A stretch of DNA of 63,987 nucleotides, counting the filler, from an uncultured bacterium (lineage in GTDB: Bacteria > CAYJRR01): NCBI GenBank assembly GCA_964372275.1. It is 3 parts of 3 records of this genome, joined end to end, with 100 filler letters (N's around TTAATTAATTAA, not from the genome) between each part and the next. Parts side by side here need not be neighbours in the genome. Positions count along the whole stretch, not along the records: positions 28,233 to 55,587 come from CAYJRR010000060.1; 2 more parts are not named here. One strand, written 5' to 3'. The first letter of the stretch is position 1, and every line of letters starts with the position of its first letter. The notes under the pieces are model-generated. The model was not told the origin of the DNA. It saw only the letters and a list, made by a program, of their open reading frames with translations, and did not search any database. Positions 1-63,987 of this stretch are shown here, piece by piece. The position numbers and the translations under genes were made by a program.

Positions 1-288
1 CTAGCCGATCCCGGTACAAGTTCTGGCGCCACAAGCGGGCGGAGCACCTGGCGGGGGCCGAGGCTGCCAACCAGCTCAGCTATCTCGCCCCGGAGCTCTA
101 CAACCGCGAGAAGGTCAAGGGCGGGCGCTCGCCCGCCTCGCCGAGCGCTCTGGAGGCGCGCTCGGCGGTCGGGCCCGCGGCGGGGAGGATCCGGCGAAAT
201 CTGCGGAGCCCCGGGCTGCTGCAGGTCCGGTCTTCCTCACGGATGTCTGAAGGTCATCCCCGGGTGTATCGCATACGCCGCTCGACCT

Positions 289-1029
289 CTACGGCGCCGG
301 ATGGCAATCGGCGGGACCGCCGACGAACGTCACCGCCGGCTTCTTCAGATCGTCGATCCGAACGGGCACCGTCACCAGGGCGGTATTGTTCAGTGGCGAG
401 CCTTCTGCGCGAAACGAGGCCGCGCAATCGGGCATTTTCGATTTCGCCGACGACGGAACCACGTTCTTCTCGAGAACCTTCTTCCAGCAGGCCTCACCCT
501 CGAGTGCAAGAGGGCAATCGACCTGAAGCCGGTGCCGGTAGGCGACGGAAAGCGCGTTGGCCTTGCGACTCACTTTGAACCTCTCGAGGTTGCCTTCACC
601 CGCGAACACCTTCGTCCCCGATTCGAGATCGAAAATGGCGAACTCCTCGAGGTTTCCGAAGCTGTCGGGCGACCGCACGAACGCCCATGCCTCCACCGCA
701 CCCCAAAAGTAGCCGTCGCTCCCGGCGAGCGGAACCGCTGCCACCTCTGTTGCGCAGAGCGTTTCCGCGGTCGCGCGTTCCTTGCGGGCGAGCACCGAGA
801 TCGCGGTACCCATCACACCAGGGTCGCTCACTTCGATGACGACATGTTTCGGGAGTCCATGACACGTGCGAGAGATCTCCTTGCCGGGCGATAGCTCGCT
901 TGCGCCAAGCGAGGTCGTCAGCTTCCACTCCGCGCGATCGAACCCGGGATTCGACTCGCCGGCGTGAGCCGCCCGGAGGGCGAGAACCGCGAAGATCGTT
1001 CCGGCAATCGAGAAGCGAAGTGCGCCCAT
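289..1029 (-). CDS. Hypothetical secreted Cys-containing protein
   Basis: ORF with signal-peptide-like N-terminus (MGALRFSIAGTIFAVLALRAAHA) and several Cys; no family recognised. Confidence 0.6.
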   Translation of the reverse strand: MGALRFSIAGTIFAVLALRAAHAGESNPGFDRAEWKLTTSLGASELSPGKEISRTCHGLPKHVVIEVSDPGVMGTAISVLARKERATAETLCATEVAAVPLAGSDGYFWGAVEAWAFVRSPDSFGNLEEFAIFDLESGTKVFAGEGNLERFKVSRKANALSVAYRHRLQVDCPLALEGEACWKKVLEKNVVPSSAKSKMPDCAASFRAEGSPLNNTALVTVPVRIDDLKKPAVTFVGGPADCHPAP

Positions 1030-1138
1030 GAGACCAAGGCTATCAAGAAGAACGGAGTAGTGGCACTCCCCTCTCTCCAACGCAAACCGGCGCGCGCCTG
1101 GAAGCGGCGCGGCGGCGGTAGTCGATCCCGACACCGGC

Positions 1139-3565
1139 TCAGTACTCCAGGCGGACGCCGGCGTAGGGAAGCGTCGGGAGGCCGAGCACGTCGCGGCGCG
1201 CCGGGGGCGTCGGCGGCTGGCCGTCGGGGTCGCCGGCGGTGTAGGCGACGAACTCCGTATTTCTTCGTAGCTGGGCGTTCAGCACCTCGAGGAAGGCGGT
1301 CACCCGATACTGGGGGCGCTGCCAGGTGCGCTCGGCGCGCAGGTCGAGGCGCAGATAGGGCGGGTAGCGGGCGTCGTTGAGCGGGCCCATCTCGGACGGC
1401 ACCCAGATGTTCCGCGGGCCCGCGTCGTTGGTGGCGTCCGGCTCGACGCGGAACGCCTCGATCGGGGTGTAGGGCTTCCCCGATCCGAACCGCCCGGTCG
1501 CGGAGAAGGTCCAGCGGTCGTTCGGACGAAAGGATCCGACCAGGTTTCCGGTGTGGCGCTGGTCCTGGTACGGCGGGAAGTGCCGGTCGGCGGGATCGTC
1601 GATCAAGGGATTGAACGTCTCCACCTCCAGGAACGAATAGTTGAGCTCCACGCGTCCCCCACGCCCGACCTCGTGCCGCAGCGACAGCTCCGCCCCCCAG
1701 GCTTCGGTGCGGGCGGCGTTCTTGAAGGGCCGGTCGAGCTTCTCCAGGTCGTCGAGCGACGGGCGATCGAAGTCGACCGAGCCGAAGTCCTCGGGGAGAA
1801 TCTGATCGAAGATCTTCTTGTAGTACCCTTCGATCTGGATCCACGGGCCCCGCTCGCCGAGCGGCTCCCCTTCGTAGCCGGCGACCAGGTGGGTGGCGCG
1901 TTCGGCCCGGAGATCCGGATTGCCGAAGTCGGGGTCGAGCAGCACCGGATTGAGCGGCGGCTGGTGGAACAGGCCGCACGCCGCCTTGAGCGAGTGCCGC
2001 TCGCCGAGGGCGTACGACGCGTTCAGCCGCGGACCGACGTTCCACTCGTGGGTCGCGTCGGTCCAGGTCAGCCGCGCGCCGGGTTGCAGCGTCAGCCGCC
2101 CGATCGATCGCTTGTACTGCCCGTACAGTCCGGCGACGTGGAAGCCGCGCTCGGGGAACAGGTCGGTGAGCGGCAGGTTCGGGTCGCCGCCGAACGCGAC
2201 CCCGGGCTGCAGGCGGCGCACGTCCGCCATTCGCCCCGCCAGCCGGAAGAAGGCGCGGTTGAGGTAGAGGCCGGCGTCCCAGGCCGTCCCGCGCTCCGGC
2301 GCGGAGACCAGGTCGAGGCGCAGCGAGTCGTTGAGCGCGTCGACGTCGACCGCCAGCGGATCGGTGCCGACGGAGCTCGCGCGGAGGCGGTCGTCGACGC
2401 GGGAGAGGCTGGTCTTGAGCAGCGCCGATCCGCCGATCACCCGCGTCCACCGGATCCACCCGAGCAGTTGCCGGTCGTCGAAGCCGATCTCGTCCTCGAT
2501 CCCCTTCTCCGGATCGTCGATCGCGAACTCCGAGAGGCGGTTGCGCACGTAGAGGCCGTTCACGCCGACGGTGTCCCGCGCCCCGATGCGCCACGTCCCG
2601 CGGGCGAACAGGTCGAGGAAGTAGGGGGCGGCGACCGGATCGTCGCCGCCGCTGCGGCCGAGGAGGAACAGGATCGGCTCGTAGTCGCTGCGCCGCGCGG
2701 AGAGAAGCCAACCGTCGGGGAGGAGGCGCGCGGCCCCCTCTCCCGCCGGACGGCCCCCTTCGAGCCGCGTATTGACGCTGATCAGCGACGCCTCGGCCAT
2801 CGCGTGGAGGCGGTCGCTCCGCGGCTCCTTGTACCGGATGGCGATGATCCCCGAGAGCGCCTCGGGGAAGGAGGCGAGCTGGCCGCCGGTATAGACCGAC
2901 GCCTCCTCCAGGAGGTCGGCGTTGAAGATCGTCCCGCCGCCGACCGGCTGGAACGGGTTGAAGACGAGCACGTCGTCCAGGAAGAAGTAGGTCTGGTAGA
3001 CGTCGCCGCCGCGGATGTAGAGAACCGGCGCGTAGTCGGAAACCGGGACGATCCCCGGCTTCAGCGTGAGTGCGCGGGTCACGTCCTCCATCGAACCCGG
3101 GGTGCGGTCGACGACGCCGGCCTCGACGCGGTGGCTGGAGAGGGTCGGCGACGGATCGACGCGCGGGCGGCGATCCTCGGAAATGGTCATCTCCTGACCG
3201 GCGGCCTCGATCGGTGCCGGGAGCAGGCGGACGACGAGCGGCCCGCCACCGGGGTCGAGGTCGCGGAGCGTGGTGGCGAGATAGCCGTCGGCGACGGCGG
3301 TCACGTCGACGCGCGCCGGAAAGGCGGCGGCGATCCGAAACGACCCGTCGGACCCGGTGCGGCCTTCGGCGAGGGGGGCGGCCGTGCCCGGCTCCGCCGT
3401 CGCCGAGGCGCGGACGGCGACGCGCGCGCCGGCGATCGGGCGATCGTCGGTCACGTCCCGGACGTGCCCGGCGAGCGTCGACGCGGCGGCGCGCTCCGCG
3501 GGCGCGGCGAGCGCCGCCACGCACGCGATCCGGAGTCCGAAGCGGCCGAGGATACGGGCGCGCAC
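1139..3565 (-). CDS. TonB-dependent receptor with N-terminal carboxypeptidase-regulatory-like domain
   Basis: Signal peptide; LAGHVRD...PIAGARV N-domain; plug motif LYIRGG...LDDV; barrel-type C-terminus ending GVRLEY. Confidence 0.9.
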   Translation of the reverse strand: MRARILGRFGLRIACVAALAAPAERAAASTLAGHVRDVTDDRPIAGARVAVRASATAEPGTAAPLAEGRTGSDGSFRIAAAFPARVDVTAVADGYLATTLRDLDPGGGPLVVRLLPAPIEAAGQEMTISEDRRPRVDPSPTLSSHRVEAGVVDRTPGSMEDVTRALTLKPGIVPVSDYAPVLYIRGGDVYQTYFFLDDVLVFNPFQPVGGGTIFNADLLEEASVYTGGQLASFPEALSGIIAIRYKEPRSDRLHAMAEASLISVNTRLEGGRPAGEGAARLLPDGWLLSARRSDYEPILFLLGRSGGDDPVAAPYFLDLFARGTWRIGARDTVGVNGLYVRNRLSEFAIDDPEKGIEDEIGFDDRQLLGWIRWTRVIGGSALLKTSLSRVDDRLRASSVGTDPLAVDVDALNDSLRLDLVSAPERGTAWDAGLYLNRAFFRLAGRMADVRRLQPGVAFGGDPNLPLTDLFPERGFHVAGLYGQYKRSIGRLTLQPGARLTWTDATHEWNVGPRLNASYALGERHSLKAACGLFHQPPLNPVLLDPDFGNPDLRAERATHLVAGYEGEPLGERGPWIQIEGYYKKIFDQILPEDFGSVDFDRPSLDDLEKLDRPFKNAARTEAWGAELSLRHEVGRGGRVELNYSFLEVETFNPLIDDPADRHFPPYQDQRHTGNLVGSFRPNDRWTFSATGRFGSGKPYTPIEAFRVEPDATNDAGPRNIWVPSEMGPLNDARYPPYLRLDLRAERTWQRPQYRVTAFLEVLNAQLRRNTEFVAYTAGDPDGQPPTPPARRDVLGLPTLPYAGVRLEY

Positions 3566-3618
3566 GTCCGTCCGTTCTCTACCATCGGCTGCGCGGCGCG
3601 TGCTAGCGTCACCGACCG

Positions 3619-4845
3619 ATGTCCGTCGGCGCGGTCGCGCTCCTCTTCGCCCTCAAGGGGCCCTACGTGAGCGCGATCTCCCACCAGGCGGCCGAGGTCC
3701 GCTGGGAGGCCCCCGTCCTCGCCGGCTCGCCCGCGCTCGTCCTCGGCAGCGGCGGCGCATGGAGCGTCACCGTCAAGGCCGACCTCGAAGACGGAATGGC
3801 GGTCGCCCGGATCGAGGGGCTACGGCCCGACACCGCCTACCGCTACCGCGCGGAGGTCCCGGGCGGATGGAGCCCGACCCAATCGCTGCGCACCTTTCCC
3901 ACGACCGGATCGCCGGTCGAGTTCGTCGTCTTCGGCGACACGCGGAACGACCACGCGACCCACGCGCGGATCGCCGACCGGATCGCCGCCGAGAGCCCCG
4001 ACTTCGTCGTCAATACCGGAGACCTCGTCGCCGACGGAACCGAGCCCACCCATTGGGACGCGTTCTTCGAAGCCGAGCGGCGGCTCCTCGCCGTCGCGCC
4101 GCTCTTTCCGGCGGTGGGCAATCACGACGCGCGCGGACTCCTGAACCGTTCGCTCCTCCCGCGCTACTTCCCCGGCGGCCGCTACCGGAGCGTGCGCGCC
4201 GGCTCGGCCGCGCTGCTGATCCTCGACAGCACGCAGTCGATCTCCACCGGCTCGGAGCAGGGCCGTTGGCTCCTGCGCGCGTTGCAGGAGGCGCGTGCCG
4301 CCGTCGATCGCGGCGAGGCGCGGTGGATCTTCGCCGTTCACCACCATCCGGTCTGGTCCTCCGGCCACCACGGAGGCGACCGCGCGCTCCGGCGGGAGCT
4401 CGTCCCGCTCTACGAGCGGTTCGGCGTGACGGCGGTCTTCTCCGGACACGACCACCTCTACGAACGGCTGGAGAGCGGCGGGATCACCTACTTCGTGACC
4501 GGCGGCGGTGGCGCCCCGCTCTACGAGTCGACCGGCCTCCCCGAGACCCGCGCCCGCGCGAAGTCGCATCACTACCTGCGGGTGACCGCCGACGAGACGG
4601 CGTTGACGGTCGTCGCCGTCGATCCGGCCGGAAACGTGCTCGACCGGACCACCTTCTCGCCGGCAAGCCCGCCGGCCCCCGCGCGGCGGGATCGGCTGCC
4701 GGCGCTCGCCCCGTTCGGCGGCCTGGCGCTGGCCGCCGCCGCGGCGTGGCGATGGAGCGGCCGGCTCTCCCGCGGCAGAGGTCCGAGGGCGGTCCTCGAG
4801 GAGCGCGCGGCGCGGACCTCTACCGAGACGACCGGCGGCGAGTGA
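3619..4845 (+). CDS. Purple acid phosphatase-like metallophosphoesterase with FN3-like domain and C-terminal hydrophobic segment
   Basis: Motifs FGDTR, TGDLV, GNHD, HHP, GHDH. Confidence 0.88.
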   Translation: MSVGAVALLFALKGPYVSAISHQAAEVRWEAPVLAGSPALVLGSGGAWSVTVKADLEDGMAVARIEGLRPDTAYRYRAEVPGGWSPTQSLRTFPTTGSPVEFVVFGDTRNDHATHARIADRIAAESPDFVVNTGDLVADGTEPTHWDAFFEAERRLLAVAPLFPAVGNHDARGLLNRSLLPRYFPGGRYRSVRAGSAALLILDSTQSISTGSEQGRWLLRALQEARAAVDRGEARWIFAVHHHPVWSSGHHGGDRALRRELVPLYERFGVTAVFSGHDHLYERLESGGITYFVTGGGGAPLYESTGLPETRARAKSHHYLRVTADETALTVVAVDPAGNVLDRTTFSPASPPAPARRDRLPALAPFGGLALAAAAAWRWSGRLSRGRGPRAVLEERAARTSTETTGGE

Positions 4846-6097
4846 CCGCCAGGCCGAACGCCAAGGCGCCCAGGGCCGCGACCGCCGCCGGCGCAATGCC
4901 GCCACGCAGGCGACCCACGTCGCACGACCCGCCTCCGCCGCCGTCACGCGCCGCCGGGTCGGCCGGACCGACCGCGGTCACCTCCCACGGGCCGCGGCCC
5001 CCGCCCGACCCGCCCCCGCCGCTTCCGCTGGGTGGGCCCTTCTGGATCCGCCGCTCGTCGATCAGCGATCCGTCCGGCCGATAGGCGCGCAGGTCGAGAA
5101 CCCCGCCGTCGAGGTCGGCGATCACCGCATGGCGCACCGATTCGGCGATCACCTGTCCCTCCACCGGCGACTCCATCGAACGCGGCGAGACGCCGCCGCC
5201 GCCGGTCACCAGGTAGACGATCCCGTCCCGCTCGATCCGCTCGTAGTTGTGGTCGTGCCCGGCGAAGACGACGTCGACGCCGTACTGCTTGTAGAGCGGA
5301 TTCAGGTGGGTGAGCACGCTGCCGGTGTTGCCGTGCATCCCCGACGAGTAGGCGGGGTGATGGTGGTAGGCGAAGATCCACTCGACGGCGGGATCGGCGC
5401 TCGCCTCCGCCAGCTCCGACTGGATCCACTGGTACTGCGACGAGCCGGAGCCGTGGCTGGAGTTGGTGTCGATCGCCAGGAAGAAGGCGTTCCCCCAACG
5501 AAACGAATAGTAGTTCGGCCGGGCGAAGCCGAACTGGTACTGCGAGGGGGAGTCGTGGTTCCCCGGCGCCGGGAAGATCGGCGCGTTCTTCAGGAGCTCC
5601 GCTTCCACCGCGAAGAACTGCGTGTAGTCGGTCCCGTCGACGATGTCGCCCGTGTTGAGGAAGAAGTCGGGAGCGAACGGGACGATCGAGGCGACCACGG
5701 CGGCATGACCGGACGAATCGGAACGGTTGTCGCCGGTGACGGCGAAGCGGAACGGTTCCGGCTGCGCCGGCGCGGTGACGAACGATCCGACGGGGCTGGT
5801 ATCGCCCCCCGAGATCACCCGGTACTGGAATCCCTGCGAGGGGGCGAGGCCGTTCACCGTGGCGCGGTAGAGCGCCCCCGAGATCGCCTGCGCGTCGACG
5901 GCGTGGTCGAAGGTGCCTCCGATGCCGTACTCCAGGCGCTGGGTCCCGCCGGCGCTTCCCGCCTGCCAGGCGACGGTCACGGTGGAGGAGGTGGCGTCCT
6001 GGATCCACGGCCTCCGCACGAAGGCGGCCTGCGCGGGGGTGGCAAGGAGCAGGAGTCCGGCGCTGCCGAGGACTGCGGTCGTCGATCGGGGGAGCAT
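4820..6097 (-). CDS. Purple acid phosphatase-like metallophosphoesterase, secreted, MYXO-CTERM-like tail
   Basis: Start MLPRSTTAVLG; motifs TGDNR, TGDIV, GNHD, HHP, GHDH; tail GGGSCDV-hydrophobic-RRR. Confidence 0.88.
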   Translation of the reverse strand: MLPRSTTAVLGSAGLLLLATPAQAAFVRRPWIQDATSSTVTVAWQAGSAGGTQRLEYGIGGTFDHAVDAQAISGALYRATVNGLAPSQGFQYRVISGGDTSPVGSFVTAPAQPEPFRFAVTGDNRSDSSGHAAVVASIVPFAPDFFLNTGDIVDGTDYTQFFAVEAELLKNAPIFPAPGNHDSPSQYQFGFARPNYYSFRWGNAFFLAIDTNSSHGSGSSQYQWIQSELAEASADPAVEWIFAYHHHPAYSSGMHGNTGSVLTHLNPLYKQYGVDVVFAGHDHNYERIERDGIVYLVTGGGGVSPRSMESPVEGQVIAESVRHAVIADLDGGVLDLRAYRPDGSLIDERRIQKGPPSGSGGGGSGGGRGPWEVTAVGPADPAARDGGGGGSCDVGRLRGGIAPAAVAALGALAFGLAVTRRRSSR

Positions 6098-6142
6098 GCT
6101 CGTCCTTTCGTCGTGGTGGATCGACCGCTCCCCCTTCACCCG

Positions 6143-6158
6143 AGCAATCGGCGTGCCC
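6143..6158 (-). promoter_or_regulatory. Putative sigma-54 (-24/-12) promoter for the phosphatase gene
   Basis: Minus strand GGGCACGCCGATTGCT has GG-N10-GC spacing, ~45 nt upstream of the ATG at 6097. Confidence 0.6.
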
Positions 6159-6246
6159 CTCCCCGTGAGCCTGCAAAACCCCGGAACGCGCCGGTCTCTT
6201 CCGGAAAAAACGCGGCCCGGACCGGCCGGCGCTCGCGTCGCTCCGG

Positions 6247-6831
6247 TCACATCCGGGGCTCCGCCCCTCCGATCAGCCGCCGCACGTTCGCCTTGTGGCG
6301 GATCAACACCAGCGCCGCGATCCCGGCGGCCAACGGCAGCCATCCACGCGATTCGGGACGCAGCACCAAGAGGACGAGGAGCGTCGGCATGGCCGAAAGC
6401 GCGCCGATCGACGACACCCGCGTCGCAAGGACGACGATCCCCCACACCGCCGCCGCCCCGAGGGTCGCGATCGGCGCCAGCGCCAGGAAGACACCGGCGG
6501 AGGTGGCCACCCCTTTCCCTCCCTGGAAACCGAGAAAGATCGAGAAGCAGTGCCCGGCGACGCACAGGAGGCCCGCCGCCGACACGAGCCACCACGGGCC
6601 GCCGCTCGCGCGCGCCACGAGGACCGGCACCAGGCCCTTCAGGAGGTCGACCGCCAGCGTGACGAGCCCGAGCCGGCGGCCGAGGGCGCGCGCCACGTTG
6701 GTCGCGCCGATGTTCCCGCTGCCGACGGTCCGCACGTCGATCCCCTTCCAACGGCCGAGCAGGACGCCGGTCGGGAACGACCCGGCCAGGTAGGACAAGA
6801 CGAGCAGCGCCGCGGCGGCGAACGTACTCAC
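6247..6831 (-). CDS. plsY: Glycerol-3-phosphate 1-O-acyltransferase PlsY
   Basis: YLAGSFP, GSGNIGATNVAR, GHCFSIF..FQGGKGVAT, RHKANV motifs; GTG start after AGGAAG. Confidence 0.95.
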   Translation of the reverse strand: MSTFAAAALLVLSYLAGSFPTGVLLGRWKGIDVRTVGSGNIGATNVARALGRRLGLVTLAVDLLKGLVPVLVARASGGPWWLVSAAGLLCVAGHCFSIFLGFQGGKGVATSAGVFLALAPIATLGAAAVWGIVVLATRVSSIGALSAMPTLLVLLVLRPESRGWLPLAAGIAALVLIRHKANVRRLIGGAEPRM

Positions 6832-6839
6832 CTTCCTGC

Positions 6840-7274
6840 CTAGCGCACGTACTTCAGGGAGAGGATCTCGATCGTCCGTTCGGCGAGCGCGTCGTCGATG
6901 CCGAGCGCCGCCTGGATCGCCTCGAGCATCCGCTCCTCGGCCTCGTCGATCGTGCCGTTGGACAGCGCCAGATCGACCGCCAGCACGAAACACTTCTTCC
7001 GCACCCGCTCGTCTTCGATCTTCGTCAGCGCCTCGACCGAGCCGGCCAATCCGCCGTGTCGCGCGACGATCTTGTTGGCCTCCGGAAGCAGCTCGGCGAA
7101 CTCCTTCCCGTCGAACTCGGGCAGGGTGTTGAAGTAGGCCTCGATCATCGACAGTTCCGGACCCTCCATCACCCCGTCGGCCGAGCTGATCAGCATCATG
7201 GCGTGCAGCAGGAGGACGTCGTCGGTCGGACGCTTCGCCGGTGGCGTGGCGGCAAGCTTTGATAACAGGCCCAT
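6840..7274 (-). CDS. TerB-family (tellurite-resistance-like) protein
   Basis: Duplicated ADG..E / SNG.IDEAE helical motifs typical of TerB-like proteins. Confidence 0.8.
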   Translation of the reverse strand: MGLLSKLAATPPAKRPTDDVLLLHAMMLISSADGVMEGPELSMIEAYFNTLPEFDGKEFAELLPEANKIVARHGGLAGSVEALTKIEDERVRKKCFVLAVDLALSNGTIDEAEERMLEAIQAALGIDDALAERTIEILSLKYVR

Positions 7275-7414
7275 TCGTTCTCCCACGGGGACGCGGCGTC
7301 CCCGGCGCGCCGGACCCTACCGCCGCCGGCGCCGGAGGACAACGACGCCCCGGGGGCGACATCGAGAATCCACCCACCGGACAAGGGGATCGCGTCTTTC
7401 CGGGCGGTTGCGCG

Positions 7415-7430
7415 CGGCACGCCGATTGCC
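7415..7430 (+). promoter_or_regulatory. Putative sigma-54 (-24/-12) promoter
   Basis: CGGCACGCCGATTGCC, GG-N10-GC, ~40 nt upstream of ATG 7472. Confidence 0.6.
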
Positions 7431-7444
7431 TCCCGCGGGCCAGA

Positions 7445-7460
7445 CTGAATATACATTCAG
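7445..7460. promoter_or_regulatory. Palindromic operator CTGAAT-N4-ATTCAG
   Basis: AT-rich perfect 6-bp inverted repeat between the putative promoter and the RBS (AAAGGA). Confidence 0.55.
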
Positions 7461-7471
7461 AAAGGAACGCC

Positions 7472-8383
7472 ATGACCTCGCGGTTCGCTTCGCTGCTCAC
7501 GATCCTGTCGCTCTCGTCGACCACCGCCCTGGCCGCGCATGGCGGCGGCGCGTTCGGAGGTTTCCTCCCCGTCACGACCCAGACCGGCCGGGTGGTCGCC
7601 ACCCCCGTGATCTGCGTGACCTGGCCCTGCCCGCCGCTGGTCGAGCTGGTGTCCGGCGACCGGCGCGCGGTGATCACCGGTCCGCTCGCGAGCGAGATCG
7701 CCGCGTTCTCCGGCCGGATCGTCACCGTCCGCGGAAACCGCTACGACGCCTCGACCGGTTGGGCGAACGAGGTCGAGGCGCTGGACTTCGTGCCGGGGCG
7801 CGCCACGGAGTTCGTCACCGGCGAGGTGCGCTCGGACTTCGACTGTTCCGGCGACCGGACCGGCGAGTGCAAGCCGATCGCCTGGCTCGACCTCTCGGAC
7901 GGCGAGCGGGTGCAGATCCCGAACGCCGAGGTGGCCAAGACGTTGATGGCGGTGAACGGCGCGAAGGTGAAGATGAAGGGCCGATTCGGCACCGGCACGT
8001 GCGGCGCCGGCATCTCCTGCCGCACCTTCCAGCCGACGAGCCGTCGGATCTCGGTGGAAGGGATCCTGGACGCGCCGCTGTCCACCCTCCCGGGCCTGCC
8101 GCCGTCGACGTACGTCCTTCTCTTCCCGAACGGCACCTCGATCGACGTCGACACCCGATCGAACCTCGTCGACCGGCTCCGGGGACGGCTGTGGCTCACC
8201 GGCCGCATCGACGATGCCGACGGACCGGCTCGCTTCCGCGCGGTGAGCGCGAGCCGCGCCGTCTTCGACTACGTCGGCGCGGTGATGAGCGAGGGGGCCA
8301 ACCCGGGTCGCCACGACGCCACCCGCGGCGGGGCCCCCATTCCGACGACCGCCCCCGCCACCGGCGCCGGCCAGCGCCGCTGA
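7472..8383 (+). CDS. Hypothetical secreted protein with paired cysteines
   Basis: RBS AAAGGA; signal peptide MTSRFASLLTILSLSSTTALA; CVTWPCP and other Cys pairs. Confidence 0.7.
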   Translation: MTSRFASLLTILSLSSTTALAAHGGGAFGGFLPVTTQTGRVVATPVICVTWPCPPLVELVSGDRRAVITGPLASEIAAFSGRIVTVRGNRYDASTGWANEVEALDFVPGRATEFVTGEVRSDFDCSGDRTGECKPIAWLDLSDGERVQIPNAEVAKTLMAVNGAKVKMKGRFGTGTCGAGISCRTFQPTSRRISVEGILDAPLSTLPGLPPSTYVLLFPNGTSIDVDTRSNLVDRLRGRLWLTGRIDDADGPARFRAVSASRAVFDYVGAVMSEGANPGRHDATRGGAPIPTTAPATGAGQRR

Positions 8384-8428
8384 CCACCGGGGCCCCACGG
8401 TCCCTTCCCTGCGCCCGACCCGCGATGT

Positions 8429-8470
8429 AAGGTCCGCCCCCCCGAAACGGGGTGGTGGACCTTTCGTCTT
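8429..8470 (+). terminator. Probable intrinsic terminator
   Basis: AAGGTCCGCCCCCCCG-AAA-CGGGGTGGTGGACCTT hairpin followed by T-rich TTTCGTCTT. Confidence 0.55.
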
Positions 8471-8486
8471 CTTGAGGAGTGGACCG

Positions 8487-9599
8487 ATGACAAGGAAGCT
8501 CGGATCGACCGTGGCGCTTCTGACCGCGCTCGCCCTCGGGGGCTGCGACGGGAAGGAGGAGGCGTTCCCGAACGACTGCGACGAGTTCTCGAACGACGAC
8601 CTCGAGGTGGCGGTCGGGATCCCGGCCGAGGACGGCTGGTCGACCGGCGGCCTCGACCTCTGCACCGACGACAACGACTTCTATTCGCTGGAGCTGGCCG
8701 GGGGGACGCTCGCCTTCGTCGAGATCGCCTTCGACGGCGAAGCCGATCTCCAGCTCGAGCTCTACGACGTCGACGGCAACTCGATGATGGAGAGCGACTC
8801 CGACCTCGCCTACGAGCGGGTGGCGATGACGCCGCGCGAGGGGGCCGAGTCCGACCTTTACTACCTGCAGGTGAGCGGCTACCGGGGCTCGACCGGGTCC
8901 TACGAGCTCAAGGTCCGGACGTTCGACTGGCAGGAGGGGTCGCGCTGCGACGGCGACGACTGCTACCGCATCATGCAGTTCCCCGCTCCCTACGAGGACG
9001 ACCCCTACCGCTTCGACTCCTACGCCGAGTTCGGAAACGCCCGCCGCGAGCTGATCCTGCTGGTGCGCTACGCGCTCCGCGAGACCTACGCCGCCTATCC
9101 GTCGCTCAAGCCCTTGGGCCTGATCGACATGAGCGAGCGCGACGGTTCGACGCCGGGGACCGCCTACGAAGACCTGCGCCACCCGGAAGGGACGCACATC
9201 GAGGGCAACGACATCGACATCGCCTACTTCCAGACCACGCCGGACAACCACGCGCGGCCGGTCTGCGCCAACGACGGCTACTTCTGCACCAGCGAATCGA
9301 ACACCATGGACGCGGAGGCGACCGCCTTCTTCATGGCCCAGCTCTTCACCAGCTCGCGGGTGCGGGTGATCGGCGTCGACACCAAGCTGGAGGACGACCT
9401 GCAGGAGGCGGCCGAGGCGCTCTACGCCGCGGACGCCATCTCCAGCTCCCAGCGCTCGCGCTTCTACAGCATGGTCGCGTCGGGCAGCGGGTGGCCGTTC
9501 CACCACCACCACATGCACCTCAGCCTCGACTGGACCGAGGGGTACGAATCCCGGATGGCCGGGGCCGAGGTGGACCCGTACGAGGCGTCAATCCGTTGA
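8487..9599 (+). CDS. Lipoprotein with PPC-like domain and LAS/MepA-like Zn-peptidase domain
   Basis: Lipobox LALGGC; DFYSLEL...DLQLELYD...YYLQVSGY...GSYEL PPC pattern; H-x3-G-x-D-x-D (THIEGNDIDIAY) and HxH (HHHHMHL). Confidence 0.7.
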   Translation: MTRKLGSTVALLTALALGGCDGKEEAFPNDCDEFSNDDLEVAVGIPAEDGWSTGGLDLCTDDNDFYSLELAGGTLAFVEIAFDGEADLQLELYDVDGNSMMESDSDLAYERVAMTPREGAESDLYYLQVSGYRGSTGSYELKVRTFDWQEGSRCDGDDCYRIMQFPAPYEDDPYRFDSYAEFGNARRELILLVRYALRETYAAYPSLKPLGLIDMSERDGSTPGTAYEDLRHPEGTHIEGNDIDIAYFQTTPDNHARPVCANDGYFCTSESNTMDAEATAFFMAQLFTSSRVRVIGVDTKLEDDLQEAAEALYAADAISSSQRSRFYSMVASGSGWPFHHHHMHLSLDWTEGYESRMAGAEVDPYEASIR

Positions 9600-9642
9600 C
9601 ATCGTGACGGCGGGGAGATCGCGCTAACATTCCAGATCGACC

Positions 9643-11856
9643 GTGATCTGGAACGAGATCTGGCGCGAGTACCTGGGGCAGAGTCCGCTCTTCTGGGGAC
9701 TGCACCTGGCGATCGGGGCGGTGACCCTCTTCTGGGGTCTCCGGCATGGGATCGTGCTGCTTTCGATCCGTCGGCGCGCCGCCGGGGGGGAGCCGGTCTC
9801 CGACCAGGAGGTCGCCAAGCACACCGCGCATGCGGCGAGCTACCTCCCCGCCTACGAATACCTCTCCAGCGCCTTCGTGCTGGTGGGGCTGCTCGGTACG
9901 ATCTACGGCTTCTTCACCGGGCTGTCGCAGAACACGGCCAAGGCGTTCGACACCAGCACCGTCAGCCCGGCGCTGGTGACCAGCGGCTTCGGCATCGTCT
10001 GGGCGCTGCTCACCGGATTGGGCGCGAGCGTCATGGAGCGGTGGGGCTCCGGTGTTCCGCGCTGGTTCGCCACGGTGGCCTCGCCGCAGCAGGTGTTCGC
10101 CGAGGTCGGCGCCGGCATGAACGAGCGCCTCGACCGGGTGGTGGCGGCGATGGCGGGGCTGACCGCCAGCTTCCAGAGCGCCTTCGAGGGGGGCAGCACC
10201 CGCTTCTCGGAATCGGCGCACGAGATGGCGCAGACGGCGAAGGAGCTGCGGCAGTCGGTCGATGCCGCCTCCGGCTCGTTCAACAAGAGCATGCAGCAGG
10301 CGGCGACCACCTGCGATCGGATCGACGCGGTGCTCGCGCGGACGAGCGAGCTTCCGGCCAAAGTGAGCGCTTCGATCGAGAAGTTCTCCGAGGAGCATCG
10401 CACGAAGCTCGACGCCTTGAGCATGCAGATCGCGGGACGACTCGACGAGGCGATCCGGCGGCTCGACGAGGCGGGGCGCGTCGTCGCCGGGCGGCTCGAC
10501 AGCAACGCGCAGAAGTTCGACGAGATGCTCAAGGGGACGCTGGTCGAGGTCTCGGCGAAGGTCGGATCGACCCTCACCACCTTCCTCGACCGGGACCGCG
10601 ATGCGTGGACCGACTTCAGCAAAGGGCTGATGGAGGAGTTGCGCGCGACGACCCGGGCCGTCGCGGGAGAGCTGGAGCGGACCAAGGAGCTTCCGGCGGC
10701 GCTCTCGATCGAGATGAAGAGCGCGCACCAGACCTACCAGGAGACGGTGGAGAAGGTCGGCCGCGGGATCCTGAACGAGCTGCAGGCCGCCTCGGCCGCG
10801 GTCGCCGCCGGCCTGGAGAAGACCAAGGAGCTACCGGCCTCGCTCGCCATCGAGATGCGGTCCGCCCACCAGGCCTACCAGGAGACGATCGCCGCGGTCG
10901 CCGAGCGTATGGAGCGGCTCGGAAGCTCGTCCCAGGCCGCCCTGGGGGAGATCGCGATGCGCGACCGCGAGGCCTGGGCCGCCGTCGGCAAGCGGCTCTA
11001 CGACGAACTGCACGTCGCCACCCAGCGCGTCGCCACCGAGCTCGACCGTACCAAGGAGCTGCCCGCGGCGCTGGCGATCGAGATGCGCACCGCGCACCAG
11101 GCCTACCAGGGATCGTTGGAGGGGGTCGCCGAGCGGCTCAAGGGGATCGCCAGCGAGACGCAGGTCGCCACCCGGGAGGCGCTGGAGGACTTTGCCCGAA
11201 CGGTCCACCAGCCGGTCGACGAGCAGCTCAAGCAGGTGACGCTCCTGATGAAGCGTCTGGGGGAGTGGATCGCCGAGGTGAAGGCGCTCCCGTCGGAGAT
11301 CTCGCGCTCGATCACCGACGGGAAGGGGGTGGAGCTGACCCACCTGACCGAGACGACGGCGCGGATCTGGCACGACTCGGTGCGGACGCTGGAGGCGGCG
11401 CGCGCGCAGCGCGAGAACGAGGCGGTCGACAACGAGATGCAGGGGTTCCGCCGGCGCATCCCCGAGCTGGCCGCCGCCATCCGCGAAGCGGCGCAAGAGA
11501 CGAAGACGAGCTCGGAGGAGTTCCGGTCGCACGCCCGGAACTTCTCCGAAGAGGTCAAGAAGCTGCGCGTCCAGATCGAGCGGCTGGCCTGGCACACCAA
11601 CGCTCCGACGGCGCCGCCGGTCGACACCCAGCTCCTGACGACGCTCAAGAACATCGAAGCCAGCATCCCGGCGATCGCCGAGACCGCGACGCGACCCGCG
11701 CCGGCACCCGCGGCGACCGGCGGCGGCTGGTTCCCGCAGGTCCCGAGCGCCACGCCCGAGACGGCGGGCCCGCGCCCGATCGTCCCCCCCGCGCGGGAGC
11801 CGATGCGGTTCACCCCTCCCAAGCGCAGTCTTTGGTCGAAGCTGTTCGGGAGGTAG
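9643..11856 (+). CDS. ZorA-like MotA/TolQ/ExbB-family membrane protein with ~600-aa helical tail
   Basis: Three N-terminal TM segments with VGLLGTIYGF and ALVTSGFGIV motifs, then a long helical, internally repeated tail. Confidence 0.75.
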   Translation: MIWNEIWREYLGQSPLFWGLHLAIGAVTLFWGLRHGIVLLSIRRRAAGGEPVSDQEVAKHTAHAASYLPAYEYLSSAFVLVGLLGTIYGFFTGLSQNTAKAFDTSTVSPALVTSGFGIVWALLTGLGASVMERWGSGVPRWFATVASPQQVFAEVGAGMNERLDRVVAAMAGLTASFQSAFEGGSTRFSESAHEMAQTAKELRQSVDAASGSFNKSMQQAATTCDRIDAVLARTSELPAKVSASIEKFSEEHRTKLDALSMQIAGRLDEAIRRLDEAGRVVAGRLDSNAQKFDEMLKGTLVEVSAKVGSTLTTFLDRDRDAWTDFSKGLMEELRATTRAVAGELERTKELPAALSIEMKSAHQTYQETVEKVGRGILNELQAASAAVAAGLEKTKELPASLAIEMRSAHQAYQETIAAVAERMERLGSSSQAALGEIAMRDREAWAAVGKRLYDELHVATQRVATELDRTKELPAALAIEMRTAHQAYQGSLEGVAERLKGIASETQVATREALEDFARTVHQPVDEQLKQVTLLMKRLGEWIAEVKALPSEISRSITDGKGVELTHLTETTARIWHDSVRTLEAARAQRENEAVDNEMQGFRRRIPELAAAIREAAQETKTSSEEFRSHARNFSEEVKKLRVQIERLAWHTNAPTAPPVDTQLLTTLKNIEASIPAIAETATRPAPAPAATGGGWFPQVPSATPETAGPRPIVPPAREPMRFTPPKRSLWSKLFGR

Positions 11857-11859
11857 CGG

Positions 11860-13101
11860 ATGCACGGCCACCGGATCATCGTCTGGCTGGCGCTGACCGA
11901 CTTCTTCTGCTGCCTCGGTCTGCTGATGCTCAGCCTCTACGGCCAGGTCCGAAGCGCGCTCGGCGTCGGGGTCGAGGCGGCGCAGATCGTCGAGCGCATC
12001 CACGAGCGCCTGCGCGACCACCCGGCGTGGAAGGACCGGATCGACTTCAACTCCGCCAGCTACTCGTTGCGCGTACCGGAGGCGGCGCTGTTCGACTTCA
12101 ACAGCCGTGACCTGCGCCGGCCCACCGACCTTCAGCCGCTGGCCGAGGCGATCCGCGCCGAGGGGATCCGTTTCCGCGAGTTCACGCTGATCGTCACCGG
12201 GCACACCGACGACTACGGGTCCCGGCCCTACAACCTGACGCTCTCGAGGGACCGGGCGGAGACGGTCGCGATCGCGTTGCATCGCTACGGCCTCGATCCG
12301 GCCGAGTTCAGCATCGCCACGCGCGGGGTGGGGCCGAGCTACCCGGAGGTCGACAACTGCCTGCCGGCGTCGACCTTCGAGAAGCGGTTCGCCTGCCTGG
12401 AGAGGGGGCTGCCGCTCCGGCCGAAGCCGGAGTTGGAGCGGAATCGTCGCATCGAGTTGACGGTCGGGATCTTCTCGGAGGCGCTGGCGCGGTTGCGGGC
12501 GTTGAGCTCGTTGCCGACGGTGGGGGCCGGGGCGGGCGACGCCGGGGCCGGGGGCGGGGCCGCGACGGAGGCCGGATCCGGGTCCGCACCCGTTGCCGTT
12601 GCCGTTGCCGTTGCCGTGGCCGTATCCGAGACCGAACCCGTATCCGTACCGGTAGCCGAACCGAATGCCGATCGGATCCGATCCGACCCGAACGGATCCG
12701 ATCCACCGGTCGTACCGAAGCCGCCGCGCGTGGCGAAGGTCGATACCGCGGCGCTCCTGTCGAAAGGGGAGGCGCTCTTCGCGCAGGGGAAGATCGTCGA
12801 GGCGGTCGAAGCGTTTTCCGCCGCGGCGTTCGCAGCGCCGGACGACGCCATAGCCCATGCCCGTCTCGGCGCGGCCTACGCCGAAGCCGGAGAGAACGAA
12901 CTGGCGGAGTCGAGCCTCGCCACCGCCGTCGGGCTCGACCCGCGCCACGCAGACAGCCGGTACCTCCTCGGCCGGCTCCTCGAAAAGCGGGGCGAGAAGA
13001 GCGCCGCCGCCGAGTCCTACCGCGTCTTTCTCGAGGTCGAGCCGACCGGCGTGCGCGCCGACGACGCGCGCCGCCGCCTCGACGCGCTCGCCGCGCCGTA
13101 G
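11860..13101 (+). CDS. ZorB/MotB-like OmpA-domain protein fused to C-terminal TPRs
   Basis: N-terminal TM WLALTDFF with conserved Asp; GHTDDYG..YNLTLSRDRAETV and NRRIEL peptidoglycan-binding motifs; low-complexity linker; TPR helices (AHARLGAAY, SRYLLGRLL). Confidence 0.8.
   Translation: MHGHRIIVWLALTDFFCCLGLLMLSLYGQVRSALGVGVEAAQIVERIHERLRDHPAWKDRIDFNSASYSLRVPEAALFDFNSRDLRRPTDLQPLAEAIRAEGIRFREFTLIVTGHTDDYGSRPYNLTLSRDRAETVAIALHRYGLDPAEFSIATRGVGPSYPEVDNCLPASTFEKRFACLERGLPLRPKPELERNRRIELTVGIFSEALARLRALSSLPTVGAGAGDAGAGGGAATEAGSGSAPVAVAVAVAVAVSETEPVSVPVAEPNADRIRSDPNGSDPPVVPKPPRVAKVDTAALLSKGEALFAQGKIVEAVEAFSAAAFAAPDDAIAHARLGAAYAEAGENELAESSLATAVGLDPRHADSRYLLGRLLEKRGEKSAAAESYRVFLEVEPTGVRADDARRRLDALAAP
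12589..12705. repeat. Degenerate hexamer (GCCGTT-like) and pentamer (GATCC/GATCG) tandem repeats inside the ZorB-like linker
   Basis: (GCCGTT)n followed by GATCGGATCCGATCCGACCCGAACGGATCCGATCC. Confidence 0.75.
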
Positions 13102-13103
13102 CG

Positions 13104-13853
13104 CTACCGGACGAAGCGCACGGACTTCAACTCCTTGCCGAGCTGGTAGCGCAGGAAGGCGGCGAGCAACGCCCGAGCCTCCTCGGCCTGGGACGCGCCG
13201 AAGGGTACCTGGTCGAAGTGGGCGACGTCGGTGGTCAGCGTCGACTCCAGCAACCTCGCGGTGGAGGCGGAGACGTGCAGGCCGCGCGTTCCGCCGCAGG
13301 CGGGACACAGAACGCCCCCGCGCTCGGGGCTGAAGCGATACCGCTCGGGCTCCTGCGCGCCGCACGCGACGCAGCCATCGAGCCGCGGGCGGTAGCCGAC
13401 CAGGGCGAGCAACCGGAGCTCGATCCCGGCGAGCCAGCCGTCGCGCCGCGCCGGCTCCAACGGCGGCGAAGGCTCGTCTCCCAGCGCCTCCAGCGCCCCG
13501 TCGAGCAGGTCGAAGACCTCCGGGTGCGGCTCCCGTTCTCGCGTCGACTCCGCCGCCAGCTCGCTGAGGTAGGAGGCGACGGCGATGCGGTCGAGGTCGG
13601 TGGCGATCGCCGGACGCGCCCGCCGGATCTCGGCGGCGGAGAGCGAGAGGAGATCGCCTCGCCTCTCGCGGTAACGGATCTCCAGCCGATGGAACGGCTC
13701 GAGCGAGCCCCCGAACCGCTTCCGCGAGGCGCGCGCCGATCGGGCGAAGGCGGCGACCTTCCCCAGCTCCCGCGTGAAGAGGGTGACGACCCGGTCCGCT
13801 TCGCCGTAGTCGACCGCGCGGAGGACGAGCGCGATGGCGGTCTTCTCGTTCAC
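13104..13853 (-). CDS. recO: DNA repair protein RecO
   Basis: VLRAVDYGEADRVVTLFTRELGK...ARASRKRFGG; CVACG...CPAC Zn finger; ELKS C-terminus. Confidence 0.95.
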   Translation of the reverse strand: MNEKTAIALVLRAVDYGEADRVVTLFTRELGKVAAFARSARASRKRFGGSLEPFHRLEIRYRERRGDLLSLSAAEIRRARPAIATDLDRIAVASYLSELAAESTREREPHPEVFDLLDGALEALGDEPSPPLEPARRDGWLAGIELRLLALVGYRPRLDGCVACGAQEPERYRFSPERGGVLCPACGGTRGLHVSASTARLLESTLTTDVAHFDQVPFGASQAEEARALLAAFLRYQLGKELKSVRFVR

Positions 13854-13956
13854 CTCGTGCCTCTCACCGGGCGATCCTAGCATCCGGCCCACGATCCGCT
13901 TGGGCGCCGGCGGCCGTTGCATCGACCGGCGGCCGAAGGCAGACTTCCTCCGCCTC

Positions 13957-15591
13957 ATGGCGATCAAGCCCCGTTCCTTTCCCCACCTCCTTCCGAAAGA
14001 CGGCCGGCCGCGCGTCGCCTACTTCTGCATGGAGTACGGCCTCCACGAGGAGTTTCCGATCTACGCCGGCGGCCTGGGGATCCTCGCCGGGGACTTCGTG
14101 AAGTCGGCGCACGACCTCGGGGCTCCGGTCGTCGCGATCGGGATCCTCTGGCGGCAGGGTTACACCGTGCAGACGATCGGCCCGGACGGGAACCCGACCG
14201 ACGACTACCCGCCCACCCGCCCCGACTTTCTCGAGGACACCGGCGTCCGGGTGCGGATCCGGATCCTCAAGAGCGAAGTCGAGCTGCGCGTCTGGCGGGT
14301 GAGCCGCTACCGGATCGCGCCGCTGTTTCTTCTCGACACCGTCCACGCGGCCGACCACTGGATCAACCAGCGGCTCTACGATCCGCGTCCCGACTGCCGG
14401 ATCGCGCAGGAGATGGTGCTCGGGATCGGCGGGGTCCGCGCGCTGCGAAAGCTCGGCATCGACGTCGACCTGCTCCACTTCAACGAGGGGCACGCCGTCT
14501 TCGCCGGCCTGGAGACGGTCGCCGAACGGATGTCCCTCGGCAATTCGTTCGAGGAGGCGTGCCGCCTGGCGCGGGCCCGGATCGTCTTCACCACCCACAC
14601 GCCGGTTCCGGCCGGGAACGAAGTGCACACGCTCAAGGACCTACGGCGCCTCGGCGCATCGCAGGAGCTGGTCGACCGCGAGCTCACCGAGATCGGCGGG
14701 AGTCCCTTCAGCATGACGGTCGCCGGCCTCCGTCTGTCTCGCGCGGCCAACGCGGTGGCGCAGCTCCACGGCGTCACGGCGCGAGGGATGTGGAAGGAGG
14801 TCGCCGGCTCCGCTCCGATCGCGGCGATCACCAACGGGGTCCACGTCGGCACCTGGCAGGACGAGCGCGTCCGCAACGCGTCGGCCAAGGGGAGCGCGGC
14901 GCTCTGGCGCGCACATCGTGAGTTGAAGCGCGAGTTGATCCAGATGATCGCCGAGCGGAACGGACAGACCCTCGATCCCGAACGGCCCCTGATCGGATTC
15001 GCCCGCCGCGCCGCGCCGTACAAGCGGGCGAACCTGATCCTGCGGGATCCGGCCTGGCTCGACCGGCTGATCCGGAAGCATCGTGCACAGATCGTCTTCT
15101 CGGGGAAGGCGCACCCCGCCGACGCCACCGGGAAGAGGCTGGTGGCCGAGCTCTACCGGCACTCGCGCGACTGGCCGGATTCGATCGTCTTCCTCCAGAA
15201 CTACGACATGGAGATCGGACGCCGGCTGACGCGCGGATGCGACGTGTGGCTCAACAATCCGATCCGCCCGCTCGAAGCGAGCGGAACCTCCGGGATGAAG
15301 GCGGCGATGAACGGCGTGCTCAACGTCAGCGTCCTCGACGGCTGGTGGCCGGAGGGATGCCAGCATGGCGTCAACGGGTGGGCGATCGGCGACGGCAGCG
15401 AGGGCCGACCCGACCAGGACGAACACGACCTCCGCTCCTTGCAGCGCGTCCTGGAGGAGGAGGTCCTCCCCGCCTACGCCGACCCCGACCGCTGGGGGGC
15501 GATGATGGCGGCGTCGATCCGGATGGCGACCGAGAAGTTCTCCAGCGATCGGATGGTTCGCGACTACTACGAGCGCCTCTACGCCTCCTAG
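13957..15591 (+). CDS. glgP: Alpha-glucan (glycogen) phosphorylase
   Basis: YFCMEYG, YAGGLGILAGD, HFNEGH, FTTHTP, ITNGVH, EASGTSGMK. Confidence 0.95.
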   Translation: MAIKPRSFPHLLPKDGRPRVAYFCMEYGLHEEFPIYAGGLGILAGDFVKSAHDLGAPVVAIGILWRQGYTVQTIGPDGNPTDDYPPTRPDFLEDTGVRVRIRILKSEVELRVWRVSRYRIAPLFLLDTVHAADHWINQRLYDPRPDCRIAQEMVLGIGGVRALRKLGIDVDLLHFNEGHAVFAGLETVAERMSLGNSFEEACRLARARIVFTTHTPVPAGNEVHTLKDLRRLGASQELVDRELTEIGGSPFSMTVAGLRLSRAANAVAQLHGVTARGMWKEVAGSAPIAAITNGVHVGTWQDERVRNASAKGSAALWRAHRELKRELIQMIAERNGQTLDPERPLIGFARRAAPYKRANLILRDPAWLDRLIRKHRAQIVFSGKAHPADATGKRLVAELYRHSRDWPDSIVFLQNYDMEIGRRLTRGCDVWLNNPIRPLEASGTSGMKAAMNGVLNVSVLDGWWPEGCQHGVNGWAIGDGSEGRPDQDEHDLRSLQRVLEEEVLPAYADPDRWGAMMAASIRMATEKFSSDRMVRDYYERLYAS

Positions 15592-15619
15592 CTCGCCTCT
15601 CCGCCTCGCCGCCCGCGTT

Positions 15620-16156
15620 CTGGGCGCGCCGCTGGAGTCACGCGGCGGCATCGGCCCCGCCGATGCCGCCGTCGTCCTCGGCTGCGCCCTTCGCGACGGC
15701 GCCCTGTCCGCCGCCGGCGAGGAACGGATCCTCGCCGGCGTCGAGCTGTGGCGGCGGGGCCTGGCGCCGCGGCTCTGCGTCACCGGCGGCGCAACCGGGT
15801 CCGGGCGCACCGAAGCCGACGCGCTCGCGGAACGGGCGCGCGCCCTCGGCGTGCCGGGCGCCGCGCTCCTGATCGAGCCGACCGCCCGAAACACGTTCGA
15901 GAACGCCCGTCGCGTCGCGGCGCTGCTCCTGCCCTTGGGGGCGCGCCGCGTGTGGGTGGTGAGCCAGCCGTTCCATCTGCGCCGCGCGGTGCTGCAGTTC
16001 CGCCGCGCCGGTTTCGATGCGCGCGGCTGGCGCATCGACGGAGGATTGCAGGACCGACATCCGGCGCTCGGGATCGCGTGGGCGCTCCGGGAGTACGCTT
16101 CCTGGGTGCGCTTCGCCTGGCGGGAACTCCGCGGTCGTGGCGAGAGCCCTACGTGA
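15620..16156 (+). CDS. YdcF/DUF218-family protein (start codon uncertain)
   Basis: DAAVVLGC, CVTGG, TEA, EPTARNTFENA, VSQPFHLRRA; no ATG/GTG/TTG upstream of the first motif, CTG at 15620 assumed. Confidence 0.75.
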   Translation: MGAPLESRGGIGPADAAVVLGCALRDGALSAAGEERILAGVELWRRGLAPRLCVTGGATGSGRTEADALAERARALGVPGAALLIEPTARNTFENARRVAALLLPLGARRVWVVSQPFHLRRAVLQFRRAGFDARGWRIDGGLQDRHPALGIAWALREYASWVRFAWRELRGRGESPT

Positions 16157-16187
16157 ACGCCGCCACGAGCGGATAGGATCGCCCCCC

Positions 16188-19052
16188 ATGCGTAGCCTTC
16201 CCCTCCCCCTCTGCCTCCTGGCGGGCTGCGCGCTCCCCGCCCGCGACAATCCCGGCGATCCCGCCAATCGCCCGACGGCCGTCCTGCGCGTCCACGTGCT
16301 CGGCGGCGCGTCGAACCGCGGCTTCCGGGACGACACCTTCGTCCTCGACGCCGGCGACTCGCGGAACAGCGCCGACCGGACGTCCGGTCTCCGGTTCTGG
16401 TTCGACCTGGACGAGGACGAGTCCGACTTCGAGGTCGGCGGGGAGCAGGGCCTGACCGACCCCGTGCTGGAGACGCCGCTCGAGATCCTCGACCCGGAGG
16501 CCGGGTCGGGGCCGTCGATGCGGCGCGTGCGGGTGCGCGTCGCGGAGGGGGAGAGCGTTTCGATCGCCACCGCGACGGCGATCGTCACCAATCGGGCGCC
16601 GATCCTGGAGATCGGCGAGGACCTCTTCGTGCCGCCGGCCACCGGCGGGCCGGTCCGGCTCGACGCCTGCGGCGGGCGCCGGGAGCCGTACGCCTGCGCC
16701 ACGCGCGATCCCGACGGCGATCCGCTGACGATCACCTGGACGCAGCTCACCGGCAGCCCCCTCCTCGGAGGCGCGACGACGGCGACCGGGAGTCAGGTCG
16801 TCTTCGACGCCCCCATGGACGAGCAGACGCTCCTGTTCGGCGTTCGCGCGTACGACGGCCTGGCCGCCACCTCGCGCTTCCTCCGCGTGCACGTCACGAC
16901 GCAGGTGTGGCTGACCACCTACTTTCCGATGCGCACCTATCGCCTCTACGCCGACCTGCGGATCGCGCACGCGCTCGACGATCCCGACGGCTATTTCGAC
17001 ACCGCCGAAGGGATCGACGTCGACGCCGGGAGCGGCGACGTGTGGCTCGGCGCCAGTACCCGAAGCGACGGGAACGGAAACGTGGTGGCCACGCGCGTGC
17101 GGCGGTATCGGCCCGCGGCGTCCGCGTTCGAGTCGATCGAGGAGTGGGACCTGGGATCGCTCGACTGTGCGGACGAGGAGGAGGCGGCGGGACCCGACAA
17201 TCTCTGCATCGGCAGCGTCGTCTCGGTGGCCGCGCTCGGCGAGAACGGCTGCGCCGTCGTACGGCCGTTCGACTCGGTTACCTACACCGACGGCGCGTCG
17301 TTCGTCTTCCTGGAGGAGGGCGGCCTGGCGACCCCCTTCCTCTCGCCGGACGAAGGGTATCCGTTCCAGGTCCTTCCGGCCGGCGACGACGGCTGCTGGG
17401 CCTTGAGCACCCGCGCCCTCTATCGCCTCGACGCCGGCGGCCTTGTGGCCGTCGGCGACCCGATCGAGGCCGGGCACTTCCTCACCTCCGCGACGCTTTC
17501 CAGCGGCGGGTCGCTCGTCCTGGCGGTCGTTGCCGCAGGCAGCCAGGGAGACCTGGGCAACACGACGCTCTACCGGCTCGCGCCGGGCGACGAGGTTCCC
17601 CAACTACTGGCGACGATCCCGGACGTCCAGTTCGACGCGTTGACCAACGGTCCCGAAGGGATGCTATGGGCGCACGACGTCTACTCCGGACGAACGGCCG
17701 CCCTCGTGTCGGCCGACGCGGACGGCGATCTCACCTGCGCCGGAACCGAGTTGCCGGGCGTCTTGGGTCCGATCGTCGGGTGTCTCACCGGCGCGCCGGC
17801 GACGGCCTTGGCGCAGTACGACGACCTTGCCCCCGCGGTGACGAGCCCCTTCCAGCCGCGTTTCGTCGGCGATCCGCTGGAACGGGCCCTCTGGATCGTC
17901 GACCGCAACCAGGGGGCGCTGCTCCGCCTGGAATGGCTCGCCGGGGAGTTCGACCAGGTGCGAACCTTGGGCGCCAATCACCTCGGGGTGGGGACCGGCC
18001 CTTACTTCTGGAGAGCGGTGGCCCTCCATCCGATCGACCGGCGCGCCCTGGCCGCGGTGCGAGGACAGGACGCGCACGCGCTGGCATGGATCCCGCCGCA
18101 TCTGACCCGAATCCGCGAGATCGCGACGTCGGCCAGCGTGCCGAAGATCTCCGCCGATCCGACCCGGGGCGATCTGTGGCTGGCCGACGGGGGGCTGGTG
18201 AACCCCGACTCCCTCCGAAAGCTCGACGCCTCGGGCCGCGCGTTGGACGCGGTCGGCGACGAGTACCCGGCGATGGACGTCTCGGTCCTGCCCGACGGGA
18301 GCCTGTGGTCCGGCGGCGGCGGCGGCGGCCCCGACGGATGGCTGATGAAGATCGGTCCGGATGGATCGGTGGTGCGGACGGTCGACCTCGGAACGACGGT
18401 CGTGGGGGTCGACGCCGACGCAGACCACGTCTGCATCCTCGCCAACGACGCGGTGAACCCGGAACGACGGGCCGCGTGGCGCCTCGACGGCAATGCGACC
18501 GAGGCCGTGCCGCTCGCGGGACTCACCGGCGAGCCGCTCACCTTCGTGGCCGATCCGCCGCTCCCGCGCGCCGGTCCCGGCGGCACCTGCTGGTTTCTCG
18601 GCGAATCGTCCGACTGCCTCGACGGCGTCGATTCGCCCGACGCGTCGATCGCGCGGGTGCCCGGAGGATCGCTGCAGGCCGATCTCTGCGCGGACGAGGA
18701 TCCGGACGACGACGAGAGCCAGGGTCTGATCAACACCCCGGGCGACCTGTCGGTCGATCGCGCCACCGGGGTCGCGTACGCGACGGTTCAGCTCGACGGT
18801 GACACGATCGGCATCCTTCGGGTGTCCGGCATGACCCTCTCCAGCTCGCACGTGCTTCCCGACCTGTTCGGCGCCTTCAAGCTGGTGGAGGCGTCGCGGG
18901 TCTGCGCCGACTCCGCAGATCCGACGTGTCTCGAGCTCTGGATCACCCAGGGGGACCGCCTCGACCGCTACGATTCGGCCGGAACGTTGCTCGACCGCTA
19001 CATCGTTCCCGAGATCGGCTCCGGCACGTACGACCTCGAAGTTCGACCCTAG
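16188..19052 (+). CDS. Large lipoprotein with PKD/Ig-like and beta-propeller repeats
   Basis: Lipobox LLAGC; RDNPGDP; DPDGDPLTITWTQ PKD-like motif; repeated D..G.LW blades. Confidence 0.7.
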   Translation: MRSLPLPLCLLAGCALPARDNPGDPANRPTAVLRVHVLGGASNRGFRDDTFVLDAGDSRNSADRTSGLRFWFDLDEDESDFEVGGEQGLTDPVLETPLEILDPEAGSGPSMRRVRVRVAEGESVSIATATAIVTNRAPILEIGEDLFVPPATGGPVRLDACGGRREPYACATRDPDGDPLTITWTQLTGSPLLGGATTATGSQVVFDAPMDEQTLLFGVRAYDGLAATSRFLRVHVTTQVWLTTYFPMRTYRLYADLRIAHALDDPDGYFDTAEGIDVDAGSGDVWLGASTRSDGNGNVVATRVRRYRPAASAFESIEEWDLGSLDCADEEEAAGPDNLCIGSVVSVAALGENGCAVVRPFDSVTYTDGASFVFLEEGGLATPFLSPDEGYPFQVLPAGDDGCWALSTRALYRLDAGGLVAVGDPIEAGHFLTSATLSSGGSLVLAVVAAGSQGDLGNTTLYRLAPGDEVPQLLATIPDVQFDALTNGPEGMLWAHDVYSGRTAALVSADADGDLTCAGTELPGVLGPIVGCLTGAPATALAQYDDLAPAVTSPFQPRFVGDPLERALWIVDRNQGALLRLEWLAGEFDQVRTLGANHLGVGTGPYFWRAVALHPIDRRALAAVRGQDAHALAWIPPHLTRIREIATSASVPKISADPTRGDLWLADGGLVNPDSLRKLDASGRALDAVGDEYPAMDVSVLPDGSLWSGGGGGGPDGWLMKIGPDGSVVRTVDLGTTVVGVDADADHVCILANDAVNPERRAAWRLDGNATEAVPLAGLTGEPLTFVADPPLPRAGPGGTCWFLGESSDCLDGVDSPDASIARVPGGSLQADLCADEDPDDDESQGLINTPGDLSVDRATGVAYATVQLDGDTIGILRVSGMTLSSSHVLPDLFGAFKLVEASRVCADSADPTCLELWITQGDRLDRYDSAGTLLDRYIVPEIGSGTYDLEVRP

Positions 19053-19068
19053 CCCGCCGGATCCGGAG

Positions 19069-22029
19069 CTACTTCGGCGGGCGCTTCTTGACGCGATCGA
19101 GGAGGCTCCCCGCCAGGTTTCCGCCGGCGGGTCTCGGGGCTCCGGCGGGAGTGGCCGGACCCGCGGCCGGCGCATCGGGGTTCACCCGGGACGGCGCGCT
19201 GGGACGGATCTCCGGGCGCGCCAAGGTCGCGGGCGCCGTCGTCTCGAGCGTGGGTCCTGTGGTGGACGCGGGCACGGACGCGTCCGGCGCGGCGGCGCGC
19301 GGGCGGGCGGCGTCGCTCGCTCGGGCGGCGCGCTTGGCGGCGGCGAGCGAGCCGACGTGCGAGGTCGCCGCCGCGGGGGCCGGTGCGAATCGCGCCCGCG
19401 CCCAGGCCAGGGCCTTGTCGACCGACTCCCGGCCGACGATCACGCGCCGCACGGCGACGTCGAGCAGGAAGAGGATCGCCGCGATCCAGAAGAGCGGACC
19501 GCTCGTCTCGCGTGGTACGCGCGCGATCACCTCCGGCGGACGGAACGCCTCCGCCGGATCGTCGAGCGCGCGACCGCCGGTGCGCGACGACGCCCGCGCG
19601 AGCAGCCCGCCGTCCCCGGTCGAGACGCGGTACTCCGGGGAGTAGCCGACCGCCGCGCCGGTGAAGGCGCGGGCCGCGATCTCCACCGCCTCCTCCGCCG
19701 CGCCGCGACGGGGGGCGGTTCCGGACATCGCCGCGGTGACGAGGTAGGCGCCGACCCGCTCCGCGCGCGTCACGCCGGCGTAGCGGCCGGGACCGGTCTG
19801 GCGCAGCGGGACGGAGACGTGGCCGCGATCGGGCCCGACCACCTCCGCGAACAGTTCGCGGAAGTTCGCGAACTCCTCCCGGCCGGCGGCGGTCGCCTCC
19901 GCCTCGATGCGCATCACCCCGTCGGCGTCGACTGCGGCCGAAACCGTCAAGCCCGCCCCTTCGCGCGCGCCGAGGGAGGCGCGGACCACCTGGGTCCAGA
20001 ACTTCGGAAAACCGTCCCAATCGATCCAACCCTTCGACCAACGCGGCTCGGCGTCGCCGGTGAACGCCACCGCCTTCCCCAATCCGATCCGCCACGACGC
20101 GAGGAGCGGGTCCCCCTTGTGCGTCTTCATCCAGACCGTCGCCCGCTCCTTGCGGGTCGTCCCGACGTACCCGAGGAGCGGCGGCAACTCGACCGACTCC
20201 AGTCCGCGCACCGGGCCTCCGCCGGCCTCCAGCCGCGGCGTGAACGTCTCCTCCACCACGTAGTTTCGCGCCACCAGGATCGTCTCCCGGCTGAAGATCC
20301 GGGGAATGCTCTCGGCGTCGGGGGAGAAGTAGTAGCGACCGCCCCCCGACGTGGCGAGCCGCTCCATGGTGTGCAGGTCGGCGTCCGATCCGATGGCGAT
20401 GGCGGAAAGCGTCACCTTGTCGTCGCGCATCCGGCGCGCCATCCCGGCGATGTCGCCCGGCGCCGACTGGCCGTCGGAGACGAGCAGCACGTGCTTCACC
20501 GCCGCCCCCGACCGCATCGCCTCCTTGCGCCCGTCCTCGAGCGCAGGGAAGAAGTCGGTCCCGCCGCCGCCGCCGATGCCGGCGATCGCCGAGACGACCT
20601 TCCCCTTGTGGGCCAACTTCGTCGCCGGAAGCACCGTCTGCGCCGCTTCGTCGAAGGCGATCACCGCCACCGAATCGCGCGGGCTCAACAGCTCCACCGC
20701 GGCGATCGCCGCCTCCTTCGCCATCTGCATCTTGGAGACGCCGGAGGCGTCCCCGCCCTGCATCGAGCCCGATTTGTCGATGACGATCGCGAGACAGACC
20801 GCCGGGTGCTGCTCGGTCTCCTTCAACGTCATCTCGACCGGCATCGCCTCCTCGAGGGGCGTCCCGTCCCAGCCGCCGACGCCGAACGCCTGGTCGCCTC
20901 CGACGGCGATCAGCCCTCCCCCAAGGTCCCGCGCGAACGACCGCAACGACTCCATCTGGGCGCGGGAGAGGACGGTCGCCGGGACGTTCTCCAGGACGAC
21001 CGCGTCGTAGCCGGCCAGCTCGGCGACGGTGCGCCCGATCGACGCGCTGTTTCCGACGACGACGTCGAATCCGCCGGCGGAGAGCGCCCCGTCCAGGTAG
21101 CGACCGCGCGAGGTCGCCTCGGACGCGATCAGCACCCGCGGCGTCCCCGCGACCCGCGTGAACCCGATCCCGGCGTTGTTCTGGGGGATGGTGTCCCTCT
21201 CCGGCTCGATCACCGCCTCGTACTGGTAGAACCCGCCGCTCTCCAGGCGTTGCGGGAAGAGGACGACCGACGGCTTCCCGGCGGCAAGCGCGACGTGGCG
21301 CTCGCCGACGAGCACGTCGTCGCGGAAGAGCCGGACGGTGGCGGTGGTCTCCTCGAACGGACGCACCACCACCTGCACGTCGAACGGCTCCCCTTCCGCC
21401 GCGCGCGCCGGCGCCTGGACCCGCTCCACCAGCACCTCGGGACCGGCGCGTCGGGGAAGCGGAAGGTGGTCGATGGTGATGCCGGTGGCCGCGGCGGCGA
21501 CCGACTCGTCGTCGAGGCTCCCCTTGTTCTGCAGACCGTCGCTTACGACCACCACGCGCTTGGCGGCGTCGGCGGGGAAGACGCCGGCCGCCACGCGAAG
21601 CGCGAGGGCGAGGTCGGAGGCGGTCGGATCGACCACCGTCTCGAGCGACGCGGGTCCCTCGGCATCGGTGCGGGGAAGCGACTCGACCCGGGCGTCCCGG
21701 CCGAAGACGATCGTCCCGGAGCCGTCCTTGGGCCGCTTCCCGCGAACCGCGTCGCGGGCGAAGGCGAGCCCCGCCTCGCGCGCCGCCGCCGGAACCGAGT
21801 CGGACCCGTCGACGAGGAACAGGACCGCCAGCTCGTCCTTCTCCCGCAAGAGCGTGAGCCGGGCCAGCGCCAGCGCCAGCGCCGCGATCGCGAGCACCCG
21901 CAGGGCCAGCGCCGCCGCGCGCCGCGGACCCGAGAGCGGCGATCGGTAGACGTGCGCGATCCAGACGAAGAACGGGATCGCCAGCAGCAGGAGGAGACCG
22001 CGCGGCTCCTGGAGCTGCGCGGTGATCAT
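19069..22029 (-). CDS. Membrane protein with two VWA domains and a glutamine-amidotransferase-like domain
   Basis: N-terminal TMs; MIDAS DGSDS and DKSGSM; YDAVVLENV...GGGLIAVGG; C-terminal TM. Confidence 0.85.
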   Translation of the reverse strand: MITAQLQEPRGLLLLLAIPFFVWIAHVYRSPLSGPRRAAALALRVLAIAALALALARLTLLREKDELAVLFLVDGSDSVPAAAREAGLAFARDAVRGKRPKDGSGTIVFGRDARVESLPRTDAEGPASLETVVDPTASDLALALRVAAGVFPADAAKRVVVVSDGLQNKGSLDDESVAAAATGITIDHLPLPRRAGPEVLVERVQAPARAAEGEPFDVQVVVRPFEETTATVRLFRDDVLVGERHVALAAGKPSVVLFPQRLESGGFYQYEAVIEPERDTIPQNNAGIGFTRVAGTPRVLIASEATSRGRYLDGALSAGGFDVVVGNSASIGRTVAELAGYDAVVLENVPATVLSRAQMESLRSFARDLGGGLIAVGGDQAFGVGGWDGTPLEEAMPVEMTLKETEQHPAVCLAIVIDKSGSMQGGDASGVSKMQMAKEAAIAAVELLSPRDSVAVIAFDEAAQTVLPATKLAHKGKVVSAIAGIGGGGGTDFFPALEDGRKEAMRSGAAVKHVLLVSDGQSAPGDIAGMARRMRDDKVTLSAIAIGSDADLHTMERLATSGGGRYYFSPDAESIPRIFSRETILVARNYVVEETFTPRLEAGGGPVRGLESVELPPLLGYVGTTRKERATVWMKTHKGDPLLASWRIGLGKAVAFTGDAEPRWSKGWIDWDGFPKFWTQVVRASLGAREGAGLTVSAAVDADGVMRIEAEATAAGREEFANFRELFAEVVGPDRGHVSVPLRQTGPGRYAGVTRAERVGAYLVTAAMSGTAPRRGAAEEAVEIAARAFTGAAVGYSPEYRVSTGDGGLLARASSRTGGRALDDPAEAFRPPEVIARVPRETSGPLFWIAAILFLLDVAVRRVIVGRESVDKALAWARARFAPAPAAATSHVGSLAAAKRAARASDAARPRAAAPDASVPASTTGPTLETTAPATLARPEIRPSAPSRVNPDAPAAGPATPAGAPRPAGGNLAGSLLDRVKKRPPK

Positions 22030-23891
22030 CCGCCCCTCCGGTGGAAGACCCACCACTCCGCGCTCAGGAACCCGAGGGCGAGGAGCGCCGCCCACGGCGC
22101 GAGGTCGAGGAGCCGTCGGACGTCGCCCTCCTCCTCGGCGCGGACGGTCGCGGCGCCGAGCGACAACGACGGACGCGGACGAACATCGCTTTCGGCGCGG
22201 GAGAGCAGGTTCACGGCGAACGACGACCGTTCGCCGCCGGCGGTGACGCGGTAGATCCCCGCGCGGGTCGTTCCTTCGAACAACCACTCCGGCTCGGCGC
22301 CGGCGACGGTGGAGACGCGGAGCGCGTGGTCGCCTCCGCCCGGGTCTACCACCCGCACCGTCTCCGTGCCGGCCGGGGCGTCGCCCCGCGCGATCTCACC
22401 GGCCGCGACGACGCGGACTCCGGAGGCGGCGTCCGACAGGAGCCAGTCGACGGCGTTGGCGAGCAGGATCGGAAATCCGGCACGCAGCGGGAGGTCGGTA
22501 TCGAACGGATCGAACGCGAGGACGACGAGGCGGCTTCCCGGCCGCTCGTACGCCCAGACGATCGGCGTGGCGCCGGCCTCGGCGAGGACCACCGCACCCG
22601 GTGGCGGAGTGGTGGCGATCGCGACTCCGACGTGCGCTTCGCCCAGCGCGGTGTGCCGCGTGATGGAGTGCTGCGGTTCCCAGTGGACCGGCCCCGGATC
22701 CTCGACTCTGGCGCCGACCGCGAAAAGCCCCCGACCGGTGACTGGCGCCACCACCAGGAACCGTCCGCGCGAATAGGAGGCCGGCTCGGTCCCGGCGAAG
22801 GCGCCGACGGTCTGCGAAGCGCTACCGGCGGCGGGCAACCCTTCCCGCACGGTGAGCCTCGGATCGGCCGCCAACGCGCGACGAAGCAAGGCCGTATCGG
22901 CCCCCGCGAGACCGACGCCGATCCGTCCGCGCGCCGGCAACGCCACGTAGACGCGGTCGTCGGAGGGGAGGATCCCGCCGGGGGTGACGGCAAGCTCGAG
23001 CAGCCCCCCCTCGTCGGGCACGGCGAACACCTCGCTCCGCTCGCCGCCGGCGGGGACGGTCAACGGCTTGACCTCCAGCAGTTCCGGCGGAAGCTCGGCT
23101 CCTTTCGCGTCGAGCGGGCGGAGGCGGATCTCCAGGTCGACGGCGACCTCCTCTCCGCCCGCGTTGGCGACAGTGGCGAACCCCTGCCGGGCGCCGCCGG
23201 AGCGGCGCCGCACGTCGACGGCGACGATCGCCACGTTGTCGCCCCGCTCGCCGACCGAGACGAAGCGGACGGGCGCATCCCCGACGCTCAGGTCCTGGAG
23301 CGGGTCGACCGCGCCGTCGGTCAGGACGACGATCTCGCGCGAGCCGCGTCCGGCCGAGGCCGACAGCGCCAGGAGGAGCGCGCCTCGCAAGTCGCCCGGT
23401 GCGTCCGCGGGCTCGAGTGCCGCAAGGGCGCGCTTGAGCGATCCGGCATCGCGGCTGAACGGCGCCACGACCCGCGGCCGCGGGCCCGCCCACACCACCA
23501 TCGCCTCGTCCTCGGGACGGAGCTCCCCGACCATCCGTCCCGCGAGCGCCGCCGCGCGCGAGAAACGGTTGGGCGCGACGTCGGTCGAGGCCATCGAAGC
23601 CGAGCCGTCGAGCACCAGCACCGTCGAGCGCGCGGCGCGTCCCCGGACAGTGATAGACGGTCTGGCCAGCGCCAGCGCCAGGAACACGAGCACCGCGATC
23701 TGGAGCAGGAGGAGCAGGTTGCGCCGCAGCCGCTGGAAGGGAGCGTTGGCGCGCGAGTCGAGCAGCGCGCGCCTCCACAGCAGGCTGGAGGAGATCACCC
23801 ACGGCACCCGCTTGAGCTTCAGGAAGTAGAGGAGCACCAGCGGCGGAACGAGCGCCAACGCCCACAGCCCCGAAGGCAGCAGCAACTGCAT
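22026..23891 (-). CDS. BatA-like N-terminal TM plus VWA domain protein
   Basis: LVPPLVLLYFLK...SSLLW...LALARP; DGSASM MIDAS; C-terminal AEWW. Confidence 0.85.
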   Translation of the reverse strand: MQLLLPSGLWALALVPPLVLLYFLKLKRVPWVISSSLLWRRALLDSRANAPFQRLRRNLLLLLQIAVLVFLALALARPSITVRGRAARSTVLVLDGSASMASTDVAPNRFSRAAALAGRMVGELRPEDEAMVVWAGPRPRVVAPFSRDAGSLKRALAALEPADAPGDLRGALLLALSASAGRGSREIVVLTDGAVDPLQDLSVGDAPVRFVSVGERGDNVAIVAVDVRRRSGGARQGFATVANAGGEEVAVDLEIRLRPLDAKGAELPPELLEVKPLTVPAGGERSEVFAVPDEGGLLELAVTPGGILPSDDRVYVALPARGRIGVGLAGADTALLRRALAADPRLTVREGLPAAGSASQTVGAFAGTEPASYSRGRFLVVAPVTGRGLFAVGARVEDPGPVHWEPQHSITRHTALGEAHVGVAIATTPPPGAVVLAEAGATPIVWAYERPGSRLVVLAFDPFDTDLPLRAGFPILLANAVDWLLSDAASGVRVVAAGEIARGDAPAGTETVRVVDPGGGDHALRVSTVAGAEPEWLFEGTTRAGIYRVTAGGERSSFAVNLLSRAESDVRPRPSLSLGAATVRAEEEGDVRRLLDLAPWAALLALGFLSAEWWVFHRRGG

Positions 23892-23931
23892 CAGCGCCCC
23901 CTCCACGCGCCGCGGCCGCCCGACCCGATCC

Positions 23932-24828
23932 TCATCCGCGGCCCCCCAGGACGCCCCCCTGGCGGAGGACATCGAAGACGAGGCGCTCGAACGGGACGTC
24001 GGTCGGCGCGTGCGCGTAGCTCATCTGGTATCGCGCCGCGAAGACGCGCAGCTCGTCGCAGAAGGCGGCGTAGGTCCGCCGGTACCCCTCGAGCAGGCGC
24101 GGGGTGAGCGTCACCGGCACCTTGGCGCCGCTCTCGCCGTCGACGATCTCCAGATCCCCCAGGCGCGCAGGATGGATCTCCTCCGGCGCCGCCACCTGCA
24201 CCAACGCCACCTGCGACGACCCGCCGGCGATCGCCCGCAAGCCCGCCTCGTAGCCTCCGGCGCAGAGGAAGTCGCTGATCACGATCGCCGCCCCGCGACG
24301 GCCGCGCGGCAGACCGCCGCGGAACGATTCCGCGAAGTCGGTCTCGCCCGCGGGCTCGATCGACTCCAGGTGATCGAAGACGCGGAAGATCCGCGACGGC
24401 CCGCGCCCGGGCGGAAGGCCGGGATCGAGCGACCCGGCGAAGGACCACAGGGCGACGCGGTCCTGCCGCTTGAGTCCCACGTAGGCGAGCGCCGCCGCGA
24501 GCCGCCGAGCGTAGTCCCACTTCGACGGCTCGCCGAACGCCATCGACCGGCTGCGGTCGAGGTAGATCCGCACGTCGAGGTCCTCCTCCGCGACGAACAG
24601 CCGCAGGAAGAGGCTCCCCAGCCGGCCGTAGAGGTTCCAGTCGATGTGGCGGAAGTCATCGCCGGGGACGTAGTTCCGGTAGTCGGCGAACTCGACCGAG
24701 ACGCCGCGGCGCTTCGACCGCCGCTCGGCGGATGCCTTCCCCACCACCGCCCGGCGCGCCACCAGCGCCAGTCGATCGAGCCGACGCAGGAAGACCGGAT
24801 CGAGAAGTCGCCCCTTGGCCTCGCTCAT
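23932..24828 (-). CDS. DUF58 family protein
   Basis: SVEFADYRNYVPGDDFRHIDWN, DRSRSM, ISDF. Confidence 0.9.
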   Translation of the reverse strand: MSEAKGRLLDPVFLRRLDRLALVARRAVVGKASAERRSKRRGVSVEFADYRNYVPGDDFRHIDWNLYGRLGSLFLRLFVAEEDLDVRIYLDRSRSMAFGEPSKWDYARRLAAALAYVGLKRQDRVALWSFAGSLDPGLPPGRGPSRIFRVFDHLESIEPAGETDFAESFRGGLPRGRRGAAIVISDFLCAGGYEAGLRAIAGGSSQVALVQVAAPEEIHPARLGDLEIVDGESGAKVPVTLTPRLLEGYRRTYAAFCDELRVFAARYQMSYAHAPTDVPFERLVFDVLRQGGVLGGRG

Positions 24829-26504
24829 CCCTCCTCCCGGCGCGCGAGGTGGGCTCCGGCCACGCGGAGCGAGGCGAGCGAGGCGAGGATCAGGATCCCG
24901 AGCCCCGAAAGTGCGAAGTACAGGTCCTCGTGATTCCGGTTCGGATCGCCGACGCGTCCCATCTCCTCCATCAACTCCGCCAGCATCACCGCCGGGTTGA
25001 ACAGGCCGACGACCTCCGTCTCCAGGCGGGCGTTGAAGGCCACCAGCAGGAACAGCGGCGCGACGACGTAGACGATCGACGCGCCGGTCGCCGTCCCGAC
25101 GGCCACCGCGGGACGCCGCGCCCAGGCGGAGAAGGCGATCCCCACCGACATGCCGGCGAAGAGGACGACCCCCGCCGCCGCCAGGGCGACCGCGATCGAC
25201 AGCGGATCCTGCTGCCCGAAGAAGACGCCCGCGATCAACGCCGGCAGGAACAGCATCGGCCAGAGAAACCGTCCGAGACCGGCGAGCTTCCCGGCCAGGA
25301 GCTCGCGCTCGCGCAGCAGCGACAGCCGCAGCAGGGCCATCGAACGCCGTTCCCGCTCCTCGGCGATCGCCGCGCTCCCCACGATCAGCGCCACCAGCCC
25401 ACCGGCGCCGATGATCAGGAAGAGGGTGACCCGACCCATCTCGTTGCTCGCGTAGAGTCCGTGGGCCGGCGCGATCAGGAACGGGACGCACAGGGCGCCG
25501 CATGCGACGAGGAGATAGGCCGCGCGCAGCAGTCGCGACGCCATCCCCCGGCGCGAAGTCCGCGCATCGCGCCAGGCCACGGGATTGCCCGGGATCAGCT
25601 CTCCTTCCGGCACCCGTACCGCTGGATGTTGCGCCCCGTGCCGCGTCGCCGGCGCTCCCGCGGAGGCCGGACGACCCCGCGGCGTGCCCGGCGTGGGATC
25701 GGAGTCTTTCCCGCGCGCTGGCGTGGCGCCCGCGGTTTCGCGGCGCGGGTCGGCAAAGCGGACGACCGGCAGGAGCGCGAGCGGAACGAGGGCCAGCGGC
25801 AGCGAGAGCGCGATCCAGGCGCTCGACGAGGCCATCGATCCGGTGACGGTCATCACCACCGACGCGAGCGGCACCAACAGCGCCCACAGATCGGCCGCGA
25901 CGTGGCCGGTGATGTCCGCGAGCGCGAGGAGGACCGGCGGGCCGAGGAAGATCGCGCCCAACAGGACGTAGGCGGCGACGAAAGCGGCCACGCTCTGGCG
26001 GAATCCGCCCGAGGCGAGAAGTCCCACGGCGGTCGCGAGCGCCCCGGCGGCGAAGCCGTGGGCCAACACCAAGGCGATCCCTTCGGCGGCGATCCCTCCC
26101 ATCAGCGTGCCGATGAAGAGGAGCGGCGCTCCGGACAGCAGGAACAACGCGATCGTCACCAGCCGCGCCGAGAACTTTCCCAGCACCACCTGCCACGGGC
26201 GCACGCCGGCGGCCGCGAGGAGCTCGAGGCCGCCCTCGGCGCGCTCCCGCGCGATCGCCCCGATCGACAGCGCCGGAGCGATCAGGACGACCGCCAGGTA
26301 CTGGACGATCCCGAAGGCAACCGCGAACTCCTGGCCGGCGCGCGACGCGCTGAAGGTCATTCCCTGACTCATCCGCCGGACGTGCTGATGCAGGATCGGC
26401 AGCGTGACGATCGTGAGAAGCGCGATGTAGGCGGCGCGCACGGCGAAGGTCCGCCCGTGGCGTCCGCTCCCCAGGACCTCCTTCCGGACGATCGCCAGGA
26501 TCAC
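24825..26504 (-). CDS. ABC transporter permease (duplicated ABC-2-like domains)
   Basis: Many TMs; two IA.ERE motifs (IARERAEGGLELL, IAEERERRSMALL). Confidence 0.8.
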   Translation of the reverse strand: MILAIVRKEVLGSGRHGRTFAVRAAYIALLTIVTLPILHQHVRRMSQGMTFSASRAGQEFAVAFGIVQYLAVVLIAPALSIGAIARERAEGGLELLAAAGVRPWQVVLGKFSARLVTIALFLLSGAPLLFIGTLMGGIAAEGIALVLAHGFAAGALATAVGLLASGGFRQSVAAFVAAYVLLGAIFLGPPVLLALADITGHVAADLWALLVPLASVVMTVTGSMASSSAWIALSLPLALVPLALLPVVRFADPRRETAGATPARGKDSDPTPGTPRGRPASAGAPATRHGAQHPAVRVPEGELIPGNPVAWRDARTSRRGMASRLLRAAYLLVACGALCVPFLIAPAHGLYASNEMGRVTLFLIIGAGGLVALIVGSAAIAEERERRSMALLRLSLLRERELLAGKLAGLGRFLWPMLFLPALIAGVFFGQQDPLSIAVALAAAGVVLFAGMSVGIAFSAWARRPAVAVGTATGASIVYVVAPLFLLVAFNARLETEVVGLFNPAVMLAELMEEMGRVGDPNRNHEDLYFALSGLGILILASLASLRVAGAHLARREEG

Positions 26505-26505
26505 C

Positions 26506-27450
26506 CTAGCTCACGATCCCCTGGGTCAGGCGCATGAAGGCGTCCTCCAGGTCGAGGTGTTCTTCCTGGTAGAAGACCAGTCGAAGTCCGTTTCCGATCA
26601 CCGCCGCCGGGATCGCCGACGGATCGGCGCCGGCGTCCAGACGGGCGCGCAGCCGGCCCGGGCGTTCCGCGTCGTCCTCGACCGCGAGCACGCCGGGGAC
26701 CGCCGCCACCACCGGGCGCGCGGCGTCGATGGCGTTCCCGGTCGACCCGGCCACCTCGATCTTGACCCACCGCTCGGCCTGCGCCGTGGCGATCACGTCG
26801 TCGACGCTGCCGCAAGCGACGAGCTTCCCCTTTTCCAGGATCCCGACCTTGGTGCACATGTCGGCGAGCTCGGGAAGGATGTGGCTGGAGACGAGCACCG
26901 TCTTCCCCATCCGCCGGAGCTCCTTGACGATCTCCCGGAACTCGACGCGCGCGCGCGGATCGAGGCCGGAGGCCGGCTCGTCGAGGAGCAGCACCTGCGG
27001 ATCGTGCAGCAGCACCCGCGCGAGCGACAGGCGCTGCTGCATCCCGCGCGACAGGGCGTCGATCTGGGTGTGCGATTTCTCCCCCAGGTCGACGAGCTGC
27101 AGCACGTCGGTGATCACCTTCCGTCGCGCCGCCCCCTTGATCTTGTAGGCGGCGGCGAAGAACTCGAGGTATTCGCGGACGGTGAGGTCGTCGTAGAGAC
27201 CGAAGAAGTCGGGCATGTAGCCCATCGCCCTCCGGATCTCGCGCACCTTCAGGTCGACCGGATAACCGCAGACGCGCGCGATCCCGGAGGTCGGCCGCAG
27301 GAGCGTGGCGAGGATCTTGATCGTCGTCGACTTCCCGGCGCCGTTCGGACCGATGAAGCCGAAGACGTCCCCCTGGTCGATCTTCAGGTTCAGTTCGGCC
27401 AGCGCCAGCCGATCGCGGTACCGCTTGGTGAGTCCCACCGTCTCGATCAC
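26506..27450 (-). CDS. ABC transporter ATP-binding protein
   Basis: GPNGAGKST, LSRGMQQR, LLDEP, SSH. Confidence 0.95.
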   Translation of the reverse strand: MIETVGLTKRYRDRLALAELNLKIDQGDVFGFIGPNGAGKSTTIKILATLLRPTSGIARVCGYPVDLKVREIRRAMGYMPDFFGLYDDLTVREYLEFFAAAYKIKGAARRKVITDVLQLVDLGEKSHTQIDALSRGMQQRLSLARVLLHDPQVLLLDEPASGLDPRARVEFREIVKELRRMGKTVLVSSHILPELADMCTKVGILEKGKLVACGSVDDVIATAQAERWVKIEVAGSTGNAIDAARPVVAAVPGVLAVEDDAERPGRLRARLDAGADPSAIPAAVIGNGLRLVFYQEEHLDLEDAFMRLTQGIVS

Positions 27451-28132
27451 TTCAGCACCCCCTGCCGCCAGACCACGACCCCCTCCCGCGCCACGCCTTC
27501 GCCGCGCACCGCGATCGGCACCTCCCCGGCGGGCGTCACGGCGATCACCATCGGCTCTCCGCGTCGCTCGCGCGGGCGTTCCAGCCCCTCCCGCCGGCGG
27601 GTGGGGCGCACCGCCTGGTAGCTCGGCGTCTCGGCGTCGCCGTGCGGAGGGTCGGTGCCGAAGGCGATCACCTGTGCCAGCCGCCGCGGGTCCTTCAGCC
27701 GCGCCGCCTGGCCCCAGACCTGTCCACCGGCCGGCACCTCGAGCAGGGCGACCCCCGCTCCGTCCCGGCGAATCCGCACCGAACCGCCCGGCGCGAGCGG
27801 ACCGCCGTCGATCAGTCGATCACCGACGAGGAGCCCGACGTAGTCGATCGCCCCGCCCGACGCGTTGGTCACGCGGAACGCGCCGTCGTTCTCGATCTCC
27901 GCCAGGATCGGCGTCGGTTCGACCGCCTGGCCCACCAGCTCCACTCCGGCCATCGACCAGACCGGGATCGGCACCGAGAGGGTCGGTCGCTTGCCGATCG
28001 TCAGCCGCGTCCCGGCTTCGGCGCCGCCGGCGCTGGAGAAGAGCCCCTGCTCGCGGAACGATCCGGCGAGCCAGTCGCCCCCCTCGATCTCCACGTCGTA
28101 CGAGCCGGCGCGCGGCGAGTAGACCCCGCCGA
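27447..28132 (-). CDS. Hypothetical protein, 5'-truncated at the contig end
   Basis: Frame open up to the gap; stop overlaps the ABC ATPase start. Confidence 0.6.
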
Positions 28133-28232
28133 NNNNNNNNNNNNNNNNNNNNNNNNNNNNNNNNNNNNNNNNNNNNTTAATTAATTAANNNNNNNNNNNN
28201 NNNNNNNNNNNNNNNNNNNNNNNNNNNNNNNN
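28133..28232. other. Artificial contig-joining linker (N-run with TTAATTAATTAA)
   Basis: Exactly 100 nt with a central all-frame stop motif. Confidence 0.97.
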
Positions 28233-28919
28233 AACTCGACTCGAAAGCTCGTCCTGCAGGGAGCGGACGGGATCGTCTTCGTCGCCAACTCGCTGGGGAG
28301 CGCATCGCGCGACAATCTTCGCTCGCTCGCCGAGTTGGAGGATTCGCTGCGGGGGTTGGGTCGCTCGCTGGTGAAGGTGCCGATCGTCTTCCAGTGGATG
28401 AACCAGCGAAGCATCGGCTCGATCCCGTCCGACGAGCTCTACGCCAAGCTCAACCGGGTCGGCGCCCCGAGCTTCCCCGTCACCACCGAGGATCCGTCGC
28501 CGATGCTGAAGAGCTTCGCGATGATCTCGAAGATGACGGTCAAGGCGGTGCGGGAGGAGCTCGAGGCCGGGAGGCTCTCCGAGTACGTCCCCTACGACTA
28601 CCCGGCCGTCGCCCGCTCCGGCGGCGGCGCCGATCCGCTTTCCGAGCTGACCCGCGACCTGGCCCGGGAGGAGGAACGCCCCACCGCCTCGCGCAGCGTG
28701 CTCGTGGACGACGAGCTCGACGAGCTGCTCGGCGCCGGAGGTGCGGCGCGCACCACGGCGATCAAGGCGGTCCCCCCCGCGCGGCTGGGCGGCGCGAAGA
28801 TCGTCGGCGGGGGACAGCCGACGCTCGCGGCGGACGGATCGCTGGAGATCCCGCTGCGGGTCCGGATGCCGTCGGGGGAAGAGCTTTCGCTCACGGTTGC
28901 CGTCCGCCTCGAGCGGTAG
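28233..28919 (+). CDS. MglA/SofG-like small GTPase-family protein (5'-truncated), degenerate G4, C-terminal extension
   Basis: NSTRKLVLQGADGIVFVANS...VPIVFQWMNQRS resembles MglA SRKLILKGVDGVVFVADS...IPYVIQYNKRD. Confidence 0.7.
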   Translation, partial: NSTRKLVLQGADGIVFVANSLGSASRDNLRSLAELEDSLRGLGRSLVKVPIVFQWMNQRSIGSIPSDELYAKLNRVGAPSFPVTTEDPSPMLKSFAMISKMTVKAVREELEAGRLSEYVPYDYPAVARSGGGADPLSELTRDLAREEERPTASRSVLVDDELDELLGAGGAARTTAIKAVPPARLGGAKIVGGGQPTLAADGSLEIPLRVRMPSGEELSLTVAVRLER

Positions 28920-28964
28920 CCGATCGATCGGAACCGATCGGATCCGTTCGGTTCGGTTCCTTCC

Positions 28965-30167
28965 TTACTCGTCCTCGGCCTCGCCGCGGCTGGGTTCCTT
29001 TTTCTGCTGCACCTTCGCCATCCCCATCGCGATCTGCAGCGCCTTGCTCACCTTCTCCAGCCGGCTCTCGGAGGCGCGCAGACGTCGAAACGCCTTGACG
29101 ACGCGCTCCTCCATCTTCGCCTTCTCGTCCTCCAGGCGGGCGATGGCGCGGCGCATCTCCTCGACCTCCGAGCCCCCCTTCGACCCCCTCCGCGCCTCCT
29201 CCTTGAGCGCCGCGAGCTTCGGCTCGTAGTACCCCTTTAGCGCGTCCAGCTCCTTCTGGTGCTTCTTCTCCACCGCGGCCAGCTGCGCCGCCAGCTCCTC
29301 GCGCTCCCGGTTGGCGGTCGCGGCGACCCGTTCCTGCGCCTCGATCCGTTCCTTGAGCTTCTCCATCGCCGCCCGGCGCCGTCCCATCTCGTCGTCGGAC
29401 TCCTTGCCGCCGGACCCGCCGCCGGAGGCGGTGCGCGACTCGAGGGCCTGGAGGTTCTGCTTGAGCTGGGCGATCACCTTCTTTTTGGCCTCGAGCTCCC
29501 GGCGGGCCTCGTCGCGTGCGATCGTCGTCGCTTCGAGGGCCTCTTTCAGCTTCTCGGTGCCGCCCCCGCCGACCGCCCGGGCGGCGGCGAGCTCCCCCTC
29601 CATCTCGCTCACCCGCGCCGAGAGGCGATCGCGCTCCGACCGAATCTCGTTCACCTGGGCGGCGAGGCGGTCGCGTTCCCCTTGCAGCCGTTCGGACTTC
29701 GCGACCAGCTCGTCGTTCCGTTGTCCCAGCGCCTCGAACGACGCCGCGTCGATCGTCGGCTCGGCGAACCGCTCCGGCGGGAGCGAAGGAAGCCCGATCA
29801 GCTCCTCGACGTCGTCCAGCAGGTCGTCGAAGGCGAGCGGCACCTTCCGGTAGGCCTGCGCCGGAGTTTGCGTCTTGCGATCGGCGTCGAAGTCGGCTTC
29901 GGTCGACGAGGAGGAGAGGATCACCATCGGCACCCCCCGTAGGCGGTCCTCCTGGCGGAAGCTCTTGGCGGCCTTGTAGCCGTTGGCTCCGTTCAGTTCG
30001 ACGCGCACCACGATCAGGTCGGGGGGGGAGCCCAACGCTTTGGCGAGGCCGTCCGCGACGTCGGCCGTCTCGGCGACGCGGTACCCGAAGTCGCGAAAGC
30101 CCTCGGCCCACTCCCGCGACAGCCTCGGGTCGGACTCGAGAAGCAGGATCTTCTTGTCGTCGGCCAC
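28965..30167 (-). CDS. Pseudo-receiver plus coiled-coil protein (AglZ/FrzS-like)
   Basis: KKILLLESD...PDLIVVRVEL (no phospho-Asp), then a long heptad coiled coil. Confidence 0.75.
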   Translation of the reverse strand: MADDKKILLLESDPRLSREWAEGFRDFGYRVAETADVADGLAKALGSPPDLIVVRVELNGANGYKAAKSFRQEDRLRGVPMVILSSSSTEADFDADRKTQTPAQAYRKVPLAFDDLLDDVEELIGLPSLPPERFAEPTIDAASFEALGQRNDELVAKSERLQGERDRLAAQVNEIRSERDRLSARVSEMEGELAAARAVGGGGTEKLKEALEATTIARDEARRELEAKKKVIAQLKQNLQALESRTASGGGSGGKESDDEMGRRRAAMEKLKERIEAQERVAATANREREELAAQLAAVEKKHQKELDALKGYYEPKLAALKEEARRGSKGGSEVEEMRRAIARLEDEKAKMEERVVKAFRRLRASESRLEKVSKALQIAMGMAKVQQKKEPSRGEAEDE

Positions 30168-30181
30168 GCGTCTTGGAAGGT

Positions 30182-31297
30182 CTACGCGGCGACGCGGGTC
30201 ACCGGCGTGTAGGGGAGGCCGAGGCTTTCCGCCACCGCCGAATGGGTGACGCTGCCCTTCATCACGTTGACCCCCTTGGCCAGCGCCGGGTCGCCGGCGA
30301 CCGCCTGCTTCACCCCCTGGTTGGCGATCCGCAGGGCGTAGGGGAGGGTGACGTTGGTCAAGGCGAAGGTCGAGGTCCGGCTCACCGCGCCCGGCATGTT
30401 CGCCACGCAGTAGTGGATCACCCCGTCGACGACGTAGGTGGGGTGGCTGTGGGTGGTGGGCCGCGTCGTCTCCACGCACCCCCCCTGGTCGACCGCCACG
30501 TCGACGATCACCGACCCCTCCTTCATCTCCTTCAGCATCTCCCGGGTGATCAGCTTCGGCGCCTTGGCGCCGGGCACCAGGATCGCCCCCACCACCAGGT
30601 CGGCGCCGCGGAGCTGCTGCATCAGGACGTAGCGGTTCGAGTGGAGCGTCTTGATCCGCCCGCCGAACAGGTCGTCGACGTAGCGCAGCCGGTCGAGCGA
30701 CAGGTCGAGGATCGTGACGTCGGCCCCCATCCCCAGCGCCACCTTCGCGGCGTTCCGGCCCACGATCCCGCAGCCGACGATCACCACCCGTCCCTGCTCG
30801 ACCCCCGGCACGCCGCCCAGTAGCACGCCGCGCCCGCCGGAACCCTTCTCCAGCGCGCGCGCCCCGCATTGGATCGACATCCGGCCTGCGATCTCGCTCA
30901 TCGGCGTGAGCAACGGCAGGCTGTTGTCGGCGAGCTGGATCGTCTCGTAGGCGATGCCGCAGACCTTCCGCTCGAGCAGCCCCTTGGTCAGCTCCGGATC
31001 GGGGGCCAGGTGCAGGTAGGTGAAGAGGATCTGCCCCTCCTGCAAGAGCGGGATCTCCTCCGCCTGCGGCTCCTTGACCTTGATCACCATCTCCGCGCGG
31101 CGGAAGACGTCCTCGCGATGGGGGGCGATCTCCGCCCCGGCGGAGCGAAGCTCGTCGTCGGCGATGCCGCTGCCGAGCCCGGCGCCGGTCTCGACCAACA
31201 CCCGGTGACCCGCCTCGGTCAGGGCTTTCACCCCGGACGGCACGATCCCCACCCGGTATTCGTGGTCCTTGATCTCCTTGGGCACGCCGATCAGCAT
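30182..31297 (-). CDS. ald: Alanine dehydrogenase
   Basis: [43 protein letters not shown]. Confidence 0.97.
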
Positions 31298-31312
31298 GGC
31301 GCGCGGAGCATA

Positions 31313-33616
31313 CTACGGAATCCCGCCGACCGCGGTCACGAACCAGGGTCCGGCACCCGTCGCCACGGCCGTCCCGATCGAGTCCAGTCCACCACTGACC
31401 GCATCGATGGAGAAGAGGGAAAGGGTGCTGGCGTTCAAGTTCGCGACGTAGGCGAAACGGCCCGTCGGATCGATCGCGACCGAGGCGGCACCGTCCCCCG
31501 CCGTTTCGGTGTCGACCTGCGTGGGCGCTCCGGAAAACGGGTCGATCGAGAGGATCGTCACCCGGTCGAGGTCGTAGCTGGCGACGTAGACGAACCGGCC
31601 TCCGGGGTCGACGGCCAGGCCCAGGTTCCGCTGTCCGACCGCGAGGGTGTTCCCCCGGGTCAGCGCCCCGGTCGCCGCGTCGATCGCGTAGTAGGAAACG
31701 CTGTTGCCGAAATCGTTCGCGACGTAGGCGAAGCGGCCGGACGGGTCGAGCGCGATCTGGTGCGGATTGACGCCCGACCCCACGGTGGAGATCGGCGAGA
31801 GCGCACCCGTCTCCGGATGGACGGAGTAGGCCGAGACGCTGTTCGAACCGTAGTTGGTGACGTAGGCGAACTTCCCGCTCGGGTGGACGGCCGTTCCGCA
31901 GGGGGACGATCCGGTCGCCACCGCCGTCCCGGGCGAGAGCTGGCCGGTGACGCGGTCGATCGCGTACGGCTGGACGGACGCGCCGCCGGTGTTCGGACTG
32001 AAGAGGAATCGTCCGGCCGGATCGAACGACACGAAACGCGGATTCGCCCCGGCGGCGGCGGTCGATTGCGGCGTGAGGATCCCCGAGACGCGGTCGACGG
32101 CGTAGACGGAGAGATTGGCGGAACTGTAGTTCGACGCGTAGGCGAATCGCCCGGTCGGATCGACCTGTACCGAGATCGGGTTCGAGCCGGTGGCGAAGGA
32201 GGTCACGGCCGTGAGCGCTCCGGTCGTCGCGTTCACCGCGAAGAGCGTCGCAGAATTGGAGTTGAAATTGGCGGAGTAGACGAACTTGGGCCCGATCCCC
32301 TTGAGCTCCTCCCCGCGGCCGAACGCCGTCGCGGAGGGGCCGAAGACGCCGAGGAGGTCCCGAGTCGGCGTCAGGGCACCCGCGGACGGATCGACGGCGA
32401 AGATCGACACGCGATCGTCCTCGGAGACGGGGACGTACGCCAGACGGCCGGAGGCGTCGAACGTGATGCCGGTCGGACCGGAGCCGGTGTCGATCGTTCC
32501 CGCGGCGGTCAGGCCTCCGTCGTCCGGATCGATCTGGAAGACCGAGAGATTGTCCGACCCGCCGTTCACGACGTAGGCGAATCGACCCGCGGGATCGATC
32601 GTCACGAAGATCGGCGCGGCGCCGGCGGCGACGGTGCCCCGGCGGTGGAGTCGGCCGGTCGACGGGTCGATGGCGTACGCGGTCACGTCGTTGGAGCGTT
32701 GATTCGCGACCAGCGCGAAGCGGCCCGACCGGTCGACGGCGACCGACCGGGGGCCCGAGCCGGCGGTGACGACGATCCCCGCGTCGAGCTCGCCGCTCTC
32801 GGGATCGACCGAGAACGTCGAGACGTCCTCCGAGTCGTCGTTGGTGACGTAGGCGAATCGGCCGTCCGGGGTGAAGGCGATCGACGTCGGCGCGCTGCCG
32901 GTGGCGGCGCTCCCGGCGGGAGTCAGCAGACCGGTGTCGGCGTCGACGGCGAGAACGGTGACCGTGTCGCCGCCGCGGTTCACGACGTAGGCGAAGCGGC
33001 CCGACGGATGGAGGACGAGGTGCGCCGGTCCGAGGCCGGCATTCGCCGGCAGGCCCGGGTCGAGCCGGCCGGTCTCCGCGTCGATTCCGTACACCGAGAC
33101 GTCGTTCGACAGCGCATTCGCCACGTAGACGAACCGACCCGCGGAGTCGACGGCCATCGAGGCCGGGCCGGCCCCGGTCGGCGCGCGGTCGGCGATGCGG
33201 ACGGCGCCGTCGGCGGGGGGGACGAGATGGGAGGTGATCGTCCCGATCTCGGCATTGACCACGAAGGCGAAGACCGACGGCTTCACGACCTCCAGAACCG
33301 CGTTCCCCGTCACCCCTTCGAAACGGGCGCCGATCGCCGCCGTCCCCCTTGCGAGCAGGGTCGCCGATCCGTCGGTTCCGACGGTCGCGATCAGCGGATC
33401 GGACGAGGTCCATTCGGCGGCGGCGGTCACGTCGACCTCGGTACCGTCGGCAAAGACCGCGATGGCCACGAACGACGGCGTTTCGCCGAGCAGGGCGATC
33501 GCGGGGGACGGCGTCACCCGGATCGACTGCACGCGGTCGAACCGTGCCTGGGTGGAGCAGCCGAGGGTCAGCGCGACGACCGCGCCGCGGCGGAGCGCTC
33601 GCCCAGGGCGCGGCAC
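31313..33616 (-). CDS. Lipoprotein with Big_2 Ig domain and two lactonase-type (Pgl/YncE-like) beta-propellers
   Basis: Lipobox LTLGC; WTSSDP.IATV; about 14 repeats of DP.GRFAYVAN...VSVY.ID..TG.L. Confidence 0.85.
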   Translation of the reverse strand: MPRPGRALRRGAVVALTLGCSTQARFDRVQSIRVTPSPAIALLGETPSFVAIAVFADGTEVDVTAAAEWTSSDPLIATVGTDGSATLLARGTAAIGARFEGVTGNAVLEVVKPSVFAFVVNAEIGTITSHLVPPADGAVRIADRAPTGAGPASMAVDSAGRFVYVANALSNDVSVYGIDAETGRLDPGLPANAGLGPAHLVLHPSGRFAYVVNRGGDTVTVLAVDADTGLLTPAGSAATGSAPTSIAFTPDGRFAYVTNDDSEDVSTFSVDPESGELDAGIVVTAGSGPRSVAVDRSGRFALVANQRSNDVTAYAIDPSTGRLHRRGTVAAGAAPIFVTIDPAGRFAYVVNGGSDNLSVFQIDPDDGGLTAAGTIDTGSGPTGITFDASGRLAYVPVSEDDRVSIFAVDPSAGALTPTRDLLGVFGPSATAFGRGEELKGIGPKFVYSANFNSNSATLFAVNATTGALTAVTSFATGSNPISVQVDPTGRFAYASNYSSANLSVYAVDRVSGILTPQSTAAAGANPRFVSFDPAGRFLFSPNTGGASVQPYAIDRVTGQLSPGTAVATGSSPCGTAVHPSGKFAYVTNYGSNSVSAYSVHPETGALSPISTVGSGVNPHQIALDPSGRFAYVANDFGNSVSYYAIDAATGALTRGNTLAVGQRNLGLAVDPGGRFVYVASYDLDRVTILSIDPFSGAPTQVDTETAGDGAASVAIDPTGRFAYVANLNASTLSLFSIDAVSGGLDSIGTAVATGAGPWFVTAVGGIP

Positions 33617-33617
33617 G

Positions 33618-35966
33618 TCAGGGCGCTCCGTTCAGGAGGACGATCCCCCAGGGACCGTCCCCGGAGGCGAATCCGCCGCTCGACGACAGCTCGCCTTCCT
33701 CCGGGTCGATCTGGAAGAGCGAGATGCTGTCCACCCCCCAGTTCGCGGCGTAGACGAAGCGGCTCGTGGGATCGACCGCGACGGAGATCGTGACGTCGCC
33801 GGCGGTGGTCGGGGCCTTGGCCGTCGGTACGCCGGTCGCCGGGTCGATCGAGTAGACCCAGACGTTGTCGGAGAGGTAGTTGGCGACGTAGGCGAAACGC
33901 GAGCCCGGGTCGAAGCCGATCGCGATCGGATACGTTCCGGCGGGAACGGCCGCACCCATCGACGTCAGGCCGCCCGTCGCCAGATTGACGGTGTAGCCGG
34001 AGATGCTGTTCCCACCGGCGTTGGCGGCGTAGAGGAAACGTCCGGACGGTTCGACGGCGACGTAGTGCGGATTGGCGCCGGTGGCCACGGTCGCCGGGTT
34101 CGCGGCGGTCAGCGCCCCGGTGGCGCGGTTCAGGTTGAAGACGCTCAGCGTGTTGGAGCAGTAGTTCGCCACGTAGGCGAACTTTCCGTTGGGGTGAACG
34201 GCGACCGAGACCGGCCACCGCTGCACCGCGACGGCCGTTCCGGCGGTCAACGCGCCGCTCGTCGGGTCGACCGAATAGACCGAAACGGTGCCGTTGGCCG
34301 CGGTTCCGCAATTGGGCGGACTGTTCGGCGTCATGTTCGGAGCGTAGACGAACCGTCCCGACGGATCGCCGGTCATGAGGCGTGGCTGGACACCGGCGGC
34401 GACCGCCGTGCCGGCCGTCAGCGCGCCGCTCGACGCGTCGATCCGAAAGACACCGACGCTGTTCGCCGACGTGTTCGCGGTGTAGAGAAAGCGCCCGGTC
34501 GGATCGACGAAGGCGGAGTTCGGATTCGCGCCGGTGGGGGTCGTATCCAGGACCGACAGCGTCCCGTTGGTGGCGTTGACGGCGAAACGTCCGAGATTGC
34601 TCACGTTGGAGTTGACGGTGTACGCGACGCGCGTGCGGAAGCGCTTCGCCGAGGGGCCGCTCGCCAGACCGAAGTCGAGCGGCGCGTAGAGCGCGAGGGT
34701 CGTGGCGACGGCGGTGAGCGACCCGGAATCGGGATCGACGGTGTAGGTCTGGACGCTCTCGGCCGCGTCCGACGTGACGAAGACGGTCGTTCCCGTCGCG
34801 TCGACGGCGATCGCCGCCGGTCCGTCAGGCGCCGGCGCCGAGCCGACCGCCGTCAGCAGCCCCGACGCGCCGTCCACGCGGAAGACCGAGACGACGTCCG
34901 TGCCGTGGTTCGCGACGAAGAGGTACCGGCCGTTGGGCTCGAGGGCGGCGGCGAACGGGGCGGTCCCGGTCACGACCGTCGCGATCGCCGTGAGCGAACC
35001 GTCGTCGTCGTCGATGGCGTAGACGGTCAGGTCGTTCGAGTCGCGGTTGGCCACGTAGGCGAACCGGCCGGTCGGATCGATCGCGATCGAGCGGGGGCCG
35101 TCCCCCGCCTGGAACGTCGTGCCGCCGGTCAGGGTCCCCAGCGCGTCGACGGCGTACACCGAGACGTTGTCGGAGGCTTCGTTGACGACGAAGGCGAACG
35201 ATCCGGTCGGGTCGAGGGCCATGGCGGCGGGTCCGTCGCCGGCGCCGACCGTCGCAAGCGTTGTCAGGGTCCCGTTGCTGCCGGCGATGGCGTAGACGGT
35301 GACGTTGTCGGAGCCGTTGTTGGCGGCGTAGAGGTGCGTCCCTTCCGGATGGATCGCCAGCGCGAACGGGTTGGTGCCCGAGCCGACGGCCGTCCCCGCC
35401 GTTGGCTTGCCGGTCGCCAGATCGATCGAATAGACGGAGACGTTGTTCGAGAGCGAGTTCGCGGCATAGACGTAGCGGCCGGCCGGATCGACGGCGATCG
35501 ACCGCGGGCCGGAGCCGGCGGCGACGAAGCCGCGGTAGTGCATGCGGTTGGTAGCGCTGTCGAGCAGGTACCAGGAGAGGGTGTTGTTGCTCGAGTTCGC
35601 CGCGTATCCGAAGACCGACGGGCGGATCGCCTGGATGTCGGTCGTCCCCGACACGCCCGAGAGGCTCGCGCTCACGGTGCACTGTCCAGCCGCGAAGACG
35701 ACCGCGGTGCCGTCGGTACCGATCGTGGCGATCGCCGGTTCGGACGAGGACCAGACGACCGAATCGGAGACGTCGATCGACGTGCCGTCCGAATAGCGCC
35801 CGATGGCCCGGAAGCGTTTGGACCCGCCGATGGCCACCTTGGGATCGGACGGTTCGATCTCGATCGAGCGGATCCTGTCGAACGAGACGCTCGTCGAACA
35901 GGCGACGGCCAGGGCCACGACCAAAAGGGCCGCGACGAGGGGGCGTGGGAGTCCCCGAAGGAGCAC
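33618..35966 (-). CDS. Paralogous lipoprotein with Big_2 domain and two lactonase-type beta-propellers (start approximate)
   Basis: Lipobox LAVAC; same architecture and blade repeats as the adjacent gene. Confidence 0.85.
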   Translation of the reverse strand: MLLRGLPRPLVAALLVVALAVACSTSVSFDRIRSIEIEPSDPKVAIGGSKRFRAIGRYSDGTSIDVSDSVVWSSSEPAIATIGTDGTAVVFAAGQCTVSASLSGVSGTTDIQAIRPSVFGYAANSSNNTLSWYLLDSATNRMHYRGFVAAGSGPRSIAVDPAGRYVYAANSLSNNVSVYSIDLATGKPTAGTAVGSGTNPFALAIHPEGTHLYAANNGSDNVTVYAIAGSNGTLTTLATVGAGDGPAAMALDPTGSFAFVVNEASDNVSVYAVDALGTLTGGTTFQAGDGPRSIAIDPTGRFAYVANRDSNDLTVYAIDDDDGSLTAIATVVTGTAPFAAALEPNGRYLFVANHGTDVVSVFRVDGASGLLTAVGSAPAPDGPAAIAVDATGTTVFVTSDAAESVQTYTVDPDSGSLTAVATTLALYAPLDFGLASGPSAKRFRTRVAYTVNSNVSNLGRFAVNATNGTLSVLDTTPTGANPNSAFVDPTGRFLYTANTSANSVGVFRIDASSGALTAGTAVAAGVQPRLMTGDPSGRFVYAPNMTPNSPPNCGTAANGTVSVYSVDPTSGALTAGTAVAVQRWPVSVAVHPNGKFAYVANYCSNTLSVFNLNRATGALTAANPATVATGANPHYVAVEPSGRFLYAANAGGNSISGYTVNLATGGLTSMGAAVPAGTYPIAIGFDPGSRFAYVANYLSDNVWVYSIDPATGVPTAKAPTTAGDVTISVAVDPTSRFVYAANWGVDSISLFQIDPEEGELSSSGGFASGDGPWGIVLLNGAP

Positions 35967-36130
35967 GAAGCGCGGAACCTCTCGGAGCGCCGTCTTCACC
36001 CAACCTGTAAGTGTACGCCTCGGCGCTGAAAATAAGAATTCGCCGAGGTGGCCGCTCCGGTGCCGGAGTTCGGTGCGCACGCGATTCCCGCCCCTTGCGC
36101 CGGGCCGCCGGCGACGATTCGTTGCCGCCG

Positions 36131-38554
36131 ATGCGACGGCGATCACAGACGCCACTCCTTCCGGCGGCGGTCGCCTGCCTGGCCGGGGCGCTGGTCGGCC
36201 GTGCGGGGGTCGAGGCCCCGCCGGTGGCGGCGGCGGCGATCGGCGCTGCCGCCGGGTTGGCCGCCTGGCGCGGTTCGGCCCGGTTGGCCGGGCGAGCGGC
36301 CGTCTTGGGGCTCGCCGTCGTCGCCCTGGTCCGAGCGGGGCCGGCCGGCGGTGTCGCGGGCCGCGAGCCGTCGAGGCCTCCGTCGGCGCAACCGCTCGTT
36401 GCGTTCGAAGGCTGCCTCCGCGGGCGTGGCGACGGCGGGCGCGGGAGGATCGTCGAGGTCCGGCCGGTCGACGGGGGCCCGGTCGCTCGCCTCCGGCTTC
36501 GTCACGCCGGGTTTCGGGAGTACCGGGGGGGATCCCCGGGAGGCCCGGAACGGGCGATGATCGGCGACCGGATCCGGGTCGACGGGCGCCTGCGGGCCGT
36601 GGCACCGCCGCAGAACCCCGGCGAGCGCGATCGGGCGCGTGCCGACCGGGAGGCCGGGGTCGACGGCGAGCTCGTGGCGGCGGGGCCGCCGAGGATCGTG
36701 GGGCGGTGCGGCGGTCTCGACGGCCTGCTCGCGCGCGGCCGAACGCAATTCCGGCGGCTGGTCGACCGGACCTTGCCGCCGCGCGAGGCGGGTCTCGCGG
36801 CGGCGCTGGTCACCGGCGAGGTCGACGGCGTCGACGCCGGCGATCTCGACGCGCTCCGCGCCACCGGCACGGTCCACGTCTTGTCGATCTCCGGGCTGCA
36901 CCTGGCGTGGGTGGCCGCGGCGGCCTTCGGCGCGTTTCGGCGGCTTTCGCTGCGCCTGTTCCCTCGCGTCGCCGAGACGCGGGACCTGCGTCTTCCCGCG
37001 GCCGCCGCGGCGCTCGCCGCCGCGACCGCCTACGCCGCCTTCGCGGGGATGGGGATCGCCACCTCCCGTGCGCTGCTGGTCACCGCGTCGGCCGTGGCGG
37101 CGATGCACGTCGGCGGCGCCCACGGCGGATGGAACGCCTGGGCGCTCGGGTTGGCGGTGTTGACGCTCGCCGAGCCCTCGTCGATCGAGCGACCGGCCTT
37201 CGCCTTGAGTTTCCTCGCGACCGGCGGACTGCTGTCGGTGGCGGGCGGGCGGCGCGGACGGGAGTCTCCGGTGAAGGACGGCGCGACGCTCGTCCGCGCG
37301 TGGCGGCGGATGCCGGCCGCGGTGGAGCGCGGCCTGCGTGCGACCTTCGCGGCGGCGGTGGCGACGCTTCCGGCCACCGGCGCCTGGTTCGGCCGGTGGC
37401 CCGTCGTCGGTCTCGTCGCCAACGCCGCGGCGATCCCGCTGTTCGGGGCGGGGAGCCTCCTGCCGCTCCTGGCGGCCGCCCTGGCGCAACCGTTGTGCGA
37501 GCCGGTGGCGCGGGGGCTCGTCCTGTCCGCGTATCCCGCGCTGGCGGCCGGGCGTTTCGCGGTCGACGCGGGATCGCGTCTTCCGTACGCGTCGATCGAA
37601 CGCCCGCTCTCCGTCGGTCAGGCCATCGCGCTGGGGACGGCGGTGGCGGCGTGGCTTCTCCTGCGAGGAGGTACGCGGCGGGTGGCGGTCGCGGCCGCGA
37701 TCCTTGCGACGGTCGCGCAGGTCCGGTCGGTCGATCGCCCGCCTCGCCGCACCACCGCCGCCTTCCTCTCGGTCGGACAGGGGGACGCCGCCGTGGTGCG
37801 TTTCGCGACCGGCGAGGTGCTCGTCGTCGACACCGGCCCCCCGGGCGCGGGCGCGCGCGTCCTGGTGCCCTACCTGCGGTCGGCCGGCGTGCGCCGGATC
37901 GACGCCGTAGCGATCAGCCACGCGCATCCCGATCACACCGGCGGGTTGGAGGCGCTGGCCCGCGCCTTTCCGGTGGGCCAGCTCTGGATCGGGGGTCCGG
38001 TCGGGGCGGACCGGGCGCTCCTGGCCGGCGTGGCGCAGCTCTCGCGCCGGGGCACGCGCGCGCAGGTCGTCGGTCGCGGGGCGCCGGCGGTGCGCATCGG
38101 AGCGGCGACGATCGAGTTCGTCGGTGGCGACGCGACGCGGGGTCGGGAGGAGGCCGGCGATCGGAGCCGGCGCAACGATCGATCGCTCGTTCTGCGGGTG
38201 TCGGAGCCCGGCCTGTCGGTGTTGTTCGCGGGCGATCTCGAGCGGGCCGGCGAGGCGATCCTGGTGGAGTCGAGCCGACGCCTGCGCGCCGACGTGGTGA
38301 AGATCCCGCACCACGGATCGGGGACCGGAAGCTCCGCCGAGCTCGTCGCCCGCACCCGCCCTCGACTCGCCGTCGCATCGCTGGGGGCCGGCAATCGGTA
38401 CGGCTTTCCCGACGCCGACGTGGTGGCGCGTTGGGAGCGTGCGAAGGCCGTGGTGCTGCGCACCGATCTCGTCGGGGCGATCGAGGTCCGCGGTTGCGAA
38501 GGCGAGGTCGGCGTGCCTACGATCTGCGTCCGAACGCCGGCCGGCGACGATTGA
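36131..38554 (+). CDS. comEC: DNA uptake competence protein ComEC/Rec2
   Basis: HVLSISGLH, FALSF, VGQGDA, VDTG, SHAHPDHTGG, KIPHHGS, NRYGFP. Confidence 0.92.
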   Translation: MRRRSQTPLLPAAVACLAGALVGRAGVEAPPVAAAAIGAAAGLAAWRGSARLAGRAAVLGLAVVALVRAGPAGGVAGREPSRPPSAQPLVAFEGCLRGRGDGGRGRIVEVRPVDGGPVARLRLRHAGFREYRGGSPGGPERAMIGDRIRVDGRLRAVAPPQNPGERDRARADREAGVDGELVAAGPPRIVGRCGGLDGLLARGRTQFRRLVDRTLPPREAGLAAALVTGEVDGVDAGDLDALRATGTVHVLSISGLHLAWVAAAAFGAFRRLSLRLFPRVAETRDLRLPAAAAALAAATAYAAFAGMGIATSRALLVTASAVAAMHVGGAHGGWNAWALGLAVLTLAEPSSIERPAFALSFLATGGLLSVAGGRRGRESPVKDGATLVRAWRRMPAAVERGLRATFAAAVATLPATGAWFGRWPVVGLVANAAAIPLFGAGSLLPLLAAALAQPLCEPVARGLVLSAYPALAAGRFAVDAGSRLPYASIERPLSVGQAIALGTAVAAWLLLRGGTRRVAVAAAILATVAQVRSVDRPPRRTTAAFLSVGQGDAAVVRFATGEVLVVDTGPPGAGARVLVPYLRSAGVRRIDAVAISHAHPDHTGGLEALARAFPVGQLWIGGPVGADRALLAGVAQLSRRGTRAQVVGRGAPAVRIGAATIEFVGGDATRGREEAGDRSRRNDRSLVLRVSEPGLSVLFAGDLERAGEAILVESSRRLRADVVKIPHHGSGTGSSAELVARTRPRLAVASLGAGNRYGFPDADVVARWERAKAVVLRTDLVGAIEVRGCEGEVGVPTICVRTPAGDD

Positions 38555-38556
38555 CG

Positions 38557-39870
38557 ATGTCCCCCGACAAGCTTCCAAAGATCCACGCGATCCGCGGCGT
38601 GAACGACCTGTTCGCGCCCGAGGTCTACCGCTGGCAACGGCTCGAGGAGGCGGCGCGGCGGCTGTTCACCGCCTACGGCTACGACGAGATCCGGATCCCG
38701 GTGATCGAACGGACCGAGCTGTTCGCGCGGTCGATCGGCGCCGCCACCGACGTGGTGGAGAAGGAGATGTACGCCTTCGTCGACAAGGGGGGGGACCCGA
38801 TCGCCCTGCGGCCGGAAGGGACGGCCGGGGTGGTCCGGGCCTTCGTCGAACACGGCCTCGCCGTCTCCGACCCGTCCTCGCGCTTCTGGTACTGCGGCCC
38901 GATGTTCCGGCACGAGCGGCCGCAGAAGGGACGATTCCGCCAGTTCTGGCAGCTCGGCGCGGAGGCGTTCGGGGTCGCGTCCCCCCGGGTCGACGCCGAG
39001 ACGTTGGCCCTGCTCCACGACTACCTGCGGGCGGCCGGAATCGACGGCGTCACGATCCGGCTGACATCGCTGGGGGACGAGGCCTGCCGTCCGCCCTACC
39101 GGCAGACGCTGACCGGATTCCTGCGCGGCGTCGAAGGGGGGTTGTGCGAGGACTGCCGCCGCCGCATCGACACCAATCCGCTCCGCGTCCTCGATTGCAA
39201 GCGCGAGGGGTGCCGGGCCGCGACGGCGGCGGCGCCGCTCCTCGTCGACCGGCTGTGCGAGCCGTGCGCCGCGCACTTCCACGAGGTGCGGCGGAACCTC
39301 GATCTGATGGAGGTGCCGTACGAGCTCGATCCGCGGATCGTGCGCGGACTCGACTACTACGTGCGCACCGCCTTCGAGCTCGTCCATCGATCGGACGCGG
39401 GTGAGGCTCTCGGAAGCCAGAACGCGATCGGAGGCGGCGGCCGCTACGACGGACTGGTCAAGGACCTGGGCGGTCCGCCCGTTCCCGGGATCGGTTTCGC
39501 CCTGGGGATGGAGCGGCTGTCGATGGTGCTCGCGGCCTCGCGCGGCGGCGGCGACGGGGCTCCGGCGTCGGTCTACCTCGCCGCGTTGGGACCGGCGGCC
39601 GGGGACCGCGCGCAGCGTCTCGCGCAGGGGCTCCGTGCGCGGGAGGTGCGCGTCGAGACCTCCTACGACGCCAAGGCCAATGCGCTGGGGAAGGAGCTGG
39701 CGCGCGCCGACAAGCGCGGGGCGAGGTTGGTGCTGATCCTGGGCGAGGCCGAGCTTGCGCGGAACGCGGTAGGGGTCAAAGATCTGCGGATCGGCGAGCA
39801 GTCGGAGCTTCCGGCGGCGGACGTGGACGCGCTCGCCGCGGAGGTCGCGCGCCGGCTTCGAGGAACGTGA
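38557..39870 (+). CDS. hisS: Histidine--tRNA ligase
   Basis: VEKEMY, LRPEGTA, FRHERPQKGRFRQF, VRGLDYY, GGGRYD. Confidence 0.98.
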   Translation: MSPDKLPKIHAIRGVNDLFAPEVYRWQRLEEAARRLFTAYGYDEIRIPVIERTELFARSIGAATDVVEKEMYAFVDKGGDPIALRPEGTAGVVRAFVEHGLAVSDPSSRFWYCGPMFRHERPQKGRFRQFWQLGAEAFGVASPRVDAETLALLHDYLRAAGIDGVTIRLTSLGDEACRPPYRQTLTGFLRGVEGGLCEDCRRRIDTNPLRVLDCKREGCRAATAAAPLLVDRLCEPCAAHFHEVRRNLDLMEVPYELDPRIVRGLDYYVRTAFELVHRSDAGEALGSQNAIGGGGRYDGLVKDLGGPPVPGIGFALGMERLSMVLAASRGGGDGAPASVYLAALGPAAGDRAQRLAQGLRAREVRVETSYDAKANALGKELARADKRGARLVLILGEAELARNAVGVKDLRIGEQSELPAADVDALAAEVARRLRGT

Positions 39871-40634
39871 TGAGATTCTTGCAAGATTTCTTCGATCGGG
39901 AGAAGCGACAGCGGTCGCGGATCCAGAGTCTCACCAAGAAGGCCCAGCAGAAGTACGGGCAGACCGAGGACCGCTACGCCGCCGTCGACGGCTTGAAGGA
40001 GATCGGCGGCGAGGAGGCCTGGCGAGGCCTTCTGAAACGCTTCACCGTCACGGTCGACAACAAGCTCCACGACCAGGACGAGAAGAAGTACGTGTCCGAC
40101 ATCCTGGCCGAGCGAGGTCCGGAGATCGTGCCGCTCCTGAAGGAGTTCCTGGCGCGGGAGGTGGAGGTCACCTGGGCGGCTCGAACGCTGGCCCGCGTCG
40201 TCCCCAACGACGAGCGGGTCTCCGCGATCCTGGACTGTCTCCGGGGCCGCACCTCGGAGGAGACCGACCCGGAAAAGCTGGTGCAGCTCCTCACCGTCCT
40301 GCACGAGGAGAAGGATCCGCGCGCCATTCCGGTCGTCGCCGACTGCCTCAAGGACCTCGACGACACCGTCCGGATCGCCGCCGTCGAGACGTTGGCCACG
40401 ATCGGCAGCGAGGAGGCGAGGGTTCCCCTCCTGGAGGCGCTGGTTCGGCCGGAGGAGGACAGCCAGCGCGTCGTCCACCGGATCGTCGAGATCTTCCGGG
40501 ATCGGCAATGGGAGGTTCGGGGGTATCGGAAATCGGTGGAGGAACGATTGCCCGAGCGCAACTACCTGGATCGCTCGGGGAGGATCAAGGCGCTGGAGCC
40601 CGGGAGCGCGCGAGAGCCGGAAGACGGTAGCTGA
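39867..40634 (+). CDS. HEAT-repeat protein
   Basis: RAIPVVADCLKD.DDTVRIAAVETL PBS-lyase HEAT pattern; overlaps the hisS stop. Confidence 0.8.
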   Translation: MMRFLQDFFDREKRQRSRIQSLTKKAQQKYGQTEDRYAAVDGLKEIGGEEAWRGLLKRFTVTVDNKLHDQDEKKYVSDILAERGPEIVPLLKEFLAREVEVTWAARTLARVVPNDERVSAILDCLRGRTSEETDPEKLVQLLTVLHEEKDPRAIPVVADCLKDLDDTVRIAAVETLATIGSEEARVPLLEALVRPEEDSQRVVHRIVEIFRDRQWEVRGYRKSVEERLPERNYLDRSGRIKALEPGSAREPEDGS

Positions 40635-40650
40635 GAGAGGACGGCGAACG

Positions 40651-40770
40651 GAGAATGGAAAATTGAAAATGGAAAACCGGCCAACCGAGGCCTCGGGTAC
40701 GGGCCACCACCGCGGTGCCGGTGTTTCATTTTCCGGTTTTCCATTGTCCATTTTCCATTTTCCATTTTCT
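40651..40770. repeat. AT-rich heptamer (AATGGAA / TTCCATT) inverted repeat
   Basis: Left arm GAGAATGGAAAATTGAAAATGGAAAACCGG (40651-40680) is nearly the reverse complement of CCGGTTTTCCATTGTCCATTTTCCATTTTC (from 40733). Confidence 0.85.
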
Positions 40771-40797
40771 TCTCCGCCAGTTTGAGACGGAGCAACG

Positions 40798-41886
40798 GTG
40801 CCGACCCGCTCCGATAATGCGACGCCCCTGCATGCCGTGATCCTGGCGGGGGGCGGAGGGACGCGGTTGTGGCCGCTGTCCCGGCGCGCGCGTCCGAAGC
40901 AGTTCCTCGACGCGTTCGGGACGCGCCCGCTCCTCGTCGATACGTTCGCGCGTCTGTCGCCTTCGATCCCCGCCGACCGCACCTGGGTCGTCGCCGGGCG
41001 CGGGCACGCCGACGAGATCCGGCGGCTCCTGCCGGATCTACCGCCCGACCGGCTCCTGGTCGAGCCGATGGCCAAGAACACCGCCCCGGCGATCGGATTC
41101 GCCTGCGCCACGATCGCCGCGTCGGACCCCGACGCCGTGGTGGCGGTTCTTCCGTCGGACCACGTGGTGGCCCGTCCGGAGGCCTTTCGGCGGCTGATCG
41201 AGGCGGCGGCGTCGCTCGCCGCCGAGCGGCGGATGCTGGTGACCCTGGGGATCGTCCCCGACCATCCCGCCACCGGTTACGGCTACCTCGAGCGAGGCGA
41301 GGCGATCGGGCCGTTCGGCGGCGAGACCGCCTACCGCGTCGCGCGCGTGGTGGAGAAACCCGATCGCGCGCGCGCCGAACGGTTCCTCGCCTCCGGGCGA
41401 TATCTCTGGAACAGCGGCGTCTTCGTCTGGCGCGCGGGCGACCTCCTCGACGAGCTCGATCGCCACCTGCCCGATCTCGGCGCCGGCCTGCGCGAGCTTT
41501 CCGCCGCTCCGGCAATCGCGCGGACGGAGGTCGCCGAACGCCTGTTCGCCGCCGCATCGTCGATCTCGATCGACTACGCGGTGATGGAGCGCAGCGATCG
41601 GGTCGCGCTCTTCCCGGCCGACGTCGGGTGGGACGACATCGGCTCCTTCCGCTCGCTCGCCCGCCGGCCCGCCGGCGAGGAGGCGGGCGTGCGCGAGCGC
41701 GTCGCCGTCGACGCCGAGCGCAATCTGGTTCACGCACCCGGCAAGGTGGTGGCGCTGGTCGGGGTCGACGACCTGATCGTGGTCGACTCCGGCGACGCGT
41801 TGCTCGTCGTCTGCCGCGATCGCGCCGAGGACGTGAAGAAGGTGGTCGAGGAGTTGACCCGGCGCGGCCGCACCGACCTGCTGTAG
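40798..41886 (+). CDS. manC: Mannose-1-phosphate guanylyltransferase
   Basis: ILAGGGGTRLWPLSR..PKQF, EP..KNTAPA, PSDH, GYGY, WNSG, SIDYAVME, WDDIGS. Confidence 0.93.
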   Translation: MPTRSDNATPLHAVILAGGGGTRLWPLSRRARPKQFLDAFGTRPLLVDTFARLSPSIPADRTWVVAGRGHADEIRRLLPDLPPDRLLVEPMAKNTAPAIGFACATIAASDPDAVVAVLPSDHVVARPEAFRRLIEAAASLAAERRMLVTLGIVPDHPATGYGYLERGEAIGPFGGETAYRVARVVEKPDRARAERFLASGRYLWNSGVFVWRAGDLLDELDRHLPDLGAGLRELSAAPAIARTEVAERLFAAASSISIDYAVMERSDRVALFPADVGWDDIGSFRSLARRPAGEEAGVRERVAVDAERNLVHAPGKVVALVGVDDLIVVDSGDALLVVCRDRAEDVKKVVEELTRRGRTDLL

Positions 41887-41888
41887 CC

Positions 41889-43049
41889 CTAGAACTCGAA
41901 GGCCATGCCGATGTCGTAGGTGAAGTCGGTGAAGTTCCGGTTCCGCAGCGTCCCTTCGCCGACGACGTTGTCGTCTTCGAACGAATCCGGATAGACCTCG
42001 ACGTAATGCTCGCCCGGCAGTCCGAGTGCTACGTGTCCGCGGGCCATGGCGTGGCGCTGGAAGCGGTAGACGAACCCGAGCCGCATGTCGTATCGGAGGT
42101 ACGGATCCTCCTTGACCACGTTGCCGAACCCGGTCGGTCCGCCGCCGATGCCGTCGGGTCCGTAGATGAAGCGGTTGGCGAACGTCTCGCCGCCCATCAC
42201 GTACCGCCAGCCGAAGCCGACATCGCCGGCCAGCTTCAGGCCGTCGCTCTTGCGCTCGAAGGCGACCACCTCGGTGCCGAAGAAGGTCCCCCACTGGTCG
42301 CCGGGATTGAACTCCTCGACATCTTCGGCGCTGGCCGAGGCGGCGCCGCGGTTGGTGTAGAAGAAGACGAGGTAGGGGTCGAACAGCCGCACTCGCTTGC
42401 TGAACGCCGTCGCGAGCTGGATGTCGAACCCCGGCGTGCCGGCCGGCGCCTCCTTCTCCTCCGGATCGGTCGACGGATAGATCTCGTAGGAGCCCGGGAT
42501 CCGGACGCTGGCTTCGACCGTCCAGCTGGAGACGTCCCCCGTCTCGCGCGCCTCCGAGAGTAGCGCGTAGCGCGCGCCGAAGGTGGTGTCGGCGATCCCC
42601 CGGCGGCGCTCCGTCTGGTAGGCGCCGCCGGTCGGGGCGCTTCCGGTGAAGTCGATCGCCTCCCATCGCACGCGGTCCCAGGCGTCGAACGACGAGCGGA
42701 GGAAGACGTCGAGCGCGTGCCAGGCCCCGAATCGCAGGTCGACGTCGATGACGTTCCGGATCTCGTCGCGCGCCCCGGTCTTGGTCAGGGTGCCGTCGGT
42801 GTCCTGCTGGACGTACACCCCTTGCAGCTTTTGCCCCCGGAACGAGATTCCGCTCTCGAAGTGCAGGAACGGAGTTACGGCGGTGGCGTCGGATGCGGCG
42901 GCCGGTCCGGCCGCGCCGATCGCGACGATCGCCGCCCACGAGGGCAACGCCGCGCGCCACCACGCCCACCGTTGCCGCCGGCGGCCGAGACGTCGGGTCC
43001 CCCCCGGAACTACCTTCCGTCGTGCCGCCGCGACATCCTCTCCTCTCAA
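41889..43049 (-). CDS. Putative outer-membrane beta-barrel protein (start uncertain)
   Basis: Signal-like segment, amphipathic beta strands, C-terminal Phe (IGMAFEF). Confidence 0.6.
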   Translation of the reverse strand: MRGEDVAAARRKVVPGGTRRLGRRRQRWAWWRAALPSWAAIVAIGAAGPAAASDATAVTPFLHFESGISFRGQKLQGVYVQQDTDGTLTKTGARDEIRNVIDVDLRFGAWHALDVFLRSSFDAWDRVRWEAIDFTGSAPTGGAYQTERRRGIADTTFGARYALLSEARETGDVSSWTVEASVRIPGSYEIYPSTDPEEKEAPAGTPGFDIQLATAFSKRVRLFDPYLVFFYTNRGAASASAEDVEEFNPGDQWGTFFGTEVVAFERKSDGLKLAGDVGFGWRYVMGGETFANRFIYGPDGIGGGPTGFGNVVKEDPYLRYDMRLGFVYRFQRHAMARGHVALGLPGEHYVEVYPDSFEDDNVVGEGTLRNRNFTDFTYDIGMAFEF

Positions 43050-43187
43050 ACGATCGACCCCCGGAGCCCGTCGTGGGTGGCTACTTTCTTCAGAGTTGAC
43101 GGCAATTTGCAGCGAGAGTCAAGGCGGCGGTCGGGCGTGCCGAATCACCATTCATTTCCACGCACGGATCTTGTAAGAGATTGCGAC

Positions 43188-44576
43188 ATGGGGATGTGGG
43201 GAATTCTCGCCGTCGCCGTCGTCGCGTCGATCGGCGCCGAATCGTCCGCGCGTTCGCGCTCCCGGGGGGAGTCCCCCCAAGCCCCCCTTCCGGTGACGCG
43301 CGAGCAGGCGGCGGAGGCGGCGCTTTCGCGCAAGGTCCATCCGCGGCGCAGTCACGCGGTGCCGCTCGCCGGGCGCGCGGTGCTGTCGCACGCCGTCTTC
43401 GGCTACCTCCCCGACTGGCGCGACGAGTACCTCTCCGAGATCCGTTTCGAGCAGCTCTCGCACATCGCCTACTTCACCGGCGGCTGTACGCCCGACGGCG
43501 GCTATTCGCCCGGCGGGTGGCCGTTCGACGAGCTGACCCAGCTCGCGCACGCAGCGGGGACGAAGGTGATGCTCGTCGTCCCGTGCTTCACCGAGGCCAA
43601 GATCCACGCCGTGCTGGCGACGCCGTCGTCCCGGGCGGCGTTCATCGGCGCCGTCGTCGACGCCGTCGCGAGCGGGCTGCCGATCGACGGCGTCGACCTC
43701 GACTTCGAGCAGATGGCCGGCCATCACCTCGGCGACTTTCCGGAGTTCGCGGCGGAGTTGGCGGCGGCGGTCCGCCAGGTCCTCCCGGAGGCCGAGTTCT
43801 CGGCGGCGCTGCCGCCGGTCGACTGGAGCGTCGCCTACGACTACCCGGCGCTGGCCGAGGTTCTCGACCACCTGATCATCATGGGCTACGGCTACCACTG
43901 GAGCGGCGGCAATCCCGGGCCGGTCTCGCCGCTCGACTACGAAGGGAGCCCGTGGCAGGGCTACACCTACGACCTCGACTGGTCGATCGACGACTACCTG
44001 AACGCGATCGACGATCCGTCGAAGAACGGGAAGGTGCTCCTCGGCCTCCCGTACTACGGCATCGACTGGCCCTCGACCGACTTCTCGATCCCCGGGACGA
44101 AGACGGCGAACGGCAGCTCGCGGATCTATGCGGTCTCCGCCGAGTGGACCGACGGCGGCGGCAAGGAGCTCGATTCGGCATCGCAGACCAACTACTTCTT
44201 CTACGACGAAGGCGGACCGCGCCAGCTCTGGTTCGACGATGCGTCGACGCTCGGGATGAAGTACGCCGCGGCGAAGGGGCGCGGGCTCGGCGGCGTGGCG
44301 ATCTGGGCGATCACGTACGACGCCGGTCGGACCGAGCTGTGGGATGCGTTGCAGGCGTCGTTCGGTCCGTTCGAGCCCGGGGACGACGACGACGACGACG
44401 ACACCGGCGGCGGCGGCGACGACGACGACTCGGTCGGTGGAGACGGCGGGGGTGACGGCCGCCGCCGCGGATGTGACGTCTCGCTGCCCGCGACGCGCTC
44501 CCCGCCGGCGATCGTGGCCGCTCTGGCGCCGTTGGCGGCCGCCGCCTGGGTTGCGCGCCGACGCCGCGCACGGTAA
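43188..44576 (+). CDS. Glycoside hydrolase family 18 protein with MYXO-CTERM-like tail
   Basis: DGVDLDFE (DxDxE), IMGY, LGLPYYG, GLGGVAIW; tail GCDV-hydrophobic-RRRR. Confidence 0.9.
   Translation: MGMWGILAVAVVASIGAESSARSRSRGESPQAPLPVTREQAAEAALSRKVHPRRSHAVPLAGRAVLSHAVFGYLPDWRDEYLSEIRFEQLSHIAYFTGGCTPDGGYSPGGWPFDELTQLAHAAGTKVMLVVPCFTEAKIHAVLATPSSRAAFIGAVVDAVASGLPIDGVDLDFEQMAGHHLGDFPEFAAELAAAVRQVLPEAEFSAALPPVDWSVAYDYPALAEVLDHLIIMGYGYHWSGGNPGPVSPLDYEGSPWQGYTYDLDWSIDDYLNAIDDPSKNGKVLLGLPYYGIDWPSTDFSIPGTKTANGSSRIYAVSAEWTDGGGKELDSASQTNYFFYDEGGPRQLWFDDASTLGMKYAAAKGRGLGGVAIWAITYDAGRTELWDALQASFGPFEPGDDDDDDDTGGGGDDDDSVGGDGGGDGRRRGCDVSLPATRSPPAIVAALAPLAAAAWVARRRRAR
43245..43288 (+). repeat. Coding-embedded ~45-nt repeat, copy in the GH18 gene
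   Basis: TCCGCGCGTTCGCGCTCCCGGGGGGAGTCCCCCCAAGCCCCCCT. Confidence 0.9.
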
Positions 44577-44585
44577 GAGAGCGTC

Positions 44586-46121
44586 GTGAGCGCCGACGAG
44601 CGCCGACAGGCGCTGCTACGCGAGCTGCCGGCCGTCCAGGACCTCCTCGCCGACGAGGGGCTGGCCGACGTGCGGTCGACCGTCCCCCGCCCCCTGTTCG
44701 TGGCGATCGTGCAGGAGGAGATCGCGAGCCTTCGCGCGCGCCTGCTCGCGGACGGATTCGGATCGGTGTCCGATACGGATACTGCTACCGCCACCGGTCC
44801 GGTCGGATCTCTCACGCTCGCGGCGGCCGTTCGGGAGGCGGTCCGTGCCCGGGCGGCCCGCGAAGCGGAGGCGTGGCCCCGCCCGGTGCTCAACGCCACC
44901 GGGGTGATCGTCCACACCAACCTCGGCCGGGCGCCGTTGGCCGACGACGCGATCGACCATCTCCGCGCGGTGGCGGTCGGCTACAGCACCCTCGAATACG
45001 ACCTCGAACGCGGCGAACGCGGAAGCCGCCAGTCGGCGGTGGAGGGACTTCTCACCACGCTGCTCGACGCCGAGGCGGCGTTCGCCGTGAACAACAACGC
45101 CGCCGCGGTGCTCCTGGCGCTCGCGGCGCATGTCACGGAGACCCGGTCGGAGGTGATCGTCTCGCGCGGCGAGCTGGTGGAGATCGGCGGAAGCTTCCGC
45201 GTGCCCGACGTCCTGCGCGCCTCGGGGGCGACCCTCGTCGAGGTCGGCACCACCAACCGGACGCACCTCCACGACTATCGGAGGGCCGTCGGACCCGCGA
45301 CGGCGGCGATCCTGAAGGTGCACCCGTCCAACTTCCGCGTCGTCGGCTTCACCGCCGAGGTCGACGAGGCGGCGCTCGGGACGCTCGCCGCGGAGGCTCA
45401 CGTGCCGCTGATCTGCGATGCCGGAAGCGGGCTCGTCGTCGACGACGGGACGACGCCATCGCTCCGGGACGAGCCGGCGCCGCGGCGACTCGTGCGTCAC
45501 GCCACGCTCGTCACCTTCTCGGGCGACAAGCTGCTGGGCGGACCGCAGGCGGGGATCCTGGCCGGGAGGGGCCCGGCGATCGCCGCGGCGAAGCGCCATC
45601 CGCTCGCGCGCGCGGTGCGGATCGACAAACTGTCGCTTGCCGCGCTGGCGTCGACGCTGCGTCTGGCGATCGACCCGGCGCGGGCGGGCGAGATCCCGGT
45701 GGTGCGCATGCTCCGCGAGCCGTTGGTCGCCGTTCGCGCCCGCGCGGAGGCGGTCGCCGCCGCGATCGGCGTCTCAGGGGGGGATTGGGGGGACTCCCCC
45801 CGGGAGCGCGAACGCGCGGACCGTCTTGCGACGATCGACGTCGTGCCGAGCGAGGCGGCGGTGGGCGGCGGATCGGTGCCCGGTCAGACGCTGCCCTCCT
45901 TCGCCGTGCGGATCGACGTGGGCGAGGCGTCGGCGGCGCGCCTGGAGAAGGTCCTTCGGCAGGGCGCCGTTCCGGTCGTCGCCCGGGTGCGGGAGGGGGC
46001 GGTCCTGCTCGACGTCCGCACGATCGCCGACCGGGAGGTCGTCGCGCTCGCTCGCGCGGCGGCGGAGGCCATCCACAGGCTATCAACAGGTAGGAACCGG
46101 ACCAGACCTGAGCTAAATTAG
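44586..46121 (+). CDS. selA: L-seryl-tRNA(Sec) selenium transferase
   Basis: VLNATGVIVHTNLGRAPL, VNNNAAA, SRGELVEIGGSFR, EVGTTNRT, FSGDKLLGGPQAG, VGGGS.P. Confidence 0.97.
   Translation: MSADERRQALLRELPAVQDLLADEGLADVRSTVPRPLFVAIVQEEIASLRARLLADGFGSVSDTDTATATGPVGSLTLAAAVREAVRARAAREAEAWPRPVLNATGVIVHTNLGRAPLADDAIDHLRAVAVGYSTLEYDLERGERGSRQSAVEGLLTTLLDAEAAFAVNNNAAAVLLALAAHVTETRSEVIVSRGELVEIGGSFRVPDVLRASGATLVEVGTTNRTHLHDYRRAVGPATAAILKVHPSNFRVVGFTAEVDEAALGTLAAEAHVPLICDAGSGLVVDDGTTPSLRDEPAPRRLVRHATLVTFSGDKLLGGPQAGILAGRGPAIAAAKRHPLARAVRIDKLSLAALASTLRLAIDPARAGEIPVVRMLREPLVAVRARAEAVAAAIGVSGGDWGDSPRERERADRLATIDVVPSEAAVGGGSVPGQTLPSFAVRIDVGEASAARLEKVLRQGAVPVVARVREGAVLLDVRTIADREVVALARAAAEAIHRLSTGRNRTRPELN
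45776..45820 (-). repeat. Coding-embedded 45-nt repeat, inverted copy in selA
   Basis: Reverse complement is TCCGCGCGTTCGCGCTCCCGGGGGGAGTCCCCCCAATCCCCCCCT. Confidence 0.9.
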
Positions 46122-46143
46122 GGAAAAGCGGAGGCGATCGGGC

Positions 46144-46740
46144 TTGCTCACCAGCAGCGTCTTGGTTCTCAACCGGTCGTTCATGCCCGTGCACATCACG
46201 AGCGTGAAGCGGGCCTTCGTCCTCCTTTACCAGGGGATTGCCAAAGCGGTCGACCGCCAATACGAGCTGTTCGACTACGACAGTTGGGCGGAGATCGCCT
46301 CCGACACCAACGCCGAGACGATCGGGCTGGTCGATCGGGTGATCCGCGTCCCGCGCGTCATCCTGCTGGTCGGCTACGACCGGCTTCCGAAGCGCCGCGT
46401 CCGGTTCAGCCGCCACAACATCTATCTCCGCGATCGCAATACCTGCCAGTACTGCAACCAGCCGTTCCCCAAAGCGGAGCTGAATCTCGATCACGTCGTG
46501 CCGCGCGCGCAGGGCGGTCGCACCACCTGGGAAAACGTCGTCTGTTCGTGCATCGCGTGCAACCGGCGCAAGGGGGGGCACACCCCCGAGCAGGTGCGGA
46601 TGGGCCTGGTGCGGCCGCCACGGAGACCCCACTGGAGCCCGCTCTACGGATTCCAGGGACGGGCGCTCACCTACGAAGCGTGGAAACCGTTCCTGAACGT
46701 CGTCGACGCCTCTTACTGGAACGTCGAGCTGAAGGACTAG
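46144..46740 (+). CDS. HNH endonuclease (McrA-like HNH family)
   Basis: VLVLN, RDRNTCQYC, LDHVVPRAQGG..TWENVVCSCIACNRRKG. Confidence 0.92.
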   Translation: MLTSSVLVLNRSFMPVHITSVKRAFVLLYQGIAKAVDRQYELFDYDSWAEIASDTNAETIGLVDRVIRVPRVILLVGYDRLPKRRVRFSRHNIYLRDRNTCQYCNQPFPKAELNLDHVVPRAQGGRTTWENVVCSCIACNRRKGGHTPEQVRMGLVRPPRRPHWSPLYGFQGRALTYEAWKPFLNVVDASYWNVELKD

Positions 46741-46761
46741 CCGTCATCAACGAGAGGGCGC

Positions 46762-47826
46762 ATGGGTGAGGGGAAGTCCGCGGCGCCGAGACGTCAGATC
46801 TGGGCGGTCGGCGGCGGAAAAGGGGGGATCGGCAAGTCGCTGATCACCGCCAATCTGGGGATCGTGCTGGCCCAGTCGGGCAAGCGCGTCGTCCTGATCG
46901 ACGCCGACCTCGGCGGCGCCAATCTCCACACCTGCATCGGGGTGAACCAGCCGCGCGCGACGCTCGGCGAGTTCATCCACCGCAAGGTGGAGGACCTGCG
47001 CGACGTCGTCAGCGACACGCCGATCCAGAACCTGGGCCTGATCAGCGGCGCCTACGACTTCCTCGGGGCCGCCAATCCGAAGCACGCGCAGAAGATCCGC
47101 CTGCTGCGGAAGATCCAATCGCTCGACTACGACGTGATCCTGATCGACCTCGGCGCCGGCACCGCCTACAACACGATCGACTTCTTCCTCACCGCCGAGC
47201 AGGGGGTGCTCGTCGTCCTGCCGGAGCCGACCTCGATCGAGAACGCCTACCGATTCATCAAGACCGCCTTCTACCGGCGGCTGAAGATGCTCGAGCCGCA
47301 CTTCGGCATCCGGGAGATGATCCAGACGGCGATGGACCAGCAGGGGGCGAAGAACGTCCGCACCCCGACCGACCTGCTCGAGGAGATCCGCAAGGTCGAC
47401 GACGACCGCGGCTCCCGGCTGATCCGCGAGATGGGGCGCTTCCGGCCGAAGCTGGTGGTCAACCAGGTCCGGGCCGGCGGCGATGCCGCGGTCGGACACC
47501 AGATCGCGACGGCGGTGCGGAAGTACTTCGGCATCTCGATGGAGTTCCTCGGACACCTCGAGTACGACGACGCCGTCTGGCGCAGCGTGCGGCGGCGGCG
47601 GCCGCTCCTGCTGGAGTTCCCGAACAGCAAGCTGCACCGCGCCTTCGTCCAGATCTCCGACCGGCTGCTCCAGGGGGCGACGACCGGGCCCTTGGCCGGA
47701 CACGAGTCGTTCCCGGCCGACGCGCCGGTGGCCGAGTCGTCCGCGCCTCCGCGCTCCCCGGGAGAGTTCCCCCAGGCCCCCCCGTCCCCGATCGCGGTGA
47801 AGGCCGGCGGGCGCGACGAGGGGTAA
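46762..47826 (+). CDS. MinD/FleN(FlhG)-like P-loop ATPase
   Basis: Deviant Walker A GGKGGIGKS, DADLGGANLH, IDLGAG, PEPTSIENAY. Confidence 0.88.
   Translation: MGEGKSAAPRRQIWAVGGGKGGIGKSLITANLGIVLAQSGKRVVLIDADLGGANLHTCIGVNQPRATLGEFIHRKVEDLRDVVSDTPIQNLGLISGAYDFLGAANPKHAQKIRLLRKIQSLDYDVILIDLGAGTAYNTIDFFLTAEQGVLVVLPEPTSIENAYRFIKTAFYRRLKMLEPHFGIREMIQTAMDQQGAKNVRTPTDLLEEIRKVDDDRGSRLIREMGRFRPKLVVNQVRAGGDAAVGHQIATAVRKYFGISMEFLGHLEYDDAVWRSVRRRRPLLLEFPNSKLHRAFVQISDRLLQGATTGPLAGHESFPADAPVAESSAPPRSPGEFPQAPPSPIAVKAGGRDEG
47740..47783 (+). repeat. Degenerate copy of the coding-embedded repeat in the MinD-like gene tail
   Basis: TCCGCGCCTCCGCGCTCCCCGGGAGAGTTCCCCCAGGCCCCCCC. Confidence 0.7.
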
Positions 47827-47829
47827 GGG

Positions 47830-48660
47830 GTGAAGTCGATCCTCGAGCAGGACCACTACACGCTGCTGGAGGTGAGCCCCACCTCGCCGAAGAGCGAGAT
47901 CGTCAAGGCCTACCACCGGCTCAAGGCGGCGTTCGATCCGGATTCGGTCGCGACCTACGCGCTGTTCTCGGTGGAGGAGGCCCGCGCGGTGGCCGTCCGG
48001 GTCGACGAGGCGTTCCGTGTGCTGATCGACGAGAGGAAAAAGGAGATCTACGACCGCTGGCTGCAGGCGCGGGCGCGCGGCGACTCGATCCCCGAGCCGG
48101 TCTTCACGCGCGACGCGACGAGCGACTTCCTGGTGGCGGCGGCGGTGGCCAGCGCCGGCACGTCCGACGTGAAGTTGTTCGAACGGCGCGCGCCGGTCCT
48201 GCGCTCGGTCGTTCCGCCGGAGCCGACGGACGCGCCGGAAGCGGAGACGGCCGCGGCGAGCGGCACGGCCGGGGCGCCCGCGGCCGCGGTCGGTGAGAAG
48301 GAGCCGATCGCCACGGTGCCGTCGGCCTTCCGGCCGGTCGCCGCGACGGGTGAGGCCGCCGCCACGCCGTCCGGCGACGAGGAGACGCTCAAGGTGTTGC
48401 TGAGCTCCGGCGGCGATCGGGACGGCGCCTTCTTCCGCGCCGTCCGCCTCGCGCGCGGCATTCAGCTCCAGTTCGTGTCCGACCGGACCAAGATCAGCCT
48501 CGCCTATCTTCGCCGGATCGAGGAGAACGACTTCGCCGCGCTGCCGGCGGCCGTCTATCTGCGCGGCTTCCTGGTGCAGATCGCCCGGCTATACCGGCTC
48601 GAAAACCCCGAGACGTTCGCCGACGCCTACATGGCGGTGGTCGAGCGGAAGAAGAGGTAG
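47830..48660 (+). CDS. DnaJ-like N-terminal domain plus RodZ-type HTH protein
   Basis: DHYTLLEV...EIVKAY...FDPD (HPD altered); C-terminal TKISLAYLRRIEE..F..LPAAVYLRGF. Confidence 0.8.
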   Translation: MKSILEQDHYTLLEVSPTSPKSEIVKAYHRLKAAFDPDSVATYALFSVEEARAVAVRVDEAFRVLIDERKKEIYDRWLQARARGDSIPEPVFTRDATSDFLVAAAVASAGTSDVKLFERRAPVLRSVVPPEPTDAPEAETAAASGTAGAPAAAVGEKEPIATVPSAFRPVAATGEAAATPSGDEETLKVLLSSGGDRDGAFFRAVRLARGIQLQFVSDRTKISLAYLRRIEENDFAALPAAVYLRGFLVQIARLYRLENPETFADAYMAVVERKKR

Positions 48661-48671
48661 ACGAGGACGTC

Positions 48672-48944
48672 ATGCCCCCCACGCTCAAGAACACTCCGGA
48701 GGAGGCGATGCGCCTGGCGCGCGTCATCGTCTCGGACATGGCCGCCTACCATGGCGCCAAGATCGACGCGGGTGTGCGGGACGACAACCTGTTCGACGTC
48801 CTGTCCGAGGAGATCGAGGAGGGGCGCGCGACCTACAACAGCCGGGTCGATCCGTCGATCCTCCGGTCCACCAACTTCTTCGACCGGGCGATCGTCGACG
48901 TACTGATCCTCCCCCGCGCCAAGATCAAGTCGCGGATGTGGTGA
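48672..48944 (+). CDS. Small hypothetical protein
   Basis: RBS GAGGA; AMRLARVIVSDMAAY helical motif; overlaps the rluD start. Confidence 0.7.
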   Translation: MPPTLKNTPEEAMRLARVIVSDMAAYHGAKIDAGVRDDNLFDVLSEEIEEGRATYNSRVDPSILRSTNFFDRAIVDVLILPRAKIKSRMW

Positions 48945-49999
48945 CCGCGACGTTCCAGGCGACCACGGCGGAGCAGGGGCGTCGCCTCGACGCCTACCTC
49001 GCGGCACGGATGAGCGAGGGCGCGACCGGTCCGTTCACGCGCGCACGCGTCCAGCGGTTGATCGAGCAGGGGCGCGTCCGCCTCGACGGTCGCACGGCGA
49101 AGGCGTCCGCGCGGATCCGCGCCGGGGCCCGGGTGGAGGTGGAGATCCCGGAACCGACGCCGACGGCGCTCCGGGCCGAGTCGATCCCGCTGGCGGTGCT
49201 GTACGAGGACGACGACCTGATCGTCGTCGACAAGCCGCCGGGGATGGCGGCGCACCCGGGCGCCGGTCGCGCCACCGGGACCCTGGCCAACGCGCTCCTG
49301 GGACGCGGCGGCCCGCTGCCGTCGATCGGCGGGGCGGTGCGGCCGGGGATCGTGCACCGTCTCGACAAGGACACCAGCGGGGTGTTGGTGGTGGCCAAGA
49401 ACGACTTCGCGCACGCGCATCTGGCGCGGCAGTTCCACGACCACGTCGCGCGCCGACGCTACGAGGCGTTGGTGTGGGGCGACCCGCCGCCGGAGGCGAC
49501 GATCGTCTCGAAGATCGCCCGCGATCCGCGGAACCGGACGCGGTTCGTGGCGCTCGATGCGGACGCGCTCCGAGGCAAGCGGGCGGTGACCCACCTGACG
49601 ACGGTGGAGCGGTTCCCGGGGGCGGCGCGCGTCGAGTGCCGCCTGGAGACGGGGCGAACGCATCAGATCCGGGTGCACCTCGCCTCCCGGGGATGGCCGG
49701 TGGTCGGCGATCCCGTCTACGGTCACCGTGCCCGGGAGCGAAGGCGGCCGGGCGATCGTTCCGCGCGTTCGCGCTCCCCGGGGGAGTCCCCCCAATCCCC
49801 CCCTGCCGCGCGTTCGCGCTCCCGGGGGGAGCCCCCCCAATCCCCCCCTGCCGGCGGACGACAGATGCTCCACGCCGGGCTCCTGGGATTCGAGCATCCG
49901 CGGACCGGACGGTGGATCGAATTCCGAGCGCCGGTTCCCGCCGACATGCGGCAGCGGCTCGAGGCGTTCCGCGCCGCGACGAAGGGACGCCGTCGGTGA
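48938..49999 (+). CDS. rluD: RluA/RluD-family 23S rRNA pseudouridine synthase
   Basis: S4 domain, VDKPPGM, GIVHRLDKDTSG, LETGRTHQIRVH, GDPVYG, RQMLHA. Confidence 0.93.
   Translation: MVTATFQATTAEQGRRLDAYLAARMSEGATGPFTRARVQRLIEQGRVRLDGRTAKASARIRAGARVEVEIPEPTPTALRAESIPLAVLYEDDDLIVVDKPPGMAAHPGAGRATGTLANALLGRGGPLPSIGGAVRPGIVHRLDKDTSGVLVVAKNDFAHAHLARQFHDHVARRRYEALVWGDPPPEATIVSKIARDPRNRTRFVALDADALRGKRAVTHLTTVERFPGAARVECRLETGRTHQIRVHLASRGWPVVGDPVYGHRARERRRPGDRSARSRSPGESPQSPPAARSRSRGEPPQSPPAGGRQMLHAGLLGFEHPRTGRWIEFRAPVPADMRQRLEAFRAATKGRRR
49760..49849 (+). repeat. Two tandem 45-nt copies of the coding-embedded repeat in rluD
   Basis: Period 45 nt; encodes SARSRSPGESPQSPP/AARSRSRGEPPQSPP. Confidence 0.92.
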
Positions 50000-50880
50000 A
50001 ACCGGGGATCCTCACCGCGCGCCTTCTCGACGGCGTTCCGCACGGCTTCACCACCCGGGTCGGCGGGGTCTCGGCCGGCCGGTGGGAGAGTCTGAACCTG
50101 GGGCGCCAGACCGGCGATGCGCCGGCGGCCGTGGAGCAGAACCACCGATTGGTCGCGGAGGCCGCGGGGCTTCCGCCGGAGGCGTTCGTCACCCCCGACC
50201 GGCAGGTGCACGGCGGCGTGGTGAAGCCGGTCGGCGCAGGAGAGGGTGGTGGGACTCCCCCCGGAAGCCGTGACAGGCGACTCTTCGCCCCCAGCGAAGG
50301 CTCACGGCGCCCCGAAGGGACGAATGCGCGGGTCGGTACCGGCGAGTGCGACGGTCTCTTCACCACCGCGCCCGGGGTCGCCGTCGGCGTGCGCGCCGCC
50401 GACTGCGTGCCGCTGCTCCTGTGGGACCCGGCGGCGAACGCGGTGGCGGCGGTGCACGCGGGATGGCGCGGCATCGCGGCGGAGATCCCGCGCATCGCCG
50501 TCCAACGGCTGGTCGCGGACGCCGGCGCAACGGCCGTATCACTGCGCGCCGCGATCGGTCCGGCGATCGGAATCTGCTGTTACGAAGTCGACGACGAGAC
50601 CGCGGCGCGGATCGATGCGGTGTCGCCGGGCGCGCCCCGCCGGGCGACCCGGCCGGGGCACGCCACGATCGACCTGCGCGAAGCCGTCGCGCGTCAGCTC
50701 CGCTCGGCGGGACTCGCCCCGGGCGCGATCGAGAGGGTCGGCGGATGCACCTCGTGTGAGCGCGATCGGTTCTTCTCGCACCGTCGGGATCGCGGCTCCA
50801 CCGGCCGCCACCTCGCCTTCATCGCCTGCCCGGTGCCGGCGGCAGGCCCGGTGCCGGCGGCGGGCCCGAGGCGACCGTGA
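49996..50880 (+). CDS. pgeF: Peptidoglycan editing factor PgeF (YfiH)
   Basis: HGFTTR.GG, QVHG, ADCVP, VHAGWRG, IGPAIGICCYEV, FFSHRR. Confidence 0.93.
   Translation: MKPGILTARLLDGVPHGFTTRVGGVSAGRWESLNLGRQTGDAPAAVEQNHRLVAEAAGLPPEAFVTPDRQVHGGVVKPVGAGEGGGTPPGSRDRRLFAPSEGSRRPEGTNARVGTGECDGLFTTAPGVAVGVRAADCVPLLLWDPAANAVAAVHAGWRGIAAEIPRIAVQRLVADAGATAVSLRAAIGPAIGICCYEVDDETAARIDAVSPGAPRRATRPGHATIDLREAVARQLRSAGLAPGAIERVGGCTSCERDRFFSHRRDRGSTGRHLAFIACPVPAAGPVPAAGPRRP
50238..50332 (-). repeat. Long structured variant of the coding-embedded repeat in pgeF
   Basis: Both repeat ends present (CCCGCGCATTCG...CTTCCGGGGGGAGTCCCACCACCC) flanking internal hairpins. Confidence 0.65.
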
Positions 50881-51770
50881 CGCGACGATTCCTGATCGTC
50901 ACGGTGTGCGGCGCGGCGCTCGTCTTCGCGCTGTCGATCGCGATCGGCATCGGCGTCGCCGCGCGCCTCCGGGCCAACCGTCGCGATTCTGCCGAGGTCG
51001 ACCGGCTCCTGACCCGGGCGCTCGACCGTCTCGACGCGGGGGACGTGGCGGCCAGCCGTTCACTGACCGAGCGGGTGCTTGCGGTCGCGCCGCGGACGCC
51101 GATCGCGCGCGCCAACCTGGGGCGGCTCCACAAGCGGCAGGGGGACTACGCCGCCGCGTTGGCGGAGCACAAGCTGGCACTGGCGGAGGCGCCGGACCTT
51201 CCGGATCTCTACTACAACATCGCCTGTTACTACGCCCTGCTGAAGCGGAAGGAGGACGCGATCGCCTGGCTCGCAGCGGCGCTCGACCACGGCTTCGGTC
51301 GACTCGACGTCCTCCGGCAGGACCCCGACCTCCAATCGCTCCGGGGCGACCCGCGATTCGATCTCCTGGTCCGGACCGGCCGCCTCGCGACCGGACGTGC
51401 CAGGCTCCACGTCGATCTCTCCACCCGGCGCGCGCGGGTCGACCAGCCGTTCGAGCTGTCGGCGGTGGTGGAGCGCGAGGCCGCCGGCGCATCGGGGAGC
51501 GACGCGCTCGTTCCGGTCGAGGTGCGGTGGTCGCCGGAGCCGCCCGTCGTCCGCCTGCGCGAGTTCCGCGAGACGGCGGTCGATCGCGGCGACGGCGTCA
51601 CGATCCAGCGCGTGACCGTCCGGTGGGTGTTGCGCGCCGGGACGGCGGGGATCTTCTCCCTCCCGCCGGTGATGGCGGAGGTCGGCGACCACACGGTGGA
51701 GGGGCGGGGACTGGTCGTCGAGGTGACCTCCGCTCCCGGAAGCGACGCCGGCGATGGCGGCGGGGAGTAA
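50877..51770 (+). CDS. Membrane-anchored TPR protein with C-terminal BatD-like Ig domain
   Basis: N-terminal TM; YYNIACYYA...DPDLQSLR; C-terminal AGIFSLPP beta-sandwich pattern. Confidence 0.7.
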   Translation: MTRRFLIVTVCGAALVFALSIAIGIGVAARLRANRRDSAEVDRLLTRALDRLDAGDVAASRSLTERVLAVAPRTPIARANLGRLHKRQGDYAAALAEHKLALAEAPDLPDLYYNIACYYALLKRKEDAIAWLAAALDHGFGRLDVLRQDPDLQSLRGDPRFDLLVRTGRLATGRARLHVDLSTRRARVDQPFELSAVVEREAAGASGSDALVPVEVRWSPEPPVVRLREFRETAVDRGDGVTIQRVTVRWVLRAGTAGIFSLPPVMAEVGDHTVEGRGLVVEVTSAPGSDAGDGGGE

Positions 51771-51776
51771 CGCGCC

Positions 51777-52640
51777 ATGACGGTTTCGGTGGGCTACGAC
51801 TTCGACGAGCGCCACGTGGAGGTGGACGGCGTCGACATCGCCTACGTCGACCTCGCTCCCGACGGCGGCGCGCGCGAGCCGCCGCTCCTCCTGGTGCACG
51901 GCCTCGGCGCGACGCTCGACCACTGGTCGATGGTGTTGCCCCTGCTTTCGCGGCGGCGACGCGTCCTCGCCCTCGACCTTCCGGGGTTCGGGCGGTCGTC
52001 GAAACCGGAGTTGGCCTACACGCCGACCGTGTACGTCTCGCTCCTCGCCGCGTTCGCGTCGCGCGTGGGCCTGGAGACCTTCGACCTGGGTGGCCATTCG
52101 ATGGGAGGGGCGATCTGCGCCGAGTACGTGCTCACCCATCCGGAGCGGGTCCGGCGCCTGATCCTGACCGACGCCGCCGGAATGACGCCGATGCCGAAGC
52201 GGCTGTTGACGTACCTGGCCCATCGATTCGAGACGAGGGTCGATCCCTCGCGGATCGTCCTCCCGCCGCGACTGGTCCGCTTCATGGTCGGACTCGTGAT
52301 GCCGGACGACCTTCCCTTCGCGCAGAAGAGCGTCGATCGTATCCTTGCCTCGATGGGCGAAACCGACTGGCCGCAGCGCGTCCGTTCGTTCGTCCGCTCG
52401 ATCTCCGGACTCTCCGAAGCGCGGGTGCGCTCGCGCCTGGCGGAGTTCGGGACGCCGACGCTGATCGTGTGGGGGGCGCGCGACCGACTTCTGCCTCTGC
52501 GCCATGGCCAACGGCTCCACCGCGGGATCCGCGGCAGCCAACTCGTCGTTTTTCCCGAGACGGGCCACTGTCCGATGATCGAGCGCCCGGACCTCTACGC
52601 CGACGAGGTCGAGCGCTTCCTGGCCGAAGGGGCGCCGTGA
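51777..52640 (+). CDS. Alpha/beta-fold hydrolase
   Basis: LVHGLG, DLPGFG, GHSMGG, WGARD, GHCPMIE. Confidence 0.92.
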   Translation: MTVSVGYDFDERHVEVDGVDIAYVDLAPDGGAREPPLLLVHGLGATLDHWSMVLPLLSRRRRVLALDLPGFGRSSKPELAYTPTVYVSLLAAFASRVGLETFDLGGHSMGGAICAEYVLTHPERVRRLILTDAAGMTPMPKRLLTYLAHRFETRVDPSRIVLPPRLVRFMVGLVMPDDLPFAQKSVDRILASMGETDWPQRVRSFVRSISGLSEARVRSRLAEFGTPTLIVWGARDRLLPLRHGQRLHRGIRGSQLVVFPETGHCPMIERPDLYADEVERFLAEGAP

Positions 52641-53578
52641 CGCACGGTGTGACCTGTCCGTCGTGCGCGGCGCAGATCGAGATCGGTGCCAGCGTCCTGT
52701 TCGTGACCTGCCCGGTGTGCCGGACGCGCTTCGCCCCGTCGGACGCGATCGACGGACCGATCCTCGAGATCGGGGAGATCCCGGAGGATCTCGCGATCGA
52801 CGAGGAGGGGGCGGAGCCGGGGTTCGAGGCGATGCCGCTGGAGGGGGACGGCGAGGCCGCCGAGGAGGCGGACGACGCCGAAACCGGTGCCGAGTCGGCC
52901 GCCGTACCGGTTGCCGACTCCGGTGCCGAATCCGCATCCGCGACGGAGACCGCGTCCGAGGCGGATCCCGAATCGGTCGGCGCAGTCGCGCCCGCCGCCG
53001 CGGCTCCGCCCGCCCCCGCCTCGCGGTCCGACGCGGTCGCCGTGCCGGTGACCGTTGCGCCGTCGGCCGAGCCGCCGTGGGCGACCTCGTCGACCTGGAA
53101 CTCGCCTGCCGCCCCCGCGCGCACGCCGAGAACCCCGCGCAAATCGCATCCCCGAGCCCGCATCGACGACCGCCCGTGGATCTCGGTCCGCGCGCGGATC
53201 GTGCTCGCGCTGGGACTGCTGATCGCCCTCGGGGGGGGCGCGACCGGCTGGGTCCTGTGGACGCGCGCCCACCGGCTCCGGAGCGCCCCCGACGATCCGA
53301 CCACGATCGCGCCGATGCCGGACGGGACGGCCGCGGTCGTCGCCACCGCCGGCACGGCGATCGCCGGGAGCGACGGCTCCGCGGCGTTCGCCGGCACCGC
53401 GGGAACGGCGACGATCGGAACGGGCGCGGACGCCTCGATGGGCGAGGGCGCGGCGGCGATCCTCTCGACGGCGGGCGAGCCCGTGCTGGAATTGCCTCCG
53501 ACGTCGACCCCCAGGCCGACGCCGAAGCCGAAGCTGCCGAAAAAGGCAACGCCACGCGGAACGCCACGGCGCCGCTGA
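52637..53578 (+). CDS. Zinc-ribbon, low-complexity, single-TM hypothetical protein
   Basis: CPSC...CPVC N-terminus, acidic/Ala-Pro linker, TM IVLALGLLIALGGG. Confidence 0.7.
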   Translation: MTHGVTCPSCAAQIEIGASVLFVTCPVCRTRFAPSDAIDGPILEIGEIPEDLAIDEEGAEPGFEAMPLEGDGEAAEEADDAETGAESAAVPVADSGAESASATETASEADPESVGAVAPAAAAPPAPASRSDAVAVPVTVAPSAEPPWATSSTWNSPAAPARTPRTPRKSHPRARIDDRPWISVRARIVLALGLLIALGGGATGWVLWTRAHRLRSAPDDPTTIAPMPDGTAAVVATAGTAIAGSDGSAAFAGTAGTATIGTGADASMGEGAAAILSTAGEPVLELPPTSTPRPTPKPKLPKKATPRGTPRRR

Positions 53579-53649
53579 TCGCTTCCTGATACCTTCCGGT
53601 CACGACTCCGGCTCCGACTCCCTTCCCGGGTCTTCTCGCGGATGGGCGC

Positions 53650-54552
53650 ATGCGCTACCGTCGCCCCACCATGATCCGCGTCGCCGACGTGCAGAAGCGC
53701 CTCGGGATCGTCGGGCGCGCCGAGGAGCTCGGGTCCCTGCTCGCCTGCGCGGAGGCGGGGCGGCACGTGTTGCTCGAAGGGCCGGTCGGCGTGGGCAAGA
53801 CGGCGCTGGCGCGGGCGGTGGCGTCGGCGTTGGGACGGCCGATCGTGCGCGTCGACGGAGATGGGCGGTACACCGAGCAGAAGCTCACCGGCTGGTTCGA
53901 TCCTCCGGCGGTGATGCGCGGCGGATATTCGGCCGACGCCTTCCTGGCCGGTCCATTGGTGGAGGCGATGCGCGGCGGCGGCGTCCTGTTCGTGAACGAG
54001 CTGAACCGCATGCCGGAAGGGGTCCAGAACGTGCTCCTTCCGGTGCTGGACGAAGGGGAGGTCCAGGTTCCGAAGCTCGGAGCGGTGAAGGCGGCGCCCG
54101 GATTCTGGACGATCGCCACCCAGAACCCGCGCGAGTTCGTGGCGACGAGCCATCTCTCGGAGGCGCTGCTCGACCGTTTCGAGCTGGTCGTGTTGCGGCA
54201 TCCGCCGGCCGCCGACGAAACCGAGATCTGCCGGCGCGAGGTTCTGTCGGCGCTGGGGACCGCTTCCGCTCCGGTCGACTCGATCGTCGCGTCGGCGGTC
54301 GCACTGGTCCGGGCGACGCGGAACGACGCTCGTCTCCGCCGCGGGGCGTCGGTCCGCGCGGCGATCTCCGTGGCGCTGCTCGCCCTCCGATTCGCCGATT
54401 CCGGCGAGTCGGCCTCCGCGGCGCTCGCGCGCGCGGCGCTCCTCGCGCTTCCCACCCGCGTGGAGCCGGCCGACGACGCGACGCTGCCGCTCGACGAGAT
54501 CCTGACGGAGTTGGCGGCGGCGGCCGCCACCGTCTCAAAAAAAAAAGCCTGA
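53650..54552 (+). CDS. MoxR/CbbQ-type AAA+ ATPase (short product of a candidate frameshifted gene)
   Basis: HVLLEGPVGVGKT, LFVNELNR, IATQNP, LSEALLDRF. Confidence 0.9.
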   Translation: MRYRRPTMIRVADVQKRLGIVGRAEELGSLLACAEAGRHVLLEGPVGVGKTALARAVASALGRPIVRVDGDGRYTEQKLTGWFDPPAVMRGGYSADAFLAGPLVEAMRGGGVLFVNELNRMPEGVQNVLLPVLDEGEVQVPKLGAVKAAPGFWTIATQNPREFVATSHLSEALLDRFELVVLRHPPAADETEICRREVLSALGTASAPVDSIVASAVALVRATRNDARLRRGASVRAAISVALLALRFADSGESASAALARAALLALPTRVEPADDATLPLDEILTELAAAAATVSKKKA

Positions 54553-54566
54553 CCGGTGAGCGGTCG
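54537..54566 (+). other. Candidate -1 frameshift/slippage signal: A10 plus downstream stem-loop
   Basis: A10 at 54537-54546; GACCG-GTGAG-CGGTC hairpin 54551-54565; -1 frame is open into the VWA ORF. Confidence 0.7.
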
Positions 54567-54569
54567 CTC

Positions 54570-55484
54570 GTGCCGGGGATGTCGGCGATCCCGGGACGTT
54601 CGGGCGCCGACGCCGGCGACGCGGAGGACGACGAGCCGCTGTTCGTCGCCCCGGAGACCGCCGCACGACTCGGTGGCGGCGATCCCGATCTCGTCGACGA
54701 CTGGCAGCTCGCCGTGCAGTTCGCCACCTGGAAACGGCTCCTGAACGCCCATCCGCGCCGCCTGGGACGGGCGCGCCGCCGCGCCGTCGCCGCGGTGGTT
54801 CGGCGGGCGCGCGAGATCCTGCAGCGCCAATCGCGTCCGACCGAAGTGGTGCTCGCCGACTGGACCCCCGGCTCGCCCGGCGAGCTCGACGTCGACGAGA
54901 CGCTCGACCGCGCGTCCGGTCGTCCGAATCCGGGTCCGGAGGACCTGGTCGTCGCCGATCGCCGGGAGAAGCGCGCCGACCTGGCGTTGGCGCTCGACGT
55001 CTCGCTCTCCATGGCGGGGGAGAACCTGGCGCTGGTGGCGGTCGCCGCGGCCGTGCTGGCGCTGCGCGCCGATCCGCGCGACCTTTCCGTCGTCGCCTTC
55101 GAGACGCACGCCCAGCTCCTCACCGCCCGAGGCGACGCGACCACGGCGGAGGAGGTGGTGCGCCGGATCCTCGAGATTCCGGCCGGCGGATTCACCAACA
55201 TCGAGGCCGGGCTCGACGAAGCCGCCAAGGCGCTGCGCGCGAGCCGAAGTCCGCGCCGCGCGGTGATCCTCGTCTCCGACGGAAAGTCGACGGAGGGAGG
55301 GGATCCGCGCGAGGCGGCACGACGGGCCCCTCGGCTTCACGTCGTCCACATCGGAAAGGATCCGCACGGCCGGCGGCTGTCCCGGCGGCTGGCCACGGTC
55401 GGCGAAGGGGCGTTCGAGTCGGCGCCCGGCTACCGACAGCTGCCGGCGGCGATGGACCGGCTTTCCCGTCGAATTTTTCGCTAA
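54570..55484 (+). CDS. VWA (CoxE-like) domain protein; probable C-terminal half of an AAA-VWA fusion
   Basis: ELDVDETL, MIDAS DVSLSM, FTNIEAGL, VSDG. Confidence 0.85.
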   Translation: MPGMSAIPGRSGADAGDAEDDEPLFVAPETAARLGGGDPDLVDDWQLAVQFATWKRLLNAHPRRLGRARRRAVAAVVRRAREILQRQSRPTEVVLADWTPGSPGELDVDETLDRASGRPNPGPEDLVVADRREKRADLALALDVSLSMAGENLALVAVAAAVLALRADPRDLSVVAFETHAQLLTARGDATTAEEVVRRILEIPAGGFTNIEAGLDEAAKALRASRSPRRAVILVSDGKSTEGGDPREAARRAPRLHVVHIGKDPHGRRLSRRLATVGEGAFESAPGYRQLPAAMDRLSRRIFR

Positions 55485-55536
55485 ATTTTCAAACAATTGG
55501 AACTTTCCGCCGCGCGGGCGTGGGCCGGCGGAGCGC

Positions 55537-55566
55537 TTGACAGGGGCCCCTATAACAAGGCATCAT
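55537..55566 (+). promoter_or_regulatory. Possible sigma-70 promoter pointing into the gap
   Basis: TTGACA at 55537 and CATCAT 18 nt later in an AT-rich stretch. Confidence 0.35.
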
Positions 55567-55587
55567 TTTGACCATAATTTACCCTCA

Positions 55588-55687
55588 NNNNNNNNNNNNN
55601 NNNNNNNNNNNNNNNNNNNNNNNNNNNNNNNTTAATTAATTAANNNNNNNNNNNNNNNNNNNNNNNNNNNNNNNNNNNNNNNNNNNN
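55588..55687. other. Artificial contig-joining linker
   Basis: 100-nt N-run with TTAATTAATTAA. Confidence 0.97.
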
Positions 55688-55688
55688 A

Positions 55689-56123
55689 GCCGATAGCGGT
55701 GCCGCCTACGTGTTCGTGCGGACCGCAGGCCTCTGGAGCCAGCAGGCCTACCTCAAGGCCTCAAACACCGAAACGGGCGATAACTTTGCGGAGAGCGCCT
55801 CCGTTTCGGGCGACACGCTCGTGGTCGGGGCCTACGTCGAGGATTCGAGCGCCACGGGAGTGAATGGCAACCAGGTAGACAATGGCGCTCTAAGCAGTGG
55901 CGCAGCCTACCTGTTCGTGCGGAGCGCGGGCGTTTGGAGCCAGCAGGCCTACCTCAAGGCCTCGAACTCCGAAACGGGCGATTTCTTTGGGGGACGAGTC
56001 TCCGTCTCGGGCGATACGATACTGGTCGTGGGGGAAGAGGAGGATTCGAGCGCTACGGGAGTCAACGGGAACCAATCCGACAATTCGGCTCTGGAGAGTG
56101 GCGCTGTCTACCTGTTCCACTGA
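55689..56123 (+). CDS. FG-GAP/integrin-like repeat protein, C-terminal fragment
   Basis: Two repeats of SGAAY.F.R..G.WSQQAYLKASN...GD.F...VSGDT..VG...EDS.ATGVNGNQ. Confidence 0.85.
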   Translation, partial: ADSGAAYVFVRTAGLWSQQAYLKASNTETGDNFAESASVSGDTLVVGAYVEDSSATGVNGNQVDNGALSSGAAYLFVRSAGVWSQQAYLKASNSETGDFFGGRVSVSGDTILVVGEEEDSSATGVNGNQSDNSALESGAVYLFH

Positions 56124-56534
56124 TTCAACTGCGGAGGTCGAGTAGGCCGCCGTTTCCCCCGCTTGTGGTTTATGGAGTCTGGCCTTTCCCGTTCGTACTA
56201 CGTTGTCAGTATCCTGTCCGGTCGCGTCCCATTCCCCCCGTTATCGGCGCGGTTCGCCGTCTCGCCGGAACGAGGCCCGAGACGTGGACTCATCGTCAGG
56301 AGGCCAGATGTAAGGCTGCGGTAGAGGGAGAAGGAAAGGGTGGTGGGAGGGAACGGAAGAATCGAAGTCCAGGGGATTCTTGGCCGGTGCGACCAGCCTC
56401 CGGACTGCTCCCAGAGCAGCTGCGCCTGAAACTGACAATGTAGTATTAGAGCGTCAAGAACGACCGGATGCGGGACAGAGACCGATCCACCGGGTGGAAG
56501 ATCCCCCGCGGTCGAGCTACTCTCCGCGGTTCCG

Positions 56535-57989
56535 ATGCCCCGCCGCCTCTACATCGAAACGGTCGGTTGCCAGATGAACGTGCTCGACAGCGAGCTCGTC
56601 GTCGGGGGACTGAAGCGGCAGGGGTACGACCTGGCGGGGGACCCGGAGGAGGCCGACCTCCTGCTCTACAACACCTGCAGCATCCGCGAGCACGCGGAGG
56701 AGAAGGTCTACAGCAGTCTGGGTACCCTTCGCGCGCTCAAGGAGCGGCGCCCCGAGGTGGTGATCGGGGTGCTGGGATGCATGGCGCAGAAGGACCAGGA
56801 GGGGATCTTCCGCCGCGCGCCGCACGTCGACCTCTTGTGCGGGCCGGGAAGTCTCGACGAGCTTCCGGAGATGGTCGAGGAGGTGCGGCGGACGCGCATC
56901 CCACGGGCGAGTCTCTCGCTCGGGCGGCGCGACGCACCGCGACGGGAGGTGGTCCAGAGCTTCGCCAGCTTCGACCCGATGCGCGATCCGGCGATGCGAC
57001 CGACCCCCTTCCAGGCGTTCGTCCGGACCCAGCTCGGCTGCGACAAGTTCTGCACCTACTGCATCGTCCCCAGCGTGCGTGGGCCGGAACAGGGGCGCGA
57101 CCCACTGGCGATCGTCGAGGAGTGCCGGGTGCTCGCCGACCAGGGGGTGGTCGAGGTCACGCTGATCGGGCAGACGGTCAACAGCTACCGCTTCGACCAT
57201 GGCGACGGGCGGCGCACCCGCCTGTCCGACTTGCTGGCGGCGGTGCAGGAGATCGCCGGGATCGAGCGGATCCGCTTCGTCACCAACTTCCCCAACGACG
57301 TCACCGACGACCTGCTCGAGGCGATGCGCGACCTGCCCAAGGTCTGCCGTCATCTGCACGTCCCCGCGCAGTCCGGGTGCGACGAGGTGCTGGCCCGGAT
57401 GAAGCGCCACTATTCGGTCGCCGCCTACCGCGAGAGGCTCGCCCGGGCTCGGGAGACGGTTCCCGGAATCTCGATCAGCGGCGACCTGATCGTCGGCTTC
57501 TGCGGAGAGGGGGAGGCCTCGTTCGAACGGACCCGTGCCCTGGTGCGGGAGGAAAAGTTCAAGAACAACTTCATCTATCAATACAGTCCTCGGCCCGGAA
57601 CCAAGGCTTTTGACCTGCCAGATGACGTCCCCGACGAGACGAAAAGACGTCGCAACAACCAGCTCCTCGCCGACCAGAACGAGGCGAGCCGCGCCGACCA
57701 TCGCCGGTTCGTGGGGTCGCGGGTCGAGGTCCTGGTCGAAGGCCAAAGCCCCCTCGCGCGTCGGGGACGGCCGGAGAGCGCGAACCAGCTCACGGGACGG
57801 ACGCCGACCGACCACATCGTCGTCTTCGACGGTCCGCCGTCTCTGGCCGGCCGTATCGTTCCGATCCTCGTGGAGGACGCCAGCGTGCTGACCCTGTTCG
57901 GCCGGCGCGCCGAGGCGGTCGACGCCGAATCGCCTCCCCCGGCGCGCCCGCCCCACGCGGGACGACCGCTCCCCGTGATTGCGGGGTAG
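56535..57989 (+). CDS. miaB: tRNA-2-methylthio-N6-dimethylallyladenosine synthase MiaB
   Basis: GCQMN.LDSE, NTCSIREHAE, GCMAQ, GCDKFCTYC, DLIVGF.GE, YSPRPGT, TRAM domain. Confidence 0.96.
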   Translation: MPRRLYIETVGCQMNVLDSELVVGGLKRQGYDLAGDPEEADLLLYNTCSIREHAEEKVYSSLGTLRALKERRPEVVIGVLGCMAQKDQEGIFRRAPHVDLLCGPGSLDELPEMVEEVRRTRIPRASLSLGRRDAPRREVVQSFASFDPMRDPAMRPTPFQAFVRTQLGCDKFCTYCIVPSVRGPEQGRDPLAIVEECRVLADQGVVEVTLIGQTVNSYRFDHGDGRRTRLSDLLAAVQEIAGIERIRFVTNFPNDVTDDLLEAMRDLPKVCRHLHVPAQSGCDEVLARMKRHYSVAAYRERLARARETVPGISISGDLIVGFCGEGEASFERTRALVREEKFKNNFIYQYSPRPGTKAFDLPDDVPDETKRRRNNQLLADQNEASRADHRRFVGSRVEVLVEGQSPLARRGRPESANQLTGRTPTDHIVVFDGPPSLAGRIVPILVEDASVLTLFGRRAEAVDAESPPPARPPHAGRPLPVIAG

Positions 57990-58018
57990 CCGGGTCGATC
58001 GGACACGATCCGATCCGT

Positions 58019-58738
58019 CTACTCCGGATCCGGTTCCGGTTCGGGAATGACGAAGCTCTCCAGCTCCTCCGTCTGCCCCCCCATCTCCTTCACCTTCCCC
58101 ACCCCCCTCGCGAACCAGTAGGTCTTCTCCGACCGCTCCTCCCCGGTCACCGACCGCGTTCGCGTCACCCGCAGGCAGTGGAACAGACCGGCCGGTACCG
58201 TCACCGGTTCGTCGACGGCCTCGACCACCCAGCGGTCGCTCTTCTCCACCGACTCGGTCGTCCCCTCGGGAAGGTCGATCCGGGTCTCGACGTACTCCTC
58301 GATCCAGGTGGCGCCGGGCAGGAGGTGGCCAGGGGACTCGTCGAGGCGCAGCCGCCGCGGTTCGTACAGGCTCTCCGATTCGGTGCGGCCGGTCTCGTCC
58401 TGCTCACGCTCGAAATGACGCACGATGCTCGATCCGAGGTCCTCCTGCCAGCTGCGCGTCGCGCCGCCGGCCCGGGTGGTGAGCACCGGGTAGGCGACGA
58501 CGCCGGCCTTCGCCCCCTGCATCGCCTCCGCCGGTTCGACGACGGAGCGCTTGGTGGTGAGCACGCCGGTCGTTCCGTTCACGACGCGGTAGGTCCACGA
58601 GGCGCCGGCCACCAGCGGCAGGTAGCGCAGGTCCGGAGGCGTGGGTGTCGGCGTGGGATGGCGCTCGGTGCCGCATGCCGCGAGGAGCGCGGCGGTACCG
58701 AGGACGACGAAGACGGCTCTGCGGGCGTGTTTCGGCAT
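58019..58738 (-). CDS. Lipoprotein of unknown function (beta-rich, VTVPAG motif)
   Basis: Lipobox LLAAC; YLPL..GASWTY; VTVPAG.F.CLRV; YWFARGVGKVKE. Confidence 0.8.
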   Translation of the reverse strand: MPKHARRAVFVVLGTAALLAACGTERHPTPTPTPPDLRYLPLVAGASWTYRVVNGTTGVLTTKRSVVEPAEAMQGAKAGVVAYPVLTTRAGGATRSWQEDLGSSIVRHFEREQDETGRTESESLYEPRRLRLDESPGHLLPGATWIEEYVETRIDLPEGTTESVEKSDRWVVEAVDEPVTVPAGLFHCLRVTRTRSVTGEERSEKTYWFARGVGKVKEMGGQTEELESFVIPEPEPDPE

Positions 58739-58760
58739 CGTTCCTCCCGTTGTTCCCACG

Positions 58761-59429
58761 TTAGGGATCGATCAGCACCACACCGCGCACGCCGGGGATC
58801 CCGGTTCGTTCGAGGCGGCGAAGGACGGTCGCCGCGTCGAGCCCGGGCGGACCGTCGAGCTCCAGCAGAAGTCGCCCGGGGCCGGCGATGTCGTGCGGCG
58901 CGGCGAGGACGCGGACGTTGTCGAAGACGGGCCGGATCGGTTCGAGGGCCAGGCCCGGCCGCTCGAGATCGATGCCGACGCGCACGCGCTGCAGCGGTCG
59001 CGATTCCGACAGCTCCAGCAGCATCAACATCGATCCGACGAACAGCACGGCGAGGCCGGCGACCGGAAGGAGCCCGATTCCGACCGCCATGCCGATGCCG
59101 ATCATCACGAACAGGACGGCGGCGTCGCGGGGGTCCTTGATCCCGGAACGGAAGCGGATGAAGGCCCCCAGTCCGACCAGCCCGAACGCGCGGGCCACGC
59201 TGTCGCCGATGATCATCACCATCAGGCTGCCGGCGACGGCGATCAGGACCTGCGCCTGGGCGGTGTCGGCGGGAACGGCCGCGACGGAGGCCCGCAGTCT
59301 CCTCCAGGGACGGAAGGCGACGGCGGCGGCGAGAAGGGCGGTGAGCGCCAGCCTCGAAGCGATCAGCGCGAGCGGCAGATGCGCAATCGGGACGGTCGAA
59401 GGGACCGCCTCGGAGAGCACGGGGCTCAC
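58761..59429 (-). CDS. DUF4956-family membrane protein
   Basis: IIGDSVARAFGLVGLGAFIRFRSGIKDPRDAAVLF..IGIGMAVG. Confidence 0.88.
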   Translation of the reverse strand: MSPVLSEAVPSTVPIAHLPLALIASRLALTALLAAAVAFRPWRRLRASVAAVPADTAQAQVLIAVAGSLMVMIIGDSVARAFGLVGLGAFIRFRSGIKDPRDAAVLFVMIGIGMAVGIGLLPVAGLAVLFVGSMLMLLELSESRPLQRVRVGIDLERPGLALEPIRPVFDNVRVLAAPHDIAGPGRLLLELDGPPGLDAATVLRRLERTGIPGVRGVVLIDP

Positions 59430-61129
59430 GTCCGGGCCTCCGGCGCGGCCGCCGACGTCGGTCGCGAGAGCACGAGGGCGGCGACGTGGCGGAGGAGCGA
59501 GAGGTTTTGCGGATACCTCGACAGCTGTCGCGCGACGATCGCCTGGCCTTTGGATCCGCCGGCGAGGACCCCGAGGCTCTTGACGACGGTAGACGGCCAC
59601 CGGTCGAGCCCCTCCATGCGGAGCGACCAGGCCTGCGAACCGTCCATGCCGGCAATGGAGTCGATCGCCTCCTTCGCCTGCGCGACGCACCGGCGGCGGA
59701 GCCTCCACGCGCGGGGATCGTCGATGCCGTCGATGCCGCGGAGCACCAGACGCGGTGCGCCGTCGGCGAATCGCTCCCGCAACGCCCAGGCGCGGTCCCC
59801 GGAGAGTCCGGCGATCGAGCGAAGGACCTCCGCCGGCGCGATGGGCAAGGCGGCTTCGCGGACGCGCCACGCGCGCGGGTCGTCGATCGCGCGTACCGAT
59901 TCGCAGAGCGCCGGTGCGATCCATGGCTCCGTCACGCGCGGCGACCCGTCCTCCTCGAGGTAGCGACGACGGTGCTCCCATGCCCGCTCGCCGGTCAGGC
60001 GCGCGAGCGAGCGCAGGGCGGCGTCGGGCGCGATCCCGGCGAGCCGCTCGCGGAGCGCCCAGCTCCGTTCGTCGTCGCGGCCGGCCAAGGAGCCGAGTAC
60101 CTCCTCCGGCGCCCGCTCGACCAGCGAATCGCGCAGCTGCCATGCCGGCTCGGTCGCCCCGGATTCGCCGCTCAAGGACCGCGCGACCTGCCGGGGCACG
60201 ACCGGGGCGAGCGCCTCTCGGATGCGCCGGGAAAGCGGGTCGTCCAGACCGGCCGTCCCGAACGCCGACACCGCGGGGGCCCGCAGGGCGAGCGTCCGCC
60301 GGCGCGCATCGACCCCGGGTCCCGCCAATCCGGAAAGGAAGTAGGCCGCGACGTCGGGCTCGCGCTCCGAACGGCGGTCGATCCAGTCGAGGAAGGCGGC
60401 GAAGGCGTCGTCCGTTCCGACCGGCCGCACGATCCGCAGCCGGGTGGTGCGAAGTTGGGAGGCCAGGCGTAGCCCCAGTGGGACGCCGGCATGGAGGGCG
60501 TTGCGGACGACGTCGACCATGCGCGCGACGAGGAGGTCGAGGTCGGTGTCGTCGTTGTCGACGACGGCCCATCGGGCGGGATCGGCCGCCGCGAGCGCGA
60601 GGTAGCCTTCGCGGAGACGATGCTGCAGCCCGGCGCCGGCGAGTCCCTTGCGGGATCCCCCTCGGGCGGAGGGCTCCTTGATCTTCTGCGCGCGGCGGCG
60701 GGCGCGCGCCAGGTGCGGGTCGACGTCGACCAGGATCGCCAGGTCCGGTTCGAGCCCACGCGAGACCGATCGAAGCAGCGCCCGGACGCGCGATTCGGGA
60801 AGGCCCCGGCCGTGGATCGCAAGCACTTCGGGGGTGTAGAGGAACCGGTCGGCGATCACCACGTGCGCCTGGGAGAGCGCCGGCCGGGTGATCTCCTCCA
60901 ACGACTGCGCTTCGCGGGCGGCGTAGAGGAGGAGCTCCGCCTCGGGGTGGAGCTCCAGGTGGAGCGGATCCCGGGCGAAGTCACGCATCGCCTGGGCCGT
61001 GCGCGAGGAGAAGCGGCCATCCTCCCGCACGTGCACCACGCGATATCCGTCGTCGCGCAGCTTCTTGGCCACGCGCGAGGAGAGTGTCGTCTTGCCGCAG
61101 CCGTCGATCCCTTCGAAGGCGATGAACAT
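59426..61129 (-). CDS. Thymidylate-kinase-fold protein fused to C-terminal HEAT-like helical repeats
   Basis: FIAFEGIDGCGKTT, ELLLYAA, IADRF, PDLAILVD; then repeats of SLAG.D..RAW.LR. Confidence 0.85.
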   Translation of the reverse strand: MFIAFEGIDGCGKTTLSSRVAKKLRDDGYRVVHVREDGRFSSRTAQAMRDFARDPLHLELHPEAELLLYAAREAQSLEEITRPALSQAHVVIADRFLYTPEVLAIHGRGLPESRVRALLRSVSRGLEPDLAILVDVDPHLARARRRAQKIKEPSARGGSRKGLAGAGLQHRLREGYLALAAADPARWAVVDNDDTDLDLLVARMVDVVRNALHAGVPLGLRLASQLRTTRLRIVRPVGTDDAFAAFLDWIDRRSEREPDVAAYFLSGLAGPGVDARRRTLALRAPAVSAFGTAGLDDPLSRRIREALAPVVPRQVARSLSGESGATEPAWQLRDSLVERAPEEVLGSLAGRDDERSWALRERLAGIAPDAALRSLARLTGERAWEHRRRYLEEDGSPRVTEPWIAPALCESVRAIDDPRAWRVREAALPIAPAEVLRSIAGLSGDRAWALRERFADGAPRLVLRGIDGIDDPRAWRLRRRCVAQAKEAIDSIAGMDGSQAWSLRMEGLDRWPSTVVKSLGVLAGGSKGQAIVARQLSRYPQNLSLLRHVAALVLSRPTSAAAPEART

Positions 61130-61151
61130 CGATCGGTCGTCCTCGCATCGC

Positions 61152-62171
61152 TTAAAAGTCGGCGCCGAGCTGGAGGCGCCACGCCCGTTCCGGTAGGCCC
61201 TCGCCGCCGTCCGGACCGTGCCTCCCGAAGCCGGTCCAGCGGTGTTCGACCTGCGTGCGCCAGCGGCGGCCGAGCCCGACGCCGGCGCCGACCGTCGCCT
61301 CCCGGACGACGTCGTCCGTGCGTTCGATGTCCGGATCGAGCGCCCCCGCCCGGAGGTACGGTTCGAGGTGGCGCGTCCCGCCGATGGGCAGCCGCCATCC
61401 GGCCAAGAGGCGCGCGGTGGCGAAGGTCGGGTCCCTCCGGTCGAGCGGGTCCTCGTCGAGCCACGACCGTCCGACCGCCGCGTCGGCCCAGAGCCGTGGA
61501 CCGAATTCGGGTTCCCTCGAAACGTCGACCGCGGCGGCGGGGTAGGGCCGGAATCGGCTTCCGGGGATCGGCTCGGCGCGTCGCGAGAGGCCGGTGGCCC
61601 CGAACGACAGACCCGCGATCCGCGCCTCGATGCGCACGGCGGCGCTCCCGCCGAACCCTTCCGATTCGCCGGCGGCGCGACGGTCGCCGTCGGCCGCGGG
61701 CGACTGCCAGACCGCGGCCTCGATCGACGGGCGGCCGGTAGACGATCCTCGCCACGCGAGCCGCATCCCGTGCTGTCGGCCGCCGATTTCGAAGCGTCGC
61801 GACAGCAGGTCCTGGATCGGACCGCGATCGATCGCCGGAAGGTCCCACGAGGAGCGTAGCCCGAGCCGGGTGAAGGGGGTCTTGAAGCGGCCGGCGCGCA
61901 GCGAGAGTCCGCCCTTCCCGCGGCCCCATTCGATCCACGCGTCCCGGACCGGCCGGTCGTCGGTCAGCTCGGCCGTGAGCCGCGCGCGCGTTCCGTCCCG
62001 TTCGAAGGTCGCCCCGAGCCGCGCGCGGGCGGTTTCGACGCGGCCGTTCCAGGCACCGCCGTCCTCCTCGAACGTCGACCGGAGCAGCAGCCGGCCATCG
62101 ACGGACAACGGGGCTCGCGCGGAGTCGTCGGCAACGGCGCCGAGCAGGAGGAGTGGAAGCCAGGCGATCAC
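61152..62171 (-). CDS. Porin, phosphate-selective porin O/P-like
   Basis: Short signal; ARARLG, RDAWIEW, LRAGRFKTPF; C-terminal LQLGADF. Confidence 0.75.
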   Translation of the reverse strand: MIAWLPLLLLGAVADDSARAPLSVDGRLLLRSTFEEDGGAWNGRVETARARLGATFERDGTRARLTAELTDDRPVRDAWIEWGRGKGGLSLRAGRFKTPFTRLGLRSSWDLPAIDRGPIQDLLSRRFEIGGRQHGMRLAWRGSSTGRPSIEAAVWQSPAADGDRRAAGESEGFGGSAAVRIEARIAGLSFGATGLSRRAEPIPGSRFRPYPAAAVDVSREPEFGPRLWADAAVGRSWLDEDPLDRRDPTFATARLLAGWRLPIGGTRHLEPYLRAGALDPDIERTDDVVREATVGAGVGLGRRWRTQVEHRWTGFGRHGPDGGEGLPERAWRLQLGADF

Positions 62172-62917
62172 GTTCCGCTCCCGTCCGCCCAGGCACTTTG
62201 CCCGGCGGCGCGCAACGCCGCCGACATCGCCATGCGGAACTTCGAGAATCCGACCGACTCGCGATGGCACTCCAGCAGCGGTTCGAGCCAGGGTGGCGGA
62301 CCGCCGGTCTGCTTGACCTCCAGCACCCGCAGCTCTTTGCGGTCGATCGGCTCGACCTCCGTCAAGGAGCTTCCGAGCGGCAGCGGCGGATAGAAGGCGA
62401 GCCGGTCGTCGACGGTGATCCGGATCCGTTCCTCGCCGTCGGCGAATGCGCGCCGCCGGTACCAGGTCGACACGCAGGGGAGCGGCCGCTCGACCCGGAG
62501 GCTCCGGATCAGGGCTGCACGCGCCTCGGCCGAGGCGGCGTCCGCGGGCTCGAGCGCGTCTTCGGCGACCTCCCGTCCCTGCAACAGGTCGAGAAGCGTC
62601 CGGCGATCGGCGCGCAGCCTCGTTTTCCGACGATGCCCCTGGGCCGTCTCCTTGAGCTCCAGGTAGGCCTGGGAGGATAGGTCGGGGCACTCGTCGCCGA
62701 GCGCGCTCGCGTATTCGCGGATTCGAAGTCGCCGGGCGAGACCCGTCGCGTCGGAGCGGAGGTAGTCGAGGGCGGGCGTGTCCAGGTAGGTGGTGCGGGT
62801 GAAGGAAACGGGGCGCCCCGGGTCGTGGACGACCGGACGCGTCCAGTGCGCGATTGCCGCGAGGAACGCGTCGGCGGCCGCCGGTTCGAGGAGGAACTTT
62901 CGCTCGCGCTCGTCCAT
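62168..62917 (-). CDS. VTC-domain (polyphosphate polymerase, CYTH-like) protein
   Basis: ERERKF, TYLDT, RRLRIREY, LELK, YRRRAF, RITVD, VLEVK, FSKF. Confidence 0.9.
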   Translation of the reverse strand: MDERERKFLLEPAAADAFLAAIAHWTRPVVHDPGRPVSFTRTTYLDTPALDYLRSDATGLARRLRIREYASALGDECPDLSSQAYLELKETAQGHRRKTRLRADRRTLLDLLQGREVAEDALEPADAASAEARAALIRSLRVERPLPCVSTWYRRRAFADGEERIRITVDDRLAFYPPLPLGSSLTEVEPIDRKELRVLEVKQTGGPPPWLEPLLECHRESVGFSKFRMAMSAALRAAGQSAWADGSGT

Positions 62918-62968
62918 GTCCGCCGGAACGATGGACGCCCGGCCGCCGGGATCAAGGGCGCGGCGTCA

Positions 62969-63987
62969 CTAGTACCGCGCGTCTTGGTAGGAGACGCGCT
63001 GCCGCAACCATTGGCGGACGTACGCCACCTCCTGATCCCAGGTGGTGAAGTCGGTGCGCCACCTCCAGCCGGCGTAGGTCCGGTAGGTCTCGCCCCACCG
63101 CCGCTCGTCACGGCGCGCGGAGGGCTCGATTTCCGACGCAATCCGATCGACGTCGGCGAGGACCGTCTCGAGCGCGAACGGGCCGTCGAGCGCTTCACGC
63201 ACGCGCGCGTGCAGACGATCCCGGAGCGCCGGCACGGCGAGGAGGCGCGCGAAGAGACGGTTCTTGTGGGCGAAGGTCTGTGCGTCGTCGGGGCGCTGTC
63301 GCGAGGTGTTCCAGGCCTGGCCGAAGCTGCCGTTGAAGTCCCACGGGACGAAGCGCCATTGGTCGCCCGGGGCGCGCGCGTGGAAGCTGTTCTTTCCCGC
63401 CGAATCGTGGGCGAGGAGGAAGGTCACGAACACCCACCAATCCTCGTAGTCTGCGAGCCGCGTTCGCTCTCCGATCTCCGCCGCGAAGACGGCGTCGTCC
63501 GACGTGGCGACGAACCGGACCAGCTCGTCGATCGACGCGAACGCGCCCGGCTCCCCCTCGGGTGGCACCCCTTCCTTCTTCTGCAGTCCCTGGTGCGGGC
63601 TCGTCTTCGGCTCCCCCTGATAGACGAGGTCGAAGTTCGCCTGATGATGGGTTGCCTTGAACAGCTCGAGACCCTCCGCGAGGCCGGACTGCTCCAGGTG
63701 AAAGCGGTCGACGTGGTCGCTCACGGTGTAAAGGCCCCAGTAGCGACCGTCGAGGTAGACGACCGCGTGGTAGGCGCCGATCGGTAGGTGCAGCGGGTCG
63801 AGGCGGTTCCAGAGCGTGTAGGCGAGACGGTTCCGCAGGTACGAGTTGTCGTCGAAGGTGGTGGTGAGCGCGACCTTCCTCCGACCGACGAATCCGAGAT
63901 CGGGGTCCCCGAACTCGTCCTCCTTTGGGAACTTCAGCGTGTAGCTGTTCTTCGGGTAGTAGAGCGACGAGGCGCCGCGGTACTTGA
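62969..63987 (-). CDS. CotH kinase family protein (5' end outside the window)
   Basis: KYRGASS..YPKNSYTLKF, DNSYLRNRLAY, KNSFH, FVPWDFNGSFG. Confidence 0.88.
   Translation of the reverse strand, partial: KYRGASSLYYPKNSYTLKFPKEDEFGDPDLGFVGRRKVALTTTFDDNSYLRNRLAYTLWNRLDPLHLPIGAYHAVVYLDGRYWGLYTVSDHVDRFHLEQSGLAEGLELFKATHHQANFDLVYQGEPKTSPHQGLQKKEGVPPEGEPGAFASIDELVRFVATSDDAVFAAEIGERTRLADYEDWWVFVTFLLAHDSAGKNSFHARAPGDQWRFVPWDFNGSFGQAWNTSRQRPDDAQTFAHKNRLFARLLAVPALRDRLHARVREALDGPFALETVLADVDRIASEIEPSARRDERRWGETYRTYAGWRWRTDFTTWDQEVAYVRQWLRQRVSYQDARY

What the first reader, a model, noticed from the sequence alone, without database searches (positions are those of the whole stretch)
53650..55484. Candidate programmed -1 frameshift (A10 plus hairpin) giving both an AAA+ ATPase and an AAA-VWA fusion from one locus
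Seen: the AAA+ ORF ends TCA AAA AAA AAA GCC TGA with a 10-A run (54537-54546), exceptional in such GC-rich DNA. The -1 frame reads on without stops (KKKSLTGERSLVPGMSA...GDAEDDE) into the VWA ORF. A GACCG-GTGAG-CGGTC stem starts 4 nt after the run, and the VWA ORF has no clear Shine-Dalgarno. A -1 ribosomal shift or one added A would give a ~611-aa AAA-acidic linker-VWA protein alongside the 300-aa ATPase. Known: frameshifted chlD chelatase genes use poly-A sites to make ChlI-like and ChlD-like subunits. Inference: the same recoding logic in a MoxR/CbbQ-CoxE-type chaperone pair, setting subunit stoichiometry.
Basis: partly seen in the sequence, partly recalled or inferred. Interest (0 to 1): 0.87.

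Follow-up and report, generated by a model that had tools for sequence, protein, structure and literature searches.

The report
Conserved poly-A slip site joins ATPase-VWA
A run of ten A's at the end of an ATPase gene is a slip site kept across many bacteria and archaea, and it most likely lets this locus make both the ATPase alone and a long ATPase-plus-VWA protein, a trick already published for the related chelatase gene chlD.

Summary
A10 lies at 54537-54546, the ATPase frame stops 3 nt later, and the VWA gene is open in the -1 frame. The run is not an assembly slip: contigs of three runs from two studies bridge it with no gaps.

Of 77 usable homologous loci (76 species genomes plus the window):
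- 65 are split with VWA in -1 (A9 x30, A10 x25, A7 x9, A6 x1), and that frame is open from the run in all 65.
- 8 archaeal loci are natural in-frame fusions without any A-run.

Outside the run, lysine in GC-rich loci is AAG 199:20. In 15 of 65 loci the VWA frame has no start codon before the conserved part. In relatives, the -1 frame shows a coding signature directly after the run.

This is therefore a conserved -1 recoding site, working through RNA-polymerase slippage, ribosomal frameshifting or both.

The proposed hairpin is not supported (z -0.89). The stoichiometry idea is weakened, because five fusion genomes have no separate same-family ATPase.

The protein is a MoxR-like AAA_5 ATPase with a VWA_CoxE partner, not ChlD, and 0 of 5 host genomes checked have CobN/ChlH.

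The recoding logic is published for chlD. I found no paper for this family. This scan has noted the same phenomenon before on other DNA (eight notes). There is no RNA or protein evidence.

The parts
53650..54552 (+). 0-frame ORF for the short product: a 300-aa MoxR-like AAA+ ATPase (Walker A GPVGVGKT at 53779-53802) ending SKKKA*
   Evidence: Pfam AAA_5 scores 81 bits (cut-off 22) and AAA_3 54.8 bits (cut-off 27). One search found 3210 homologues, mostly 266-317 aa.
54537..54546 (+). A10 slip site. It contains the heptamer A_AAA_AAA in the 0 frame. One added A in the RNA, or a -1 ribosomal shift, joins the two frames.
   Evidence: Runs of A7 or longer sit at the same place with VWA in -1 in 64 of 77 usable loci. 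The run is the only homopolymer longer than 6 in the window. Contigs of 3 runs bridge it as A10.
54546..55484 (+). -1-frame continuation, the C-terminal 312 residues of the long product: linker plus VWA_CoxE domain. An independent start at GTG 54570 is possible but has no SD.
   Evidence: Pfam VWA_CoxE scores 50 bits (cut-off 26.4). It is collinear with the C-terminal halves of 8 natural fusions.
54636..54656 (+). Conserved linker motif PLFVAPE (family pattern F-[LVI]-[PA]-P-E), encoded in the -1 frame
   Evidence: -1-frame peptides of 65 loci. In 15 of 65 loci no start codon precedes this part.
54996..55010 (+). MIDAS motif DVSLS (DxSxS) of the VWA domain
   Evidence: At least 90% conserved among 75 VWA sequences, together with the downstream T and D.
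54551..54565 (+). It is present but not shown to be a signal.
   Evidence: -8.6 kcal/mol, z -0.89, 35 of 200 shuffles fold as well. My own 50-nt window gave z -0.94.

Best explanation
The locus is one ancestral AAA-linker-VWA gene, interrupted at a selected poly-A run. Standard reading gives a 300-aa MoxR-like ATPase that stops 3 nt after the run. A one-base slip at the run gives a 611-aa ATPase-linker-VWA(MIDAS) protein. The slip is either one extra A put in by RNA polymerase or a -1 shift of the ribosome on A_AAA_AAA. For this A10, which has no significant 3' structure, I expect both routes to contribute, with RNA-polymerase slippage the somewhat larger share (about 55:45; this is inference).

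Shown:
- conservation of the run at the nucleotide level;
- the constant -1 relation;
- the open -1 frame, and its coding signature in relatives;
- the existence of natural fusions.

Inferred:
- that both products are made here, and in what ratio. E. coli reporters for the chlD cluster gave 10% for A7, 40% for A9 and 63% for A11;
- that the short and long forms share one AAA+ ring, with the VWA/MIDAS arm acting as substrate adaptor.
For: -: of 77 usable loci, 65 are split with VWA in -1 (A9 x30, A10 x25, A7 x9, A6 x1). The -1 frame is open from the run in 65 of 65. Only 2 loci are in +1, and 8 are fusions without a run. L046 is also -1 at the junction.
- the run starts at codon positions 0, 1 and 2 in 22, 18 and 25 loci, so it is the nucleotide run that is kept, not a lysine codon pattern.
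- lysine codons outside the run in 26 GC-rich loci are AAA 20 and AAG 199 (window 1 and 9).
- the fusions are collinear with the window's two frames, and their Lys-rich junctions have A-runs of at most 5.
- 15 of 65 loci have no ATG, GTG or TTG in the VWA frame from the run to 60 nt into the VWA homology. Only 6 of 65 have a start there with an SD-like motif.
- in 5 related loci, the 57 nt after the run show 59 synonymous against 89 non-synonymous pairwise codon differences and no stops in -1. The other two frames show 19 against 119-129, with stops.
- 118 of 120 homologous proteins have KK in their last 15 residues, against 50 of 2098 control windows.
- A10 in contigs of 3 runs from 2 studies.
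- A-run loci lie on both sides of the midpoint root.
- the published reporter efficiencies for the chlD cluster.
Against: - There is no RNA or protein evidence for this locus or for any relative.
- In the window a GTG (54570) and an ATG lie 24 and 33 nt after the run, so the VWA protein could also be started on its own there.
- All 5 natural-fusion genomes lack a separate same-family ATPase.
- Two actinobacterial loci (L075, L101) have a decayed A4 at the site, and L101 has its own GTG start for VWA. So neither the short form nor the covalent link is indispensable in every lineage.
- The 80 loci are the best 80 of 504 relatives and are not independent of each other.
- The tree is a quick one with a midpoint root.
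Confidence: 0.85

Rival explanations
1. Two ordinary, separately translated genes. The ATPase ends in a functional lysine tail, the VWA protein starts at its own start codon (GTG 54570 or the ATG after it) by coupling, and no fusion is made.
For: The window has start codons 24 and 33 nt after the run. MoxR and VWA proteins are classically separate partners (recalled). L101 and L075 are split without a slip site.
Against: A lysine tail does not explain any of the following: all-AAA codons in GC-rich genomes; runs extended through the preceding codon at all three phases; a 65:2 bias for -1; 15 of 65 loci without any start before the conserved linker; the -1 coding signature directly after the run; or the natural fusions.
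Confidence: 0.07
2. Heritable phase variation. DNA-polymerase slippage at the run switches cells between a split state and a fused state.
For: A9-A11 runs are mutable during replication (stated in PMC3711429). Two loci, L062 (A9) and L065 (A11), are in +1.
Against: None of the run-bearing usable loci is in frame. Run length is stable within diverged clades; for example, all 7 rows of one clade are A10. Contigs from 3 runs show no length variant, which is weak evidence because contigs drop rare variants.
Confidence: 0.05
3. Assembly or sequencing error. The true sequence is A11 and the gene is a plain fusion.
For: Homopolymers are error-prone, and the window is a metagenome-type assembly with N-joined contigs.
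Against: A10 appears in contigs of 3 runs from 2 studies. The same -1 arrangement with runs of three different lengths appears in 64 other species genomes. Real fusions in the family have no run.
Confidence: 0.02

Closest known systems
Frameshifted chlD ('magnesium chelatase' fs-gene cluster): Antonov et al. 2013, PMC3711429 (passages read); Kuznetsov et al. 2022, PMC9227772 (abstract and sections 3 and 5 read); Antonov 2020 MBE (recalled, not held)
   Same: An AAA+ module and a VWA module of about 300 aa each, annotated as two genes. A poly-A / A_AAA_AAR site with a -1 shift sits at the boundary. The arrangement occurs in Bacteria and Archaea, natural fusions exist in other species, and a short and a long product are proposed.
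   Different: The ATPase here is MoxR-like. AAA_5 scores 81 bits, while PF01078 matches only the P-loop at 28 bits. TIGR02031 scores 41 bits against a cut-off of 499.55, and TIGR02442 scores 35 against 779.45. The VWA domain is of the CoxE type. None of 5 host genomes of this family has CobN/ChlH. Fusion genomes have no separate small-subunit gene, unlike the chlI/chlD logic.
dnaX tau/gamma recoding: E. coli A_AAA_AAG frameshift and Thermus thermophilus A9 transcriptional slippage (as summarised in PMC3711429)
   Same: One gene gives a short and a long form of an AAA+ protein through a poly-A site. Both mechanisms are documented on the same kind of motif.
   Different: In E. coli dnaX the shift makes the short form, whereas here the shift makes the long form. 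The protein family is unrelated.
MoxR-VWA chaperone pairs: NorQ/NorD, CbbQ/CbbO, CoxD/CoxE, RavA/ViaA (family knowledge recalled; PDB matches)
   Same: An AAA_5/AAA_3 ATPase next to a VWA-MIDAS partner. NorQ matches at 3e-13 and CbbQ at 1e-6 by sequence.
   Different: Those pairs are separate genes with no reported recoding. This family scores below every equivalog cut-off (GvpN 85 bits against 266.8, MadB 71.5 against 475). Its Walker B is N-E rather than D-E.
Midasin (Rea1/Mdn1)
   Same: It is the best solved-structure match to the ATPase, at 1.4e-39. Its architecture is AAA_5 modules followed by an acidic linker and a MIDAS domain (architecture recalled).
   Different: Midasin is a eukaryotic giant with six fused AAA modules and involves no recoding.

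Membership tests
fs-chlD / ChlD-BchD medium chelatase subunit | N-terminal ChlI-type AAA+ module (PF01078 over its full length; TIGR02031 or TIGR02442 above cut-off) | tested here: not met
   PF01078 scores 28 bits, on profile positions 13-46 of 207 only. TIGR02031 scores 41.3 bits against 499.55 and TIGR02442 35 against 779.45.
fs-chlD / ChlD-BchD medium chelatase subunit | C-terminal VWA domain with MIDAS motif after a linker | tested here: met
   VWA_CoxE, VWA and VWA_2 all score above their cut-offs. DxSxS...T...D is conserved in 75 sequences.
fs-chlD / ChlD-BchD medium chelatase subunit | Conserved poly-A -1 site at the AAA/VWA boundary, with natural fusions in other species | tested here: met
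   64 of 77 loci have A7 or longer with VWA in -1, and 8 are fusions.
fs-chlD / ChlD-BchD medium chelatase subunit | Works with a large subunit CobN/ChlH encoded in the genome | tested here: not met
   PF02514 was found in 0 of 5 genomes that carry this family, while the control search found it in 5 of 14 reference genomes. This is not testable for the window's own genome, since none is held.
MoxR family of AAA+ ATPases | AAA_5/AAA_3 domain above cut-off, a single AAA+ module of about 300 aa, and a VWA partner gene directly downstream | tested here: met
   AAA_5 scores 81 bits against 22 and AAA_3 54.8 against 27. A VWA gene lies downstream in the 75 loci with an alignable VWA. Sources name the homologues 'MoxR-like ATPase'. 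Walker B is N-E instead of D-E.
CbbQ/NorQ/GvpN/MadB equivalogs | Score above the NCBIfam equivalog cut-off | tested here: not met
   GvpN scores 85.1 against 266.8 and MadB 71.5 against 475.
Programmed recoding site (-1 frameshift or transcriptional slippage) | Slippery sequence conserved at the nucleotide level, in a fixed frame relation, with the second frame open and coding from the site | tested here: met
Programmed recoding site (-1 frameshift or transcriptional slippage) | Direct detection of the trans-frame protein or of RNA with an altered run length | not testable with these tools
   No RNA holder is listed, and only DNA contigs are available.
Canonical stimulated -1 PRF cassette | Stable, conserved 3' stem-loop or pseudoknot 5-9 nt after the heptamer | tested here: not met
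   In the window z is -0.89, -0.40 and -1.02 for three spans. Across the family mean z is -0.62, with only 22% of loci below -2. A candidate stem exists only in an A7 subclade, in 5 of 7 loci, with a covariation term of +1.02.

The most novel reading that the evidence does not exclude
The slip site is an ancient, tunable expression switch of a 'mini-midasin' family of MoxR-VWA proteins shared by Bacteria and Archaea. Run length, and in A7 lineages a 3' stem-loop, would set the ratio of bare ATPase to ATPase carrying a MIDAS arm within one ring. In Bdellovibrionota-type genomes the system would serve as an ATP-dependent chaperone or reactivase of the B12-dependent lysine 5,6-aminomutase, whose genes it directly follows. 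It could also share its origin with the chlD recoding site, which would make poly-A recoding an ancestral trait of AAA-VWA proteins.
Probability: 0.15. Interest if true: 0.7.

Novelty: new member of a known kind. Interest (0 to 1): 0.5.

Why it matters
Current annotation splits these loci into two unrelated-looking genes, so it misses a 611-aa product. If the long form is made, MoxR-VWA systems of this type should be studied as one gene with two products. Conserved cellular recoding sites that span Bacteria and Archaea are few. This one extends the published chlD case to a sister ATPase family that has no chelatase partner. The family also shows three natural states that are ready-made comparison material: slip site, true fusion, and decayed site. 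The kamDE neighbourhood gives a concrete candidate client.

Tried and rejected
- Search for longer (fused) relatives of the VWA protein: no hit. The tool calls this weak evidence. Fusions were later found through DNA.
- Whole-genome search: no genome is held for the window.
- RNA evidence: no RNA holder is listed. The runs laid are DNA contigs only, so RNA heterogeneity and rare DNA variants could not be seen.
- The hairpin as a stimulator: rejected for the window.
- Family-wide 3' structure: only weakly enriched. Wilcoxon p is 0.002 and 0.025 against two control windows, and the loci are not independent.
- A7 loci against longer runs for strong downstream structure: 5 of 9 against 7 of 56, Fisher p 0.008, but only a few independent clades.
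- Careful tree: it did not finish in the time allowed, so the quick tree was used.
- A genuine fs-chlD locus for side-by-side comparison could not be fetched.
- Literature: Antonov 2020 MBE is not in the library. Supplements are closed, so I cannot exclude that one of the 146 GeneTack candidate clusters of PMC3711429 is this family.
- Papers on MoxR-VWA recoding: 6 papers; two read as passages and unrelated, the other four seen only as listings; 0 papers; 1 paper, unrelated; 0 papers.
- Aminomutase plus MoxR: 5 papers, none relevant by title (listing only).
- Earlier notes of this scan searched by sequence: none found.
- Structure and complex predictions were not run, because no claim here depends on them.
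Full report
**The observation**

The window holds an A10 run at 54537-54546. The 300-codon AAA ORF (53650-54552) ends TCA AAA AAA AAA GCC TGA. The 304-codon VWA ORF (54570-55484) lies in the -1 frame, which is open from 53223 to 55484. Reading the locus with a shift at the run gives a 610-residue protein. A -1 shift after K299, or one added A, gives 611 residues (my arithmetic). In 63,987 nt at 71% GC, the only other A or T run of six or more is an A6 at 6205-6210. About 100 nt after the VWA stop there is an N-linker with the string ttaattaattaa, which looks like a contig join. The downstream context is therefore unknown. No whole genome is held for the window.

**Is the A10 real?**

No RNA holder was listed. 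Four DNA runs from two studies hold the stretch. Contigs of X1 (54200-54698), X2 (54224-54590) and X4 (54432-54595) bridge the run with 0 gaps, and no insertions or deletions were listed. X1 may be the source sample, and contigs drop rare variants. This shows A10 as the majority state in at least two studies. It says nothing about minor variants.

**What the proteins are**

- The ATPase matches Pfam AAA_5 (81 bits, cut-off 22) and AAA_3 (54.8 bits, cut-off 27). PF01078 (ChlI) matches only the P-loop, at 28 bits.
- NCBIfam gives sub-threshold GvpN (85 against 266.8) and MadB (71.5 against 475). It also gives very weak BchD-ChlD (41 against 499.55) and Cob-chelat-sub (35 against 779.45).
- The second frame matches VWA_CoxE (50 bits, cut-off 26.4).
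- Walker A and the MIDAS residues DxSxS...T...D are conserved across the family. Walker B is invariantly N-E rather than D-E.
- The best solved-structure matches are midasin AAA modules (1.4e-39), then NorQ (3e-13) and CbbQ (1e-6).

**The comparative test**

A protein search found 3210 homologues of the ATPase, mostly 266-317 aa. Of the 120 listed, 118 have KK in their last 15 residues, against 50 of 2098 control windows elsewhere in the same proteins. All 20 closest homologues (66-72% identity) have it.

A scan of one genome per species found 504 relatives, and the best 80 were kept. By their record titles they come from Bdellovibrionota, Myxococcota, Actinomycetota, Thermoplasmatota, Hadarchaeota and other groups. 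Some titles are plainly mislabelled.

Of 81 sequences (80 loci plus the window), 4 were unusable because the contig ends or there is no VWA hit (L005, L006, L025, L078). The remaining 77 divide as follows:

| State | Loci |
|---|---|
| Split, VWA in -1, run of A7 or longer | 64 |
| Split, VWA in -1, A6 (L020) | 1 |
| Natural in-frame fusion, no A-run of 6 or more | 8 (L023, L038, L043, L045, L050, L067, L069, L080) |
| Split, VWA in +1, with a run | 2 (L062 A9, L065 A11) |
| Scored frame 0, A7 (L046) | 1 |
| A4, in-frame TGA between the two parts (L075) | 1 |

- L046 proved to be -1 at the junction, with a later frame break.
- Run lengths among the 65 loci in -1 are A9 x30, A10 x25, A7 x9 and A6 x1.
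- The -1 frame is open from the run to the VWA domain in all 65.
- The run begins at codon positions 0, 1 and 2 in 22, 18 and 25 loci. All nine A7 runs are in the phase A_AAA_AAA.

**Controls for selection on the nucleotides**

In the 26 loci with GC of 0.65 or more, lysine outside the run is AAA 20 times and AAG 199 times (window: 1 and 9). The eight fusions are 609-630 codons from stop to stop. Their N-terminal part aligns with the window's 0-frame ATPase and their C-terminal part with the window's -1-frame translation. Their Lys-rich junctions have no A-run longer than 5.

**Is the -1 frame translated from the run?**

In 15 of 65 split loci there is no ATG, GTG or TTG in the VWA frame between the run and 60 nt into the VWA homology. 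Only 6 of 65 have a start there with an SD-like motif. That SD test is crude and not suited to all taxa.

The -1-frame peptides share a linker motif, F-[LVI]-[PA]-P-E (PLFVAPE in the window, 54636-54656).

I then compared five loci of a well-supported seven-member clade, leaving out L058 and L068 because of indels. For the 57 nt after the run:

| Frame | Variable columns at codon positions 1, 2, 3 | Synonymous / non-synonymous pairwise codon differences | Stops |
|---|---|---|---|
| -1 (VWA frame) | 12, 8, 17 | 59 / 89 | none |
| 0 (AAA frame) | 8, 17, 12 | 19 / 129 | present |
| +1 | 16, 12, 8 | 19 / 119 | present |

In the window itself a GTG (54570) and an ATG follow the run by 24 and 33 nt. 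Independent initiation cannot be excluded there.

**Distribution on a tree**

The careful tree did not finish. The quick tree (SH-aLRT support, midpoint root) puts A-run loci on both sides of the root and in every major clade. Seven fusions form one archaeal clade, and L023 lies apart. Both are nested in a clade with 99% support whose other members have A9 or, in one case, A11. The placement of the window itself is unresolved.

**The hairpin**

The stem at 54551-54565 folds at -8.6 kcal/mol with z -0.89, and 35 of 200 shuffles fold as well. Longer spans give z -0.40 and -1.02.

Across 65 loci, the 50 nt after the run have mean z -0.62 against +0.10 and -0.13 in two control windows (Wilcoxon p 0.002 and 0.025). 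Twenty-two percent are below -2.

Strong structures are concentrated in A7 loci: 5 of 9 against 7 of 56 (Fisher p 0.008; few independent clades). In seven A7 loci a stem GTCGCCG...CGGCGAC is kept in five, but the covariation term is +1.02, so there is no net support.

My reading is that A7 lineages may use a classical stimulated ribosomal frameshift, while A9/A10 lineages, the window among them, need no structure. That fits RNA-polymerase slippage or unstimulated shifting.

**Relation to chlD**

The published 'magnesium chelatase' cluster has 23 genes from six genera of Bacteria and Archaea. Each locus is annotated as two genes of about 1000 nt, the shift is -1, and fusions exist in other species. 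E. coli reporters gave 63% for A11, 40% for A9 and 10% for A7 (PMC3711429, passages). The 2016 review notes the A_AAA_AAR site under purifying selection (PMC5009743, passages). Kuznetsov et al. 2022 describe fs-chlD genes, some of them in genomes without chlorophyll or B12 pathways (PMC9227772, abstract and sections 3 and 5).

The present family shares the logic but not the membership. It fails the ChlI/ChlD models. Three host genomes have no TIGR02442 hit above the cut-off. None of 5 host genomes has CobN/ChlH, although the control search finds it in 5 of 14 reference genomes.

**A result against the two-subunit model**

For chlD, frameshift signals are reported to be enriched where no chlI gene exists (Antonov 2020, recalled; cited in PMC9227772). 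Here, all 5 natural-fusion genomes examined have only the fused gene, and the next-best ATPase scores about 42 bits. The long form alone therefore suffices in those lineages.

Conversely, L075 and L101 (a second copy in one actinobacterial genome) carry a decayed CCAAAAGCCTGA at the site, which resembles the window's TCAAAAAAAAAAGCCTGA. L101 has its own GTG start for VWA. Another second copy, L102, again has A9 with VWA in -1 (frame worked out by hand). The family thus exists in three states, and the slip site more likely tunes a ratio than supplies an indispensable second subunit.

**Function**

In 27 of 80 loci, all of the Bdellovibrionota type, the pair directly follows same-strand genes for D-lysine 5,6-aminomutase. 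These are the alpha subunit (PF09043, 26 loci) and a B12-binding beta subunit (OAM_dimer plus B12-binding, 27 loci). BKACE lies downstream in 6 loci. Eleven Myxococcota-type loci have a Bax1-I gene upstream.

The window has an alpha/beta hydrolase (51777-52640) and an unassigned ORF upstream. An earlier, unchecked note of this scan reports a kamA-kamD-kamE cluster elsewhere in the same genome. A role as chaperone or reactivase of the B12 enzyme is a lead only.

**Novelty**

The recoding type is known. I found no paper on it in MoxR-VWA genes:
- 6 papers. Two were read as passages and are unrelated. The other four were seen only as listings.
- 0 papers.
- 1 paper, unrelated.
- 0 papers.

The supplements of PMC3711429 are closed and might list such a cluster. 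This scan has already noted the same phenomenon in other genomes (eight notes). A search of the notes by sequence found no note on this particular subfamily.

**Verdict**

This is a real, conserved -1 recoding site and a new member of a known kind. Confidence is 0.85 and interest is 0.5.

Noticed in passing
L001, L006, L011, L013, L015, L016, L019, L020, L027, L029, L030, L037, L042, L044, L047, L049, L051-L053, L058-L062, L068, L073, L074 (about 70-2500 in locus coordinates): In 27 of 80 loci the ATPase-VWA pair directly follows same-strand genes for the B12-dependent D-lysine 5,6-aminomutase (alpha PF09043; beta OAM_dimer plus B12-binding). A BKACE gene lies downstream in 6. This suggests the aminomutase as a client. 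I found no paper linking MoxR to this enzyme (listing only).
   Followed up: partly
window 53650-54549: The best solved-structure matches of the ATPase are midasin AAA modules (1.4e-39), far above NorQ (3e-13) and CbbQ (1e-6). With its acidic linker and MIDAS domain, the long product looks like a one-module midasin.
   Followed up: no
window 53995-54000 (N116-E117); alignment A1: Walker B is N-E instead of the usual D-E. N116, E117, N119 and R120 are invariant in 33 aligned homologues and at least 90% conserved in 81.
   Followed up: no
L004, L012, L014, L024, L041 (about 8-45 nt after the A7 run): The A7 subclade has the heptamer in the phase A_AAA_AAA and shares a GC-rich stem GTCGCCG...CGGCGAC. 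This looks like a classical -1 frameshift cassette, but there is no net covariation support.
   Followed up: partly
L075 3378-3391; L101 2368-2379: Two actinobacterial loci carry a decayed site, CCAAAAGCCTGA (A4), that resembles the window's site. In L075 the VWA frame follows the TGA in the same frame, so readthrough or separate initiation is possible. In L101 the VWA is in -1 with its own GTG.
   Followed up: partly
L065 3381-3391; L062 3370-3378: These are the only two loci with VWA in +1. L065 has A11, while its two sister loci have A9 and -1. L062 has A9. They may be replication-slippage variants or assembly errors.
   Followed up: no
window 55590-55687: Runs of N flank the string ttaattaattaa, about 100 nt after the VWA stop. 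This is a join between contigs, so what lies downstream of the locus in the organism is unknown.
   Followed up: no
window 52663-53589 (and the long frame 50246-53578): The ORF upstream of the ATPase has no Pfam match. The overlapping long frame encodes a CPxC...CPxC zinc-ribbon-like stretch, Ala/Pro-rich segments and a hydrophobic stretch. Gene limits are unclear in this GC-rich DNA.
   Followed up: no
L024, L076, L002, L003 and others (record titles): Several 72-74% GC contigs carry record titles such as Klebsiella or Enterobacterales, which cannot be right. On the ATPase tree they group with Myxococcota-type loci.
   Followed up: no

Follow-up and report, generated by a model that had tools for sequence, protein, structure and literature searches.

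What might a bacterial operon do that joins a CotH-family kinase to a Vtc4-like enzyme, a porin, a thymidylate kinase (Tmk)-fold protein, a DUF4956 membrane protein and a lipoprotein? The locus touches two open questions: bacterial synthesis of extracellular polyphosphate (polyP), and the source of the phosphoryl donor for secreted kinases, e.g., non-spore CotH proteins. The window, i.e., the whole stretch of DNA analyzed (63,987 nucleotides), consists of contigs joined by N-runs; the operon contig begins near position 55688 and spans 8300 nt, placing its end approximately at the window end. ORF calling revealed six consecutive, tightly packed minus-strand ORFs at 58019–63987, with the following features:

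62969..63987, minus strand: CotH-family atypical kinase domain (PF08757, E 8.7e-57), truncated at the 5′ end by the contig end
62168..62917, minus strand: stand-alone VTC (Vtc4-like triphosphate-tunnel) domain, 249 aa (PF09359, E 3.5e-25)
61152..62171, minus strand: predicted outer-membrane β-barrel, O/P-porin-like, 339 aa (PF07396, E 9.4e-5)
60488..61129, minus strand: thymidylate-kinase-fold domain, residues 1–214 of a 567-aa protein (PF02223, E 6e-24)
59426..60415, minus strand: helical solenoid of ~27-residue repeats, C-terminal part of the same 567-aa protein (AlphaFold model)
58761..59429, minus strand: DUF4956 inner-membrane protein, 222 aa (PF16316, E 1.8e-7)
58019..58738, minus strand: lipoprotein with a DUF3108-like all-β domain (lipobox LAAC, assigned by eye; PF21347, E 2.9e-5, below cut-off)

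CotH lacks its 5′ end because the contig ends there. From CotH to the lipoprotein, the intergenic gaps are 51 (CotH to VTC), −4, 22, −4 and 22 nt, the last shrinking to 1 nt should translation of the lipoprotein begin at GTG 58759 rather than at its ATG, which has GGAGG upstream; the GTG start of the porin overlaps the VTC stop. These gaps, the ORFs and the GC content by codon position (0.86–0.90 at the third vs 0.45–0.60 at the second) confirm the six-gene, same-strand cluster proposed in an earlier note on this DNA, whose CotH, VTC, O/P-porin and DUF4956 assignments all score above the Pfam cut-offs. Searches for Rfam families, sigma-70 promoters and intrinsic terminators were negative. The operon is a real bacterial gene cluster in which a Vtc4-like core enzyme is encoded alongside a membrane protein, envelope enzymes and a modified nucleotide kinase.

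We tentatively favor the possibility that VTC and DUF4956 together produce polyP, or a similar donor, and export it for use by interchangeable envelope phosphotransferases. Specifically, the cytoplasmic VTC protein, judging by its catalytic residues, would build polyP or a short phosphoanhydride chain from ATP, as Vtc4 does, and pass it to a DUF4956 oligomer and across the inner membrane, a contact and channel suggested by gene linkage. Envelope enzymes (CotH here, and a glucan-water-dikinase-like lipoprotein in locus L003) would then use the product to phosphorylate surface proteins or glycans. This clade has a fixed fourth member, the Tmk-fold protein, whose base pocket is re-tooled and which carries an arginine-ladder solenoid. 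The lipoprotein and porin might carry or pass the product onward, the weakest step. All three activities, making polyP, exporting it and its use by CotH, are putative.

The VTC protein matched only PF09359 at E ≤ 0.1 (residues 4–233), with no SPX domain in Pfam, and no signal or TM segment was seen by eye. A single-sequence PDB search returned nothing significant, and profiles were required: the VTC profile matched Vtc4 (3g3q) over its full length (E 2e-24, positions 1–244), the significant PDB matches comprising only Vtc4 and its paralogues Vtc2/3. A cryo-EM preprint designates nine Vtc4 residues as critical, and 9/9 are kept in the window protein: K7, R65, R67, K89, Y153, R155, E200, S225 and K226 correspond to Vtc4 K200, R264, R266, K281, Y359, R361, E426, S457 and K458, respectively. 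These positions are invariant or nearly so in the 119 VTC relatives listed (alignment A1; 119/120 listed matches, with P0191 left out) and are kept in 10/10 loci drawn from several phyla if K/R exchange is permitted; K458 is not discriminating, because AtTTM3 carries the same residue. The full-length profile match and the catalytic set uphold the proposed homology with Vtc4. VTC relatives number 6667 representatives at E ≤ 0.001, possibly including eukaryotic members. In a phage set, three records match VTC. The window protein resembles the yeast VTC complex (Vtc4/Vtc3/Vtc1; 3g3q, 8i6v) in its full-length tunnel domain, critical residues and dedicated small membrane partner. In contrast to the yeast protein, it lacks the SPX domain and the fused TM segment, it carries acidic residues at the positions of Vtc4 T198 and R196, and its partner, DUF4956, appears to be built like MgtC rather than like the 3-TM, Vtc1-like subunits of the pentameric yeast channel.

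The acidic substitutions bear on the main alternative reading, which we regard as doubtful: a phosphate- or nucleotide-sensing or hydrolysing module in which the VTC fold would be a two-metal triphosphatase or nucleotide converter exporting no polymer, DUF4956 would regulate like MgtC, and the Tmk-fold protein would sense nucleotides, jointly tuning the envelope enzymes. In TTM enzymes an acidic patch, for which we used AtTTM3 E2, E4, E90 and E171 in the comparison, drives hydrolysis; polymerases of the Vtc4 type have a basic exit path there instead. The T198 position is Glu in the bacterial VTC proteins of 10/10 loci, and E5 is acidic in 118/119 listed relatives; the R196 position (residue 3) is Glu/Asp in 106/119 of the clade and Arg in the seven other VTC proteins examined. 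Half of the hydrolase acidic patch is therefore restored, giving the clade's VTC an ExExK-like N-terminus (E3, E5, K7) that speaks for this reading. Against this, K202 (Vtc4 K428), equivalent to AtTTM3 E171, is Lys in 119/119 listed relatives, whereas TTM hydrolases have Glu; the neighboring strand carries the basic K98/R100, which we infer to correspond to AtTTM3 E90; and neither VTC profile retrieved a TTM hydrolase at E ≤ 10. A sensing or hydrolysing module also leaves the recurrent exported ATP-type enzymes and the porin unexplained.

The architecture of the membrane partner also speaks for that reading. DUF4956 scores 31.5 against the PF16316 cut-off of 30.6, and its model (pLDDT 81.5) displays four N-terminal helices followed by an ACT domain, i.e., the TM + ACT architecture of MgtC/SapB. 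The ACT domain matched the MgtC C-domain among others (Z 6.7, rmsd 3.9, 79 residues). In contrast to MgtC/SapB, the protein falls below the PF02308 cut-off (E 6e-4, 20.5 vs 31.4 bits), is VTC-linked and carries an RFR-x-KD motif within the conserved segment GxxxxxRFR(S/T)xxKD, in which R92, R94, K98, D99 and R101 are invariant. Fold searches with the model, in which the ACT domain filled the lists and the TM part was barely tested, retrieved no VTC channel subunit. Modeling VTC in complex with three copies of DUF4956 gave a score of 0.00, with controls not folded, and counts neither for nor against an interaction. A candidate VTC–DUF4956 Rosetta-stone fusion, the 471-aa P0377, was rejected because its N-terminus is not DUF4956, and no long DUF4956 match occurred among the 491 proteins examined in length-limited homologue searches. 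VTC is absent at 3/9 DUF4956 loci; at loci without VTC, the neighbor of DUF4956 is an HlyD-family gene (L048) or a TolC-family gene (L037), a position typical of inner-membrane exporters.

Part of this arrangement is already known. CotH, polyphosphate polymerase (PPP) and DUF4956 were described as accessories to the pel loci of Gram-positive bacteria (10.1101/768473), and the trio SIR_1594–1592 was deleted in Streptococcus intermedius (PMC12345266). Deletion of the DUF4956-like and CotH genes lowered aggregation by >50% and changed Pel in opposite directions, and no drop was reported for the VTC deletion (PMC12345266). These phenotypes are hard to reconcile with a simple linear pathway, and their difference is compatible with a sensing or hydrolysing module. 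The same study states that the trio is not found outside pel loci (PMC12345266); however, it also occurs in the window, where the contig breaks off upstream of CotH, and in L038, L039, L041 and L042, with no pel genes annotated or recognized among the neighbors examined. Downstream of the window operon lies miaB, and none of the contig's downstream genes is a pel gene. The pel-linked trio and the window operon share the three families, the tight operon and the 4-TM + ACT membrane protein; the former is contiguous, whereas the latter has the porin and Tmk fusion between VTC and DUF4956, and the lipoprotein after it. The Clostridium perfringens NELoc-2 locus also holds a VTC/CotH/HEAT/GT2 cluster (PMC2879425), in the order VTC, ~225-aa membrane protein, CotH, identical in L039, but lacks the Tmk fusion and the porin. 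The earlier view that the arrangement had no experimental characterization therefore fails for the trio, which is in print and has been deleted, and holds for biochemistry: we found no paper on the biochemistry of bacterial VTC proteins, nor on the Tmk-fusion operon variant, in the openly accessible literature.

Genomic neighborhoods separate a strict core from a variable periphery. A single genome scan with the Tmk fusion as query yielded 3 full-length loci out of 36, so that clade-level counts are small. VTC and DUF4956 occupy the same operon in 4/4 Tmk-fusion loci, while CotH occurs in 1/4 (the window only) and the porin in 2/4; co-occurrence thus supports the VTC–DUF4956 pair, and the six genes do not form a conserved unit. 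As a proxy, we compared contig sizes between match lists, dropping the rows of the window itself and a single row that lacked a size. The Tmk-fusion and DUF4956 lists had 14 identical contig sizes in common, against 0.68 (maximum 3) when shifted, and the proxy was weak for Tmk–VTC (7 vs a null maximum of 6) and VTC–DUF4956 (9 vs 5). In a plasmid set, DUF4956 lies directly 3′ of VTC in 6/6 VTC loci; these belong to Bacillota and Actinomycetota, and most also carry CotH and glycan or envelope genes. In 6/6, a gene for an envelope enzyme or binding protein is ≤3 genes away (CotH in four, a Cthe_2159 lipoprotein in one and a PLD protein in one), and the slot beside VTC–DUF4956 is often taken by exported phosphotransferases.

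The strict VTC–DUF4956 linkage, set against the loose linkage of CotH, is also what would be expected if polyP were exported as an end product (a surface coat, cation sink or periplasmic phosphate store), with CotH, dikinase and glycan genes only loosely co-regulated. This alternative, which we consider unlikely, gains from L001, where only VTC–Tmk–DUF4956–lipoprotein are present, flanked on one side by a recD-like gene and on the other by a gene on the opposite strand, and from polyP release by bacteria without PPK1/PPK2. A 2026 preprint reports that Bacillus cereus makes extracellular polyP without these enzymes, yet has no VTC4 homologue (PMC13484657). The end-product alternative is at odds with the unrelated phosphotransferase folds that occupy the same operon slot, which suggest a shared need for a donor: in L003, the place of CotH is taken by a lipoprotein that combines PPDK_N (E 8e-23) with a domain resembling the phosphohistidine domain of GWD (E 0.0012, below cut-off), and a Na/Pi cotransporter is present as well.

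CotH itself appears catalytically equipped. The window protein matched B. cereus CotH (5jd9) in a PDB sequence search (E 3.8e-13), and the catalytic/metal residues of the partial ORF, D194, N199 and D216, correspond to D224, N229 and D247 of the 5jd9 chain. The 23-residue spacing of D224/D247 is that of D228/D251 in B. subtilis CotH, whose D228 and D251 mutants are inactive and which uses ATP in vitro. Use of polyP by CotH was not found in the literature examined, and VTC or DUF4956 lay within 8 kb in 0/4 loci found with the window's CotH as query. The MgtC architecture of DUF4956, the DUF4956 loci that lack VTC, the dispensability of CotH, the S. intermedius deletion phenotypes and the acidic VTC residues count against the polyP-export reading.

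The Tmk-fold fusion had been labeled a thymidylate kinase with HEAT repeats and regarded as an unusual addition. The first label holds for the fold (Tmk 5x7j: Z 23.9, rmsd 1.6, 184 residues), the phosphate-binding arginines, the TIGR00041 score (97.3 bits vs the NCBIfam cut-off of 83.25), and the P-loop G10-x-G12-K13-T14 and DR motif D94-R95, present in 120/120 relatives listed. It breaks down at the thymine pocket, which is replaced in 119–120 of the 120 listed: S. aureus R70 becomes D/E (120/120), S97 A/P (119/120), Y100 L/I/M (120/120) and Q101 A/G/S (120/120), whereas stand-alone Tmk controls have R in 22/33, S/T in 31/33, Y in 25/33 and Q in 16/33. The S. aureus numbering was carried over to these positions by a presumed corresponding motif. 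The pocket register came from T. thermophilus alignments and the residue list from the literature. Unlike thymidylate kinase, the fusion also has a basic lid (R142, R144, R145, K149, S159-R160-K161) and ~320 residues of Arg/Trp repeats. PPK2 identity was rejected, as no PPK2 family matched at E ≤ 0.1 (Pfam/NCBIfam) and the fold is nearer Tmk than PPK2 6aqe (Z 12.1, rmsd 3.8, 181 residues). A defense-system role was rejected because the PADLOC matches (VakA, PDC-M51B) span only the generic Tmk domain.

The HEAT label does not hold: no Pfam HEAT family matched at E ≤ 10 in 4/4 C-terminal domains, and the period is 27 residues. The NELoc-2-type HEAT protein, a true Pfam HEAT_2 partner of GT2 in L039, is unrelated to these repeats. 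The solenoid model (pLDDT 94.1, pTM 0.92) is built of Arg/Trp repeats resembling the consensus SLxGLDDxRAWxLRExL, each with one near-invariant Arg; nine such Arg, spaced by 27, 29, 27, 27, 37, 27, 27 and 26 residues, are conserved at 95–100% in 120 listed sequences. Its best fold matches, the proteasome subunit 8amz_N (Z 12.6, rmsd 5.9, 306 residues) and PSMD2 (Z 11.9), lie under the tool's mark of ~13 for repeats, and the ESM Atlas gave no usable match for the repeat domain. Rather than an unusual addition, the kinase fusion is the fixed core of the clade's version, with 1008 matches at E ≤ 0.001 and a full-length copy in 0/17 plasmid-set records. A thymidylate kinase function is improbable, and the protein is probably mis-annotated as dTMP kinase, the name given wherever one is assigned among the 120 listed. 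Given the observed pocket loss, its role would most likely be that of a nucleotide- or polyP-binding regulator or an ADP/AMP recycler, not a dTDP maker.

The Porin_O_P match of the window porin (22.2 bits vs a cut-off of 20.9) covers only residues 59–145 (87), the last residue is Phe, and no OprO/OprP match was found in the PDB by sequence; the porin is 31% identical over 295 aa to that of L003. For the lipoprotein, the top ESM Atlas match was a DUF3108 cluster (score 0.93, 191 shared features), and homologues come after DUF4956 in L001 and L003. An uptake or scavenging role, in which porin and Na/Pi cotransporter would import (poly)phosphate, VTC degrade it and the Tmk-fold protein transfer phosphate to NMP/NDP, agrees with the O/P-type porin in two of the four fusion loci, the cotransporter in L003 (E 4e-11) and a report that MgtC promotes phosphate uptake, but is very improbable, since the porin match is marginal, its phosphate selectivity only putative, and the six plasmid-set loci keep VTC–DUF4956 with no phosphate importer recognized among annotated or scanned neighbors.

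The polyP-donor reading can be extended, rather speculatively, to a widespread PPK-independent machine in which VTC and DUF4956 thread polyP out as the donor for secreted kinases and dikinases, and in which a Tmk fold, independently of PPK2, became a polyP-binding nucleotide kinase or an SPX-like switch, re-tooled through its acidic base pocket, its basic lid and its arginine-ladder solenoid. The VTC–DUF4956 pair is small and easily assayed, VTC relatives are widespread, and the Tmk-fold fusion offers a direct test case for a new nucleotide-kinase specificity. If VTC–DUF4956 polymerizes and exports polyP, it would give bacteria a third route to polyP and be a candidate relative of the VTC complex of eukaryotes, and the operon may represent a putative route by which bacteria supply high-energy phosphate outside the cell.

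The six genes at 58019–63987 all lie on the minus strand with gaps of 51, −4, 22, −4 and 22 nt, which bears out the same-strand run described in an earlier note, and their GC pattern is of coding type. Pfam backed that note's labels for CotH, VTC, thymidylate kinase (Tmk), DUF4956 and, marginally, the O/P porin, whereas its HEAT label for the C-domain of the Tmk fusion was lost, with no Pfam HEAT model matching; the lipoprotein was weakly DUF3108-like. The operon's contig (8300 nt) truncates the CotH gene at its end, so that the CotH signal peptide and any upstream genes are out of sight. Since the window is made of three contigs joined by N-runs (28133–28232 and 55588–55687, with a short spacer), genes left of 55688 are no neighbours of the operon. 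Other features of the window are:

56535–57989, plus strand, miaB, tRNA methylthiotransferase, downstream of the operon and convergent, with 29 nt between its end and the stop codon of the lipoprotein gene
55689–56123, plus strand, an FG-GAP repeat gene of which the contig start leaves the 3' end, GC below its surroundings
31316–36605, minus strand, on another contig, two tandem large proteins, each with many lactonase-type beta-propeller repeats

A genome scan with the Tmk fusion returned 36 loci, three carrying the full fusion and 33 a stand-alone Tmk. VTC and DUF4956 were present at all three full-fusion loci, the lipoprotein at both where it would be visible, the porin at one and CotH at none; the six families thus did not co-occur as one set. 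The other five operon genes were absent from all 33 stand-alone loci. The match tables of Tmk fusion and DUF4956 shared 14 identical source-record sizes against 0.68 expected, a proxy that supports wider linkage. Two full-fusion loci, L001 and L002, are recorded as Polyangia MAGs, with recBCD-like helicase genes upstream of the module (1–786 and 2–3124, respectively). The third, L003, a "Proteobacteria" MAG, is ordered dikinase-like lipoprotein, porin, Tmk fusion, DUF4956, lipoprotein, VTC and Na/Pi cotransporter. Its first gene (4608–6689, plus strand; lipobox assigned by eye) encodes an apparent lipoprotein of glucan-water-dikinase (GWD) domain order, a weak GWD phosphohistidine-like domain preceding PPDK_N; with relatives on three Streptomyces plasmid records, it may represent an exported dikinase family.

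Among plasmid-set records, some of them chromosome-sized, DUF4956 lay directly 3' of VTC at 6/6 VTC loci, with CotH within three genes in four, a Cthe_2159 lipoprotein in one and a PLD protein in one. In the latter locus, L043, a cardiolipin-synthase-like PLD gene (10501–12054) directly follows VTC–DUF4956, in the slot taken elsewhere by CotH. The reverse link was looser: six of nine DUF4956 loci had VTC, and two of the remaining three adjoined HlyD or TolC genes. None of the four loci found with the window's CotH had VTC or DUF4956. L047 (6603–9173), a record of a Lactobacillus plasmid or prophage, has a gene with a CotH domain downstream of phage tail genes. From these counts, VTC and DUF4956 form the core, Tmk fusion and lipoprotein are additions of this clade, and CotH and porin are exchangeable.

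When profiles of VTC relatives were run against the PDB, Vtc4 and its paralogues were the sole significant matches, aligned along their full length (E 2e-24). The window VTC has all nine residues described as required for polyP synthesis by Vtc4 (cryo-EM preprint 10.1101/2023.01.27.525886), and these vary little or not at all among 119 relatives and across 10 loci of several phyla. The residue at K202 is basic in 119/119, as is Vtc4 K428. K202 speaks against a hydrolase or regulator module, an unlikely reading but the first of the alternatives, which draws on E5 in place of Vtc4 T198 in all ten bacterial VTC proteins aligned and on E/D at position 3 (Vtc4 R196) in 106/119 of this clade, with R in the seven others aligned. 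According to PMC4641920, four glutamates set apart hydrolases of the VTC fold, and a hydrolase also has the K458 equivalent. At sequence level the residue set is mixed between Vtc4-like and hydrolase-like, making polymerase activity probable rather than certain.

The DUF4956 model (pLDDT 81.5) has four N-terminal helices followed by an ACT domain, the MgtC architecture likewise given for SIR_1592 (PMC12345266), and its basic RFR-x-KD segment is kept across phyla. As the yeast polyP channel is described as a pentamer of 3-TM subunits (PMC9911596), any channel role for DUF4956 would be an analogy rather than demonstrated homology. Two Bacteroidota loci, L037 (10685–13925) and L048 (9959–12899), carry DUF4956 without VTC beside HlyD-like genes, with TolC in L037, which suggests a second, tripartite-export use.

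The Tmk fusion belongs to a large family (1008 matches) and is modeled confidently as two domains (pTM 0.92). Its N-domain fold scores Z 23.9 against Tmk versus 12.1 against PPK2, which places it with Tmk rather than PPK2. The P-loop, the DR motif and the phosphate arginines show no variation. S. aureus Tmk numbering was carried over through sequence alignments and a motif, which we take to place the thymine-contact positions. The four positions reported to contact a thymine-based ligand in S. aureus Tmk (PMC10610096) carry other residues in 119–120 of 120 members, with Asp/Glu in place of Arg at one of them, whereas stand-alone controls mostly retain them (22, 31, 25 and 16 of 33). At the Arg position, an acidic residue would fit a base that has an amino group, for instance adenine or cytosine. 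The C-domain consists of a 27-residue repeat with nine arginines conserved at 95–100%, and resembles proteasome subunit repeats at a Z of only 12.6; the arginines may be structural or polyanion-binding.

cotH, polyphosphate polymerase and DUF4956 genes are reported to adjoin Gram-positive pel genes (10.1101/768473), and a VTC/CotH/HEAT/GT2 cluster is given in PMC2879425. In PMC12345266 the three trio genes of S. intermedius were deleted: without the membrane protein or without CotH, aggregation in artificial sputum medium fell to less than half, while the two deletions shifted Pel in opposite directions; for the VTC gene the paper reports no decrease. Its statement that no such trio was found beyond pel loci is contradicted by the loci compared here. 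B. cereus is described as having PPK-independent extracellular polyP and no VTC4 homologue (PMC13484657), and 10.1101/469122 gives both the catalytic aspartates of CotH and its use of ATP. PMC8250860 and PMC12526157 had no decisive bearing. Among openly accessible papers, our literature search brought up no study of the Tmk-fusion variant and no assay performed with a bacterial VTC protein.

The mechanism proposed in the earlier note, in which polyP or a similar donor is made, exported and used for surface phosphorylation, is tentatively the best single explanation; we infer both the export of the product and its use as phosphoryl donor. PolyP as the end product is less probable than the hydrolase or regulator module, and uptake is decidedly improbable. 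If the synthesis-and-export inference holds, the system works like the yeast VTC complex, yet is no member of it. The gene trio has been noted before, its biochemistry uncharacterised, and the system here is a variant of it not previously found; what is new is a re-tooled Tmk-fold core subunit, a dikinase-like enzyme in exchange for CotH, and the trio outside pel loci.
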